Of a stretch of DNA of 64,000 bases, positions 1-64,000 are shown one piece after another (positions within the stretch are counted from its first letter, which is position 1; each line of letters begins with the position of its first letter). The DNA comes from Antedon mediterranea. Lineage: Eukaryota; Animalia; Echinodermata. The position numbers and the translations under genes are program-made. The notes beneath the pieces are model-generated. The model ran no database searches. It saw nothing but the letters and a program-made list of their open reading frames with translations, and was not told the DNA's origin. The stretch is from the NCBI RefSeq assembly GCF_964355755.1, contig NC_092672.1, positions 12,834,001 through 12,898,000 of the forward strand. Direction: 5' to 3'.

Positions 1-1277
1 TCAAATCACCGAGGAGAGCAATTCGCTCTCCTTGCAAAAATTTTAAATCGCTCTCCTCAAATATTTATGTTGAAGTTGAAGGATGGTCGCCCTTATTAAA
101 AATGGCTGGCCCTTATTAATTTTTTGTACACATTTTTTTGCCCGACAGGGGATAACCCCCCCCCCCCCCCCCCCGGGCACAACAAATGTATACTGTACCT
201 CTCCCCTAAAATCCCCCACACCCACCTTTACACACAATATTTTCCGTGGGGATCGTATTATTCTACAGTAAAAAAACTCTAGCCAATTTTTTTTTATGGC
301 CTGCCTGGGTAGATTGGGTTTCAGGAGCCTGGAGAATCCTGTCCTGGCCAACTATTATGCCTTTAGCCTAGCTTTTCTAGCCTAGCTTGTTGGCCTAGAA
401 ATCAGACAGAAAACCTGAAAAGTATTTACCTGCAATTCATAAATTATACAATTCTAACATGCAACAGTCATTAAAATATTGATAATAAGTTACAAAGTGT
501 CATTTTAAAATAATTAAGAAAGATATTTGATCGTGTTTACATGTGTCACACATGGGCGCACGCACAATAGGGGAGGGAGGGCTGAGAGAGCTTCTAGAAG
601 ATGCTGACGTCACACGTCAGCACGTGTTTTGAGGAGGATTTGAGTGACCAAAATTGGTTAGAACTTTCGAAGAAATAATCCATCTTCAAAATGACATAAT
701 TAAAGCAACCAGCAGCTAAGCTTTTTTAAATAATAAACATTATATTTAGGCCTCCTATATTAATGTTTCCTTTTAAAATTAAATATATTTTATTAACTCG
801 TTCCATAAAAACATAAAAATTATTGGTTGGGACATGATCTTCCTGTAAAGGAGGTGTTTCTATGACACCGTACTGGTTGCACTATGAGGCGATGAAGTAA
901 ACTCGCCCTTGAATGCGCGCAGGCAGGGGAATCCCCTTTGTTGGTACCTCGTCGCACTAGGTGAGATGGAGCGCGATGAATTGCTCTCCTTTTCGAAGGT
1001 TGTTGATTGCGATCGCGCTCGCGATCCTTAAAAACGAGGGACTGCCATTAGGCTTGTAGCTTTATAACTTAGCTTATATATTATTAGCCTAGGCCTAGAT
1101 TGGTTTTAACTTTTAAAAATCCACGTGTTTTTAGGCCTCTTGACAGAAAAATCAACACTGTCAAAAGCTAGGCTCTATTTTGAAAATTAAGGAGCGCAAT
1201 AAATTGCTCTCCTCGAAGCCTGTTGAGGAGCGCGGAGGAGCGCGGTCGCGCAGGCGCTCCTTATAAATGATGCCCTG
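1..1277. mobile_element. Right-hand part of a non-autonomous hAT-like DNA transposon; the left end lies outside the window
   Basis: Ends in ...GATGCCCTG at 1277 (reverse complement of a CAGGG terminus). Repeated subterminal GGAGCGC/GCTCTCC motifs occur at about 12-31, 968-990 and 1190-1260. The partner TIR and TSD are not visible. Confidence 0.5.
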
Positions 1278-1369
1278 TAGTAGCACTACTACAACCACTA
1301 GTCATGCTGCTAGTACTAGTAGGCCTAGTAGTAGCAGAAGTAGTAGTAGCATAGCATAAAATAAAATAG

Positions 1370-2765
1370 CATAGACCAAAGTATTGCGAGTGAACACAGA
1401 CGACTGTTCAATCGAAATTATGTAAGTTGCATCATGTTACTAAACCCCCTTCTTCTTGGCACCCGAATCGTTTACTATTGTACCGATAGATAGCTTATTA
1501 AGTGGCTCCAAGCCTGTACCAATCCAGTTTAAATAATTTTCAATACAATGGTATTTTAACATGTTGTCCATCACATTTTTATTAATTTTGTTGGAGACTT
1601 ACCTGGCCGTTCAGTAAAACATCATATATTTTTTGTATTACAAGTAAAATTAACATTTTGAACGAGTTTTTATCACTGTGTACATATAATATTATTTCAG
1701 AGACAAACCCCATATTATAACAGGGGTCATAGCAACAACAGTACCAGTAGTAAAGCATCTGGAAAAGGTACCATGGTAATTGTTTTATCGCATCAATTTT
1801 AATTGTATTTTCTCAATGAGAGTTTAGAAGCTGTCGTGTGTAATGTATTTAGGTCGGTACAGTTATTACGTCATGTTATAGTTGAGTTCGGATAATACTG
1901 CCAATCAGGTTTATTGGTGTATATTTTTTATATAAAGTTGAAATGTTAACAGTTTTATTAAACATATAATAAAAAGAATAACGATGTTATGTAATTCCTA
2001 ACATATCTGTATATTTGATAACCTCCAACAATTAGCCCATGTAACAAAATTTGCTATTTAACCAAAAATAATCAAAAACATGCCTAATAATAATACAAGG
2101 AGGTCTTATCTTCTTAATTGACCGAAATGATTATTAATATTAATAAAAGATGGTTTTTATAAGATGTTTTATCCTTTGTTAGGAAGAACATTGACAAGAT
2201 TTTTAGTATGCCTCATGGAACACAAAATGGAAACTGTTCCTACTGTAGCCCAACGTCGAAAACTGAAAGATAACGGCTATGGCGAGAAGAAAATTGTGTT
2301 TCCAGCGGAAGGCAATCAAGACGATTTTTGCAACCTGGTATTTAAGTAAGATAATTTTTCTAATGTTTTCACATCGAAATGTTTTCTGTGGTGATTTTGC
2401 CAAAATACTGTTTGTTAAAGAGAAAATAATCAACTATGATGATGATGCTTATGACATTTTGCAAATGAGAACAAAATTCTACATATTTATTTTTAATTTG
2501 TTTTTGTAGAACATTTCCGTTGCTTGCAAATTGCGGAGGGTTTGAGATAACAACAGGTGATCGCAAAAAACTGATTGTTGTCCATTACGGGCCATGTAAA
2601 GTTCAAGACCTTAGAACATTTGGTTCTGGAAAATTATACATTCGCCCATTGCAGCGGGATATACCGGAGGCAGAAATACCATTAGTGGAAGCCCGAGAAA
2701 AATGTTTAAATTGTAGGGCCGACATTTCCATGAAGAACATGAAAGTGCACATCAAATATTGCATG
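1370..2765 (+). pseudogene. Spliced remnant of an N-terminal region typical of transposon-associated, G2E3-like HECT ligase proteins; no HECT domain in the window
   Basis: Putative exons at about 1370-1420 (EHRRLFNRNY|gtaagt), 1701-1768, 2183-2345 and 2510-2765, with GT-AG ends. The last two splice in frame: GYGEKKIVF...FPLLANCGGFE...LYIRPLQRDI...EKCLNC...HIKYC. Family call is from remembered motifs. Confidence 0.45.
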
Positions 2766-3120
2766 GTAATTACCTGTGAAAGAGAAGAAAGTAGTATTGG
2801 TAATCAGTTTCAGTTTTCAGAAACGAGAATTGAAAATCAATTTTCCCGATACGGACTTGCCGGTAATTACCGGTTTTCAGATATTATCAATATTCTCCTT
2901 TTTTTATTTGATTTGTATAATACATTTTTAACATAACAAAATGCTTAATTTGAATATTTCTATCATAATTTAGGCTAACAACTTTTTTTTCACTCGACCA
3001 CGCAATATTACTGTACATTATCTTCTCTTATTGAACAGACTACTGAGGCTAGGCCCTAGGTAGGTCTGTAGCTAGCTACAGATACTGATAGTAATTACTA
3101 ATTGTAATGATTTCGTATTA

Positions 3121-3397
3121 TTAATAACGTTGACAACCCTCACTAAGAGTGGACGATTCCGAAACAGTTGGATGAAGTGGGTGCGCGTTGAAGGCGATCG
3201 CGCACTAAAAAAGTTCTGACGCACTATGAATTAATTTTACTGTTGTTCAAAACAAAATTAATAACGTTGACAACCCTCGCTAAGAGTGGACGATTCCGAA
3301 ACAGTTGGATGAACACCGCTGCTGGGCGTTGAAGGCGATCGCGCACTAAAAAAGTTCTGACGCACTATGAATTAATTTTACTGTTGTTCAAAACAAA
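3121..3397. repeat. Tandem duplication, 2 x about 138 bp
   Basis: ttaataacgttgacaaccctc...gttcaaaacaaa at 3121-3257 and 3258-3397, with few differences. Confidence 0.9.
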
Positions 3398-3762
3398 TTG
3401 TATTGTAATATGATGTGCGCTGAAAGGCGCGCGCGACCTGAACTTATGATATATAGTTTATGCAAAGAAACTACTAGGAGGCCTACCTCTACCTCTACCT
3501 GCTGGATATCGAGACATTAATGCTTATGTGCCCCCGTATGTGCCCCTCTTGACTTGACCATCATCTTCTTAGGTTCATATGGGCTGTATTTCTAACGGGC
3601 CGCTGGTCTGTCCAGTGCACGATTTTACAGTGCTGCATTAAATTGATTTATGGTTAGGGATTCTATTACGTGTTTGAACTCTCTTTGGTTTATGACAAAA
3701 ATGGCTTTAGAAGCAAAAGTGTGTGGCGGCAATCACTCCAAAGGAGAGATTGGCTTCCTTTC

Positions 3763-5697
3763 TGTAGTGTATTGACCACTATAGTATACATCATACTGTA
3801 AATAGTTATGCCGCCCTCTGTTGTTCATTAAAGCCATTACTCTACAAAATGGATACCGTAGTATGAGTCATGTGTATGATAGTCTACTGTTAAACAAGGG
3901 CTAATACATCACAATTGGCGACGAGAATATAACGGAAAGCGCGTCAATAAGAAGATTAATCTGTGAGTAAGAATATTCAATAGTTAATATTCTACAATCT
4001 GCTAAGATGAGTACTATAATTGGTAGACTCGATCCGTATGACGGCGAGGCAGAGGACTGGGCCTCCTATGTGGAAAGGTTAGAGGCATATTTCATGGCAA
4101 ACGGCGTGGATGACGACAAGCGTGTACCTACGTTACTCAGCTTGATAGGGCCTAAGACTTACGGTCTTCTGAAGAACTTAGTGGCACCTGATTTACCATC
4201 AACCAAAACATTTCCGGAACTTGTGGATTCGTTGGAAAGGCATCTGAGTCCTAAACCTCTAGTTATAGCTGAAAGATTCAGGTTTCACAAACGTGAGCAG
4301 CATGAAGGTGAAACAATCCAGGCCTATTTAGCGGATTTACGACGCCTTACCAAACACTGAATTTGGAGCACAGCTAAATGACGCCCTGCGGGATCGTCTT
4401 GTTTGCGGAATTAGGTTAGGCAGTATACAAAAAAGACTGTTGGCTGAGGCAAAGCTTACATTAGCGAAAGCGCTACAAATGGCAGTTGCTATGGAAACTG
4501 CAACGAAGGATGCTTCGCTACTACAACAACAGTTTAAAGAAGAACCACAGAGTACTGTGAACAAGATAAACGTGAAACACTATAATAAGCAGCAATTATG
4601 TTATCGCTGCAACTAGGGTGGTCATAAGGCAAACGACTGCCGGTACAAAGAAGTTGAGTGCCATAACTGTAAAAAGAAGGGACATATCAAGGCTGCATGC
4701 CGGAGTAAATCAAAACAAACACCACACCAAACTAAGAAGGGTAAGCGAGTGAATGTTGTTGATGAAGAAGACAACCTTCTAGCCATGGTGTATGTTAATA
4801 ATGTAGACGTTGGGAAATCAGTAAAGATAAAACCAACGATAGATAATATCCCATTGGACATGATAGTGGATACTGGCAGTGCACTCTCGTTGATTTCGAC
4901 AGAAGATTTTGAGAAATATTTTAGGAATACAGACTTGTTGCCGACCAAAGTTCAACTTAGAACTTATACTGGAGAAGAAGTAAAGACAAAAGGGTATTTG
5001 AAGGCCAAAGTAGAATACAACGGACAGAAACACGATGGAAAACTATATGTAGTAGAAAGAGGTGGACCCCCGTTGTTTGGTCGTCAGTGGTTGACACATA
5101 TCAAGTTAGACTGGGCCAGCATCTTCACAGTGAAGGCTGACCACAACAAAGCTGATGTACCAGCAATACTGAATAAATTTCCAAAACTCTTTAACAAAAT
5201 TGGAAAGGTGAATGGGGTAAAAGGTAATCTTACCTTACAGGATGGAGCACAACCAGTTTTTATTAAGGCAAGGAATGTACCATATGCACTTCGACCTGCA
5301 GTTGAAGCCGAATTAAGGAACCTCGAGAGTCAGGGAATCATCACCCCGATTCAAACTAGTGATTGGGCAACCCCAATAGTGCCTGTACCAAAAAGTAATG
5401 GAGATGTTAGGTTGTGTGGAGACTACAAAGTTACAGTAAATCCAAAGTTAAAAGTTGACTGCTACCCTCTTCCAAGAATCGAGGATGTTTTCGCAACCTT
5501 AGCGGGTGGACAGAAGTTCACCAAACTAGATTTGAAACAAGCATATTTACATTTAGAGATGGAAGAAGAATCCAGAAACATGCTGACCATAAATACACAC
5601 AAAGGGCTATTCCAGTTTAATCGACTAGCGTATGGCATTGCATCTGCTCCTGCCATATGGCAGCGGACCATGGAACAAATCCTGAATGGTATTCTGC
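3763..5697 (+). mobile_element. 3'-truncated Ty3/Gypsy (Mag-like) LTR retrotransposon
   Basis: Putative 5' LTR TGT...ACA at 3763-3913, then PBS TGGCGACGAG at 3916 (complementary to the tRNA-Ser(GCU) 3' end), then gag, protease and partial RT. No second LTR. Confidence 0.88.
4007..5697 (+). pseudogene. gag-pol: Disrupted gag-pol: Gag, two CCHC knuckles, aspartic protease and N-terminal half of RT
   Basis: DWASYVERLEAYF; frameshift at about 4358 (continues EFGAQLNDALRDRLVCG); TAG inside the first knuckle (CYRCN*GGH); protease VDTGS; RT WATPIVPV, RLCGDYK, KLDLKQAY. Breaks off just before the YxDD motif. Confidence 0.9.
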
Positions 5698-7483
5698 AGG
5701 AATGCGAAAGAGTAGCTTGACAGGGGTAAAACGAATATCTGTGCAACCGACTGCAATTGCTCAAAGAAAACGGATGGCTGTTGGTGGCCGGAAAAGTGAC
5801 AGGCGGGGGCGGCCTAGTCAATTGGCCCGCATATCCGAACATGGATATTCAGCTCAAAAATCAAAATCATCAAAGCTGCTACCTTCCATACTACCCAAAG
5901 GCCGCCGCCGAGCTCAACCCCACAGCCTATCTACATGCGTTATTGCCAACTCGTCTCTTTGAAAAGCACATTAAAGTATTTAAAGATGTATTGTCCCTTT
6001 GAATAAATGAAAATGAAAAAAAAAAGATTTTAAGTCTGTATCTCAGTTAAATGATTTTTAAAAAATTTAATTTTTGGTAAAAGTGAATAAATATTATGAT
6101 ACTTCAAAATGGCTTATTTAATTTCAAAATCATTTTTTACCTTTTTTTAAATATTTATTCACAGGGAACAATACATCTTTAATAAACATCTATATCGTTA
6201 ATACATTCGGTGCTTTTGTAAGAAGTTTAATTACGAACCCGTCGATTCCTGGTGGTTTATATATTTTTGACATTTGACTGCATTTTTTTATTTTATCAAA
6301 AGTAAAATCTTTGTTCATGTTGTCTAGATCACGATTATCATGAATATTTTCATTATTAAAATCGTTTAACGGGAAGCGAAATGGCTCAATATGTATAATG
6401 TCCGTTGGTTGAAATAAAGCTTTAAAATGGTTGAACCAACCTAATAGATTTCAGAAACTTTGGTTTTCTTAGGCTCTTTCAATTTACTCCGAAATGATTT
6501 AATGTTATTTTTATTAGGCCTGAGTGCTTTAATTTAGTAGTTTTTTTTTGACAGTATATAAAAGGATGACGATGACAAAAGTGTATTTTGACCGTGCCAA
6601 CCCGATGTTGCCGTCATGAAGGCCCTAAAAAGATTACCGCGGCGCGACTTGCTTATCTCATCGCATAAATCATGTTTTCCCACGTGAAATTGAAATTAAT
6701 GCATAAAACGTACGCGAAACGGAAATAAACATTGAGAGAGGTGAATTCCTCCATGGAAATTAAATTAAATTAATATATTACTCCATGGCGAGAGAAAGTA
6801 AAAATACTTCCAAGAAACCCTTCACAAGTTTCCGCTTTTTGGGTTTAGCCGCTCTTATTTATAATTATTTTATCTCAAACATTGTACATAGAAAAGAGCA
6901 ATAAATGTTACGAAAAAACATTTCAACGATGGCGACACGATAGAAATGCGGGAAATTGTAAGCATCTGTCTGTTGTGCAAGGAGCTAGTCAATTGATGCA
7001 TTGTTGACGTTCGTAACTTTGACACAATTACCCTCACTGAATAATTATGTCGCCTGTTACGAACATAAAATTAAATTCATACATGCTGTATGAATTTAAT
7101 TTTATACATAATTTATTAAGTATTCTGCAATAAATGTATTACGTTTTGATAAGTGTTATTTTCCTATGTTTATAGAGATTTTGTTGATGTTCGTAAAACA
7201 TGTTTATGTGTGTCGTGTCCAGTCTGTTACGAACGTCATTTGGAAGATTGACCCACACCACATGTGCAGAGCGCTAGTCTGTCATCACTGGTCGTTGATA
7301 AGGAAGCCCCAGCAGTACAACTAATAATATACACAATAAAACGTCTGGATACAGGTCAAATTTAAAGCTGCGATGACGTGAATCAACAGTCAAAATTGTT
7401 GGTGTCTTTGTTACCAACATAATCAACTATTGAATTTTGTATTTATTATACAAAGCTGGGTTTACAAACAACCATATGGTATG

Positions 7484-7665
7484 TGTAGTGTCGTACAGTT
7501 TATAAATGGGTTATTTAGTAAACACATCCTGGAAACGCCAGACTCATGTAGAATACGCATGCGTGCAGGACACGCTGTAGTACCAAACAGCATGTAATAA
7601 AAAGATAGAACTGCATTTATAGTGTCTACCGAATCTTTATTAAAGTCATCATAAACAATATTACA
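7484..7665 (+). repeat. 5' LTR (182 bp)
   Basis: TGT...ACA; differs from the 3' LTR by one substitution and one A indel. Confidence 0.97.
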
Positions 7666-7691
7666 CTGGCGACGAGTAGGATCAAGTAAAA

Positions 7692-7868
7692 ATGGAATCC
7701 ACACTGGCAAACTTCCCGAACTTCAAAATATGAAATTCCGGCGACGATGCGCAAGAATTCGAAAAATACGCAGGCCGACTCGAAAATTTTTTCACGGCTA
7801 TGAACATCCGGGACGACAAGAGAAAGAGAGCACTGTTGCTTCACTATGCAGGTGAGAAGGTATACGAG
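7692..7868 (+). pseudogene. gag: Gag N-terminus of the Gypsy element, cut off by the 8.1-kb insertion
   Basis: MESTLANFPNFKI*NSGDDAQEFEKYAGRLENFFTAMNIRDDKRKRALLLHYAGEKVYE is a typical Mag-type Gag start, with one in-frame TGA. Confidence 0.85.
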
Positions 7869-7870
7869 CA

Positions 7871-7992
7871 ACAACTGGTCGCGTTCGTCGTCTGCGCTGC
7901 GTCTCACAGGAGTCGGACGCGTGTACAACGTTCGTTACATTGGAGCGTCTCGGTGTACACGGTGGTGGTGGTGGTGGTGGTGGTGGTGGTGG

Positions 7993-8063
<71 letters not shown>

Positions 8064-8497
8064 TAATGAATATCGATTCAGCGCCACCGCCCATACTCGT
8101 TCACGTATCACCGCTGTTGTCTGAAGAAACGTTGCGGGTACACAACGTGAGTTTAAACTCGATCGTCGGTGGCTCTGTTGTGTTGAATCGACTGTATGGC
8201 TCGATGACAGTGTCTAGATCTACGCTCGTCGAGCGTGTAGAGTGTGTTCGACTGGAACTCATCAGAAACGCCACCAAACTATTGGACTGGGACCGATGGA
8301 TGTCGTTAGGCTGCTCCAGTACTGTACATGAAGACGACTGTGATTGTACACTAGAATTGATTACCTGTTGTACAGCGTTTTTAGTAGCGATCGTGTCTGT
8401 CTACGCAATATGCGCTGGAGCCAGAATGCACGTGCATAACCGCAAAGTGGCTGAAAGTGCTCTGGCCGAAGATCATTCATTTCATCAATCAAAGTGA
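7871..8497 (+). CDS. 5'-truncated orphan ORF with poly-Gly/poly-Asp tract and Cys-rich hydrophobic C-terminus
   Basis: The frame is open from the insertion junction (TTGRVRRLRCVSQESDAC...) to TGA at 8497. Its end overlaps the convergent ORF by 13 bp. Confidence 0.5.
7961..8062. repeat. Compound microsatellite (GGT)11(GAT)~23
   Basis: Read directly from the sequence. Confidence 0.97.
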
Positions 8498-8916
8498 AAA
8501 AAATGTTTGATTCGTTTTGCAAAGCGTCCGCGCGTCAAAGAATGACCGCCGGGATCAAGTCTGTGTAACTGATAGCACATTTCTCGATGCAAAGTTCTAA
8601 AGATGCGTTTTAATGTGGCCATATAATGAGAGACGAGAGGCCAAGTATTGTACAAAACCACGACGGATATGATAAGATATCGCCGAATCACGTCCAAGAT
8701 TAGATTTAGATGAAAGGCAAAGCAGATATCGTCCTGATAACTGACGGAGCAGTCACCGTGCGTCGGTTGCCATACGAGTAGATTCATTGGATAATAGACA
8801 AGATAACGAGTGAACGTTATCGAGGAAAACCATCGCATCGGGTTTCGTATATTAATGCCTTGTATATTATAATCATTCATACAAGTCCGATAAAAGTATG
8901 ACGCGTGAGGGCGCAC
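8485..8916 (-). CDS. Orphan ORF (probable start MNDYN..., about 130 aa)
   Basis: Intronless ORF convergent with 7871-8497; no recognisable domain. Confidence 0.35.
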   Translation of the reverse strand: MRPHASYFYRTCMNDYNIQGINIRNPMRWFSSITFTRYLVYYPMNLLVWQPTHGDCSVSYQDDICFAFHLNLILDVIRRYLIISVVVLYNTWPLVSHYMATLKRIFRTLHREMCYQLHRLDPGGHSLTRGRFAKRIKHFFHFD

Positions 8917-8987
8917 TTTATTCTATGAAAGGCCATTTTGATTTGTACACATATCTGTAAATATTTTAGTTTATAATTGGGTTTTCT

Positions 8988-9746
8988 TTATATGTTATGT
9001 AATTTATTATACAATTTATTGTAAACTATATTTAAATTATTCATCGGCGGCGACGACGACGACGACGACGCAACATCATCATCGCATTGTGGACTGTAGA
9101 GACAGCCGAGTGCCATATAGAAACAAATACGTTTCACGTCGCCATTGATTATGTCAAAAATCGGCACGGGCATCGTCGATACATCGGCGCCGACAAAGTC
9201 AGCAACACAGTTTTTATTTCGTGAAGAAACGTTCATAAACACGTTGTCCCTACCGTATTGCTGCATTATTGTTTTCCTATTGTCTTCTCCAAGTACACTC
9301 ATGACTTGATTTTCAATTGTAGATTCGACAAGTCGCGATGATTCCAGAACACTTGCAACAACCGCGTACTCTTCTTCACCGTCCGTACACATCAATAACA
9401 TTGACATCTCGTGCATGCGTCCTTTTGCCTTTTGCAAAGATCCGATCATTCGACCGTATGATTGCGTTAGTGTATGTTCAGATCCATCGCAGAAAGCAAT
9501 TAGTTTACCGAGACTGCCTCGAACATTTATCATCGTGTTTGCCTTTGTTGATTCTTGCGGCGTCGGTGGTGGTGGTGATGGGTGTGGTTGTTGTTCTGAT
9601 GCTATATCATCTTCTTGTTGGTACTCCATGAAAACTGGTTCGACCGGGTCTTGCAATTCCAACATTGCCGTCTTTAATATGTCGTCGTCTGTTGAATTGA
9701 ACGCTAATAGGTTTTCTAAAAACATGTCCATATCGCAATGATCCAT
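8988..9746 (-). pseudogene. 3'-deleted copy of the orphan acidic/Pro-rich gene seen at 13537-15108
   Basis: Nearly identical to 14401-15168 as far as ...SSPPMN, then joined at an ATT microhomology to sequence matching 12560-12776. Confidence 0.7.
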
Positions 9747-10626
9747 GATGACTACTGACGAATGCACGGTGAGCGAGTTAACGTATATATAGACCCAAAC
9801 AGCCAATCAACGTCCAGCTTGAATAAGCGGTATTGACTACCATTTGAAGATGATGCGTTGTTTTTTGTTTTTGTTCACGCTGCTGTTTTTCGTAATGCAA
9901 TAAGAGTATCGATTAGAGTGTATTTGTGTACGTGTACATTGGAGAGAAAGAGAATGCTTTTGTCATGCAATCTGTTTCCCGTATAGTGGCGAGAAGACCT
10001 AACAATTACCTGATTTCAGCTATACTCGTGACTTTATTATGCTGTATTCCATTCGGTATTATAGGAATCGTGTACAGCGTAGATGTAAGTAATCTATTTC
10101 CTCTACAACCTCATCCCATCACCACTTTTTTTTTTTTTTTTAATCTATTTTAGTTTATATTCTTTTACTTTTACAGAGTTCGAGAAAGTTCGACTACGGT
10201 GACGGTGAGGGTGCAGCCAGATCAGCACGATCGGCAAAGAGATGGTCTATTGCAGGATTGCTGTTTGGAATCATCATCATCGTCGTCGTTTGCATCATAA
10301 TGGACCTTGAACTCAAGTCTACCTAATCATTCCACTCACCCTCCTTCGTTACAAGACATCATGTGATTCAAGCGAGAGGCAGTTGAAAACATTTGTATTT
10401 GATAATACATATATAACAGCGTTGTTGTTGTTGAATGATTATGTTTTTTTTTTTTCAAAAATAAATAATATGTGCATATAAATAATTTTTTCTGTCTTGC
10501 ATTTTGTATGATCAGGTGTTTTGGTACACGCATTGTAATGTTGTGGTTGTTTTTTTTTTTCTAAAGAATTATCGAACGAATGCTAAATGACCAAGTTTAA
10601 TGCGTTTACAATAAAATACATGCACT
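9039..10626. repeat. Direct duplication of about 1.6 kb, copy 1 (copy 2 at 14401-15989); 8835-9041 also matches 12560-12776
   Basis: Near-identical sequence and ORF translations in both copies. Confidence 0.96.
9965..10326 (+). CDS. CD225/dispanin (IFITM/PRRT1-like) membrane protein, copy 1; exons 9965-10084 and 10177-10326 (89 aa)
   Basis: PNNYLISAILVTLLCCIPFGIIGIVYS + SSRKFDYGDGEGAARSARSAKRWSIAGLLFGIIII is the CD225 signature (NYL, CC, PxG, GDxxGA), with a phase-0 GTAAGT...ACAG intron. Confidence 0.88.
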
Positions 10627-11700
10627 GTCCTTGGTGCGTGGGTATTGAAGAATAGTTTTGTCATAAAATTGTTAAAGATCATTTCATACATCGAATGAAT
10701 GCAATTGTCTTAAACGGCAAGTTAGATATTATAACGCGCCTATAATGCGCACCTTTGGCAACTGTATCGGTATTGAAAATGTTTTGGCATCGTTTGCCAT
10801 CGTATAATGAACCTTGGTATTAAGTTCTAAACCAATTTCAACTCACCCTCCTTCGTTAAAAGATTATCATGTGATTGAGAGCGGTAGAGGTAATGAATTA
10901 CTATTTCCTAATTTTATATACTGTAACATCTAAATGAACATTCTAGAATGTGTTTAGATTTTAAGAAACCGTGTATAATAATTATTATAAAAACATTCCA
11001 AAAGTATCTATTATTTTTGTTCTAAAGAATTATCGAACGAATGATTGATGATGACCAAGTTGAATGCGTTTACAATAAGAGATATACACTGTCCTCCTTT
11101 GTGCTGGGTGTATTGAAGAATAATTTTCTCATAAAACGGTTAAAGGGTCATTTCATATATCGAACAAATGCAAACGGGTACCAGTTTTCTGTCTCTTTTT
11201 TGTTCTAAAGAATTATCGATGACAGATGACCAAGTTGAATGCGTTTACAATAACAGCCACGCACTGTCCTCTTTGGTGCGCGTGTATTGAAGAATAATTT
11301 TCTCATAAAACTGTTAAAAGGGTCATTTCATACATCCAATGAATGCAAACGGGTACCAGTTTTCTGTCTCTTTTTTGACAGATGACCAAGTTGAAAGCGT
11401 TTACAATAAGAGACATGCATTGTCCATTGGTGCGGGAGTATTGAAGAATGGTTTTGTCATACAACTGTTAAAGGGTCATTTCATACATCGAACCAATGCA
11501 ATTGTCTTAAACGGCAAGTTAGATAATATATCTCGCCTATAATGCGTGCCTCTGCCACTCGGTATTGAATATGTTTAACCGTCATCATAAAATTTTCCAA
11601 CATTATACAGTAACATGTACATGGACATTCTAGAATGTGTTTAGATTTTAAGAAACCGTGTATAATAATTATTATAAGAACAATCAGAAACATTCCAAAA
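10561..11700. repeat. Degenerate direct-repeat block (about 4 partial copies of a 150-190 bp unit)
   Basis: The motif GACCAAGTT.AA.GCGTTTACAATAA...GTATTGAAGAAT...TCATTTCATA.ATC recurs at about 10590, 11053, 11228 and 11384. Confidence 0.85.
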
Positions 11701-11929
11701 GTATGATTAGAAACTGTAATACCAATAGAGTAAGAAGTATCATCTAGAAGGTTACGAACATATCGTATACAAGAAGAGGGAACGGGTAGTGTTCTCTCTC
11801 CGTTTGGGTGAACTGAATGCTTGAAAACATTGACTCGCGCTGTTTCCTGAAGTATGCTATCATTAGAAACTGTAATCGAATAGAATAAGAAGTATGATCT
11901 GGAAAGTTATAAACATTATTGTATATATA

Positions 11930-12270
11930 CAACACGCGATGAATGCACGGCATGTTATGCCTGTTACTGATTGCGCGACCGTATCAACTCGATCGGTAAA
12001 AAGAGATGGTGTATTGCTTCTTCTCGAAGTAAACAATATTTTAAATTGGTTCTCTCGGTATACAACACGCGATGAATGCACGGCATGTTATGCCTCTTAT
12101 TGATTGCACGACCGTATCAACTCGATCGGTAAAGAGACGGTGTATGTATCTACATGCACATTATAGAATAAGAGTGTGTTTGGATTTAAGAAACCATGTA
12201 TAATAATTATACAACGCGCGATGAATGCACGGCATGTTATGCATGTTACTGATTGCGCGGCTTACTCAAC
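11930..12270. repeat. Second direct-repeat block (3 copies)
   Basis: CAAC.CGCGATGAATGCACGGCATGTTATGC...TGATTGC at about 11930, 12063 and 12212. Confidence 0.88.
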
Positions 12271-13536
12271 TTAACATTGACTATAATCGCGAATAAACAA
12301 TGCATTGTGATATCCGCGCAAGTAATGCTGTGAAAAAAAGAATGTCAAGAATATAGGCTAACCAGATAACTAGGAGATCATTACCGTTTAGCAGATACAA
12401 TACGGCGCTTCACTTAATCCATCATGATGGTAGACTGGAGGTTGTAATGTGTTTAAATATATACAATCCTTTTTTTTTCCATGATAAAAACTAGAAATAT
12501 ATTTGTGAAAATATAATAATAAAATTCTGCCTCTTGCAGAGGCAATAAACTAACAAACTGCATCGGGTTTCGTATATTAATGCCTTGTATATATAATCAT
12601 CCATACAAGTCCGATAAAAGTATGACGCGTGAGGGCGCACTTTATTTTATGGAAGGCCATTTTGATTTGTACATTTTTAAACACATATCTGTAAATATTT
12701 TAGTTTATAATTGGGTTTTGTTTATAATGTTATGTATTTTATTATACAATTTATTGTAAACTATATTTAAATTATTGTATAAACTATTAATTTTGTAGGT
12801 TTTTAGCTTTGTTAATGCATTTTTCAACGGGCGCTAACGGCGTCTCGTAATTTCAGTCACGCTTCGTCGCATTCGCTGTACACAATAATACGACATGAGG
12901 CGGTTATAAATTGGGTATAAAAAGTCTAATTTTCTCTTAAAATCCCAAGTTTTGCAAGACGCAACATCAAGAAATGTTATTACCTATATACATAGAACCT
13001 ACGGATGAAATTTTATTAGGGTACGTTCTTATACCATGGTGAGGGTGATTTTTTGACTGGACTGACGGTGTCAATATCCATGGGTGTCTAAGCAAACCGT
13101 ATCCATGTCTCTCTCTCTCTCTCTCCTCATTTCTTCATCAACATTCTCACAATCACATAACATTCTGTCGTCGTCGTCGTCATCGCGTTGGAAGAGAGAA
13201 AAAACACAATATTTTTTTTTTCTTTTCAAACGTTTAATTGTATTATCACTACTATTACTACAATGTTTATTGCGGCATTGAATTGATTATTACTACACTA
13301 CAATTTTTAGTTTTCTTAATGAATTCGTTGTTACTATTATATTGAGGTAGACGCAACGTTAAGAATTGCATTGATTTGTACAATAAATTATAAATAGAAA
13401 TAATCAAACGTTTAATTATTATTATTATCACTACTATTACTACTACTACAATTACGGCATTGATTTGTACAATAAAAAATTTTTAATACAAAATAAACTA
13501 CAAAAACAACAACAATGTTTGTTTTTTCTTTTAAAG

Positions 13537-15108
13537 TCAATGGATTCGTTGTTTTTTCTTAATATTGCCGCATTGAGGAAGACGCTTTCGTTTTGTCAGT
13601 TGTTGGCGCATCTCATCCCGCAAAGTATCGGCCATCGAAAGCAAACTGTCTTGAAACGTAGAAACCATATCGGTTTCTCGTTTTTGCATATTTTCTATTA
13701 CTTGTTGATATTTGATTTCTCTTTCTTCCGATTTGGTGATGTGATTTTGGAATTCTATCAACATGTTATTGAATTGTGTTTGTAAAGTACTCAATTTGGT
13801 TTCTGTTTCACGTAAATCTTGGCGTGCCTGCTCCAATTGGCTTATCAGTTGTTGAATGCCAATGTTAGATGAGGGTAGATTATTTACATCACTAATCAAA
13901 CCTCTTGTTGAAGGATACTTGTCCATTAGAGAATCTTTTAAGATTCGTTTTCGTTTGTACTCACATTTTTCTTTTAATATCGTCATTTGATCTGATATCT
14001 GAAGAATGTTTATTATGGCAGTCCAATCACTGCTTGCATGTGATTCCATCGCTCGTCCAACAAATCTAGCAAATAGTGTTTTGTTGATTGACTTGGTTTT
14101 GGCAATATTCGCAATGGCGGTGGCAACACCATTCTTTTTCTCTGATGTGCACGGTGTGGAAAAGGCACCGTGCAAAGTTATGGGATACTTCATGTCCGCA
14201 CCGCAGTGATAGGTTCTTTTTTCTTGTTTATGCAATAACAATATACGGTTGTTGTTGGTCACCGTAATTTGCAACTCTTCCAGTTTACCGTTGTCCAATT
14301 CGTTATCCAGAGTCAACTCTAGTCGCATGCGTCGTTTTACAGTTATCGGCATGATGGCGGCCGTATAGACAACTCCATTTGGAGTTCTAAGTCGAACGCC
14401 ATTCATCGGCGGCGACGACGACGACGACGACGCAACATCATCATCGCATTATGGACTGTAGAGACAGCCGAGTGCCATATAGAAACAAATACGTTTCACG
14501 TCGCCATTTATTATGTCAAAAATCGGCACGGGCATCGTCGATACATCGGCGCCGACAAAGTCAGCAACACAGTTTTTATTTCGTGAAGAAACGTTCATAA
14601 ACACGTTGTCCCTACCGTATTGCTGCATTATTGTTTTCCTATTGTCTTCTCCAAGTACACTCATGACTTGATTTTCAATTGTAGATTCGACAAGTCGCGA
14701 TGATTCCAGAACACTTGCAACAACCGCGTACTCTTCTTCACCGTCCGTACACATCAATAACATTGGCATCTCGTGCATGCGTCCTTTTGCCTTTTGCAAA
14801 GATCCGATCATTCGACCGTATGATTGCGTTAGTGTATGTTCAGATCCATCGCAGAAAGCAATTAGTTTACCGAGACTGCCTCGAACATTTATCATCGTGT
14901 TTGCTTTTGTTGATTCTTGCGGCGTCGGTGGTGGTGGTGATGGGTGTGGTTGTTGTTCTGATGCTATATCATCTTCTTGTTGGTACTCCATGAAAACTGG
15001 TTCGACCGGGTCTTGCAATTCCAACATTGCCGTCTTTAATATGTCGTCGTCTGTTGAATTGAACGCTAATAGGTTTTCTAAAAACATGTCCATATCGCAA
15101 TGATCCAT
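13537..15108 (-). pseudogene. Intronless orphan gene of about 523 codons, broken by one nonsense codon; acidic/Pro-rich N-terminus, C-terminal coiled coil and basic NLS-like tail
   Basis: ORFs 14449-15168 and 13537-14406 are in the same frame, 42 nt apart. The TAA at 14449-14451 is CAA (Gln) in the other copy. Confidence 0.75.
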
Positions 15109-15111
15109 GAT

Positions 15112-15172
15112 GACTACTGACGAATGCACGGTGAGCGAGTTAACGTATATATAGACCCAAACAGCCAATCAA
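15112..15172 (-). promoter_or_regulatory. Compact Pol II-type promoter: CCAAT box, TATATATA and CATT/TCAGT initiator just before the ATG (also present at about 9750-9810)
   Basis: Minus strand reads gATTGGctgtttgggtcTATATATAcgttaactcgctcaccgtgCATTcgTCAGTagtcatcATG. TATA-to-initiator spacing is about 28-35 nt. Confidence 0.55.
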
Positions 15173-15332
15173 CGTCCAGCTTGAATAAGCGGTGTTGACT
15201 ACCATTTGAAGATGATGCGTTGTTTTTTTGTTTTTTTTTTGTTCACGCTGCTGTTTTTCGTAATGCAATAAGAGTATCGATTAGAGTGTATTTGTGTACG
15301 TGTACATTGGAGAGAAAGAGAATGCTTTTGTC

Positions 15333-15734
15333 ATGCAATCTGTTTCCCGTATAGTGGCGAGAAGACCTAACAATTACCTGATTTCAGCTATACTCGTGAC
15401 TTTATTATGCTGTATTCCATTCGGTATTATAGGAATCGTGTACAGCGTAGATGTAAGTAATCTATTTCCTCTACAACCTCATCCCATCACAACTTTTTTT
15501 TATTTTTTTTAATCTATTTTAGTTTATATTCTTTTACTTTTACAGAGTTCGAGAAAGTTCGACTACGGTGACGGTGAGGGTGCAGCCAGATCAGCACGAT
15601 CGGCAAAGAGATGGTCTATTGCAGGATTGCTGTTTGGAATCATCATCATCGTCGTCGTTTGCATCATATGGACCTTGAACTCAAGTCTACCTAATCATTC
15701 CACTCACCCTCCTTCGTTACAAGACATCATGTGA
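15333..15734 (+). CDS. CD225/dispanin protein, copy 2; exons 15333-15452 and 15546-15734 (102 aa)
   Basis: Same as copy 1, but a 1-nt indel gives the C-terminus ...VVVCIIWTLNSSLPNHSTHPPSLQDIM*. Confidence 0.88.
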
Positions 15735-15987
15735 TTCAAGCAAGAGGCAGTTGAAAACATTTGTATTTGATAATACATATATAACAGCGTTGTTGTTGAA
15801 TGATTATGTTTTTTTTTTTCAAAAATAAATAATATGTGCATATAAATAATTTTTTCTGTCTTGCATTTTGTATGATCAGGTGTTTTGGTACACGCATTGT
15901 AATGTTGTGGTTGTTTTTTTTTTCTAAAGAATTATCGAACGAATGCTAAATGACCAAGTTTAATGCGTTTACAATAAAATACATGCA

Positions 15988-18900
15988 CTTGATGAGGCCA
16001 AACTAGCAATGAAAAACTACTTTGAGCCCAAGAAGAATATTCCATTCGCCATCTACACCTTCCGTCAGTTAAGCCAAAATGCCAGCGAATCGATTGACGA
16101 CTACGTCACACGCTTACGTCAGGCTGCTAGGACATGCTCGTTTGCGGACGTTGATGGTGAAATAAAAATGCAAATAATATCTCACTGTTGCTCGCCAAAG
16201 CTTAGACGTGCGGCTCTACGAGATCCTACGCTAACGCTAGACAAGATCTTGGAGTACGCGCGCGCACTCGAGGCATCGCAAAAACAAGCGTCTGAGATTG
16301 AAAGCAAAAAGGGAAATCCCCAGTACGTCAATTATTCTGCAGAGGCGACGACGACCAGCAAGCAGAGGACACAGGCTAAGCATACTGGTAGTAGTAGTAG
16401 GCATAGCTACACTTCCAAGCAAACCAAAACTAACAATATCTGTCGTAGATGTGGAGGTAACTACCCACACACTGGTTCCTGTCCAGCCATGGGCAAGTCT
16501 TGTAATTTGTGCAGCAAATCTAATCATTTTGCAAGCGTATGTAGATCTAGTGGTAGTAATGTAGCAGCCAAGTCAAGTAGGCCCCCTTCCAAAAGGGCAG
16601 TTAATGCTATGAATAGCGATGATCGAAAAGCTGAATCATCAGAGGATGAGTATCTTTTCTCGTTGAAAAATGAAACCAAAGCGAAGCTACCAAAAGCAAC
16701 ACTGAAGGTAAACAATGTTAGTTTACAATTGCTAATCGACAGCGGATCGACAGTCAACATCGTGACTGAAGACGTAGCCAAAAAGCTTAAGGCGAAAATA
16801 GGTAAAACGAACACGAAGATATATCCTTATGCTGCCGACACCCCCCTTAAAGTTTTGGGTGGATTCAACGCGATGGTGGAATCGAGCAAAAAGGTTGTCC
16901 TCGCGGATTTTGTTGTTGTAAAATGTGGCCCCACTCCAATTATCGGATACAGCACAGGGGTAGAGCTTGGAATCATTGACATAACATGTAGCATCCCACA
17001 ACAACCCATGACGGACATAACCGCAAAATACGAGAATGTGTTCAAAGGACTGGGTAAGATGAAAGATGCAACAATCAAATTGCACATCAACCCTGACGCC
17101 AAGCCTGTTAATCAAATTCACCGCAGAATACCATTCCACCAACGCGCCGTAGTGGAAGAATGCCTTGACAGAATGCTGCAAGATGAAGTTATAGAGCCAG
17201 CACCTGGACCACACACCTGGATCAATCCGATCGTACTTGTACCCAAAAGCAATGGTAAAACGCGAATGGTTGTGGACATGCGTGAGGCAAACAAAGCGAT
17301 AGGACGCGAGAGGTACTTAACGCCAACGCTAGATGATATAATTTGCAAGCTAACAGGCGCTACCGTGTTTAGCAAAATCGACATGAACAGCGGGTACCAA
17401 CAACTAATTCTGCATCCTGATTCGCGCAACATAAGTACATTCTCTACGCACAAAGGACTGTATCGTTACAAGCGATTATTTTACGGTGTCAACGCTGCGC
17501 ACGAGATCTTCAATGAAAAAGTCAAAAACATGCTGAGCGGAGTACAGAACCAACTCAGCATAAGTGATGACATTATAATTTTTGGTAAAGACACTAAGGA
17601 ACATGATGAAGCTTTAAATGCTGTATTTGAATGTTTGCGTGATTCTAATGTTACAGTAAACAAAGATAAATGTGAATTTTACAAGTCAAACATCACGTTT
17701 TTTGGCATGGTTTTTTCCAAGGAGGGAATTTCCCCAGATCCTAGGAAAGTTACTGCGATCAAAGCATTAAAGGCCCCAGAATGCATTACAGAATTGCGTT
17801 CCCTTTTTGGTATGGTTAATTTTCTCAGTCGGTTCATTCCAAATTATGCCACTATTACAGCACCTATGCGTAAGTTGCTACAAAGTGACACCAAATTTGA
17901 ATGGGGTGAAGAGCAAAACAAAGCTCTAGAAATGCTCAAGGATAAGCTCAATTCTGATTGTGTTATGGCATATTTCGACCCCACACAAACCACCAATGTT
18001 TATGTAGACGCTAGTCCAGTGGGTCTAGCTGGAATCTTAATGCAAGATGACAAAGTCGTTTTCTGTGGTAATAGGTCATTAACAGCCACTGAAAAAAGGT
18101 ATTCCCAAATTGAACGGGAGGCATTGGCCATAGCATGGGCGTGCCATTATTTTCGACTGTTTCTAGTTGGCAAACCATTTAGAGTCTTTACTGACCACAA
18201 ACCGCTACTTTCACTGTTTAACACGTTCACTGCCACGGCGTATTTATACGTCAAAAATTGCGTGTCGCTACTTGCCAAGACGTAATACTACGTCAAAATC
18301 GTAGCACTTTTGTATTGTATGTAGAATCGCTGGCAGTGGTGATTGGAACAGGAATTATCGCATGGCAGTTTATGAATGATGTACGTAAACGATAATCTAA
18401 AAATAAATGTCATATGTTTGTTTGTGTTTATTCCCTCATGCATTGAATATGGTTGATACGATGGCGCCCTCACACTCAATATAATCATCTCAAACATGTC
18501 ATAAATTGCGCTAATAGTAAATAAAAATAATAAAGGATGAAATGATTCAGTGTGGTTTACTGTTTTTATCTCTCGATGATAGGTTTGACCGATTTTAGCG
18601 CGGAAAATCCCCGACGTATATTTACGTTCCTGGCAAAGTCAATAAAATTGTTGGACCATTGCCAGTGACGTATTTATACGTCTCAACGGTTTTTCCCGCC
18701 ATCGTATTTTGAATGACATCATGATAGTCTGTGACCAGATGTTACACTTTCAAACTGTAATTTAATATGTAAACGGGACTTGGCACTGGGACAGAAATTA
18801 CGGAAAATGCCTTGGCAGTGAACGTGTTAACAACCCACGGTCCAAACCCTCTCTCAGAATAGAAAATTGGATACTAAGGTTGAAAATGTTTCAGTTTGAA

Positions 18901-20301
18901 GTATGTTTCCAAAAAGGTTCGACTAATCCTGCCGACTATATGTCACGGTACACATTAGATAAGTGTAATGAAGTAAATAACTGTGTGACTGACAGTGCCA
19001 CTGCATATGTAAATATGTGTATTGAACAAGCTAAACCTAATGCAATGACTATTGCCGACATTCAGTTAGCAACAGAGTCTGATAAAACGATTCAATGTGT
19101 TCTTAAGTTTATGCTAAATGATAATTGGGATATGGCCAAGTTGAAGCCAGAAGACCTAACTGATGTTGATCTAGAAGACCTCAAATCATATATGAATGTA
19201 AAAGATGAAATAATTTGTTCTGATGATGGCAAAATATTATTAAGAGGCAAAAATATCATTATCCCCCTTAGCTTAGGACGTAAAGTTGTTGACCTCGCTC
19301 ACGAAGGGCACCAGGGGATAGTTAAGACAAAGAATTTATTGCGTTCTAAGGTCTGGTTCCCTAAGTTAGACAAACTTAGTGAAATAGTTGTAAAGGAGTG
19401 TATGTTGTGTCAGGCTGCAACTCCTCAGTCAGTACGAGCCCCACTCAAAATGTCTGGTTTACCACAAAACAGATGGGAGCAGGTTAGCATAGATTTTGGT
19501 CATGTTAACAATGAATATGTAATGGTTGTAATCGATGATTACTCACGGTTCCCTGTTGTCGAGCTCCTAACTTCAACTTCAGCAAATGCTGTGATTCCGA
19601 AAATTGACAAAATTTTCAGCATGCTAGGGGTTCCCAAGGTTGTCCGGTCAGATAATGGCCCACCCTTCAACAGTGGGGCATTTGATAAATTTTCAAAATA
19701 TCTTGGTTTCCATCACAGGAAAGTAACTCCATTGTGGCCCGAGCCCAATGGTGAAGTCGAGCGCTGGAAACAAGACATGTACGTCTTTTTAAGAAATTAT
19801 AGGGCGACCCCACATTGTACAACGGGTGTTTCACCAGCAATGGCCCTCTTGGGTATGGACCTTAATATTCGATTTCCATCTCTTAAAAGGGAGGAGAGTA
19901 GTAATGATGAGTCACTACGACAAACTGACAATCAAAACAAAATTAAGATGAAGCATGATGCTGAAAAAAGGAGATGCATATCAGAATGTAATCTCAACGT
20001 AGGTGACACTGTGTTAGTAAAGCAAGAAAAAAAGAACAAATTTACCACACCTTTCTGTAAAACACCTTTAATCATTGTACATAGAAATCATGATCTAATT
20101 ACAGCTAAACACCCAGATGGTAATAAGATAACCAGAAACTGGTCACATTTTAAAAAGGTGAATCTGCCAAATAGGGCACATGTAAATCCAAAACCGGTTT
20201 ATAATGATGATACTGTTGTAGTGGGACAAGATCCGATCCCACAACAGACACGCAGATCTTGTAGACAAGCAAGACGGCCTCAAAGGCTAGTTGAGGAATA
20301 A
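15988..20301 (+). pseudogene. gag-pol: Remainder of Gypsy gag-pol (CCHC, protease, RT, RNase H, integrase), interrupted by a MITE at 18222-18826
   Basis: CNLCSKSNHFASVC; IDSGS; RT ISDDIIIFG; RNase H VDASPVG, YSQIEREAL, TDHKPL; integrase HEGHQG, IDDYSRF, SDNGPPF. Removing the MITE restores ...LFNNPRSKPSLRIENW in frame. Confidence 0.95.
18222..18826. mobile_element. Non-autonomous piggyBac-type MITE (605 bp)
   Basis: TTAA TSD (18218-18221 and 18827-18830); TIR CACGTTCACTGCCA / TGGCAGTGAACGTG. Confidence 0.93.
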
Positions 20302-20406
20302 TGCTATGCATTAGTTCAGAAAGCGTTAAGTTGTTTGTATATAGTAGTTAGCAGTTTGTAAAAAAATGTTAAAACAATAACTCTTATTTCAATAATAGAA
20401 GGGAGA

Positions 20407-20589
20407 TGTAGTGTCGTACAGTTTATAAATGGGTTATTTAGTAAACACATCCTGGAAACGCCAGACTCATGTAGAATACGCATGCGTGCAGGACACGCTG
20501 TAGTACCAAACAGCATGTAATAAAAAAGATAGAACTGCATTTATAGTGTCTACCGAATCTTTATTAAAGTCATCGTAAACAATATTACA
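20407..20589 (+). repeat. 3' LTR (183 bp)
   Basis: Matches 7484-7665. Confidence 0.97.
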
Positions 20590-21083
20590 GTATGTTCAAA
20601 GTGAGGTTTGAACTTGCTGATTGCAAGTAGGCATCTCATTCTTTGTTCATGTTCTTGCAAAGTTTCAGGCAAATTGTTGAAGAACTGTTGATGATGTGCG
20701 TAACGGTGTCAACTAATTTACGGATTATAATAAATGTGTGCAAAACATTTAATTTTTTTTGTGTGTTTTTGTCTTTCTATTAAGTTTAAGTATCATTCAG
20801 ATATCAAATAAAGAAAAAAAAAGTACTCACCTTGGAGAGGCAGTTTTCTAAATGACACCATGTTACGAACATAATACATCCAACATAGTAAGCTTGTGAT
20901 CTCAATTTTCCCGGGAAGTTGATACATGACTATCTTTATGTTTTGTATTATGTTTGTTGGGATATGGAAATTCAAAATAAGATTGACTTTATTGAATTGC
21001 GAACAATTCTAATTTTTTGTTGTCATGTCACATTTTTTGTTGCAGTATCAAATTTTTGCATATTTGTATTACTATCATCATCG

Positions 21084-22728
21084 TTATTAGGTGATCATTT
21101 AGAATAAAATGATCACCTATTGTTATTGTATGAAATCTTTATTAGGTGATCATTTAGAATAAAATGATCACCTATTGTTATTGTATCAAATCTTTATTCT
21201 TCTTCTTCTTCTTCTTTCTGTACACTTTTTGTTCGTCAAATATCTCAAAAAGTTGAATAACAATGATCACAAAAATTTCACAATGTCTTTCAAATACTTT
21301 AACTTAGCCATAATAAGCTTTTCAGCGTGATCACTCAACCGTGACGTCACGTATACGCGATTTTGTGAAATCACATTATCAATCATATCTCCATAATTCA
21401 TTATCACATATTAACGAAATTCACAACACGTAAACTTCAGGTCAAGGGTAAAAATATTAGCAAATAAAAACTCACGCGCACGTAGGGTCATGCGCGTGAA
21501 ATCGCGCGTTAAAAATTTAAAAGGCTCAAAATTAAGTTTTGATCAATTTAGAGCATGAATTGGGCCATTTGCGTGTTTCAAAAAATTACTGCGCAAAAAC
21601 ACGTTTTTGCGCGCGCGATACTTAAAAAGCGTAAAAATACGAATTGTTTGTACAAATCGCATTCTACTCACCATCCTTAGTACATTAACCAAATTTGAGT
21701 CAGTTCCGACTTAAAATAACGCTATACGAGCAGGTTCAAAATGTCAAAATGCGCAAATTAATTGCATCAAAGTGCTGAAAATGGTGAAAAATAAGGCATT
21801 TTTAAAATGAAAATAATTCTTCAGAATGCACGATGACCCCTAAGTTTTTTAACTTATTCGGGAAGCCATTGAGTTGTAGATATAAATGTATATACACATT
21901 AGACGTACAAAATGGTATTACGTCATCAAATGGCCACTTGAATTTAAAAATTAGGATTTTTTTCCGTTTTGTGTAGGTTATCACATTCAATAGAGCGCAT
22001 CTCCGCTATTTGAGCTCGATTTTCGCACAAATTTCAGTGTGTGCTCTCTTAATTATTTATCTTTCTCATAAATTGTCAGCGTTTTCATTTTGATGACGTC
22101 ATCACGCGTAAAAACTTGAATAACGTAGGTCGTGTAATTTCACCTTTGCCGTAAATTTGAATATCTTACAGCTCTTCAGAATTGAAGGTTACCTTGATGA
22201 TTATAATTTATTATGAAAGCTGATGAAATGTAGATATGAATTCATATAAAAATCAAGCCTATTGGATGTTGTGACGTTAACGTATGGCCAGATGAAGTTA
22301 AAAAGTAGTTTTTAAATTTCTTTAGTCAAAGTTATAAAAATTTCAAAGAGCGCGCATTGCGCTTCTACGTGTCAAATTCTCTTCCAATCCTTATATTTAT
22401 TTTCTCAATTCATTATCTTTCGAAATTGTCATTTTCGAGTTGATTTTGATAATTCCATCATACCAAAAAATTTGAACATGATGTGGGTCCCATAATTTCA
22501 CCTATGCTACACTGTATATAGATATACAGTATATACTGTACATATTGTATATGACACATAATAGGTATGTTATGCTATAAGTGTATATGCATCATGTCAT
22601 AGGATGGCGTACATCAACTTTTTACGATGGTATTTTAACGTACGTGCATGTTTAAAAAATGTTAATCTCATTAAAATGATAAAAATGATCACCTATAATT
22701 CGTCAAAGTGACGAATTAAATTCTAGTT
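21084..22728 (+). mobile_element. Non-autonomous Helentron-type element (HINE/DINE-1-like)
   Basis: 5' TAGGTGATCATTT...AAATGATCACCTA hairpin (duplicated in tandem), then a (TTC)n microsatellite; 3' subTIR AAATGATCACCTA, stem-loop AATTCGTCA-aag-TGACGAATT and terminal CTAG-TT. Confidence 0.85.
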
Positions 22729-22812
22729 AATTAAATTAAAACTGTCTTATTTTAAATTTTACAACATACATGGCCTTATTTTTATTTGTTTTTTTTTTAT
22801 AATTTTTTTAGA

Positions 22813-23125
22813 ATCATCACCAAAGCCCACCAATAAAGAAACATTCCAAAAGTAAGATTTAGCCTTTATTTATGATTTATGTGTGTATGTATGCATTATT
22901 CAATTGTTGCTGTATTACTTATAATTTGATCTTGCAGAAAGTGTTAATGAGGTTTAATAGTTTAGAAAATGATCTACTGGAAATAAAAAACCTTTTAAAA
23001 GCAAATACTGTAAAAGAGAACCAAGAGAATCTCAGTTTGAACCTAAAGAATGGCCTATGTCAAGTATGGCACAATTTGAAAGTTTTTAAGTCAAATTAAA
23101 AGATGACAATCTCAAGGACAGTGTG
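22813..23125 (+). pseudogene. Decayed exons of a DUF4806-like coiled-coil protein
   Basis: AG/GT-bounded segments encode KVLMRFNSLENDLLEIKNLLK..., similar in style to the exon at 26030; frameshifted. Confidence 0.35.
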
Positions 23126-23189
23126 GTATGTCTCGTTTATTACTCTTTAGTTGGTCAAGATTGAAGACCTTTCTTGATCAGTATTGGTG

Positions 23190-23670
23190 TGTTGGGACTA
23201 ATTACAACTGAATGGTTGAATTCTGTTCTTTAATCCAATTTATTGTTGCATGTATAAAGAGTGATATCGCCCTCTATCCGGGGCAGAGGCAACATGGTGG
23301 ATATATTGTAGAGCACATGTGTTGATATCTGAATACAGAGGCAACATGGTGGATATATTGTAGAGCACATGTGTTGATATCTGAATAAAGAATGTTGTTA
23401 ATAATCATTGTCATATGAAGTCTTCAATCATAAAAACAATACATAAAACATGGTGACAGAAATATCCAAGGGCGTTTGTTACCGATACTGGCTTACAGAC
23501 TGTCAAACGTTTGATCACGTCAGGCTGGCCAGAACATCGTTGTTTGGTTTCACCAGAGGCACAGCCATATTTCAATTATAAACATGAACTCTCCATATTG
23601 GACAATGTAATATTCAAAGGAGACCATCTTGGAGTTGAAAGTACACTTCGGCGCGCAAGGGAGACTATAA
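23190..23670 (+). mobile_element. Gypsy remnant: probable LTR (about 23190-23450, with an internal 52-bp tandem duplication), PBS and deleted pol fragment
   Basis: TG...CA with AATAAA, then TGGTGACAGAA (tRNA-Leu-like PBS), then LITSGWP...PYFNYKHELSILDNVIFKG/HLGVESTLRRARETI (pre-integrase region). Confidence 0.7.
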
Positions 23671-24212
23671 AATTAAATGTTATGAAATTTAATATTTCTA
23701 TATAACAATATTTTATTTGTTATTATTGTGAGATGGAATAATGATGTGCATTGGAATAAAATGTAAGTACATATTTTATATAACATATAGTAATGTAACA
23801 TTAGTAATATAACATAATGCAATTGTCGGATCTAGGTGATAGTTCTGGACGCATGCAATCCTCGCTTTTGACAGCTAAAATATATATATATATTTGGTAC
23901 CTATTTTTGAGAGACTATGAATGTTACATGTTAGCGCTGCCCCATTAAAAAAATCCTGGATCCGCTCCTGAATTGTAGACATAATATGTTTCATTTGTTT
24001 TATTTTTACTAAAATATTTTTTAATTTTTATTATTCACAATGCGTAATCATGTGTGAGGGAATCATGGTGTACATTTCAAATAATTACAAAAAAAAATGT
24101 TATGAAAATTAAATTATGAATCATGATGTACATTTTGCTATGAATAAATTAAAATGAATTTGTATTTTACACACATAATATTTATTGAGTTTGGTACTTA
24201 TATTCTCAATAG

Positions 24213-24927
24213 GTAGATGAAGAGGATATTGACAGCGATTCATCCCGCAGTAGGTCCCCAATTTTAAACAAACTTGGTGCTAGAGGAGGACGTGTTGCCA
24301 GAGGGGGACGTATTGCAAGAGGCGTATACAATGCAAGAGGTAGAGGTGATGGCAGATTAGGACGCGTTGCCAGAAGGGGGACGCGATGCTAGAGGTGGAC
24401 GTGGTGGCAGAGGAGGACATGTTGCAAGAGGGACAGGATGCCAGAGATGGACGAGGTGGCAGAGGAGGGCATGTTGCAAGAGGGGTACGTAATGTTAGAG
24501 ATGGACGTGGTGCCATAGGTGGACGTGGCGGAAGAGGAGGACACGATGCAGGAGTGGGACATGTTGGAAGAGGGGAACGTGGTAGACAAAGAGGACGCGG
24601 TGGGCGAGGAGGACGCGGTGGGCGAGGAGGACGCGGTGGGCGAGGAGGACGTGGTGGGCGAGGAGGACGTGGTGGGCGAGGAGTACGTGGTGGGCGAGGA
24701 GGACGTGGTGCCATGGATAGACAAGATGTGATTGGGAATCAACATCAAGATGGTGATTGGGAAGCTAACAACTGGCAACCATTATATATCCCGTTCACTT
24801 CTGTACCAGGGTAAACGGATTCTGTAAACATAGAAAGTGATGAGCCAATCAAATTTTTTGAACTTTTCTTGACAGATGAATTTGTCCTGAAACTAGTAGA
24901 TCAGACCAATCTGTACGCTGATCAAGG
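24213..24927 (+). pseudogene. piggyBac (PGBD-like) transposase N-terminal fragment preceded by a long RGG/GAR repeat
   Basis: After the GRGGRG repeats: WQPLYIPFTSVPG*TDSVNIESDEPIKFFELFLTDEFVLKLVDQTNLYADQ. FFxLF...TNxYA marks the start of the piggyBac DDE_Tnp_1_7 region. In-frame TAA at 24812. Confidence 0.75.
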
Positions 24928-25083
24928 CATGGAAACCAGTTACTGTCCAAGATATACCGAGATACAGTGTCATATGCCTTGTAAGGTCAAATGTCAAATT
25001 TAACCACTTTCCCCATCCCCTGATGTCTGGAGGATATGTGATATGAATCTGCAAAAAAACCTTTGTTAATATTTTTTTCACAG

Positions 25084-27288
25084 AAAAATCAAGATATTCC
25101 CTAACTAAAGTGGAAAGCAATTCAGATGATGAAGAAATTGGAAAACGCATGACAACTGCGCCTAAACGCTTCATAGAAACAGAGAGTGAGGGGTGAGTAT
25201 CAGTCATAATAACATCTTTCTCAAGTTTTGGTTTGGTTTGTGCAAAGTCAGTGTGAATGTCTAAATGGATATTTCAAAGTGTATGAACTTGTTTCAAATA
25301 TATATTTTATAACATCTATGTGTGTTTGTTATTTTCAGATGATTTTTCAAACGATGGAGTCCAGGTTGTTCGAAAAAACAGGCCAAGAGGACTCTAATGA
25401 GCACGCCCGTTCTTCCAAGGCCACCAGAGTTTTGTAAGTTCTATTCGACGTCTATGAATGAAAACATTTATGGTAATCTCTTATCCCTATGCTTACAATA
25501 TAGGACATTTTATTCTTTTTAAAATGAAGACAACCAACCTACCAACTATTATTTAAAATATTATGTTTAATTTTGTAGCTTTTAGGAGACAACACAGAGA
25601 AGCACATACGAGTACAGAAGTGTCTTCACCTCCAACTTCTCCTCATTCAAGGACATCACAGTCCTACAAATCGATTTTCTCTAGGAATGAAAACACTGAT
25701 GACAGTAAGTGTATTTTAATATCTGTGTGTTTAATATTTTCAACGTGCGAGTTTTTGGAGCTGATGGACAGAAAGAGCACCAGACGGAGGGGAGTAGCAT
25801 GGTAGTATATCTACTAAAATCACCAGCGCATTTGGCTTTTCTGCATTATCCGCATATAAATGTGAAACTATTAAAACGATTATTACAGTATTAATAATAC
25901 CTAACCATACTATAAATTATGCTTGTCACAAAGGAAATCAATGCAAATAGAATTTAAAAATTAAACCAACGTGTAAACTTCTAACAAAATACATTATACT
26001 GTACATTCTGTTTTGTTTTATTTTTTTAGGTTTTAAAATCAATGTCTTGATGAAACTGGACACTATAATAAAAAATCAGAATGAACAGCTTCAAATAATA
26101 AAGAATCAAGCAATTCAAAAAGGTGCATTAGAAGATGCAGAAATTGAAGATGTTGTGCCTCAACCACTAGAAAGCAAAGAAGAATTGTACTCACTTGATG
26201 AAAAATTGAAAGATGCGGCATTTAGGAAGAACATGGTAAATCTTAAAAATTCTATTTGTACCGTATGTTATAGTGTAAATTTATTTCCTACAGTGATCCC
26301 ATTATATACTCATATTGAGGTTATAGAAATACAAGGTCGCGAACAAGCAGGAATACGGTTTAAAACAAATGTATTGTAACAGAGTTTTTACAATTACTAT
26401 AAACATTCAAACTATCTAGATTAAAATCATTATATAACCGTGTTTTCTATTTAAAGTAATGTAATGTTTTTATTTTTTCTCTTTAGATCAAGTATTTTAG
26501 CATAATTGGGGGGTCAACTGTCAAAGACACAGTTAGAATTCTGCTAAGAAAAATAGGTTCCAATAAGTTAGGGTCCGAATTTAGTATGTACGGACGAAAA
26601 GGGAAGGACAGTTTTAAAAAAAGACATATGTGCCGAGTAATTATAAGTAAGTACCATTGTTTAGGTATAATTAAACCTATATCTGTCAAGAATGAAGCGA
26701 GGTCGGCTCCTAGCGCAGTCGTCTCTCTTATTACTGTCCAGTTCACAACCAGAATGACCCCACCTGAAACAAGTCTAAGGGAGGGCCATGGCCGAATACT
26801 ACCTACTAAAACTGCAGATTATTTTAATAACATTTATTTTAATTACTTTTACAAATTAATATAGGAACCTGTCTTGTCGTCCATCAGAAAGCTAAAGAGA
26901 AACAAATCGAGAAGGAAATCGGAACTATTTTAAAATATGCTCCACATCGACCAGGTGGATCAAAGTGGAAGGTAAAAATGGTAAACAATGAATTTAAAAA
27001 TGTATCTTTTCCCTTTAATATTTATCTAAATCTAAAATCAGCAAAAAGAGCCAAATTAATTTTGCATGGGGCGTCCACAACCATTTTTGTATATGACGTC
27101 ATTGTCATGAAAACGCGATTAAATCGTAGTATTAACAATTTTGTCGTTTTACCGTGATTATGACATTACTTGATTTGCAAAAATATTTTTGTGTCATTTT
27201 TAAGATAATTTTTATTAACTCAACAGGATGTTACTACAGACACAAGTACATCACCCACTCATGATGACGAAGAAGAGGAAGCATTTTA
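25084..27288 (+). CDS. Multi-exon DUF4806-like gene, 5' end missing (exons about 25084-25192, 25339-25433, 25579-25705, 26030-26235, 26487-26646, 26865-26971, 27227-27288)
   Basis: GT-AG exons encode ...IGGSTVKDTVR...FSMYGRKGKDSF...IEKEIGTILKYAPHRPGG, the motif pattern of DUF4806 proteins that often accompany animal CMC transposons. Confidence 0.65.
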
Positions 27289-27546
27289 ATGAATTTATGT
27301 ACTTTTAGATATTATATTTTTATAAGAATCTCTTAAATTTTACTTTGTACGTTCTTTGCAGAATTTTTAAGCCGTTGGCTGCCTTCTGTTTGTACTATTT
27401 ATGTGTTTTTTTTATGAATAAATACCTGAATATAAGATGAGCAAATCATGTAGGGTTAGAGAGGATTACAATAATTATAGACACAGCCGTATTCATAAAA
27501 GAAAGTTTGAACCTTTTCAGAACCTATTTATGAATGAAATAGTCTA
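25488..27546. repeat. Segment duplicated on the other side of the CMC element (copy 2 from 56508 to the window end)
   Basis: 25488-26361 matches 56508-57385; 26360-26740 matches 63512-64000. Extent beyond 26740 cannot be seen. Confidence 0.9.
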
Positions 27547-27713
27547 CACTGTTAAAAATAACTGTAAATTCACAGTTAGAATTTACGGTATTTACTGTTA
27601 TTCCACAGTTTGTAAGTAAAAATATGGTGAATGACCGTCAAAATAAGTTTTACTGTATAATGTCCGTTATTTAACGAGAAATTGGACAATGATCTGTGAT
27701 TTAACATACAAAT

Positions 27714-28717
27714 CTGTCAATTTACAGTAATTCTGTAAATTAACATGTGAAAATAAACATCTTTTTCTGTTTATTTACAGTTACTACTTATATTACGGTA
27801 ATATCTGTATATTTATGTATTAATATTATACTAACTGTCAATTTACAGTAATTGTACAACTTACTGTAAATTAACATGTTAAAATAAACATCTTTTTTCT
27901 GTTTATTTACAGTTACTACTTATAATACGGTAATACCTGTATATTTATGTATTAATATTATACTAACTGTCAATTTACAGTAATTTTACAACTTACTGTA
28001 AATTAACATGTTAAAATAAACGTATTTTTCTGTTTATTTACATTCTACTTATTTATACGGTAATACCTGTATATTTAAGTCTTAATATTATAACTAACTG
28101 TCAATTTACAGTAATTGTACAACTTACTGCAAATTAACATGTTAAAATAAACATATTTTTCTGTTTATTTACATTCTACTTATTTATACGGTAGTACCTG
28201 TATATTTAAGTCTTAATATTATAACTAACTGTCAATTTACAGTAATTTTACAACTTACTGTAAATTAACATGTTAAAATAAACGTCTTTTTCTGTTTATT
28301 TACAGTCTACTTATTTATACGGTAATACCTGTATATTTAAGTCTTAATATTATAACTAACTGTCAATTTACAGTAACTGTACAACTTACTGTAAATTAAC
28401 ATGTTAAAATAAACGTATTTTTCTGTTTATTTACATTCTACTTATTTACACGGTAATAACTGTATATGTAAGTCTTAATATTATAACTAACTGTCAATTT
28501 ACAGTAATTGTACAACTTACTGTAAATTAACATGTTAAAATAAACGCATTTTTCTGATTATTTACAGTCTACTTATTTACACGGTAATACCTGTATATTT
28601 AAGTCTTAATATTATAACTAACTGTCAATTTACAGTAATTGTACAACTTACTGTAAATTAACATGTTAAAATAAACGTATTTTTCTGTTTATTTACATTC
28701 TACTTATTTACACGGTC
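27714..28717. repeat. Subterminal tandem array, about 131-bp unit x 7-8
   Basis: CTGTCAATTTACAGTAA recurs at about 27714, 27835, 27967, 28098, 28229, 28360, 28491 and 28622. Confidence 0.93.
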
Positions 28718-30961
28718 CTGTATTTAAGTTGTTATATCAGTCTTGCGTAGTAATAGAATTAAAAACAAAGTTCGGTCTTAAATTGCCTAAACAATCGTCT
28801 TGGTCGATCAGGGAAGATTAATTGTTATATAATTTTATAGACATTCCTACCTACCACATTTACATAATGCTTCGAGATAATATTATTATTATTATGGTAT
28901 TGCCTTGCTTTTTTAATTGTGGCTACTCGGCTGGCGTAATAATATTTATCACGATGAAAGAGTAAACTTTCCACCACGAGGAGAGAGCATACGTACCTCG
29001 ACGCGCTCTCGCCAGCTATCCCCCTTTCTCTCTCTCTCTCTCCGCGCGCAACCAGCTTACCACGAGGTTTCACAATTCAGGGAAGTTTGTGTGGTAAGTA
29101 GACTAATAATACATAATATAGGCACAATTTATTATTGTTGAAATACTGCAGTTGCATTATAAAATATATTTATATTATAAACTAGGCCAGGGCCTATACA
29201 TTGACTTCCTAGCCTACTAGTTTAGCTAGGCTAACTAGAACTAACTAAGGCCTAACCTTGCTTTAATAGCTACAGTAGCCTTGGCATATGCCTAGAGTAG
29301 TAGTAGTAGTATTATAGTTATTGTAGACTACTACCTAGCCTATGCTAGGCCCCTAGTAGTAGTAGAGTAGCCCTATGCCTAAGCTAGTACTATTAGGCTA
29401 TTAATACCTAACCTAATACTTGGTAGGAGCCTACCAGTACCATATGCATGCTTATGCCTAGAGGAGGCCTTCTATTTATATATACCTTTTGTACTGTATA
29501 AAACTAAAAGTATAAGTTTATCAAATTTGTTATAATAAATAATAATAATACATTAATAAATAAATAGGCCTAGGCCTATATTTTTAATAATTTATTGGGA
29601 AATTGTAAATAATTACCAAAATAAAATTGTATGTTGACCATGTGTTGACTAACATTTAGGATTTATTAAAACATAGGCCCCCTTTCTGTATTATTGTAAT
29701 AATCATTGAGTGTCACAAAAAAAATAATAAATACCTACATGGAAAGGGGAGCCCAAATAAAATAGCCCTCTATTGTACTGATAATATTTCGTTTTTTAAG
29801 TAAATAATGAAATACCATTATTTACTATATACAATTTTTTTCCTACAAAAATATGTACAAATAATCATATTTCGATCTTCAGCTAAGTGTATTATTTTTT
29901 GTATGCCTAATAATGAAATACCCATAGTATATAGTAAACATATAAAGCCACTTGATTGGCTGAAAACCAAAACCATGCTGTCTTTCTAGTCCATGTACTG
30001 GATACCCCCCTCCCACCCATTGGCATATCTCTTTTTTTTAAATGAAGTAAGGGGTGTAAACAAACATAAATACATTTTGGGCTATTTTTGCCATTTAAAT
30101 AAAATGTATAACCTTAATACTTTAGTTCTATTGGCCTTGATCTTGCCTGGACCTCTCTTAAATTATAGTTTTGGAGACACTTTTCATGGCAAAATCGTAA
30201 TTGTTTTTTTATTCTCATGATCCAATAATAATAATAATAATAATAATTTGATTGGTCAATATTTTAATAAAATACATACATATTCATGAGTAGGTGTCCG
30301 AAAACTGGTACTGTCTGGAAACTTATTTATTGTTAATTTTTAAGACAATCTTAGTAATTTAACTTTATTATTGTATTGTTATGTTATGTTATATTATATC
30401 AATGTTTTACTGGACCCTGTGTGGGAGAACAGTAGTTAACTATTGAACAGGCTCCCCAGTATAAAGAATAAGGAAAAAAATGTGACTGTCTGATCACCAG
30501 GTAGGAGACCTAGCCTAGGAGTAGGGGCCACCTTTTATAGCTAGCCTACCTAGGATATTTTGGTTATTTAGCCTGCCCTTCTACTTCTATACCTAGCCAA
30601 TTTTGTAGGCTACCATTTACCTACCTAGGTCTAGGCAAGCCTAGTAATAGGGCTAGATTTTACTTGTTTATTGTAGGTTAGGCCTAGTAGTACTGCCAAC
30701 TCTCACGCAAGAGGGTCAATTTTTTTAGGTCTCACGCCTAGACTATAACTGCATTTAATAATAATTATAATTGTTTTACTCATTGTTAAACCAATAAAGC
30801 ATGGACAATTTTGTTGTTATCTATAGTATTTTATTAGTACAGTACAAAATATAATTGTTATAAAATTTGTTCTTTTAGGGCTGTGGTGTGACATTTGCAG
30901 TACAGTATTATATTTGTCCAATGGTAATTTACCCACTGCATCCTCCTTTACTGTTAGCAAA

Positions 30962-33660
30962 ATGTTTAGGCCAATTTGTCCTACTTGTACCATTCAATTA
31001 TCATCAATCAAAGAATATGTAAAGCATTCCAGAACTCATATTCACCATAGAAATGCAAGATTTCCTTGTTGTTTTCCAAGGTGTATCAGAACGTTTTACA
31101 CCTACAAAGGGTTGACATCTCATATTTCAAGAGACCACAGTGATATTCACTGTCAGTCACAAGTAGACTATAGAAATATTGGTGTTTATGTTTATTGTAT
31201 GTTTGATTTTTGTCGGTCCAAGTGTTCAGATGTTAAGGACTTAATTTCACATTTGAAGACTCACATAGCAAGTGGGTTGAAAGTGGATTGTCCATTTGAT
31301 CAATGCACAGGAAATTTTGGAAAAAAGTCTTCATTTTCCTCCCACATATCACGTTGTCACATGAATTATAGTGTTTATGATATAATGGCAAAATGTGTTT
31401 CCGATGGTACAACTTCAGCCCAGAGAAATGAACATGACAGTAGTGATGATGGACTTGTTCCTTTTGCTGACACAGACATTGATTATGCTGATTCTGAAAG
31501 TCACTCTATTGATGCAACAGAATACACACAATATATTGCATTGTTCTTAATGAAATTGCAGGGAAAGTACTTGATTCCTGAAACAACTATTCAGGTGATA
31601 GTTAATGAGTTGAATTTTTTACAGCAATGTTCTCTTGATCATATGAAGAAATGTATTAGAGCTACACTTACTAGGATTGGTACTGATATTGGTGTATCTG
31701 ATGAAGTATCCAACAATCTGTTTGATGATATAGTAAAAGGTGTGTCAGACCTGAGTTGTTCTTTGATGCCTTCAGAAGCTACTCAGGTACAATCCCCAGA
31801 ATGTGGTGTTCTTCGATCGAAATATATGAGACAGAAATACTACCAAAAAGAGTTTAGTTATGTAGATCCAGTGGAAATTGTGCTAGGAGAAGAGGAAGGT
31901 TTTAAATACAAATGCCACTATGTCCCCATACTTAAAACCCTAAAAATGTTGTATGATGATAAGTCAGTCCAACAGCATATTGTACCCATTGGAGGAGACA
32001 GAAGAGGTTTTGTTGATGTTCAAGATGGAAAAGTGTTCAAAGATAATATTTTTTTCACAGAAAATCCAACTGCACTGCAAATAATCATTTTTCAAGATGC
32101 ATTTGAAGTGGTTAATCCACTGGCCTCTGCTAGAACCAAGCACAAAGTACTTGGTATGTACTTGACTCTTGGCAACATTGACCCACGATGTAGATCCCAA
32201 ATTGATCCAATGCAATTAGTACTACTTTGCAAGGAAAAGTATATAAATAAGTTTGGAGACGATAAGGTTTTTGCTAGACTAATTGCAGACCTAAAAGTGC
32301 TAGAAAAAAATGGAGTTACACTAGCAAATGGTAATGTTGTCAAAGGTGCTATTGCTGCCATAGTTGGTGATAACTTAGGCTCACATTTTATAGGAGGATT
32401 TTGTGAAAGCTTTAACACAGAATATTACTGTCGTTACTGCAATAAAACAAAGACCCAAATCAGAGAAGGTTTTGCAAATAAGGAACAATGGCAATATCGA
32501 ACCCCTGACTCATATACCAGGGCACTTAATATGTTGGAACAGGAAAATGTCCAGTCATATGAAGGAATAAAAAGAGACTCTGTCTTCAACACACTATCAT
32601 ACTTCCATGTGGCTAACCCTAGCTTACCTCCTTGTTTAGGTCATGACATTTTCGAAGGGGTAGTTGACTATGACATGGCTTTGTACATAAATTATTTCAT
32701 TGGGAAAAAATGGTTCACATATCAACTGCTAAATGAAAAACTAAAAAGATTCAAGTTTGTTGGTAGTGATACTGCAAATATACCAGCTGCTGCAATCTCT
32801 AAGAAGAAAGATAAACTAGGAGGACAAGCTGTTCAGAATTGGTGTTATTTACGTTTTTTCCCCCTATTTGTGTTTGGCTTAATTGATGATACAGAAGACC
32901 TTGTTTGGCAGTTGGTTCTTAAATTGAAAGAGATTGTTGAACTTGTTGTTTCTCCCAATATCGATGCCTCACAAGTAGCCTATTTACGTGTCCTGATTGA
33001 AGAATACATCGATGACAGAAGGGAGTTATTCCCATCAAAACCTCTACGACCGAAACATCACTACCTGAGCCATTACCATTGGCACATATTGATGTTTGGG
33101 CCCCTCATCAGATTGTGGGGCTTGAGGTTTGAGAGTAAGCACTCCTATTTTAAAAGATGTGCTCGCTATGCTCAGAATTTTATCAACATCACATCAACAT
33201 TTGCTGAACGGCACCAATTGTTGCAAGCTTACTGTTTTCATGGACAGCTTTATCCTGATGATGTTATGCCACAAATATTCAGAAGGCTGTACAACATCTT
33301 GACACTAACATAACGCAATGGGTGGTAACCGATAAAGTATGTGTGTTTGGCACCAAGTACAAGAAAGGTCTGCTCATTATTGTGAAAACAAACGCCACTG
33401 ACTGGACATTTGGAAATATACTTCTTGCTTTGGTGTCTAACAAAGAGTCGGTACATTTTGTTGTTAGACTATGCAAATCAACTATACTGCGTGAATATGG
33501 CGTTTATGAAATTTCAAGTATGGACATTAGTTCCAGTGTTGTATGTGTTAAGTACAGTGATCTTCTGGATTATTATCCACTTTCCTCTTACAAAATAGGA
33601 GGTTCATACTTTGTCACTTTGAAAAATAAACCAATGGATCCATGCTACAGTACTGCTTAG
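30962..33660 (+). pseudogene. CMC/EnSpm-type transposase with N-terminal C2H2 fingers; one frameshift at about 33270
   Basis: FQDAFEVVNPL, GDNLGSHFIGGFCESF...CRYC, HDIFEGVV, PKHHYLSHY...FGPL..WGLRFESKH. The C-terminus continues in another frame (ATNIQKAVQ...FGTKYKKG...LLDYYPL). Confidence 0.88.
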
Positions 33661-33859
33661 AAATCCTTTACCACCAACATGCGTTTGTAAAACAAATTAT
33701 CCTAGAAAATGAAATATTTTATTTTGTAATGTAAATGTTCGTTTAAGTTACTTAATATTGATTTGTAAAATTCGGCTACCTATACTACTATCCCCAAAAA
33801 ATAAACAAACTGTGCCACAGATTAGGCATGTCTATTGTATTTTTGCAAAATAGATTGAC

Positions 33860-36800
33860 ATGATGGAAAGTGATGATTCTGATGATTATACTGTGATTTT
33901 GGGAAATTTGGAGACGACCGTGAAGAAGGTTCTACCTAATATAAAAGAGAGGAAACTGCATCAAATTTTAAAAAGATTAAAGGAGCTTGGTGCCGAAACC
34001 CCTGATGACTTACACATTGTACAAGATGATGACTTATTGGGGACATGCTCAACAATTGAAATCCGAAAGCTCACTACATCATGGAAGAAGGGTGATAGCA
34101 CAGGTAAAAGAGCAAGTAAAACTTACTTCTATCATAATTTTGTTTTAATGTGCACCGATATGATGTTTGACAAGCAGAATTATAATGTAATGGGGAACTG
34201 ACCGACAAAGCTTTTATAATAATATATTAATTTGCATACACTTGTTGTAATTCAAATTTTAAAAAGGACCGGGAACATATATTTTCCTAAAGTGTCAATA
34301 TAATAATTGTTATGGTCGACTGACATTTTAATAGGTCGGTCAAACTGCAAACCAGCTACTTATTTTGTTAGTAGGGCTTAAGAAGGCTTGGTATTAGTGC
34401 TACAGAACATTGAACAATTACCTTTGAAAGAGTTGTTCTTAATGGGTTTTTTCCATTTTCATTACAGAAACACAATGCCAGTCTCCAGAGCAACCAAAGA
34501 AAATGTCTAGAGTTTCATCATGGGTATCATCGCTATCGTCTCCAAATTCCTCGTTGTCATCTAATAGAAGTCTGGAAATCTGTGAAACTAAATATGACAT
34601 TCCCTGGCACAAGTTTTCACCAAAATTGATGGAAGCTTTAGAAAACAAAGTACGGCCACAACCAACCTTGCGACGAGAAATGATAAGAATTATTGTAGAT
34701 AATTTAAACCAGCCAGATGTTCCGTTGCCGAGAAAGAAAACTTTGAGTTTTATTGCAGAAAAGATAGTTGCCAAATACCCAGATTCCTTTATTGACAGAA
34801 TAAATGGAACTGTGGTTGGTTCAGGACACGAAAGTCTCCTAACTCAACTGGTATGCAAGGTTGATAATATTAAAAGACCATGTGAACTGAAACGGAAAAG
34901 AACTGCATTAACGGACACGACACCCAAAACTACTGATACTTACGGATGTATAAACTTTATGCCACTTGATTACCCAGAAGGCCAAACAGACAAAACACAA
35001 AATGAAATCAAAACAAATATGCAAGATACATATAAGACCAGCAGTGCAGCACAATCAAATGATATTCAAAAAAGTATGCATTTGACTTTTGTCTCTCAAA
35101 GGCATTCCATTAACAAGAAAGACTTTGTCCTTGCTGATTTCCTGACCGACTGGCCATATATCACTAAAGAAATAAATATGTCGCAGCACTTCGAGCAGCT
35201 TACTGGAGTAAACATTACAAACATGCTTACGGATGCTTTCAGCACTAAGGTACCAAAGTTACTGAGATATATGAAGTCGCTAGATGTTGAGAATATACAA
35301 GATGTAATGAAGAAGATAGAAGAAGCAGTGACCAGAAAAGAAGATAACACTCCCCAGGTTTTGGGAACAATACAAGTTATTTCAAGCTACTTCAATGAAC
35401 CATTTAATAGTTCTGTCATGTGTACAGAGGTGAGTATACAGTATTTCTAAGAGGTTTTAAAAGCATTTCAGAAATGTCTTCCAAAACTAAAAAGAAAGTG
35501 ATCCAGATGAATGTATTCACTAATTTTCAGAAAGAGTTGAAAATTCCTTCCAGTGTTTTATAAGGAATTTGTTTTAATTATCTTTTCTTAAATTGAGTGA
35601 ATATTGACACAATGTATTCGATTGGCACCCTTTTGGTAATACAGTATTCCCATAAAACTGAACTCAATGTTTGCAATTTAACACATGTGTTGATCGTAAA
35701 ATTGCATGCTATTTTCAGCCTACTGTGTATCATTTGACTACAAAAGATGACTAAAACAATATGAAATCTAATTATTATGTTAATTAAAAATTGTTCCAAT
35801 GTTTTATTCTAACAGACGTCTACAAGTTCAACCAGTTCACTGCAATTACCAGACACTCCATGTATTGTTGCTCATGGTAAGTATTTAGTATTAATTTTAT
35901 TTCTATCAACCCCTTTCGGGATAGAGAGCAGCATTAAGCTCAGTCGCGCAAATTGACGGAAGTCACTGTGTGTGCACTAAACTGTGGAGGTTACCTTATG
36001 TCCGGGGTTGTTTTGGCTGGAGGGTACCATCTTTTGAGAGACGACTTTTTAAAAATTCATTACCTTTTTTAAGATAGGTTTTCTTCAGCATATTTGTTAA
36101 GTTTTCTGCTATATTTTATGGCAAAACACCTCTCTTAAAGTTACACATTATAATGGAAAGGCATTTTGATGGCAAAAAGACTTAACTACTGAGATACGTC
36201 AATATGCATGTATTTCATAAAATCAATGTCTTTTTGTATGTGAATGTCATATAATTTACTTTATTTTAGGATGAAATTTAAACAAAATATTAAATAATAA
36301 TGATATACATTTTCAAATAGTCATAAACATAGGCCTATAGATAAAGAGTATTACAAAAAAGGTCATTTTTCTAAAAATGTCAATTTCTGTTGTTTTTAAA
36401 TGATAATTCATTCATGGCAACTTTAAAATTATTTGTAATATAGGCAGCCCACTTGAAGCCGAACAGTTTGAGATTACCATTGGGCAGAAGGTGGTAACAG
36501 AGGTCAAGAACCCCATCTCAGCTGTATGTTGTTGGTTTATGTCATATTATTGTTTCAATTTTGAATATGGAGAGAATGCTGGGGTAATGGAGTTTATTCA
36601 AAGGTAAGATTGTTTCACAAGATGATTCCACATTTATTACATTAACTTCTAAAAGTTGTGTACACTTTTTAGCATTATTTATGTATTGTTTTTACTGTAG
36701 TTAACATACAGGCATTAATCACTTTTGCTAATTTGACTGTTATGTAGACCTAAATTAATTGTCAATTTGTTATTTTTAGAGACATTCATGGTAACTGAAA

Positions 36801-37324
36801 TACGATACAAAAATGAATTGAAAAAACTCAAATTGCTCTCTGTATTATTTTTTCTGGCAAACCTGACACAAGATCTGTTTTTTTTTTTTTTTTTTTTTTG
36901 GCCTTTGTCATCTTCCTTTATTTTTAATAAATATGTTACTATACCTGAAGGAAGTATTACCATTACTTTGACTGATTGATTGGATTAACAATTGCTTGAT
37001 TGATTGAAAAATGTCTGTAGTACAGTACAGAACTAAAAGGTGACCTTTTAGTTCTGTACTGTATGCACCAGGTGTGATGTTAGCTAAAGCATAATCAATC
37101 CAATTTGATACTTAACTCAAACATTGTAAAACTTGTTTTATGATTTATTTCACAAACTTTTTTTTTCTTTTAGATGCTTTGTAGGAATAAATCCCTGCAT
37201 AGGTAGCAAGAGAATGAAGAAAAAAAAGGGCAAGAGTGTACCAATACACCCGAAGGTAATTGCGCTCACTAACAAACTGATGGATTTTGAAAATGAGTGG
37301 AGCCTTACAAGTAATTCTCAGTAA
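33860..37324 (+). CDS. Spliced companion protein of the CMC element, SAMD3-like (exons about 33860-34102, 34469-35430, 35817-35876, 36444-36603, 37174-37324)
   Basis: GT-AG exons; motifs DTYGCINF, TFVSQRHSIN, DWPY and SYYCFNFEY...EFIQRCFVGINP..GSK seen in second ORFs of animal EnSpm elements. Confidence 0.7.
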
Positions 37325-37360
37325 ACGTATGATGTCCACCTTTTTATTGTTGATCATTAT

Positions 37361-38216
37361 GGGTGTCTAGAAAACTCAGATCCAGAAAACTCAGATCTCA
37401 GATATATCTGAGTTTTCTAGATCTAGAAAAGTCAGATATCTGACTTTTCTAGATCTAGAAAACTCAGATATCAAGATCTGAGTTTTCTAGTTCCAAAATG
37501 GAACTAGAAAACCCAATCGTTCTATTATTAATAGAGGGTAGCTTGTTTGAAATACTACAGTATTATACGTTTTCTTACTAATAATAATAATTATTGTAAC
37601 TTGTAGTAGCAGCCTACGACTTATCATTTAGGCCTAGCTAAGCAAACTCAATTCAAGGCTCCATGTGTGGGTGCTATCGCGATGTATATCGCGAAGAGTA
37701 GGCCTGGCCCTACTAGGCTAGAAGTGGTCAACTCGTACCCAAAATAACTTGTACCTATTCCCAAATTGGCTAACTCGTACCTCAACCAACTCGTACCCAC
37801 ACCAACTCGTACATACCTAATTTTTAAGCCTACATTTCAACGGTAAAGTGCACTGTATTTTCTTTATGATTTAAGCCGTGGGCCGCTTCTACATGTTGCA
37901 ATATTAGTAAGAAAACGTAGGCCTACAGTAATCAGTTTTAATAATACTCTAGTATTTCATATGACCTACCTTCTGATTAATAATGGAATGATCCAAATGA
38001 CCTACCAACCAATCATTTGATGATCTGAGTTTTCTAGTTCCATTCTGAAACTAGAAAACTCAGATATTGATATCTGAGTCAGAAAAAAGAAGAGATCTAG
38101 AAAAGTCAGATATCTAAGTTTTCTAGATCTAGAAAAGTCAGATATCTGAGTTGTCTAGATCTAGAAAACTCAGATCTGAGATGTGAGTTTTCTAGATCTA
38201 AGTTTTCTAGACACCC
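37361..38216. mobile_element. Mutator-like (MULE/foldback) MITE, copy 1
   Basis: Long modular TIRs GGGTGTCTAGAAAACT... / ...AGTTTTCTAGACACCC; 9-bp TSD GATCATTAT. Confidence 0.92.
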
Positions 38217-38354
38217 GATCATTATCAATGCTTTTATGTTGCTATTTTTCATTTTTATCTTGCATTCAAATGTGTATGATAGATATCAGTGTATTGCATT
38301 TTAGATTATGTACAAGTTGTACAGTAACAATTATAGCTTTGTCAATTGTTCATT

Positions 38355-38782
38355 TTGTGAGGGTATATTTTTGTTAGTATTGCACCCTCATATTGACCCT
38401 CATCAAATATTACCTTTGAGTACTGGGACCAGATAGTGAGAGTCGAGCCGTCCATATTTTATCGGACATTTTATAATCGTCCTTATTTATCGGATATCTT
38501 ATAACTTTAAACATTAAAAAAAGTATAATAAACTATGAATTATGTTTAATGAAGATAAACAGGCATTGGATGAGTTATGTCGTAAAATTACAGATATTAC
38601 ATCCGCTAGAAGTTGGCATGGATAATGTTACTATTAAATGTACTGTAAGAGAGTGATTACAAAATTGTACTGTCAAAACAAAAATGAGTAAATGGACGGA
38701 GGGCTTGACTCTCAGTACCTGATCCCAGTAGCCAAATGTAATTTTATGAGGGTGCAATACTACCAAAAATATACCCTCACAA
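38355..38782. mobile_element. Degenerate MITE with imperfect inverted repeats of about 90 bp
   Basis: TTGTGAGGGTATATTTTTG.TAGTATTGCACCCTCATA... pairs with ...TATGAGGGTGCAATACTA.CAAAAATATACCCTCACAA. No clear TSD. Confidence 0.7.
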
Positions 38783-39439
38783 TTTAGGTGTACCGACTTG
38801 ATATAATCAATTATATTGTCTATTAAATCATGGTATAAATACAAATTTTAAATGTGCATAAGCCATTTCAATGCTTCGTTTGATGTAAGCAAAACTTAGT
38901 CCTTATTTAGATTATTTATTTAGCAATAATCTAATTTGTTTGACCTTTGCTTCTTTGTGACATTTAACTTCACAAATGTAATAACACAGACACAGTACAA
39001 CTGAGTTTGTTTGGTAATTAAGTACAGTACTGTACAATTATTAAGAAACAAGGATTATATTTATTATGATCAGTAAAACCTTTATTAATTTAAAAAAAAA
39101 TTATGACAGGCTTCAAAATTGTACATGCAATTTTACATGTACATGTAATTAACAATCTTGGTTGATGTAATCTTCATTAAAACTCATCTTCAACTGCTCA
39201 GCTGAAGAAGATCTACACAAGGACCACAAATCAATATTATAAGCAAGAGTCACAACATTCTTTTTTTTTTCTGAACTTTAAATATCATTTTATACAGTAG
39301 GGTTAAAATGGTTTGTGCACATTGTTTTCTTATAATTTTAGTTTTATTATATAAGTATAGAAAGTGGAGTTTGGCACTTCTTCACTTTCTAAAACTTGAA
39401 AAACAAAAGTTGCCAAAAAAAAAAAAAAAATTTAAGTGT

Positions 39440-39685
39440 ACTGCAAATTACCCAGGTACAGGTATTAATGTACCGTATTACATTTTAGATGATGAAAATG
39501 GTTGGTTTTAGTATGTTAATGATTATGTACAAAATTATTCTGTACACATACAGTCAGTGAATTGCATTTTATATGATGATAATTGTTGGTTTTAGATTTA
39601 AATGATTATGTACAAGTTATACTGTACAGGTATTAATGTACCGTATTACATATTAGATGATGATGATTGTTTTTGTTGGTTTTAG
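39440..39685. repeat. Minisatellite of about 85 bp inside the CMC element, split by later insertions (continues at 54306-54394 and 55284-55670)
   Basis: The unit TTGGTTTTAG...AATGATTATGTACAA...CATTTTAGATGATGA occurs on both sides of the P element and of MITE copy 2. Confidence 0.88.
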
Positions 39686-40687
39686 CATGGAGGTATAAAA
39701 AAGAAGGAGATTCAACTAGCTAATAGAGATTAAAATGCTGTGTGCTATATGAACTATGACTGACTTCCTCGGACGCTGATTGGCTCGCTTAAATGAGTTC
39801 AAAAAAGCCGCCTTCCGCTCTTAGTGGAGTCTGTTAGGGATATTTTGGTTCACTTTTTTCCAAAAGCACCAAATTTGGTATACAGGTTACCCACCCTATA
39901 CTAATTCAATTTTTGATGGGCGCCAAGCGAAATGACCCCTTGGGTCACCTAATTTGCATAATTTAAAATGGCGGACAGTTTCGCTCAAACACTCTATATC
40001 TCTGAAAATACTGGTCACAGAGAGTTGATTTTAAGTTCAAAATGTTCAGAACATAAACATTCCTATTTGCTCTAATTAAGTTTTTTTTATAAAAATGACC
40101 GGAAGTACCATTTTTAACCTTTGACCCATTTTTTATGGCATTGCCATATCTCAATAACGAGTTGTCGTAGAGACTTTATTTTGGTGTCAAATTGTTCAGA
40201 ATATATATGTTACTATTTAGTTTAATGGAACATTTAATCAAAAAATGACCGGAAGTACGTAATTTTGCCTTTGACCTTTATGGTGTATATTACAATTGCT
40301 AACTAAATCAATGTTAACATATTTCTCGATATCTCTAAAATTACTTGTCATAGAGAGTTGATTTAGGTTTCAAAATGTTCATAGCATAAACATTTCTATT
40401 GGCTATAATGAAGATTTTTTTCAAATAATGATCAGAAATATTACATTTGACCTTTGACCTGTTTTTCAAGACATTACCATATCTCATTATTAAGTTGAGT
40501 GGAAATTTCATTTTGGTGTCAAATTGTTCAGAAAGTGTATGTTTCTATTCACTCTAAAAAAAAATTTGATCAAAAAACTTAACCAGAAATAATTCTTTTC
40601 ACCTTGAAGTTCAAACATGAAATTTATAACCACCTCGGTAAAGATTCTATTCTATAAAAATAGAACACTACCTTGAGTTTCAACATT

Positions 40688-43600
40688 TTAGGCATTATGA
40701 GATTCATAATTACTACATCCACCTTCACACTTGCACAAACTTGTACATCTGACACCAGCACGAAAACATTTACACCTCCCAGCGCAAGTCTTGAGGCAGC
40801 CGCAGTGCATAAGTACAGCACATGCCACAGAAGCGTCAGTAAGTGTGGTCCACAGTGGCTTCCAGTTGTTTGAGTCATCTCTCTGCCAGCCCAGTCAGGG
40901 ATGTTCTGATGAGCTATGATTGCTTTTACTCCAATAAAAACTTGCTTGCAGTAACGCTCTCTTTACATGCTGGAATAATGCAGCTTGAGTTGGTGGTAGT
41001 TTTTCTAACGATTTTCTGCCAGTTATAAACATGTGATGCCTAGCTTCATTAACCTTTGAAAAGCCACACCCTTTATTGTACATAAGAACAATAAATCGTT
41101 CGATATCTCTCATGTGTTCGGATTCAATATCAAATGACAAAGGATGGTTGATGAGTTCTACAAGTGTCTTTGTTATAGTGGATGTACTATTCCATGTTGA
41201 CCAGGCAGTTTTCTTACCAATCCCAAGAAACTGTGAAGTTGTGTCGCATCCAGTTAGACTGTGAAAAAGCGGTAATGCAACACATCTTGTTGGCCCAAGA
41301 TTTAAAAAGATGGTATGAACAGGAATATCACGATAATGCTTTCCTGTTCCAAAGCCAACCCAAAGTTCCTTGAATTTAAGGGTCTCAAAAAAGTGAATTG
41401 CCAGGATCACAACATCACTATCCACTGTACGAATATACGCTGTAAAATGACCTTCTTTTGCTGCATGTGACAGATGTAAGATAATCCTGGTGTCTGCCTC
41501 AGAATGGTTACATGACTGAAGAGATGATACATCACACTCTCTATTTGAAAGAACGGCATCAAAGCGATTACTTATAAGAAGTTTCCCACACATGTCATTT
41601 TGAACTATTTGTTCACTGATGAAGGGGAACAATTCCTTCTTGTTTTCTTCATTCTTTAGAAATCCATTCCAGTCTTGTTTTGGAATTTTTGTGTTTCCAT
41701 CACCAACTTTTGTTCGAGGACCATTTCCACGTCGCTGTTGCGTCAACAATTTAAGGTTGTTACATTCTGGGTAATTGTCCCATACTGCATCAATTCGTTG
41801 AGTATCTCTCTTTAATTGGGCCTTTAAGAATGGTATGATGTTGTACTTCACATACTCATTGAAAGTATTGACATTTGTGGGACGTACCATATGGACTACT
41901 GCTGCCATATCAAGAACCACAACTGATGTTTTTATAACATCAGGAGGTTGGCAGATGGTAGATTTATCAAGACACTGAAGAATGTCTGATTTCGTCCCAG
42001 ACCTAAGTAATCCTTGGTCCGCCAAGCTTGGTGGCTCTCTAAGATTTTCAAATTTAAAAAATTCAGCCAAGTCAGCATCTGGACGAGATTGGATGGACAG
42101 GAAAAGTTGCGTTACTAATGACATATTATGCTTTAGTATCCCCTTGTCATTATTGCCTTTTTTCTTGATGTTTGGTCGATTAGCAAAGGTTAAAATGTTA
42201 TTACGTTTGATCGTATCGGTAACTGGTACTGTTGCCTTTTCTAGTCGTTCAGTAACATACGTGTTATAAAGAGATTGGCCAGTTTCACGTATTTTGGAGA
42301 GGGATCTGACAACTGCACTTTCCATGACACTGTGAGTATCAAGTGCATAGAGTTCGTGACTTGTTTCACAGAACGGATTGTTGAGCTCTTCCACCACCTT
42401 AACAAACGAAATTACATCATTTCGAAACATTACTTGAAAGCTGTGTCCTTCCTCATGATGAGCATTGGAAACTGATGAACTGATGTCTGTTTCGAACTCC
42501 TTAACAATCCGTGAACAGTCTGGTCCAGTCAACATAAACAGGGTAAGATTGTCAGGGTTCTCGTAAAGACCAACTGCTCCACCATGTTCCTGAAGTCTTC
42601 TGTTTGACTGTTCATGAGATTGGTCCTTGGCAATGAGGCTAAACTTTTTTGCTGATTTTTGCACAACAAAGTTTCCCTTCATAAACTCTGCATAAATGGC
42701 CGGGTGAGTATCTGGTAAAGTAACCATGTCACGTACATGAACTGGAAGCCAACGAGCATAGTTCACATGGTCAAGGACATGGAACCAACCACAGAGTTCA
42801 TCACAAGATTGAACATATAACTCAAAATTTCCCTCTCGAAGAGAACGTATAAAGCGGGCCATCATTAGTTCTAGATCCATTATCATCGACCAAAATTGAA
42901 ATTGAGGCACAGAATCTGAATTTCGACGATTCCACATTTCGAATGGCTCAGTTGGGCCCACTACACCGGTGCTGTATTTTGTGTATGCAGTTTGTTTCAG
43001 AAGGTAAAGTGACATTAGTGTTACTTGATGTGCATACCTAGTACGTTTGATTTTATGTTCATTGAGCACAGATTCTGCACGCCCAGATGTTAAAACTTCT
43101 GCCTGAGAAAGGACCGTTGCCCATCCTGAATCGCGGAGCAGCTTTCCTATCATAAGATGCATCTTGTCTTCAATGTGCAATGCACCCATCATAGCAACCA
43201 ACTTGCTTTCTCCTAAAGTATCAGGATATTGCCACTGAATTCGTTTTATGATCGCATACAGTGGCTGATCAGCACCAAGTACAGATGTCTGACCCTGGTT
43301 TATAAACTTGGTACTTTTCATTGTCAATTCCATTGCGTGTTTCATTGAAGATGCACACGCAGCCTTATTTGGAAAGAGAGGGTATATACCGATCTCGGCA
43401 GGTGGTTTTACCGATTCTTCACTTGCCATCCTTGAATTATATCCCGACCAAGTGATAGTATCAGAATTTGTAAGTGTTTCCTTCTTTAAAACACCCATGG
43501 TATGTGCCATCCAAACTTCATCTTTAACTTTAGCACCGTGTAAATTGTGTTGAGGTCTGCATCTTCTACTATCATCATATAATGGTGCAAATACATTTGC

Positions 43601-45346
43601 ATTTGTGAGATGAATTGGAGTATGTATTACATAGTCATCTGGTAGTTGAGGTTTCTTTGTGTCTATTGGATTGATACATATAGGTGGACGTTTCTTTCCT
43701 TGATTGTCATGAGAAAGATGGTTCGTAACACTGAGGGCATATCCATGAAACTCATCTTGTGAGAAGTTTCCTTGTGCTTTGCTATCTATATTATCTACAT
43801 CGTGTGTGGTGAATACATTGAGACGAATGTTGGTAGGCAAAACTACCCCATCCTGAAAAAAAGTTAATGATTAATGTTTAAAAGCGGCCTAGTAATTACA
43901 TTATACAGTATTGGATTTATTATACATTAAAAACATACATATAAAACATACATATAAAACACTGATAGAATTTACCTTAGCATGGCGAGCACAAACGGCA
44001 CGTGCAATGTCTTTCTTCACTTCCATTATGCGACTATATGATACTGAAAGACCATGTGCATGATCAATATCGATCTGCTTTCTGTTTCTTCCTTGACCGT
44101 GTAGTTTAAGTCCGTGATATAAAGGAAAGGGCGTTTCTCTTTCCTTATTGTGTCGTATTTCAGCAACTTTGCATACGTGATGCGTACCTTTGCTAGCATT
44201 AAATATTAATAACTGCGAAATATTGCGTGCAATCTTCTGCCTTTTATTTACATTTACTCCATCCTCGTTTCTTTGAAGAGGATCTGGGCCCTGAAGTACT
44301 ATATTGAGAAAACTCATCAGCTCTTCACTTACAGCAACTGTTTGGCAATCAGAAGAGAAGGAGCCATTGAAGGGCGGCTGGTCCCGCAAACAAAGATTGT
44401 GCATTATTACAGCAGCCCTCATCAACGTTAAAGCATCTTCTTGACATAACTGTGACTTAAATGCTTTTTTAAGTTCCTCCACTACTTTTGAATTATTAGA
44501 TATGAAGATATCTTTTCTACCATATTTTTGTGTAGAGAATTCTTTCCATTCAGGAAGAAAGCTGAGAAGGTGGTCTTTAAATCTGGTTGCATGTGGATCC
44601 TTTTTATTTCGACATGGGTGTCCATTATCACACATTAGCTTCTGATAAATTTCACGCAGCTCTGAAAGCTTAAATACTGTACTTTTTGCATTTTCGATCA
44701 TGGTTACAATTTGAGCACATATTATAGAATCAAATGGTAAAATTATTGCAGGTGAAACATCTTTCGATCGCTCAGTAGACCGGGCAGAATCTCTTAATTG
44801 TGTATAACACTGACGATGGTAATAAAAATCAGCTGCATGGGCGTCAGAAGCTACAGTTAGTCTACCAAGCAACTGGAAATTTTTATTAATTTTTGCCCAA
44901 CACTTTAGATTAACATCAACAGCATCTGTTTCCACCTTATGAAGGTTGGTTGGAGATTTCTCCTCGCAGATTACACAGCATATTCCTACAGTCAAATAAT
45001 CTGATGATCGAAGTTTCTTTGGACTACTATGTGTTGTAATACTAGCGTCATTGTTTAGCTTGCTACTTGCCCGCTTGACACGTGAGCTGCTAACAAAGCT
45101 TCTGCACATTTTATGATACTTTGCTTTATGTATTTTTAAAGTTTCTGCAATACCTGACCCATCATCTAACTGACTAAGTGTCACATTGATACCAGCAGGA
45201 AATGTATTTGGGTTTATCTGACTTAAATTGTTTATATCTTTCTCTAGTGATAACATTCCATTTTCAGTCGGTGTTTGTAAAGGTTGTTTATTTTTTTGTT
45301 GACAAAGGCAACAGAGATCCCAATTCAAATTGTTGGTAGAAGACAT
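40688..45346 (-). pseudogene. Academ transposase with XPG/PIN-like nuclease and Cys-rich tail; exons 45346-43976 and 43852-40688
   Basis: DNID, FHG, DQPLYA, GALHIE, NYARW, DQSHEQ, HSEADTRIILH, DSDV, GCDTTS, LPPT..AL..HVKRA. A premature TGA at 40895-40897 separates the tail CGCLKTCAGRCKC...CTSLCKCEGGC. Confidence 0.9.
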
Positions 45347-46305
45347 TATTAATATTTATTATCCTATAGTTAAGGTGTAAAAATCCTAGGAAAAAAAATA
45401 CAAAGTTGTTATCAACATGATTTTAAGAAAGCAAAAATTGTGTATACTGCCTTTCGCCTAGGCTAGGCTAGGCCCAAGCTAGGTGTTCTACCATCTATAG
45501 AAGTATACGCACCTAGGCCTTTGAGTTTGAAATATATTATTTGCAAAGTATAATTAATGTCTATCTACTAAAGATGAGTATTCTTTGTCTATACAATGTC
45601 TATCATTTGCATGTATTAATATGTACTCACAACTAAATAGGACAATCTATTTAACTTCATTCAGTGCAGTAACCATTGTAACTATGCAAGTAGCCATCTT
45701 TGACATGTGCTCAAAAGTTTTAGATTATATGTTGATAGAGGGCGTAGTTCAGTCAAAATAATATAATTATGGCTTACCTGAGAGCTACTTCCGGCCATTT
45801 TTTGGCAAAATCTTTCATTATACAGAATAGAAACATACTGTACACTTTCTGAACAATTTGACACCAAAATGAAATTTCCACGGCAACGCAATAATGAGAT
45901 ACGGTAATGTCAGGAAAAACAGGTCAAAGGTCAAATGTAATATTTCTGATCATTATTTGAAAAAAACCTTCATTATAACCAATAGAAATGTTTATGCTAT
46001 GAACATTTTGAAACCTAAATCAACTCTCTATGACAAGTAATTTTAGAGATACAGAGAAATATGTTAACATTGATTCAGTTAGCAATTGTAATATACACCA
46101 TAAAGGTCAAAGGCAAAATTACGTACTTCCGGTCATTTTGTGATTAAATGTTCCATTAAACTAAATAGTAACATATATATTCTGAACAATTTGACACCAA
46201 AATAAATTTTCTACGACAATTCATTATTGAGATATGGCAATGCCATAAAAAATGGGTCAAAGGTTAAAAATGGTACTTCCGGTCATTTTTATAAAAAAAA
46301 CTTAA

Positions 46306-47536
46306 CCCATTGACCCCTAAGTTTATTTTGCTCCCCTGGGACCCAAAAAGCATATGTCATATAATTAACCCTAACTTTTTTTCTAAACACAGACATTAAA
46401 AAAATTAAAAAACAAAAATAATGCAAAGGACATTTTATTTCCAAATATGTTTTCAAATTTGTGTTACAACTTATTTTGGCGGAGTATGGATTATGCAAAT
46501 TTTAGAAATATTTTAGGAAAATTATTAAAAATTTGTAATTTATCTTTGACTACCAAATGCACAAAAATTAATAAATATTTCATAATAAAACTCATCTCTT
46601 CATCAGAACCTATTTCTTCTCTTCAAAATAAGACCAAACTTGACCATTATGAATGACCGGTTTCGAAATTATGAAGAAATTAGTAGACTGACTCATCCGA
46701 CGATGACCATATGGGGCCTAGGCCTATCGGGAGCCGCCCCGAGAGCGTCCTCGCCGCTGTTTGTTCACCGGGAATGTTAAAAAAAACATCCCGAAAGCGA
46801 CTTGGAATTCGCGATTCCCACGCGCACCGGCATCCCTCGGGAGCTTAGTCCGCTGTTTTAGACGTGTAGCTTGCAGAAAATTTGACGAAAATGCGTCGAA
46901 AACTTATGAAATTAAAACAAGTTTGGTATCAAAATGTTTGTCAAAAGTTATGCTTCAATAAACTGACCTTTGCGCAGAGTTTGAACAAATATTTCATGCC
47001 CATAATGCATCTGACATGTCAGGGTTCATATTACAATCAAAGGTAAACAATATGGCGCGGCCCTTGTGAGGACATCTTCACGACTTTTCTCCGGTAGAAA
47101 AATCACATTTTTACATGGAAATATGACGATTTAGACACTGTAACTGATACATAATCTTTATTTATTATACATTTATTGTATACAAGCTTCAAAATAGTGA
47201 TTATTAGAAATAAAGATGGATTTTAGACGATTTTACGTTGTATGTCTAGGCCTAGATTCATTCAACGCGCCTGTCGCGTTTCGAACAGCGTGCTTCGAAA
47301 AACGGTTATATTTTCGAATTTTATTTTCAAACTAACTTCAACAATTGTTTTTATATATTTAGAAGCATATTTTTAAAAAAAAAGTTGTGAGTATTTTGTA
47401 TAATTATTTGTTACGATTCATGCACAGCAAACTGCGCATGTAAATTCGATTTACTTTTTTTTTGTTGAAAATTTGTTTACAATGACCTTGACTTTTAACC
47501 TTTTGAGCGCTTTAAGCGCTTATCGTGGTGAATCGG
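46306..47536. mobile_element. Non-autonomous piggyBac-type element inserted in the Academ TIR
   Basis: TTAA on both sides; imperfect TIRs CCCATTGACCCC / GTGGTGAATCGG. The opposite Academ TIR shows the empty site with a single TTAA. Confidence 0.88.
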
Positions 47537-48820
47537 TTAATTAGAGCAAATAGGAATGTTTATGTTCTGAACATTTTGAACTTAAAATCAACTCTCTGTG
47601 ACCAGTATTTTCAGAGATATAGAGTGTTTGAGCGAAACTGTCCGCCATTTTAAATTATGCAAATTAGGTGACCCAAGGGGTCATTTCGCTTGGCGCCCAT
47701 CAAAAATTGAATTAGTTTAGGGTGGGCAACCTGTATACCAAATTTGGTGCTTTTGGAAAAAAGTGAACCAAACACCCATATTTCATCCCTAACAGACTCC
47801 ACTATCTGCCACGCGGGACGTCGCCTTTCATCGTTGTCAGTGCAGCCGGTCGTTCATACGCTTGTTACAAGGCCCCTTAGCATTTAAGTCGCCCCGAACA
47901 TGTATTTTAAACACTTTTTTGGTTGTATTTGCTTCTAGAGAGGGCTTGTGGGGTCAGAGTTTAACTTATCCGAAACCATATTGAATTTAGAAAGCCATTA
48001 CATTTTATTAGAAGAAAATCGAGTAATATTTACCAAAATAACCGTAAGTTTAAGATTTTATGGTTTTTATATTATATATCGATAACACGATAACGTCGGA
48101 AAATGATTTTTTTTAGTAAATATTATTTAATAATTTAGGTGTCAAACCGTGAAAATCCCGACCGTGTACACGCGTGTATATTTTCTCTACATGCATTGCA
48201 ACATAGGGCTTTTTTCTCGGCGAGTCGCTTGTTGGTTCATCAAGTGTGACGTAATCAACGGGTTAGGAAGATAATGCTGGGGCTAGGCCTAGAGTATCCT
48301 TCTTGTTTGATATTATGATTCGTGAACCTATTCAACATTGTTATTAATATAATTTATAGTTATAGGCTAATTTATATTATAATTTTAATACAATGGTGAA
48401 CACATTTTAGTAAGACAGAGTAGGCTAAGTAAAGTAAAGTAAGGCTACTAGTACTACTAAACTAGCTAGCTAGGCCTCTACACTACTAAGTCTAGGCCTA
48501 GACTACAGTACAACTAGTTGGTTAATATGGTTTGTTTTTGTCAGATAATTTTTAATTAATTTAATTTTAGTAGTTTTTAACCTACCATAGGCCAAAATTA
48601 AATCTGGTAAACTGCAAGTTACATAAGAATTTTAAGATATTTAAATGTCATAAATGTCTTGCAAACATTGAATTGGTAACCAAAATATACAGAATAATTA
48701 ATGGTAATACCAGGTAATTTAACTTTATTTTACAATATTAGCAATAAGTACATTTTTTTTAAATGCCAATGATTTTTTTTATAATTTCTAAATTAATTTA
48801 ATTTCAGGAAATTGTAGAAA

Positions 48821-51800
48821 ATGGAACGGCACAAATGTTGCCTCCAGGATCTCTGTAGATTATGTGGTAAAAAAAACTGCTCTAAAATAAATCTATTGAA
48901 ATCCAAGTTGTGCTATGCAAGAGATATCAACCTTTCATTAGGAGTTGATGTGTTGCAAGATGTAGATGGCATCCATCCCAACTTCATCTGCAACTGCTGT
49001 AAGATGAAATTACATCGTTGGCGGACTTTCCGCAATAAGAAAAAAGACAAAGAAATATCAATTCATCTTTTGCCATTTGCTGAACATTCCGATGATAATT
49101 GTTCTGTATGTGCATTTTCTGTTCCATTGATCAATCTCAACAAAATTCTAGCAATTGGGAAGAATCTTGGCTTTGTAGCACAACTTGGAACCGACAAAGT
49201 CACATTCATTAAGATAATTAATGATCTTCCTATTGTTTGTGTGCATATTTATGCCACATGCTCATGGAAAGTAAATGTTTTGTTGAAGGATTCTACAAAT
49301 AGATGTGCAAAATTTCCTGAAATTCTGACAGAAGATAATGCAGAATGTTTATTGACATGGATATGGAAATCTGCAATTTGCTGTGGAAACACTGAGTTCA
49401 TCCAACTTTGTCGCAAGCAATCACCATCAAACCTAGCAGTGTTTAATAGTATTTCTGGATCAACAGTGGCAATGGAAGAGGACACAAATGGTGAAAGAAC
49501 AATAAGGCACGTGAACTGCTGTATATTTGTTGAGGGAAATCGCTGTGAAGTATGCACAATGTATAGAACAACGTTAATGTCTAAAAGGTCAAGAATTAAT
49601 GATCAAAAAGCAGTAGACATTAGTTCTCATGCACGAAATGATCAGTTAAACAATGATCAGTTAAGGAAAAAGTTGATGTTGGTGTCAAATGACAGGAAAA
49701 ACTTACAGAAAATGGTTAAAGACCTTAAAGAAAAAGTAAGGAAGTCATTTGAAGATGATTCTAGTCCATTGCAAGAAACAATGTCTGAAGCTCTAAAGAC
49801 AATAATGACAACACATACAGAAACTGTGTCAGAACAATTTAAGGAAGGTTCTCCACAAAGACTACTATGGGATGAACAAGTGGCTGCCAATAAATCATCT
49901 GCAACAGGTCGTCGTTGGCACCCAGCAATAATTCGTTTTTGCTTAGCGTTGCACATGAAGTCTACTGCAGCTTACCGTATTATTAGGAACTCTGGTTACT
50001 TGACATTGCCACATGAAAATACCCTAAGGAACTACACACATTTTACTGATGCAAAGTCTGGTTTTAATCCTGATGTTATCCTGCGGATAAAGCATGATAT
50101 ACATTTTGATGCGTTACCTAATTTTAGGAAAATTGTTTCATTAAGTTTTGATGAAATGAAGATAAACGCAGGTCTTGTGTATTCTAGCAAATCGGGTAAT
50201 CTTGTTGGATTCTCCAGTATGGGATCAATGAACGAAGCCATGGACAATTTTGCAAGAGAGTTGGACTTGGACAAAAATAAACAACCAAAGGAAGCATCAC
50301 ACATGTTGTCTCTGATGGTTCGGGGCATGTTTATGCCTTTACATGAAACATTCGCACATTTCCCCACTCATGGCTGCAAGAGTTACAATTTATATTGGAT
50401 CATATGGAAAGCTGTGACTTGGCTAGAGTATGCAGGATTCAGAGTTTGTGCTTTCGTATGTGATGGTGCAAGTCCAAATCGAAAATTTTACAGACAGCAT
50501 GGAACATCTGTTTCTTCAGAAGTTGTCTTTTCAACCATTAGTCCATATACGAAAAGGAATATCTATTTCATTTGCGACACTCCACACTTGTTAAAGACTA
50601 CAAGAAATAATCTCGAAAACTCTGGATTTAACTCAAAATCAAGAAACTTGCATGTGAGTTATACATTTTAATATTTTTTTTTCATACCAGTTTTTACTAG
50701 TGAAAACACAATTCCGCCCCCCCCCCCCCCCCCAACTTTATGCTACAGTGGCAAGCTCTTCATTTTTTTTCCTCTTTTTTTTTGCAGTTTAATCATCAAG
50801 ATCTAAAGTGGAATCAGTTGCTCACCTTGGTAGAAGAAGATATTGGATGTGGTAGTGGCCTAAGAAAACTCCACAAAATACGCCACGAACATTTATACCT
50901 TACGCCAAGCTTAAGGATGAAAGTTAAACTAGCTGTCCAGGTAATTTTAGTTTGTTTGTTTAGTTTTTAGTAATCTGAGACCCAATGTAAATTTAAATTG
51001 ACTTCTTTCTTGTTGTCTAGGCAAATACATTTTTTAAAGTTTTTATCATTCTCCATTTATCTTAGATCCTTAGCAGCAGTGTTGCCCATGCGTTGGAAAT
51101 TCAAGGCAGACATGACACAAAAAGTCTAATCCACTTCATAAAGTACATGAACAAGTTTTTTGATTGTCTTAATGTTAGTCGTGTTGAGAGACGAAGAAAC
51201 AACATAAATGAGAACCTGTTAGAATACAGAAGTGTGGATGATTCAAGATTAAAGGTACAGATTTGTTTTTCAAATTATTAAAGAATTTCATATAAATTAT
51301 CCTAATACACCTATAGTCAACCAAACATGAAGATCGGTTTACCCATGGAGTTATATTTTTATACCGCCATGATTTAACTGAAAAGTTCAGCCAAGATTTA
51401 TACTTACCCCAGTGAATTTGGGGTATACACCTAAGTGTATCCTTGCCATTTGATTGGTTGATAAGGTATCATGCGACATGCATTTTTTCAATCCATCCTT
51501 GCATTCAGGTAGTATATTGAATATTTTATTCATGGAATGGGCTAGCCCATCTTTCAATGGTTACTCATGAAATCATTTTTACTGGCTTTTAGTGGCTTGT
51601 AGACGATTTCCTCGGCTTTCTTAATACATGGGAGAATCAATGTTTGGAAACACCAAATACAACAGCAGCAGAAAAGAAAAGGATGTGCCTAAGTCGTGAA
51701 ACACTTGACGGACTAAGAATAACAGGTTATTTTTTTTCTTTTCATTTATGTTTAGCTATAGATTGTTTGATAGATCATAGGTTGCAAAAGCACAATCTAA

Positions 51801-52272
51801 TAAGTTCTTTATCTTTCAGTGTATTAAAAAGTAAATATAAACCAGGGCTTGCGACCCCTGTCTTCTAGCCTGGCACGTCATCAAATCCTGTTATTCCTAA
51901 TGATTGTATTGTTAAAAACTATATTAAATCAAATGTTAATACAATTAATGTTTATTGTGTTCCTCTACAGTTAACTCTTTTGTGAAACTTACAAAGGAAT
52001 TGCTTGCTACTGATGGTGTGGACTATGTGTTGAGTGAAAAACTAAACCAAGATCCTCTTGAGGAATACTTTAGCAAACAGAGAGGATGTGGAGGAAGAAA
52101 TGAAAACCCAACAGTTCATCAATTCCAACATAATGCATTGACACTACAAGTTGCAGGAGCCAGAAGTGTAACTGGTTCAATCCACTCCAACACCAGGAAG
52201 TCTGGATTTAGCATAGACAGTACCCCATTCCCAAAAAGAACGAAAACCATAAATAATAAAGTAGAAATATAA
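48821..52272 (+). CDS. P-element/THAP9-family transposase, 5 exons (48821-50653, 50788-50940, 51066-51254, 51593-51725, 51971-52272), 869 aa; RAG1-N/Chapa-like Zn module instead of THAP
   Basis: All junctions are GT-AG and in frame, with no stops. Motifs RWHP..IRFCL, LSFDEMKI, CDGASPN, CDTPHLLK..RNN, RMKVKLAVQ, FFDCLN, NQDPLEEYFSKQR..GG.NENP. Confidence 0.93.
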
Positions 52273-52351
52273 TAATAATTTCATGAACACCTTTTATGTA
52301 TTTACTGAACTGTATAGAAAATATTTATATTGTGAATAAATTGGAAATTCT

Positions 52352-54014
52352 TTAAGTTAAGTCATTATTTTTAAGTTTCTTTCTTAAGGGTTTTTCACCC
52401 TTCTTTCCGACTGATGCATCTTTCTTTTTTCTTTCCATCATATATACGGTGGTAAAAGCCTTACATCTGATGTCTATATAACATCCAATAACTTTGTTAA
52501 ATAAAGTAGACACTACTACCTCATTAACATTATCCCCAATTAACCGTTCCCATGCTAATTTAATGACAGGCGAGTCAAGGGCTGAAGTAAGTTTGTCCTT
52601 TAAATTTAAACCACAAAGTTCTGTAATTTTTGTGGAGGACAAAATGGGTTTTACCTCGCATTCTAGCCGCCTAAAAAATAAAAATGAATCATTATTTATT
52701 TTAAATAGGCCTCCTCTGTTAATTTTTGTAATCCAGTCTTTACTATAATCTAAAAATGACATTTTATCATTGTTGTCTTCAATTTCTAATTTCCTTAATA
52801 CATCAATAGATAAATTAGCTAGATTGTTATTTGGAAATCTTCTGTAAAAGCGTAGTAATTTATGCGGAATATAGCCAGCCATGTATCTTAATGTTTGTTG
52901 CTCTTCCTTGGTTACCTCTACCTGTGGCGGTTCATTTGCAGCAGCATTCTCATATGGCCCAATTTGCCTTAACAACAACTCTTCTACAATTGCCTCGCTT
53001 GCCATTTGGAATAAAAAATTTGCAGCAATATCACAGTCAACTAAACCTAAAAATTGATTTGAGTTTTCATTTATGCGAAAAGTATGAAAGTTTCTACACA
53101 CTGCGTCTAACCCTTCTGATGCAGTTCTTTTAGTGTTCGCTACAGTTGCTGTCTCCCATAAAGTATTGACAAGTTTGTTTGCAACATCCTGAATGTCTTT
53201 TGACCGCAACTCGACCACTGCATTGTTTATTGCTGTTGCCATCTTTGGATTTAACTGCAGCATAGGGTCTTCAAGAACTTTGTTAAATGAGTGATTAACA
53301 ATTTCCAAAGAATCAGCTAATGCATTTTCAAGTAGATATTGGCTCTTCCATTTTATCGGCTTCTTTTTTGCAGCTGTGAATTATTTTAAAATAAATCATA
53401 AATTAAAATGTTTTTCCCCTAAAAAGTTAAATTCAATCCGACTATCCCTAATATTTTAATTTCCTGTGCAAAATACAATCAATGTAGTGGGCGACGTAGG
53501 GCTGAAATATCTATTCCCTGTATTTCGGTAATTTTAAATTTAATTATTTGGAAAATGTGTCAACAGCAAAATCCATGAATAATTATAAAATGTACAGTAG
53601 TACTAGCCTAGGCCTAGGTAGTAAATAGCCTTATTTTCTATTAGAGTAATTAATTAGTTAGGCCTAGGCCTATACCATCTACGCTCATTAATACTTACCT
53701 TTTTCCGGTTTATTGTTAGTAGTTGATTCGCTGGGCCTACTAGCGTTCGTATAATTGCTTGGCCCACTAGGCTCAGAACCAATAATACACTTGTCGCACT
53801 TCCACGTTTCTTCGGCGGCTAGGCCTAGGCCTGAACTCACGCAATTCGTATGGAACCATCTGACTTCGCAATCTTTACCGTTGCAGGCTATTGTCTCTTC
53901 CGTCGATGGACAGTTACATATACAGATATTTTTCACTTCTTCGGTGCCTACTTCGGTATTTATTTCTTCAAATTCTGCTAATAATTCTTTTGTTAACAAC
54001 TCATCAAACTCCAT
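52352..54014 (-). CDS. PHD-finger protein with a P-transposase C-terminal-like domain, 2 exons (54014-53699, 53373-52352), 445 aa
   Basis: Exon 1 has a C4HC3 PHD, CIC...IACNGKDCEVRWFHTNC...WKCDKC. The phase-1 GTAAGT...ACAG intron joins in frame to the ORF with LRYMAGYI...WITKINRGGL. Confidence 0.85.
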
Positions 54015-54394
54015 CACATCAATTTTTGTAGAATAACCTCCATTGAATAAAAGAATACAGTGTTGCTTTTTTGCACTGCCGCGCGCTTGCACACGACGCT
54101 CATGTGCTCGAGGTCAAGTGGTTTGCTTCCGGTTTTACAATTAATTATACGACCTTTTCGTGACATATTGACCTTGTACGCCACGCAGTGCTTATGTGCG
54201 ATACCGTTTATAATTACTCCCTTATCTGTTAAACATTCGGCGGCTGCAATGAATACATCAAAGGAGACAAGCTAGTTGAATCTCCTTCTTTTTTATACCT
54301 CCATGGTTTTAGTATGTTAATGATTCTGTACGAAATTATACTGTACACATACAGTCAGTGAATTGCATTTTAGATGAAAATGGTTGGTTTTAGT

Positions 54395-55283
54395 GGGTGT
54401 CTAGAAAACTCAGATCTCAGATATATCTGAGTTTTCTAGATCTAAAAAAGTCAGATATCTGAGTTTTCTAGATCTAGAAAACTCAGATATCTGAGTTTTC
54501 TAGATCTAGAAAACTCAGATATTAAGATCTGAGTTTTCTAGTTCCAAAATGGAACTAGAAAACCCAGATCATCAAATGGATCGTTCCATTATTAATAGAG
54601 GGTAGCTTGTTTGAAATACTACAGTATTATACGTTTTCTTACTATTACTAATAATAATAATAATTGTAACTTGTAGTAGCAGCCTACGACTTAAATCATA
54701 AAGAAATACAGTATACACTTTTTAAAATGTAGGCTTATCATTTAGGCCTAGCTAAGCAAACTCAATTCAAGGCTCAATGTGTGGGTGCTATCGCGATGTA
54801 TATCGCGAAGAGTAGGCCTGGCCCTTATCTAGTCTAGAAGTGGTCAACTCGTACCCAAAATAACTCGTACCTATTCCCAACTTGGCTAACTCGTACCTCA
54901 ACCAACTCGTACCCACACCAACTCGTACATACCTAATTTTTAAGCCTACATTTTATCTGTAACATGCGCTGTATTTTCTTTATGATTTAAGCCGTAGACC
55001 GCTTCTACATGTTACAATATTATTAGTACACAGTAATCAGTTTTAATAATACTGTAGGCCTACTCTAGTATTTCAAATGACCTACCTTCTGATTAATAAT
55101 GGAATGATCCAAATGACCTACCAACCAATCATATGATGATTTGAGTTTTCTAGTTCCATTCTGGAACTAGAAAACTCAGATATTGATATCTGAGTTTTCT
55201 AGATCTATCTGACTTTTCTAGATCTAGAAAACTCAGATATATCTGAGATCTGAGTTTTCTAGATCTGAGTTTTCTAGACACCC
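54395..55283. mobile_element. Mutator-like MITE, copy 2 (same family as 37361-38216)
   Basis: Same TIRs and interior; 9-bp TSD GGTTTTAGT. Confidence 0.92.
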
Positions 55284-55799
55284 GGTTTTAGTATGTTAAT
55301 GATTATGTACAAAATTATTCTGTACATTTACATACAGTCAGTGAATTGCATTTTAGATGATGATGATTGTTGGTTTTAGATTTAAATGATTATGTACAAG
55401 TTATACTGTACAGGTATTAATGTACCGTATTACATTTTAGATAATGATGATTGTTGGTTTTAGTATGTTAATGATTCTGTACAAGGTTATACTGTACAGG
55501 TACAGACAGTCAGTGAATTGCATTTTAGATGATAATAATTGTTGGTTTTAGATTTTAATGATTATGTACAAGTTATTTATACTGTGCACAGGTATCAATG
55601 TACCGTTACATTTTAGATGATGATAATTGTTGGTTTTAGTATGTTAATGATTATGTACAAGTTATACAGTAACAATTATATCTTTGTCAATTGTTCATTT
55701 AATAACGGTAACATTGAAACCTTGCATTTTCTGTTCATAAGCTGAAGTTTTGAGAAAATAAAAATGTTTTTTTCTGTAATTCTTCATGTGACTCAACAC

Positions 55800-56507
55800 T
55801 ACTTTACTTTAACAGACCCTTTTTATGGTATTTAACTGCTGTCCCAGCTAACAGTATTACTAAAGTATAATACTGTTAAAATACAGTTGGTACAAACTGC
55901 TTTACACATTTAAATCCTATATTTTTACTGGCATCTCAGTACAAAAACAGGATTTTGTTGATTAAACCTGTTTTTTATAAACCATATTTTAACAGCTTTG
56001 TACAGTAATTTAACAGGCCAATGCATTTTTAGTCAACGTATTTGTACGGTAATTGACTGTAGAATTGCAGTATTTAATTGTTTAAAAACAGTTAATGTTA
56101 CGTCTAGTTGCTAGTATTTTACCGTAAAAATACAGGATTAGAATGTTTAATTTATTTTAACAGTACTGTGATTTAACAGGCCAATGTATTTTTCTACTGG
56201 CGTCCCAGCTCTCTGTGTTTTACTGTTAAAATACAGGATTATTGTTAAAAAACAACTTTTTATAAACTGTATTTTAACAGTATACACCTTTTAACAGGCC
56301 ATGTATTTTAACGGTGTTCTACTGGCGTCCTGCAGCTGCCAGTAGAATACCGTTAAAATACAGGTTTATTGTTAAAAAACAACTTTTTATAAACTGTATT
56401 TTAACAGTATACACCGTTTAACAGGCCATGTATTTTAACGGTATTTTACTGGCGTCCTGCTGCTGCCAGTAGAATACCGTTAAAATACAGGTTTATTTTT
56501 AACAGTG
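55800..56507. repeat. Right subterminal repeats of the CMC element, including palindromic units
   Basis: Repeated TGTATTTTAAC.G / C.GTTAAAATACAG and ACTGGC...GCCAGT hairpins. Confidence 0.85.
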
Positions 56508-58059
56508 TATGCTTACAATATAGGACATTTTATTCTTTTTAAAATGAAGACAACCAACCTACCAACTATTATTTAAAATATTATGTTTAATTTTGTAGCT
56601 TTTAGGAGACAACACAGAGAAGCACATACGAGTACAGAAGTGTCTTCACCTCCAACTTCTCCTCATTCAAGGACATCACAGTCCTACAAATCGATTTTCT
56701 CTAGGAATGAAAACACTGATGACAGTAAGTGTATTTTAATATCTGTGTGTTTAATATTTTCAACGTGCGAGTTTTTGGAGCTGATGGACAGAAAGAGCAC
56801 CAGACGGAGGGGAGTAGCATGGTAGTATATCTACTAAAATCACCAGCGCATTTGGCTTTTCTGCATTATCCGCATATAAATGTGAAACTATTAAAACGAT
56901 TATTACAGTATTAATAATACCTAACCATACTATAAATTATGCTTGTCACAAAGGAAATCAATGCAAATAGAATTAAAAAATTAAACCAACGTGTAAACTT
57001 CTAACAAAATACATTATACTGTACATTCTGTTTTGTTTTATTTTTTTAGGTTTTAAAATCAATGTCTTGATGAAACTGGACACTATAATAAAAAATCAGA
57101 ATGAACAGCTTCAAATAATAAAGAATCAAGCAATTCAAAAAGGTGCATTAGAAGATGCAGAAATTGAAGATGTTGTGCCTCAACCACTAGAAAGCAAAGA
57201 AGAATTGTACTCACTTGATGAAAAATTGAAAGATGCGGCATTTAGGAAGAACATGGTAAATCTTAAAAATTCTATTTGTACCGTATGTTATAGTGTAAAT
57301 TTATTTCCTACAGTGATCCCATTATATACTCATATTGAGGTTATAGAAATACAAGGAGGTCGCGAACAAGCAGGAATACGGTTTACACAGCAAAATTTGA
57401 AATTCTAAGCAAGAAAAAAAAATCTTGTTTTAAGAAAAAATTCTTAAAATAAGTATTTTTTTTTCTTGTCAAGATTTAAAATTACTTAAAACAAGAAATA
57501 ATTTTCTAGAAAAGACACATTTTCTTAAATTAAGTTTTGCAATATTCTTAAAAATGCTTATTACAAGAAATATTTTACTTAAAATAAGGAGTCAATATCA
57601 TTCTCTTCTTATTAAGAATAGTTTTGCTTAAAACAAGATTTGAAAATACTTAATTTGAAAAGTATTTTACTTAAAATAAGAAATCAATATTATATTTATC
57701 CCTATCAAGAATAATTTTTCTTAAATCAAGATTGATGAATTCTAAAAATTACTTAAAACAATAAATATTTTTCTAGGTAAGACAAAGTTTCTTAAATTAG
57801 GTTTCGCAATATTCTTAAAAATACTTATTTTGAGAAATGTTTTACTTAAAATAAGAAGTCAATATCATACTATCTTATCAAGACTATTTTTGCTTAAAAT
57901 TGAGATTCGCAATATTTTTAAAAGTACTTATTTTGAGAAATGTTTTAATTAAGATAAGAAGTCAATATCATACTATATCCTATCAAGACTATTTTTGCTT
58001 GAATTGAAGTCAATTCTATTTTAATATTTTTAAAAATACTTATTTTGAGAAATGTTTTA

Positions 58060-58591
58060 CAGTAGAACCTCCATTTTACGTACGGTACGGGACCGAAAAG
58101 CGTACGTAAAACAAAGGATTCGTAAAATCAAGGTTGACCTTAAATTGACCCCAAATACGTAGAGATCGTAGCTATAAAGGGCGGCTACCCTGTTTGTCTA
58201 CTTTACTGAACAGCATGCAGGTTGTCACTAGCTAGGCCTTGCCTAGACTATTCAGGCTAGGCTAGCAGGCCTAGCAAGATGTGAGGCCTAACTAGAAAAG
58301 TACAGTACTGTATATACAGGCTGTGAGATGTTTAAATAAAGGGTAAAATATCAATGTTCTTGTATTTTCAATCAATAAAAACAGTCGCTGCTTAAATGCA
58401 CGTGCGTAGCTTGTCTCAAACACACAGCAGAATTCCTCACACACACACACACACAGCCACAGCTTTGTTGTGCTTTGTTGTTGTTAAATTGCGCCCTCAA
58501 TGTACGAAAATGATGACGTCATCGGTTATTTTAAGCGTACGTAAAATCAAGGGAACGTAAAATCAGGGTACGTAAAACACAGGTTCTACTG
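58060..58591. mobile_element. Tc1/mariner (pogo/Tigger-like) MITE
   Basis: TA TSD and TIR CAGTAGAACCT / AGGTTCTACTG; interrupts the host repeat AATGTTT-TA-CTTAAAATA. Confidence 0.92.
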
Positions 58592-61500
58592 TACTTAAAA
58601 TAGATTGTCAATATCCTTATATTCACACAACGGTAGAGCAGTTAGCACTTCAGTTTCAACTGATGAAAGAATCTGGGTAATCAAACTGTTTGTGCTTTAA
58701 ATAATCGATTGCACTGCAACCTAAAGAAAATAATATTGATTTAATATTTTTTATATTCAAGTTTTAATATGTTTAAAAACTAAGTTGTGCTTTAGTTGGG
58801 GAGCTATGCAGCCTAACAAAAAAAATGTTATTTGTAACAATGAAATTGGTCACAAAAAAATGCAACATAAACTTAGAGTGTATAATGCCTAGGCCTAGTA
58901 CCCAAGTCCTATAGTTACTATAGCTAATAGTCCTGTATAATAACAGTACCAGCAAGGCCTAGGAAATAGACGTATTTCTCTAATAAAAAATAGTTTAAAA
59001 TGCATAATTGTTGTAATTTTAAAGCAAAATGGCTTACCTGTGGAATCTTGTTTCTCTCCTTTAATTTTAGTAGAAGGAAATCAGCATTTGTTATACTATT
59101 ATCTGCTTGTTCATCCTCTAGTTAGTAGGCCTTCTTGCTGAGCATCAACAAGATCATTAATATTAAACAATCATTAACAGTATAACAATACTAGAATTAT
59201 CACTACTACTATCGTCAGTTGATAAATCATCCCCGTTATAATAGTTTTTTTCTTCATTAACTTCGTCAGTCTCCTAGTCTAGGCCTAGTTCTACTTCATC
59301 CTCAATTGGCATCCTCGTTTTCTCCAGGCATACTTTACTGATGTTTCCATCGTCAACTGCAGGAGGTTGCCGATTGTTATACTCGTCCTTAAAATGGCGT
59401 CTTATGACATGCTTGTAAAACGAATTGTAAATTCCAAAGCTTGCCGGGCAGCGAACCACCAATTCCACATGTTACTCGAAAATTCGGAGTATTTCCATGA
59501 ATTGAATTATAATGCCTTAGCAAATAGGGTAGCAAATACTGTACCTACTTCAGTTTACTGGCACCAACTTATCGCTTTTTTTCGGACTGCAACAAACATG
59601 TGTCATTATTATTGTCTGTCGTATTACTGTTGGTCCAGACGTTTTATAGATTTGCTTTAACCACCATGGAGGTTTATACCTCCATGCTTTAACGTTGAGC
59701 AGTATAATGACCTTATACATTCTGGGTAAAAGGCCAGCGATAAATTTTTGGTTATAGTTGAAAAACAACACTGTGTGTGGTCGATGACCTAGCTCCCGGC
59801 GGGATCATGGCCAACGGTTTTTTAAAGTAATCATTCAAAATCTAGAGTTTGTAAGTAAAAGACACCTTTCATCGCAATTTATATATTAAATGCTTCAATA
59901 GGCCTAGTAAGATTAGTCTAATATAATGTCGAAGGAAGACGCTTTGTTGAAGATCCGAGAAATAGATGAAGAAGTGGCCAACATTTTAACAGGTTCGTAG
60001 GCCTAATAATTATATTTTAATCTGCCAGCAGTCTAGGCCTATCCTAGGCTCCTTCCTAGTTAGTAATACTGTAGGCCTGGAACTAGTAGGTCTAGGCTAG
60101 CCTACTATGCCTGTACTGACGGACAGGTGTATAGGTTTAGCTTAGCATTTTAGTTCAGACATTGACAGAGGGGACAAATATTGTCGGACCTATTTCAGCT
60201 AGGTATAAGGAAGGCCTAATAATAGATAATACAATTATAATGTAACAGTTATTTTGTAATGTAGCCATGAAATATATACGAAGGATTATATTATATACAC
60301 ATATTCCAATGAGAAATATAATGACATTTAAAAACACTTCTTTATATTTAATTAATTGTACACACTAAGTAATCCCCGAAGTGATCACATCGATATTGAA
60401 ACTTAATGTTTTTAACTCTAAATTTTAAAAAAACATACTAAAAAAACAAACAAAAAACATACGTACTGCATAACTAAAATTGTTATATTAAATTTCTTTT
60501 TAAAAAACTGTGTTATTTACAATATCTTAAATTATTTGTTAGGTAATTGAAGAAGTTCGAAGGATACTAATTATTACTAGGCAAAGAGGAATGAAATACA
60601 AAAGAAAGCTTTTTAAAAAAGTGCTTAGCAAATTTTTCCAAAGAAGAGAATAATATAGTTTATTTTGGTATTTTAAAGAGAAACACCAGTCCTCCATCTG
60701 GTAAGTACAGTGTATGTTTTTGTACTTTTATCTATTCATAAATAGTTTTATAATGGACCAATGGTAGTGAGGAAAATACGTGTACATATTGTGTACGTAT
60801 TTTTAACAGCTTGGTTCGACTCAAGCTAGTGTCATGCACTCCTCCCTTTGACAACTAAAATTAAATAAATGACTTATGAATATTAATTTTTGACATATTA
60901 ATGCTCTCCTGACCAGCCCACCCTTTCCCCTTCCTTTTACATTGACCACCTACAAAACTGTAGGCTACATTATTAAAAATTTGAGCTACAGTATATCAAG
61001 TTTATGTCCATACATTATTCCACTCATTTAAATAAATTTATATAATATAATGTTTTCAATTTGTTATTTTTGGTTAGGTTCAAAGATAACCCATATGTTG
61101 TCAAATCTGTCAAACATATTTGTTGGGAAAAACTCATCAAAAAAAGTCTGCTGACCTTGAAGGTATTTAGTGTTTTTTTAAATTTAAAATACAAGTAACA
61201 TTATGTACATTAAAAAAAAATATCTTAAAGTGTTTTTTTAAAATCAAATTTATCTTAGCTTAAAATTCAAGGTACCGGTATATACTATGTTTACAATAAT
61301 TTATTAAAATCAAACAATTGTTATTATAAACATTGATACGGAATAAAAACATCAATCATGATTGAGCACCGTTTTGCGTATTGTCTTCCTAAATAGTAAT
61401 ATTAAAAATAAATTTAGACCCTAATAATTTAACTAAAAATAATAGATACAGCCAGGCCTGTCTTTGTGATCGGTATAAACAGGGCAAAGTTTGTGATTAA

Positions 61501-62377
61501 AAAGTTCAAATGCATATTCCACCCACCCTTATGTCTTATAATGTAAAATTATTCTTACCACCGTTCTAATATTGCGTCATGTTTTTGTGTTTACCGCCCC
61601 AGATATAGGACTCTAAAACCACACCGTACCCAATTAGTTGATGATGTTACACATATTTTAAATACAGTAATAACTAAAACTATATTAATCTCTTTTCATG
61701 TTTAGGAACATGAATAAAGATCCAGAATCCTGGTCTTCACGCCGATCAGGTAATATGCCGGTATTGCTTTTGGACACAGAAATGGCCTACATTAAAGTTT
61801 AGCAAACAATTCTAACTACAAAGAAAGCAAAATTAGATGAGGCTGCTAGTTACTCTCCTCTCCACTTTTTACCTTCTGGATTTCGATTATCCAAAATGAA
61901 AAGAAGTAGGCCTCACTATCCACTCACTCCCAGGTGCGGGAGAAGAATTTTACGAAATTTGTATTTTACCATTTTAATGTTTTTAAGTTTTCTTTTGATG
62001 GCATTTTATTATTAATAAAAACAAGTTTGTTTTAAAGAAGTTGTATATATTATTGTACCTAATGTCATGTAAATTGTAGTTCTTAATGAAAATAACAGTA
62101 TTGTTAATATTATGTTTTATAACATTCTTGAATTTATTTGTTTAAGTAAAATATTACTTAAAATGAGTATTCATTTATCGTTCTTAAAATAAATTTTTAA
62201 TGATTTATATTTTATAGAATTCTTGTTTCAAGCAATTTTTTTCCCAATATAAGTAAGAATTTACGAATTTTAATTTGATAGAATTCTTGTTTCAAGCAAT
62301 ACTTTTCTTAAAATAAGTAAACATTTACTGGTTTTTATTTGATAGACTTCTTGTTTACTTATTTTAAAAAAAGTTTT

Positions 62378-63270
62378 GCTTGAAACAAGAATTCTACAAA
62401 TAAAAATCGGAATATTCTTACTTATTTTAAGAAATATATTGCTTGAAACAAGAAAACTAAAAATATAAATTGGAATATTCTTACTTATTTTAAGAAAAAT
62501 ATTGCTTAAAACAAGAATTCTAAAAAATACAAACCGGAATATTCTTACTTATTTTAAGAAAAATATTGCTTGAAACAAGAATTCTACAAATAAAAATCGG
62601 AATATTCTTACTTATTTTATAAAAAAATATATTGCTTGAAACAAGAATTCAAAAAATACAAATCGGAATATTCTTGCTTATTTTAAGAAAAGTATTGCTT
62701 GAAACAAGAATTCAAAAAATACAAATCGGAATATTCTTACTTATTTTAAGAAAAATATTGCTTGAAACAAGAATTCAAAAAATACAAATCGGAATATTCT
62801 TACTTATTTTAAGAAAAATACTGCTTGAAACAAGAATTCAAAAAATAAAAATCGGAATATTCTTACTTATTTTAAGAAATATCTTGCTTGAAACAAGAAT
62901 TCAAAAAAATACAAATCGGAATATTCTTACTTATTTTAAGAAATATATTGCTTGAAACAAGAATTCTATAAAATACAAATTGGAATATTCTTACTTATTT
63001 TAAGAAATATCTTGCTTGAAACAAGAATTCAAAAAAATACAAATCGGAATATTCTTACTTATTTTAAGAAATATATTGCTTGAAACAAGAATTCTATAAA
63101 ATACAAATCGGAAAATTCTTACTTATTTTAAGAAATATATTGCTTGAAACAAGAATTCAAAAAAATACAAATCGGAATATTCTTACTTATTTTAAGAAAA
63201 ATATTGCTTGAAACAAGAATTCTATTTAAAAAAATCGATAAATTGTTACTTATTTTAAGGCAGATACTGC
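62378..63270. repeat. Subterminal tandem array, about 63-bp unit x 14
   Basis: GCTTGAAACAAGAATTC...GGAATATTCTTACTTATTTTAAG repeats every 63-64 bp. Confidence 0.95.
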
Positions 63271-64000
63271 TTAAAACAATAATGAAAAAAGCAATTAAAT
63301 TCTTGGTAAGAATATTGTTCTTAAAGTATTATTTCTTGGTAAGAATAATTTTCTTGATATGAATTTGTGTGATTCTTGTTAAGAATTTTACGATTCTTGG
63401 TAAGCCAAAAAGTATTGAAATACGGACAAGTCAAAATTTACTTGTTTCAAGAAATATTTTGCTTGAAACAAGTTTTTTTTTTCTTAAAACAAGAATCAGA
63501 ATTTTGCTGTGTAAAACAAATGTATTGTAACAGAGTTTTTACAATTACTATAAACATTCAAACTATCTAGATTAAAATCATTATATAACCGTGTTTTCTA
63601 TTTAAAGTAATGTAATGTTTTTATTTTTTCTCTTTAGATCAAGTATTTTAGCATAATTGGGGGGTCAACTGTCAAAGACACAGTTAGAATTCTGCTAAGA
63701 AAAATAGGTTCCAATAAGTTAGGGTCCGAATTTAGTATGTACGGACGAAAAGGGAAGGACAGTTTTAAAAAAAGACATATGTGCCGAGTAATTATAAGTA
63801 AGTACCATTGTTTAGGTATAATTAAACCTATATCTGTCAAGAATGAAGCGAGGTCGGCTCCTAGCGCAGTCGGCTAAAATAGTGGCAGCTAAACCGTAGA
63901 AAACCATAGGTTTCCTTACTGCTCTTCATGTGTTCCAACTAGTTGGTCAAAATACTTACGCTCTCTCATGACTTCTCTCGTCTCTCTTATTACTGTCCAG

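What the first reader, a model, noticed from the sequence alone, without database searches (positions are those of the whole stretch)
39686..54305. Two-gene P-superfamily transposon with a RAG1/RAG2-like layout
Seen: one pair of perfect 36-bp TIRs with a 7-bp TSD encloses two stop-free spliced genes arranged tail to tail, with 79 bp between their stop codons. One is an 869-aa P-type transposase and the other a 445-aa PHD-finger protein. Known: canonical P/THAP9 elements encode a single THAP-transposase, whereas ProtoRAG and the RAG locus pair a transposase with a convergent partner, and vertebrate RAG2 has a PHD finger. Inference: this is a two-component P transposase that independently combined a RAG1-N-type zinc module with a chromatin-reader subunit. 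The catalytic core is P-type rather than Transib/RAG, so I read it as convergence or module shuffling, not RAG ancestry. I cannot tell whether such families are already catalogued.
Basis: partly seen in the sequence, partly recalled or inferred. Interest (0 to 1): 0.9.

Follow-up and report, generated by a model that had tools for sequence, protein, structure and literature searches.

The report
Split two-gene P transposon, feather star
This P-type jumping gene has a cutting enzyme that stops before its usual tail domain, and the second, facing gene encodes a protein predicted to fold like that missing tail (plus a histone-reader-like finger) that likely docks back onto the enzyme, so the element is likely a transposase split in two rather than a look-alike of our antibody-gene recombinase.

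Summary
Observation confirmed: perfect 36-bp TIRs, 7-bp TSD, 869-aa and 445-aa spliced genes, 79 bp between stops. Both proteins match Antedon mediterranea RefSeq models, with a second near-identical pair on another contig. The partner is not RAG2-like. Its residues 257-423 superimpose on the C-terminal domain (CTD) of Drosophila P transposase (Z 11.3, 118/118 residues), and that domain is exactly what the transposase lacks. The layout is a lineage trait: 27 of 80 related metagenome loci have the partner convergently downstream, none fused, and one shows 32-bp TIRs and a 7-bp TSD. A complex model passes (0.64 against best control 0.01, partner fold uncertain), with a new helical domain docking on the RNase H domain. 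The PHD is ING-like and swappable with C2H2. The N-terminal zinc module is RAG1-N/Chapa-like at family level. Verdict: split P transposase, a new variant. I found no paper on it (Repbase not searchable). This scan noted the same layout three times on other DNA. Whether the partner helps or represses transposition is untested.

The parts
39679..39685 (+). left target-site duplication GTTTTAG
39686..39721 (+). left 36-bp TIR (5'-CAT...)
39822..47804 (-). nested separate DNA transposon, probably AcademX-like (TAG..CTA termini, 3-bp TSD TCT, long subterminal inverted repeats); not part of the P element
   Evidence: form without it seen; family name rests on TSD length (PMC10045372 passage) and recalled motifs; Pfam gave only a weak CXC hit, PDB none
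40895..45346 (-). ORF of the nested element, ~1,443 aa, one intron, ends at a premature stop before a Cys-rich CXC-like tail
48821..52272 (+). P-superfamily transposase, 869 aa, 5 exons; HTH, RNase H (D444, D548, E800), GTP-binding insertion; ends 69 aa after E800, no CTD, no THAP
   Evidence: RefSeq XP_071945700.1 / XP_071952173.1
48830..49111 (+). N-terminal zinc module (CRxCG...HP...CxxC...H..CxxC), Chapa/RAG1-N/zf-AD-like, in place of THAP
52352..54014 (-). partner gene, 445 aa, 2 exons (54014-53699, 53373-52352)
   Evidence: intron skipped exactly in run X5
52421..52921 (-). partner residues 257-423: homolog of the P-transposase C-terminal domain, followed by a basic tail
52955..53341 (-). 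partner residues 117-245: family-conserved helical domain, predicted docking surface for the transposase RNase H domain
53787..53927 (-). ING-like PHD finger (residues 30-76) after an acidic N-terminus
   Evidence: ING3 PHD, E 1.3e-8; Pfam PF00628 only E 0.025, below cut-off
54270..54305 (-). right 36-bp TIR
54306..54312 (+). right target-site duplication GTTTTAG

Best explanation
A recently mobile 6.6-kb P-superfamily cut-and-paste element has a transposase that ends before the C-terminal domain, while the convergent second gene encodes a protein predicted to fold like that domain, which likely docks on the transposase through a new helical domain and would act in trans as an auxiliary DNA-contacting or tuning subunit. 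Shown: the ends, both genes, the missing CTD, the fold match, and family-wide linkage. Inferred steps: (1) the 869-aa protein binds the ends (zinc module and HTH instead of THAP), cuts with D444/D548/E800 using GTP, and inserts with a 7-bp stagger, by analogy to Drosophila P; (2) partner helices 142-234 pack on RNase H helix 520-538, replacing the covalent linker (model only); (3) the CTD fold and basic tail then sit where the Drosophila CTD contacts transposon and target DNA; (4) the swappable N-terminal finger (PHD here, C2H2 in others) may bias where in chromatin this happens (weakest step).
For: Fold: AF2 model (pLDDT 80.5) against 48,161 PDB chains gives 6p5a_B (residues 617-734) at Z 11.3, rmsd 2.3, 118 of 118 aligned, the only Z>=8, next 6.8. 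Foldseek prob 0.99 but E 0.23. The family profile hits the same chain with three collinear motifs, E 0.12. Complement: 11 of the 43 hits have the catalytic-E motif, all 11 end 31-132 aa after the motif start, and none of the 43 scores on the partner's CTD part. The best 150 of 1,071 partner relatives are all 133-535 aa. Linkage: of 80 loci kept (best of 467), 28 have a partner hit; 27 are downstream on the opposite strand, 1 upstream on the opposite strand, 0 on the same strand. With >=2 kb downstream and the transposase matched to residue >=800 it is 16 of 18 loci (12 of 14 clusters at 90% DNA identity); the upstream control is 1 of 19. L036 has 32-bp perfect CAT-TIRs and a 7-bp TSD around both genes. 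Pair distances correlate (Mantel rho 0.61, p 0.0001, 22 pairs). Partner dN/dS is 0.18 and 0.22 in the two informative pairs of four. Second genomic copy: identical transposase on two contigs, with near-adjacent accessions for a 443-aa partner. Complex: score 0.64, best of 3 controls 0.01; the mark was reached by 51 of 78 solved and 2 of 108 mismatched microbial pairs, and by 39 of 65 eukaryotic pairs without a like complex and 2 of 126 unrelated; runs share >=64% of contacts; partner pLDDT only 42-48. The interface uses the helical domain, which did not match the solved P structure, and includes its most conserved helix (F201, H202, Q228); interface columns are modestly more conserved (p 0.03).
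Against: No binding or transposition is measured. The partner's fold is uncertain in the complex run, and the CTD part itself was not confidently placed. The transposase side of the predicted interface is not more conserved than the rest of its domain (p 0.94). A preprint reports that the CTD is dispensable for Drosophila P transposase and that its removal raises THAP9 integration by ~60% (10.64898/2026.08.31.747927, passages), so the partner need not be required. 2 of 18 well-flanked loci (L007, L035) show no partner and L010 has it upstream. Z 11.3 is under the ~13 that the tool advises for helical bundles. Distance correlation shows co-inheritance, not contact. Two of the ING cage-position residues are replaced in this PHD (Y->I30, M->T41; alignment, cage role recalled).
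Confidence: 0.62

Rival explanations
1. Same origin (separate CTD gene) but the partner is a repressor: it binds the transposase or the ends to damp transposition, a built-in copy-number control like the 66-kDa/KP repressors of Drosophila P, possibly helped by antisense overlap of the two 3' ends.
For: CTD removal increases THAP9 integration. A spliced partner contig is present in run X5 and one X5 contig runs from partner exon 2 across the transposase's last exon (51993-53375). Only two full copies are on record in the genome annotation.
Against: Retention under purifying selection in most loci of a very diverged clade (median transposase identity 37%) fits a positive role at least as well. 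The Drosophila CTD contacts transposon and target DNA (PMC7776569 passage), and the basic tail is kept.
Confidence: 0.25
2. One reading: an unrelated chromatin-reader subunit recruited independently, a functional RAG2 analogue whose essence is PHD-H3K4me3 reading.
For: The PHD is ING-like; some relatives keep all cage-position residues (P0004, P0020); the layout is convergent as in RAGL elements (PMC7204232 passages).
Against: The conserved core is the P CTD. There is no kelch propeller. A PHD is found in 5 of 150 by motif scan (about 10 counting Pfam hits and by-eye cases) and C2H2 in 6 of 150; among the 24 proteins >=400 aa it is 4 and 4, though many entries lack their first exon.
Confidence: 0.07
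3. The second gene is a passenger or decayed fragment: an inverted piece of an ordinary one-gene P transposase, or a captured host gene, with no role for the element.
For: Homology to a transposase tail could be read as rearrangement debris; 52 of 80 loci show no partner hit (most are too short).
Against: Intact, spliced, own start exon and an extra conserved helical domain; same orientation in 23 distinct locus clusters; dN/dS about 0.2; relatives from a sea anemone, mussels, echinoderms, a hemichordate and amphioxus.
Confidence: 0.04

Closest known systems
Drosophila P element transposase (PDB 6P5A/6PE2)
   Same: HTH, RNase H with GTP-binding insertion and DDE triad (Foldseek E 1.4e-23; Pfam PF21787/8/9, PF12017); CTD fold; TIR of similar length (31 bp there, PMC7776569), starting CAT (recalled).
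   Different: One gene there, two convergent genes here; THAP replaced by a Chapa/zf-AD-like zinc module plus a ~150-aa extra domain; TSD 7 bp, not 8; the CTD carries an added helical domain and a PHD.
Vertebrate THAP9 / zebrafish Pdre
   Same: P-superfamily core with a helical CTD of unclear, possibly regulatory role (preprint 10.64898/2026.08.31.747927).
   Different: CTD fused and THAP present. The preprint passages I read mention no stand-alone CTD genes (0 hits for 'standalone'; the 5 for 'separate' are unrelated).
Galileo (P superfamily, Drosophila)
   Same: P superfamily with 7-bp target duplications (implied in a PMC3573991 passage).
   Different: Long foldback TIRs and a single transposase gene.
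RAGL / ProtoRAG / TransibSU and Chapaev
   Same: Convergent two-gene layout inside TIRs; N-terminal Chapa/RAG1-N zinc fingers (PF12560 in relatives); a PHD in the partner.
   Different: Core is P, not Transib (RAG1 fold hits E>=3e-5 against 1e-23 for P); TSD 7 not 5; partner is a P CTD, not a kelch propeller. Kapitonov & Koonin 2015 (PMC4411706 passage) state that the Chapa domain was known in no other transposable elements.
Other two-protein DNA transposons (Kolobok + KolX; Harbinger + Myb, recalled)
   Same: Accessory gene travelling inside the TIRs (PMC9587614 passages).
   Different: Their accessory proteins are unrelated folds, not a detached domain of the superfamily's own transposase.

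Membership tests
P superfamily | RNase H DDE core with GTP-binding insertion and D/CxxH signature | tested here: met
   PF21787, PF21788, PF21789 above cut-off; D444 68/69, D548 70/70, E800 44/46 conserved; D586xxH589; 6pe2_A E 1.4e-23
P superfamily | TIRs with 7-8 bp TSD | tested here: met
   36-bp TIR, 7-bp TSD; L036 32-bp TIR, 7-bp TSD
canonical P/THAP9 (single gene) | N-terminal THAP domain | tested here: not met
   no THAP family listed for any of 21 proteins at E<=0.05; THAP motif 0 of 43
canonical P/THAP9 (single gene) | CTD fused behind RNase H | tested here: not met
   ORF ends 69 aa after E800; CTD fold is in the second gene
P superfamily | GTP-dependent excision with 17-nt staggered ends | not testable with these tools
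   biochemistry needed
RAGL/Transib | RAG1/Transib-type core | tested here: not met
RAGL/Transib | RAG2L kelch beta-propeller partner | tested here: not met
   model is helical; best fold match is the P CTD
RAGL/Transib | 5-bp TSD | tested here: not met
   7 bp at the true termini
Chapa / RAG1-N zinc module | PF12560 match and CRxCG..CxxC..H..CxxC motif | tested here: inconclusive
   motif present here and in 21 of 43 hits; PF12560 above cut-off in 6 and below it in 5 of the 20 other proteins, absent for this protein, which scores zf-AD 25.3 bits, below cut-off 28
ING-type H3K4me3-reading PHD | C4HC3 scaffold and aromatic cage | tested here: inconclusive
   scaffold and W53 kept, Y->I30, M->T41, D->N45 (roles recalled)
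AcademX (nested element) | 3-4 bp TSD and nuclease-bearing long ORF | tested here: inconclusive
   3-bp TSD met; nuclease domain not detected by Pfam or PDB; the Academ paper was not held

The most novel reading that the evidence does not exclude
A widespread, unrecognised animal lineage of two-subunit P transposases: a CTD-less enzyme with RAG1-type N-terminal zinc fingers plus a separately regulated CTD subunit that docks through a new helical domain and carries plug-in PHD or C2H2 readers that steer integration in chromatin. The two-gene state may even be older than the fused Drosophila/THAP9 form.
Probability: 0.3. Interest if true: 0.82.

Novelty: new variant of a known kind. Interest (0 to 1): 0.62.

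Why it matters
P is a textbook one-gene transposon, and its CTD has no settled function: it touches DNA in the cryo-EM structure, yet a 2026 preprint finds it dispensable or inhibitory. A natural lineage that makes the CTD as a separate, conserved protein lets this be tested by adding or omitting one gene, using an intact, recently copied element. It would also give a family to more than a thousand 'uncharacterized' invertebrate protein clusters, place RAG1-N/Chapa zinc fingers outside the Transib/Chapaev group, and offer a modular handle (swappable reader finger) on target choice.

Tried and rejected
No whole genome was held, so copy number and the second locus's ends were not inspected; its adjacency rests on accession numbers. 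The word-based search found only the second genomic copy of the partner. The 'longer' search covered only 938-2,675 aa and found nothing, so it does not test fused forms of 750-930 aa. Single-sequence PDB search of the partner core gave nothing significant. Pfam on 146 family members: PF12596 (P CTD) only in 5, all below cut-off. Profile comparison of partner against transposase family: no homology, probability 1.5%, so the partner is not a duplicate of the enzyme core. Viral contigs: 0 relatives. ESM Atlas: no usable hit. TIR/TSD search in 23 loci and 18 loci: only L036 convincing; the L061 and L076 hits enclose 12-20 kb and are probably other elements or chance. dN/dS was uninformative for L043/L075 (1.8, very few changes) and saturated for L017/L022. 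No RNA holder was listed on record; X5 is only guessed to be RNA. Transposase introns were not seen skipped in any laid contig, so transposase splicing rests on GT-AG sites, the identical RefSeq model and intronless relatives such as L036. Contig depths were not used to rank genes. Rejected: RAG ancestry, RAG2 analogy by origin, and the nested ORF as a third gene of the element. Literature: 9 full-text searches showed no listing describing a two-gene or split P element. Repbase Reports, Dfam and subscription journals were not searchable, no supplements were read, and bioRxiv supplements were closed.
Full report
Observation. The coordinates hold. The termini 39686 and 54305 are perfectly complementary for 36 bp and flanked by GTTTTAG on both sides. 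The insertion interrupts a local repeat whose intact unit near 39500-39570 has the 7-mer once. Five GT-AG exons on + give a stop-free 869-aa protein, two exons on - give 445 aa, and the stops are 79 bp apart. Both equal RefSeq models of the feather star Antedon mediterranea letter for letter. The same 869-aa sequence is on two contigs (XP_071945700.1, XP_071952173.1), with partners XP_071945706.1 (445 aa, 39-Mb contig) and XP_071952175.1 (443 aa, 32-Mb contig), which points to a recent second copy of the pair; I could not view that locus. In run X5 (RNA by the tool's guess only) one contig skips exactly the predicted partner intron, 53373 to 53699. Contigs of a second organism also bridge the transposase's last exons and the partner.

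39822-47804 is a separate 7,983-bp transposon with 20-bp perfect TAG..CTA termini, a TCT duplication and a ~1,443-aa ORF that stops early. The form without it is seen in 2 of 4 runs. A 3-bp TSD fits AcademX (PMC10045372, passage), but the family name is otherwise recalled. The P element proper is 6,634 bp.

The transposase. Pfam gives the P-type HTH, RNase H N and C parts and the GTP-binding insertion. The AF2 model (pLDDT 88.9) matches Drosophila P transposase at E 1.4e-23 and RAG1 only at 3e-5 or worse. D444, D548 and E800 are conserved. There is no THAP. The N-terminus has a CRxCG...CxxC...H..CxxC module found in 21 of 43 hits. PF12560 (RAG1 N-terminal) passes its cut-off in 6 of the 20 other proteins scanned, is sub-threshold in 5 more, and is not listed for this protein. 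Kapitonov & Koonin (PMC4411706, passages) knew this Chapa domain only from the Transib/Chapaev group. The protein ends 69 aa after E800, and all 11 of 43 hits that reach this motif end within 31-132 aa of its start. In Drosophila the CTD follows here (residues 617-734 resolved).

The partner. It belongs to a large family: 1,071 cluster representatives at E<=1e-3, the best 150 all 133-535 aa. Named members come from Ptychodera, Branchiostoma, several echinoderms, Exaiptasia and Mytilus. A profile of 138 members hits chain B of 6P5A, the P CTD, weakly but with three motifs in order (E 0.12). The AF2 model's residues 257-423 align to all 118 residues of that chain (Z 11.3, rmsd 2.3), the only Z>=8 among 48,161 chains, next 6.8; this Z is below the tool's caution level for helical folds, and the agreement with the sequence hit is what makes it convincing. 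Residues 117-245 form a further conserved helical domain with no clear match. The PHD resembles ING PHDs (E 1.3e-8) but has I and T where ING has Y and M (cage role recalled). Relatives carry a PHD, a C2H2 finger or neither (motif scan 5 and 6 of 150; 4 and 4 of the 24 proteins >=400 aa). There is no kelch propeller, so the RAG2 parallel fails.

The layout is a lineage trait. Of 467 metagenome stretches with a related transposase the best 80 were kept. 28 of 80 have a partner hit at E<=1e-3: 27 convergent downstream, 1 upstream on the opposite strand (L010), none on the transposase strand. Most misses are short contigs. With >=2 kb downstream and a transposase matched to residue >=800 it is 16 of 18 (19 of 23 at 1.5 kb), against 1 of 19 upstream; after clustering at 90% DNA identity it is 12 of 14. 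L036 is a complete 5,440-bp example with 32-bp CAT-TIRs, a 7-bp TSD and a C2H2-type partner, the only convincing end pair among 23 loci tried. Over 22 pairs (21 loci plus the window; three near-duplicates and loci with short partner pieces dropped) transposase and partner identities correlate (rho 0.61, p 0.0001), which shows co-inheritance only. Partner dN/dS is 0.18 and 0.22 in two of four pairs; the others were uninformative.

Mechanism. The Drosophila CTD hangs on a flexible linker, sits between RNase H and the other subunit's GTP-binding domain, and contacts transposon and target DNA (PMC7776569, passages). A detached CTD needs a new tether. The complex prediction for transposase 340-869 with partner 110-445 scored 0.64 against a best control of 0.01. 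That mark was reached by 51 of 78 solved and 2 of 108 mismatched microbial pairs, and by 39 of 65 novel and 2 of 126 unrelated eukaryotic pairs; runs agree in >=64% of contacts; partner pLDDT was only 42-48 and the alignments were not used. Halves of split genes can pass by likeness to a solved structure, but here the confident contacts are from the partner's extra helical domain (142-234) to RNase H helix 520-538 and neighbours, a part absent from 6P5A. Partner interface columns are somewhat more conserved than the rest (p 0.03), the transposase side is not (p 0.94). I therefore favour a docked auxiliary subunit (0.62). The main rival is a repressor (0.25): a 2026 preprint (10.64898/2026.08.31.747927; abstract, introduction, part of methods and selected passages read) finds the CTD dispensable in Drosophila P and inhibitory in THAP9. 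Whether the lineage arose by fission or the one-gene form by fusion is open; I had no fused sequences to root a tree.

Novelty. Nine full-text searches (listings only, plus passages of PMC4411706, PMC12730594, PMC7776569, PMC10045372, PMC7204232, PMC3573991, PMC9587614, and 10.1101/2021.09.26.461848, where no term matched) showed no description of a two-gene P element. Repbase and Dfam could not be searched, and with a family this common, two-ORF P entries may well be deposited there; supplements were not read. Three unchecked AI notes of this scan report the same split layout in other genomes; I recorded my reading before seeing them, and they are not independent support. This copy adds an intact, recently duplicated element, a spliced partner, a PHD variant, the RAG1-N-type zinc module and a predicted docking domain. 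Verdict: real, a new variant of the P superfamily, not a RAG analogue; interest 0.62.

Noticed in passing
window 39822-47804: Nested Academ-like element; its termini and the 46050-47800 region are very high-depth in all four runs laid (many non-autonomous relatives), and its ORF stops just before a CXC-like Cys-rich tail.
   Followed up: partly
window 51993-53375 (run X5 contig): One contig runs from partner exon 2 through the 79-bp gap over the transposase's last exon, hinting at overlapping antisense 3' ends; strand is unknown from contigs.
   Followed up: no
window 48818-51459 vs 51904-53580 (run X1): Contig depth over the transposase middle (58) is half that over the partner and last exon (115), a weak hint of deletion derivatives that keep the partner gene.
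   Followed up: no
window 39684-39686 (run X5 loose ends): Contigs carry the same terminus with other flanks, suggesting further insertions or MITEs sharing this TIR.
   Followed up: no
L010:4371-8617: A relative with the partner upstream on the opposite strand (head to head) rather than tail to tail.
   Followed up: no
window 49120-49600 (transposase residues ~100-260): A well-modelled beta-rich domain with conserved Cys (C187, C233, C242, C245) between the zinc module and the coiled coil; no Pfam match.
   Followed up: no
window 51427-51473: Short high-copy repeat inside transposase intron 3.
   Followed up: no
window 30827-35450: 828-aa ORF with C2H2 fingers and EnSpm/CMC-like motifs (recalled) followed by same-strand ORFs; probably another DNA transposon.
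   Followed up: no
window 3971-5848 and 15964-20301: Two Ty3/gypsy-like gag-pol fragments (by recalled motifs).
   Followed up: no
window 8988-10141 and 14401-15509: Near-identical duplicated block 5.36 kb apart with unidentified ORFs (272 and 239 aa) and a neighbouring 303-aa coiled-coil-like ORF at 13537-14448.
   Followed up: no
window 25488/56508 and 26358/63509: Identical repeats of at least 300 bp, 31-37 kb apart, with a duplicated 142-aa ORF (25951-26379, 56977-57408).
   Followed up: no

Follow-up and report, generated by a model that had tools for sequence, protein, structure and literature searches.

A RAG1-type N-terminal zinc domain in place of THAP on a two-gene P transposon of Antedon mediterranea

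A window of 64,000 nucleotides of Antedon mediterranea DNA was analysed, in which a transposon of the P superfamily carries two convergent genes. We consider it probable that this is a complete two-gene P transposon in which the N-terminal zinc domain of RAG1 (NZD, type I Chapa) takes the place of THAP, that the module was captured by the ancestor of its branch, and that it acts there as a DNA tether of low sequence specificity.

Kapitonov and Koonin (PMC4411706) placed the fusion of Chapa and RING to the core in an ancestor shared by Chapaev, Transib and RAG1, and reported the two domains in no other known transposable element. The available text of Hong et al. (10.64898/2026.01.24.700457) names Chapaev as the only other lineage that consistently retains the domain, and calls its physiological role undefined. 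A search of the full-text literature (Repbase Reports and most subscription papers lie outside it) returned no report of a Chapa domain or NZD on a P element or of a separate gene for the P C-terminal domain (CTD), and neither appears in the accessible passages of 10.1101/2021.09.26.461848, 10.64898/2026.09.03.748810 and PMC7204232. The NZD-bearing P element is genuine and appears to be a previously undescribed variant of its superfamily.

Identity of the N-terminal domain

The double zinc finger occupies residues 1-97 (48821..49111, forward strand), beginning with a Met at 48821 and followed by eight zinc ligands, H4, C12, C15, C57, C60, H89, C94 and C97, at 48830-49111; the motifs that a preliminary description of this DNA had placed at 48821..49115 were present. 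By alignment to mouse RAG1, the ligands were assigned to two sites, ZFa (C12, C15, C57 and C60) and ZFb (H4, H89, C94 and C97). The ligands, together with L8, R13, G16, P53 and L64, did not vary across the 14 aligned N-termini, although only the last five columns are independent, as the 13 relatives aligned with the query had been chosen for having all eight ligands. Shuffling the 100 residues 200,000 times never produced the spaced ligand pattern, which had been composed after inspection of the sequence.

The preliminary description had also found no THAP signature, and this was borne out: Pfam gave no THAP match at E<=1 for residues 1-100, residues 101-300 or the whole first exon, the C2CH pattern was absent from residues 1-320, and an AVPT-type box was absent from the entire protein. 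An in-frame stop at 48815-48817, just 5' of the Met, means that an upstream exon cannot supply a THAP through an acceptor directly before it.

When residues 1-100 were searched alone, the best Pfam match was zf-AD (E 8.1e-7; 29.6 bits, above the cut-off of 28), ahead of RAG1_imp_bd (E 0.0022, below its cut-off); the three matches at E<=10 among PDB sequences were all RAG1. The preliminary description had expected neither THAP nor a generic ZAD to lead this comparison, an expectation that held for THAP and failed, with the single query, for ZAD. The domain might accordingly be read as a generic ZAD dimerization module with extra Cys and His residues, which oligomerizes the transposase and resembles RAG1 through a shared ZAD ancestor. 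ZADs also came first in both searches of solved structures, covering residues 10-76 only and weakly (E 0.03 or Z 6.1), in rows without RAG1 or 21WB and from libraries that do not state whether they include 21WB, and 13 P rows kept the ZFa half alone. When a profile of the 14 N-termini was compared with PDB sequences, however, matches were obtained to the RAG1 NZD 21wb (E 8.3e-14) and to full RAG1 (7.6e-10), the best ZAD reaching 1.7e-4, and in the Atlas searched by features RAG1_imp_bd clusters scored 0.93 versus 0.82 for the best zf-AD cluster.

The profile alignment paired C12, C15, C57 and C60 with C110, C113, C175 and C178 of mouse RAG1 ZFa, and H4, H89, C94 and C97 with H102, H206, C210 and C213 of ZFb, leaving a 19-residue gap at vertebrate helix H2. 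The mouse NZD structure has been solved by Hong et al. (bioRxiv 10.64898/2026.01.24.700457), who describe, in the part of the preprint available, a ZFa that resembles a ZAD and a ZFb that is missing from it. Because half of an NZD is ZAD-like, a single query scores better on zf-AD, and ZFb becomes the discriminating test. Of 28 P-type domains, 24 have their ZFb ligands at the RAG1-like spacing H-x7-C, whereas a ZAD has one zinc site that resembles ZFa only, and the ZAD matches end at residue 76; the query passes the zf-AD cut-off, yet carries four conserved ligands beyond a single C4 site. The cut-off of RAG1_imp_bd was passed by five of the 30 relatives scanned, all of which also had P RNase H domains. 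The family profile, the Atlas, these relatives and the second zinc site settle the choice in favour of RAG1, and we regard the ZAD explanation as very improbable.

Structure prediction agreed with the preliminary description. The AlphaFold model of the N-terminal domain (pLDDT 87.7; helices 2-8, 29-40 and 58-72, in keeping with H1, H3 and H4 of an NZD) retrieved chordate RAG1 clusters in 8 of 10 rows of an Atlas structure search with residues 1-100, at TM 0.79-0.84 over 90-97 residues, values in which both sides are modelled; the first row was a mostly echinoderm cluster of P transposases with 59 members. From sequence and model comparison together, 48821-49111 is predicted to encode the RAG1 NZD, and neither a THAP nor a plain ZAD, and the proposal of a RAG1-N or Chapa-type module on a P transposase was upheld by the profile match to 21wb and the Atlas matches to RAG1.

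A P-superfamily transposase

The transposase gene comprises five exons with GT-AG introns and encodes 869 aa without an internal stop, and its spliced product is identical to the database protein P0001 (Antedon mediterranea). All exons lie on the forward strand. Exon 1 (48821..50653) encodes the NZD, a middle domain, a likely coiled coil, an HTH and the N-half of the RNase H with the catalytic residues D444 (at 50150) and D548 (at 50462); exon 2 (50788..50940) encodes the GTP-binding insertion, and exons 3 (51066..51254) and 4 (51593..51725) are followed by exon 5 (51971..52272), which bears the catalytic E800 at 52060. Pfam matches were obtained to TNP-like_RNaseH_N (5.5e-19), GBD (7.8e-15), RNaseH_C (7.6e-8) and Tnp_P_element (1.6e-5). 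When the protein downstream of the zinc domain was searched, Drosophila P transposase (6p5a_A, 1.2e-19) was the sole PDB match at E<=0.01. D444, D548 and E800 aligned with the P core and were kept in every row reaching them in a 30-row alignment. These matches identify the protein downstream of the zinc domain as a P-superfamily transposase with a GTP-binding insertion.

The middle domain (residues about 105-260; 49133..49600) matched no Pfam family. Four of its cysteines (C187, C233, C242 and C245) were kept in 29-30 of the 30 alignment rows and likely form a further zinc site, and the domain is a candidate for DNA binding. Within the two-gene P group, a four-Cys middle domain was shared by members of NZD, THAP and other types. 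Identity to the query was higher in the NZD (24-40%, 12 rows) than in the middle domain (20-28%).

The P CTD is absent from the transposase, which ends 69 aa past E800. Across the transposase and 32 relatives, the distance from the catalytic Glu to the protein end was 50-77 aa in all but two of the 33 rows, which had 28 and 127 aa.

A convergent second gene

On the reverse strand, convergent with the transposase, lies a gene of two exons that corresponds to the database protein P0196. Exon 1 (54014-53699) encodes a weak PHD finger (E 0.042) and exon 2 (53373-52352) a helical domain homologous to the CTD of Drosophila P transposase. The intron was skipped in one contig of X5, a guessed RNA run. 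An X5 contig over this gene, which does not show strand, extends to 51993, and the second-gene transcript may overlap transposase exon 5 (51993-52272) in antisense.

A search with the second protein by itself recovered homologues from 18 of 80 metagenome loci at E<0.01. With a 17-member profile the number rose to 26 of 80, every one on the opposite strand, and to 24 of the 32 loci having at least 1 kb of downstream sequence, counts in which 16 of the positive loci had contributed to the profile and some closely duplicate one another. Against the PDB, the sole significant match of the profile was the Drosophila P CTD (6p5a_B, E 2.5e-6), and three of the 17 members matched Tnp_P_element_C. The same chain, 6p5a_B, was the top Foldseek match of the modelled protein (probability 0.99, E 0.06; next 0.08). 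As a single sequence the second gene found nothing in PDB and Pfam searches, the profile alone giving a match; an Atlas search returned a single weak bacterial match (0.77), and a homologue search over 2775 candidates of lengths 186-594 only the protein itself. Among 195 searched proteins and the query set, the CTD profile matched P0196 alone.

We infer from the profile and the model that the second gene encodes the P transposase CTD that the transposase is without. The CTD of Drosophila P touches transposon and target DNA, according to the available portion of PMC7776569. In its split CTD the element again differs from the textbook P element, and as both genes are carried by a locus with a THAP-like box (L005), the split layout reaches beyond the NZD branch. 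In this element a weak PHD lies ahead of the CTD; L043 has a clear one (E 3.3e-9) and is the only one of the 80 loci with the pattern. Homology of the second gene to RAG2 was rejected, since the PHD comes first and is followed by a P CTD homologue, and kelch was not matched in this partner gene.

The element and its ends

The element is complete, with perfect 36-bp terminal inverted repeats (TIRs), a 7-bp target duplication, an intact transposase and the second gene; neither its ends nor its second gene had been noted in the preliminary description. The left TIR (39686..39721, forward) starts CATG and is preceded by the target duplication at 39679-39685, while the right TIR (54270..54305, reverse) is followed by its copy at 54306-54312; target duplications of 7-8 bp are typical of the P superfamily. 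The element measures ~6.6 kb once a nested insertion is subtracted.

This insertion, a DNA transposon in the left end (39822..47804, reverse), has TIRs of about 268 bp that are 95.5% alike and a 3-bp duplication, and we take it, putatively, to be Academ-like from its TAG termini. It has long ORFs on the minus strand (40898-43870 and 43904-45355) and an inner inverted repeat (40076-40577 / 45798-46305). Left of 47805, contigs of two runs continue unlike the window, as an insertion-free copy may do. Contigs of three runs from two samples join 48384 to ~51897, the junction of an internally deleted copy without most of the transposase. Both genes were also found on overlapping contigs in a second organism, with about 2-3% of letters differing. 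In TIR scans, complete ends were found in one of 80 loci, L005, in which both genes lie within 32-bp TIRs and a 7-bp duplication.

Elsewhere in the window, an 878-bp direct duplicate (25488-26362 and 56508-57385, 99.5% alike) lies outside the element, and two copies of a palindrome-rich repeat (37360-38217 and 54394-55284) lie in the same satellite that hosts it. Other long ORFs, at 15964-20298, 4617-5717, 30827-33310 and 34443-35447, include by eye two gag-pol-like and two transposon-like frames.

Distribution and phylogeny

Among 50 core homologues, whose named sources were echinoderms, cnidarians, amphioxus, hemichordates, a mussel and a sponge, the NZD profile matched 21, all eight ligands were present in 13, and Pfam detected THAP in two. 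At E<=0.001, a search of 1.84 billion proteins with the profile gave 2002 matches. The best 150 of these contained 144 new matches: 43 P-type, a count biased upward by a profile built from P rows; 13 RAG1L or NZD-RING, a class that mixes true RAG1L (P0095 and P0097 pass Pfam RAG1) with NZD-RING fragments that may be Chapaev; six Chapaev-like, an inferred label for which a motif search of the published supplement, whose first part shows N-termini, gave no match; and 82 unclassified. A pattern search of viral contigs gave 28 matches, with no relative among them.

Of the 36 NZD-type rows in a 112-row core tree, 35 fell on a single branch (support 100), and NZD-bearing P cores were echinoderm, cnidarian and metagenomic. 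The branch (46 rows) includes 11 without a visible NZD, most of which begin too late to tell. Thirteen THAP-type rows sat on a separate branch; a further 51 rows off the NZD branch show neither domain, many for an unread upstream exon. A 36-row core tree, its rows hand-picked by the analyst, grouped 14 of 15 NZD-type rows (100/99) and all seven THAP-type rows (100/98), the THAP labels being mostly assigned from an AVPT-like box, with Pfam passed only by P0037 and P0039. NZD-bearing P transposases thus appear in these trees as a whole branch, not a one-off. As the core trees have no outgroup, the direction from THAP to NZD was read from the presence of THAP in Drosophila P and THAP9 (PMC7776569).

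The outlier P0152, whose domain pairs with a Chapaev-like row (98/88), gives a hint of a second capture. Approximately unbiased (AU) tests rejected neither the grouping of all 15 NZD cores as one clade (p 0.102) nor a single clade of P-type domains (p-AU 0.125, with P0152 excluded after the tree had been inspected), so that one capture and two are both compatible with the data. The domain tree was poorly settled at depth (16 of 66 branches starred, bootstrap unsettled) and names no donor. Of the separate phylogenies that the preliminary description had proposed, the core tree thus grouped the NZD rows, and the domain tree did not reveal a source. The claim that the module moved between superfamilies is a sound inference, since the module is attached here to P cores and elsewhere to RAG1/Transib or Chapaev cores; the further claim of a bearing on how RAG1 gained its N-terminus was not supported, the domain tree having neither a root nor resolution at depth.

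P, RAG1L-type and Chapaev-like domains were intermixed in the domain tree and P-type carriers are many and diverse, as might be expected had the NZD arisen on, or passed through, P-type transposases before being handed to Chapaev and RAG-like elements. This order of events is improbable in our estimate: the NZD is restricted to essentially one branch of the sampled P cores, a single P domain clade was not rejected, a GRP tail as printed for Chapaev-1/2_BF and _NV occurs in four of 28 P-type domains, and the Chapa domain spans Chapaev, Chapaev3 and RAG1/RAG1L in the available part of PMC4411706. A broader proposal, which we hold to be rather doubtful, treats the NZD as a free-moving end-binding module that was swapped repeatedly among P, Chapaev and RAG-like elements, with P as a possible donor or relay of RAG1's NZD; in it, the present P branch, whose NZD transposase faces a partner gene with a PHD that completes the enzyme, would have reached a RAG1/RAG2-like two-gene layout independently. 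We favour instead a capture by the ancestor of the NZD branch, with a Chapaev- or RAG-like element as the most likely source. The exchange of THAP for NZD would be old and have happened once or twice, and the second zinc site would later have been lost in several lineages.

Several related proteins differed in layout. Two or three NZD copies were seen in P0053, P0054, P0056, P0052, P0055 and P0085; no transposase core was seen in P0053, P0054 and P0056, which have low-complexity linkers and are possibly domesticated host proteins, and in P0052 three NZDs are followed by a P-type middle domain. Two-gene P relatives with a basic visible N-terminus and without THAP or NZD were also found (L030, L070 and L079; P0033, P0048 and P0050). 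Several of these have the GRP motif, and P0152, with both NZD and GRP, groups with L030.

Proposed mode of action

In the favoured reading, the P core would cut and paste like Drosophila P, using GTP, and the second protein would provide the CTD in trans, presumably through protein binding. Transposition in the P superfamily is GTP-dependent and involves 17-nt overhangs. The NZD would be basic and monomeric and would load the enzyme onto double-stranded DNA as a tether of low sequence specificity, and end specificity would come mainly from the HTH and the conserved four-Cys middle domain. In the available text of PMC7776569, tethering in Drosophila P is performed by THAP. Mouse RAG1 87-217, as described in the accessible part of PMC3124419, is monomeric with two zincs, bound dsDNA at 0.8-3 uM and selected no sequence. 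Net charge over the 20 residues after ZFa had a median of +7 in the 28 P-type domains versus +2.5 in the RAG1L/RING class (12 rows). A tether of low specificity is favoured because of this basic stretch and the unselective binding of the mouse fragment.

The main rival to the tether is sequence-specific binding to a weak subterminal repeat, in which the NZD would be a true replacement of THAP and such binding the ancestral job of the RAG1 NZD. The candidate inverted repeat (47819..47847, forward) agrees in 23 of 29 columns with 54241-54268, and lies about 112 bp inside the left TIR with the nested element removed and 1 bp inside the right TIR, an unequal spacing like that of the transposase sites of P. 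Its score was equalled by 22 of 1000 dinucleotide shuffles, a weak result, and the mouse fragment's lack of sequence selection likewise tells against the proposal. The positional swap is exact, with the remaining architecture common to THAP-type relatives, and the helix after ZFa is strongly basic; against this, many relatives show no THAP and no NZD over the stretch that was read. We judge such specific binding possible, if unlikely. The suggestion in the preliminary description that the module recognizes the element's ends was not sustained, since the RAG1 copy binds dsDNA without detectable sequence specificity in the portion of PMC3124419 cited above.

A branch of P transposases with an NZD indicates that the domain crosses superfamily lines, which weakens shared-domain parsimony as an argument for RAG1's origin, and published accounts probably understate how freely the domain has moved between unrelated transposon families. 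P transposition requires an N-terminal DNA tether, and the intact element permits a direct test of NZD function.

Comparison with known systems

The canonical architecture of Drosophila P and THAP9, an N-terminal THAP with a fused CTD, was not found here. The element shares with Drosophila P transposase (6P5A/6PE2) and THAP9 (PF21787, PF21788, PF21789 and PF12017) the HTH, the split RNase H with a GTP-binding insertion, the aligned D/D/E residues, TIRs starting with CATG, a target duplication, an internally deleted derivative and a CTD homologue. It differs in that the NZD replaces THAP, an extra four-Cys middle domain is present, and the CTD is encoded by its own convergent gene, where it follows a weak PHD. 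The TIR and duplication measure 36 bp and 7 bp, versus 31 bp and 8 bp, the latter being the Drosophila value in PMC7776569.

The likeness to a ZAD (zf-AD; PF07776, 7PO9 and 1PZW) covers the ZFa half, residues 10-76, with an rmsd of about 2 A. A ZAD has a single zinc site, dimerizes and is without a basic patch, according to the part of Hong et al. (10.64898/2026.01.24.700457) at hand.

As a whole, the element has a P core and neither a Transib- or Chapaev-type core, nor RING, nor a RAG2L partner. With Chapaev type I Chapa domains (Chapaev-1/2_BF and Chapaev-1/2_NV) the NZD shares the second-zinc set of one N-terminal His and C-terminal His, Cys and Cys, as well as the absence of H2, and some P relatives show by eye the GRP basic tail; the catalytic core, ends and second gene here are P-type, and RING is absent. 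In the published Chapa alignment (PMC4411706), rows for RAG1L and Chapaev-1/2 agree by eye with the ligand pattern, and among the 33 rows of its first part no P element appears. Compared with the NZD of RAG1 and RAG1L (CND; 21WB; PF12560), the domain lacks the H2 insertion of jawed vertebrates and RING, and is joined to a P rather than a Transib-type core, but it has the same eight ligands in the same order at near-identical spacing, the [IV]HP ahead of the second CxxC, and a predicted fold that matches at TM 0.79-0.84.

Follow-up and report, generated by a model that had tools for sequence, protein, structure and literature searches.

The window, a stretch of 64,000 nucleotides of DNA from the feather star Antedon mediterranea (contig NC_092672.1), contains a real and intact two-gene variant of the P superfamily of transposons, in which the split of the transposase between two convergent genes is evident. 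Both genes lie inside an element that extends over positions 39686-54305 and is bounded by perfect 36-bp terminal inverted repeats (TIRs) and a 7-bp target site duplication (TSD). The transposase ends after its RNase H domain, and the protein of the convergent gene, which is predicted to adopt the fold of the P C-terminal domain (CTD), probably binds the transposase as a subunit.

The P-type transposase (869 aa) is encoded on the plus strand at 48821..52272 by five exons (48821-50653, 50788-50940, 51066-51254, 51593-51725 and 51971-52272), with an intact frame and a sequence equal to that of the database protein P0155. The exon structure was predicted from in-frame GT-AG joins and from the identity to P0155; no transposase splice joint appears among the contig joints listed. 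The protein displays an HTH domain, an RNase H domain with D444, D548 and E800, a DxxH motif at residues 586-589 and a GTP-binding insertion, and the Pfam families PF21787, PF21788, PF21789 and PF12017 all score over their cut-offs, as befits a core of the P type. The Drosophila transposase (6p5a_A) matches it with an E-value of 1.2e-19, with D444 and D548 aligned on D230 and D303, and its last aligned residue, 555, falls at residue 824 of our protein, where 45 residues remain. E800 is probably the third catalytic residue, as the PF21789 match suggests. The stop codon is found 69 residues after this Glu of the QDPLE motif, with no CTD in the same polypeptide, and 79 nt away from the stop codon of the convergent partner gene. 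An earlier note on this DNA had the transposase stopping about 60 residues past the motif; the early end without a CTD stands and the distance was slightly low.

At the N-terminus of the transposase, where a THAP domain is expected, there is a zinc finger of the RAG1-N / zf-AD type (48830..49000, plus strand; Pfam zf-AD, E 1.8e-5, under the cut-off), and no THAP domain was matched in the 869-aa protein. The finger matches the RAG1 N-terminal motifs as printed in PMC1131882, and the two transposase relatives tested, P0159 and P0177, both score over the cut-off of Pfam RAG1_imp_bd. Among 63 transposase relatives the RAG1-N-type pattern fits 13, and THAP occurs in one (P0208).

The left TIR of the element (39686..39721, plus strand, 36 bp) begins with CATGG and pairs perfectly with the right TIR (54270..54305, minus strand, 36 bp). 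The TSDs are located at 39679..39685 (GTTTTAG, within a tandem-repeat array) and at 54306..54312, and the combination of TIRs with a 7-bp TSD agrees with the 7-8 bp duplications that define the P superfamily. Both ends lie outside 52352..54014, the piece on which the earlier note was written, and were missed there. A search for TIRs restricted to 45.5-48.8 kb against 54-57 kb gave no pair, because a nested element shifts the left end to 39686. This unrelated element (39822..47804, minus strand; 7,983 bp) is inserted 136 nt inside the left end of the P element, whose left arm it splits, and shows TAG...CTA ends, long inverted ends, a 3-bp TSD (TCT) and minus-strand ORFs of 484 and 991 aa; the P element measures 6,634 bp once it is subtracted. 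No Pfam family scores over its cut-off on these ORFs. The nested element is presumably Academ-like, and its ends are high-copy in the sequencing runs. The transposase sequence of the P element is present in identical form on two contigs, and the near-identical partners P0003 and P0004, two residues apart, are on different contigs, an arrangement consistent with the unit having moved as a whole not long ago. Together with the intact frames and the perfect TIRs and TSD, the identical copies suggest, at the level of sequence, that the element moved recently, and its putative activity would be GTP-dependent cut-and-paste.

Other repeats occur in the window. A further 14-nt match to the TIR start occurs at 59673 on the minus strand. 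A MITE with GGGTGTCTAG ends is present twice, at 54395-55283 and 37360-38217. The copy at 54395 has a 9-bp TSD and belongs to the tandem array that also holds the P element, whose right end is about 90 nt away; the site of this MITE shares the GTTTTAG word. A duplicated gene piece (99.5% identical) is found at 25488-26724 and, split, at 56508-57385 and 63509-63875. Its first copy adjoins an 828-aa ORF (30827-33313) that lacks a Pfam match and has the look of a CACTA/EnSpm-type transposase. Another duplicated segment (98.7%), at 8835-10626 and 12560-15989, has minus-strand ORFs of 239-303 aa, none with a Pfam match; pol fragments of the gypsy type border it at 3971-5720 and 15964-20301.

The partner gene is located on the minus strand and consists of two exons. 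Exon 1 (53699..54014) encodes an acidic N-terminus, a PHD finger (53787..53924) and a low-complexity linker, and a 325-nt GT-AG intron in frame (53374..53698) separates it from exon 2 (52352..53373). The latter encodes an extra helical domain (52952..53335, exon-2 residues about 13-140, pLDDT mostly >85), the CTD (52421..52921, exon-2 residues 151-317, assigned by the match of the predicted structure to 6p5a_B) and, before the stop, a basic C-terminal tail (52355..52420) with a conserved KxExxLRKxL-type motif. In alignment A1, a profile of 74 partner clusters, 70 of 74 rows keep R330 of this motif and 65 of 73 keep L333. The product has 445 aa and is identical to the database protein P0004, with YMAGY at residue 269 and RGGL at residue 325, as quoted earlier.

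Splicing of exon 1 to exon 2, which the earlier note had made a check of its reading, was seen in one contig of run X5 that joins 53373 to 53699 with CT..AC ends and a short side of 28 letters; this run is RNA by guess, comes from another sample and also has an intron-spanning contig. The joint is absent from runs X4 and X8. Exon 2 is frameshifted in the main X5 contig and in the X8 contig, and these therefore stem from other copies that are decaying. An X5 contig spans partner exon 2 and the last transposase exon (51993-52272); if this contig is RNA, the 3' UTR of the partner would overlap the transposase antisense. In run X1, contigs break at 48384 and 51904 and the contig depth over the partner is about twofold higher than over the transposase, a hint at internally deleted copies that have the partner gene only, depth not being copy number.

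The identity of exon 2 was assessed mainly by predicted structure. The AlphaFold model has a pLDDT of 88, and among 48,161 chains its sole match with a Z of at least 8 is 6p5a_B, the next-best chain reaching 6.9. Model residues 151-317 are aligned by VIA-align on residues 617-734 of this chain (118 of 118 residues, rmsd 2.2) with a Z of 12.0, a value to be read against the tool's own warning that helical models may reach a Z near 13 by chance; we credit the match because the protein it singles out is the one expected, the domain is covered in full, and both Foldseek (probability 0.99, E 0.36) and the motif blocks agree with it. The A1 profile meets 6p5a_B with an E-value of 0.096 and both motifs in order, and Pfam PF12596 (Tnp_P_element_C) is found in 2 of the 74 members of A1. 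YIAGY and RGGL blocks are printed in the THAP9 preprint (10.64898/2026.08.31.747927). Exon 2 alone gave no useful sequence match in Pfam or the PDB, the ESM Atlas contained no usable match, P0003 folded without an alignment reached a pLDDT of 35, and the helical domain (residues 13-140) has no structural match above Z 5.6 among the 48,161 chains. This evidence supports, through the predicted model, a partner that carries the P CTD fold and a transposase without it. The earlier proposal that the missing CTD sits in the antisense PHD gene is thus upheld by the structural match, the joined exons and the common element.

The layout recurs widely. A search of 1.84 billion representatives with the partner gave 1,071 clusters, of which the best 150 measure 133-535 aa and match almost all at the C-terminal end; many members are probably single-exon gene calls, so that length alone proves little. 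Of the 63 transposase relatives, 13 reach the catalytic Glu and all of these end 55-88 residues later, and the partner profile scores against none of the 63 (best E 0.24). Viral contigs contained no transposase relatives. We examined 95 loci (80 of 221 metagenome matches and 15 of 15 genome-bin matches), whose DNA is likely animal host DNA in the assemblies. The last catalytic segment with its stop is present in 59 of them, and an antisense partner follows downstream in 34 of these 59. Where the contig continues for 1.5 kb or more, 28 of 29 loci have it, and where it continues for 3 kb or more, all 19 do; counted as clusters of 90% identity, the figure is 22 of 23. Three loci deviate: L027 shows no partner in 2.06 kb, L079 (4371-8620) has it head-to-head, upstream of an intronless transposase frame, and L083 includes a decayed second copy with a same-strand partner fragment. 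In a reciprocal census, which covered five assemblies, 11 of the 13 matches to the RNase H C-terminal part faced a partner. Counted from the other side, there were 17 partner places: a clear transposase piece faces 12 of them, a weak one faces one, and four have none within 1.5 kb.

Among the 34 partner-bearing loci, six hold a complete element, 5.0-5.8 kb long, whose TIRs of 30-50 bp start with CAT(A/G)GA and whose 7-bp TSDs are exact. In locus L087 (6347-13232) a P-type element is inserted inside a related one, so that one TIR pair encloses another and each pair has a separate 7-bp TSD. Loci L081-L095 come from prokaryote genome bins; the P-type transposons on their contigs contain introns and are likely DNA of a host that was binned together with the microbe. 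Gene trees were built from 21 pairs, the window plus 20 loci, leaving out 6 near-duplicates and 8 short matches. Transposase and partner trees correlate (Mantel rho 0.82, p<=0.0002) and have 8 of 18 splits in common, against 0.2 expected at random and a maximum of 3 in 2,000 shuffles. The matching trees show long co-inheritance, as for any two linked genes, and not binding.

With regard to binding, we modelled the complex of transposase residues 338-860 with exon-2 residues 10-339, our own alignments not being part of the input. The complex score was 0.65 (runs of 0.65, 0.56 and 0.76) and the three controls all scored 0.00; of microbial pairs, 51 of 78 solved ones come up to this mark as against 2 of 108 mismatched ones, the corresponding eukaryotic figures being 39 of 65 and 2 of 126. 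The runs have at least 73% of contacts in common, with a partner pLDDT of 43-54 that leaves its fold uncertain there. Confident contacts lie between partner residues 35-129, in the helical domain, and transposase residues 417-576, and the CTD received no confident placement. The recall of a solved complex is a less likely cause of this result, because the helical domain has no counterpart in 6P5A. Conservation at the interface is mixed, slightly above chance on the partner side (0.029) and below that of its region on the transposase side (0.987). From this model, the helical domain is likely a docking module that stands in place of a linker. The interaction of the two proteins, which the earlier note had named as another check, is thus supported as a prediction.

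In Drosophila, the CTD is carried on a disordered linker and touches both DNAs (PMC7776569). In the mechanism that we propose, the helical domain would dock on the RNase H lobe, at its outer face, and this docking would replace the flexible covalent linker of the Drosophila transposase. The CTD and the basic tail would touch the DNA of the transposon end and of the target, in the manner of the Drosophila strand-transfer complex. The partner would then tune target capture or the rate of integration and would not contribute to catalysis. According to the preprint 10.64898/2026.08.31.747927, the Drosophila transposase is still active after deletion of its CTD and integration by THAP9 goes up by about 60%, and the partner is therefore more likely to tune than to enable transposition; by analogy, it may even be dispensable or inhibitory.

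These deletions would also suit a partner that binds DNA at the element ends and regulates on its own, likely as a repressor or by modulating transcription, without a stable complex with the transposase. The acidic N-terminus with a PHD or C2H2 finger, reminiscent of transcription regulators, points the same way, as do the breakpoints at 48384 and 51904 with the higher depth (not a copy number), which hint at partner-only copies, and the four of 17 partner places without a transposase piece within 1.5 kb. The complex prediction, however, comes up to the mark while every control scores 0.00, and its contacts involve a domain that the family conserves; the near-universal retention of the partner in autonomous elements would also fit a needed or useful subunit better than a pure repressor, and we consider the lone regulator unlikely. 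An unrelated passenger or neighbour, or a layout produced by assembly or annotation artefacts, could be suspected from the weakness of the CTD sequence match when taken alone (the profile E-value of 0.096 and PF12596 in 2 of 74). This reading is highly improbable in the face of the structural match, the common TIRs and TSD, the 22 of 23 diverged clusters and the matching trees, to which are added the two contigs that bear an identical transposase with two near-identical partners. The subunit reading is the one we favour, with moderate confidence.

The role of the PHD finger is a separate question. Its best PDB matches are ING1-5 (ING3, E 1.2e-8), in line with the ING-type resemblance suggested from the letters alone, and its Cys4-His-Cys3 zinc ligands are complete. 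PMC5000080 describes a Tyr-Ser-Met-Trp cage common to ING1-5 and, for ING3 Y8A, a drop in binding from 0.93 to 46 uM, about 50-fold worse. In our protein the cage positions are Ile30, Ser37, Thr41 and Trp53, so that two of four are lost, and relative to ING3 the changes are Tyr-8 to Ile, Met-19 to Thr and, in the Arg-2 pocket, Asp-23 to Asn (Asn45). Among 149 relatives scanned, every PHD and C2H2 finger belongs to the 32 of at least 375 aa, in which the finger slot holds PHD in 9, C2H2 in 9 and neither in 14. The 34 partner-bearing loci include one PHD and four C2H2 fingers, many contigs being too short to tell, and the six complete relatives have neither finger in the 111-355 nt from the partner match to the TIR. 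As judged from the sequences, conservation concerns the helical domain together with the CTD and not the PHD, and the acidic N-terminus with its finger (PHD, C2H2 or none) is likely an optional module.

The suggestion that gain of a PHD targets marked chromatin is accordingly a part of the earlier note that was not established. A PHD that reads H3K4me3, or another state of the H3 tail, and steers the transpososome to marked chromatin could draw on the retained zinc ligands, Ser37, Trp53 and Trp71, on the relatives P0006, P0022 and L056, in which the aromatic, Met, Asp and Trp positions are kept in a near-complete cage, and on the sea urchin RAG2L PHD, a divergent finger that binds methylated H3K4 according to PMC7204232. 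Against it stand the replacement of Tyr by Ile, of Met by Thr and of Asp by Asn at the cage and Arg-2 pocket, the occurrence of a PHD in only 9 of the 32 long relatives and in none of the six complete ones, and the location of this copy, a single site, in a tandem-repeat array that is not evidently a promoter. We hold such steering to be quite improbable. Given the loss of cage residues and the sparse occurrence of the finger, H3K4me3 targeting is therefore not the core mechanism of the clade and is doubtful for this copy, whose finger is, by its residues, likely weakened.

The two-gene layout may have arisen by gene fission, as the earlier note proposed, or by fusion, and an inversion is required in either direction because transposase and partner are convergent. 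One-gene P elements sought as an outgroup among weak matches and in the five assemblies were only decayed fragments, and no longer fused form was present among proteins of 938-2675 residues, a weak test, canonical P transposases being shorter.

With the Drosophila P transposase (PDB 6P5A/6PE2), THAP9 and the zebrafish P-like transposase our protein has in common the HTH, the split RNase H with DDE and DxxH, and the GTP-binding insertion, and the element has their short perfect TIRs starting CATG; the CTD fold with its YIAGY and RGGL blocks, which are listed in the THAP9 preprint too, is a further common feature. In contrast to canonical P and THAP9, the CTD here belongs to a second gene, convergent with the first, which adds a helical domain and an optional finger to it, the TSD has 7 instead of 8 bp, and the transposase finger is of the RAG1-N/zf-AD type instead of THAP. 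Galileo, of the P superfamily, has one transposase gene and long TIRs, and is not known to have a second gene. It has a 7-bp TSD in common with our element (PMC4168063). A similar tail-to-tail arrangement of transposase and partner between TIRs is described for ProtoRAG and RAG1L-RAG2L in PMC7481187; the RAG2L partner often has a PHD (PMC7204232), and a RAG1-N-type zinc finger on the transposase is a further likeness. ProtoRAG nevertheless differs in its Transib-type core, 5-bp TSD and kelch partner, as opposed to the P-type core, 7-bp TSD and all-helical partner found here, and the likeness is one of analogy and not of membership, the partner here being built from the transposase's own CTD. 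Two proteins in one element, a transposase and KolX, are also described for Kolobok Kol0, within the hAT/P/MuDR/Kolobok C/DxxH group, in PMC9587614, where accessory proteins are given for Kolobok only; its TTAA 4-bp TSD, RR termini and KolX ballast fold, as described there, are all absent here.

We found no description of two-gene P elements in the open literature; Repbase and most subscription journals, outside the reach of our search, may catalogue them, and the supplements of the preprint might list stand-alone CTD proteins. Tentatively, the elements could form a large, old and undescribed branch of P transposons with a two-subunit transposase, in which a CTD protein with a docking domain and a swappable reader (PHD, C2H2 or none) sets the site or frequency of insertion. 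If true, such elements, with their RAG1-type N-terminal finger and tail-to-tail PHD partner, would parallel the RAG1/RAG2 transposon independently of it and would provide a handle for targeting that is modular by nature. The CTD of P and THAP9 has no settled function, as it contacts DNA in the structure and is dispensable in the 2026 preprint; its presence as a separate, strongly conserved gene makes its role testable by adding or removing one protein. More than 1,000 clusters of 'uncharacterized' proteins are thereby given a predicted function. P elements can thus be two-gene systems, like ProtoRAG, and the one described here is a candidate in an intact state, to whose partner it might be possible to add new domains for targeting.
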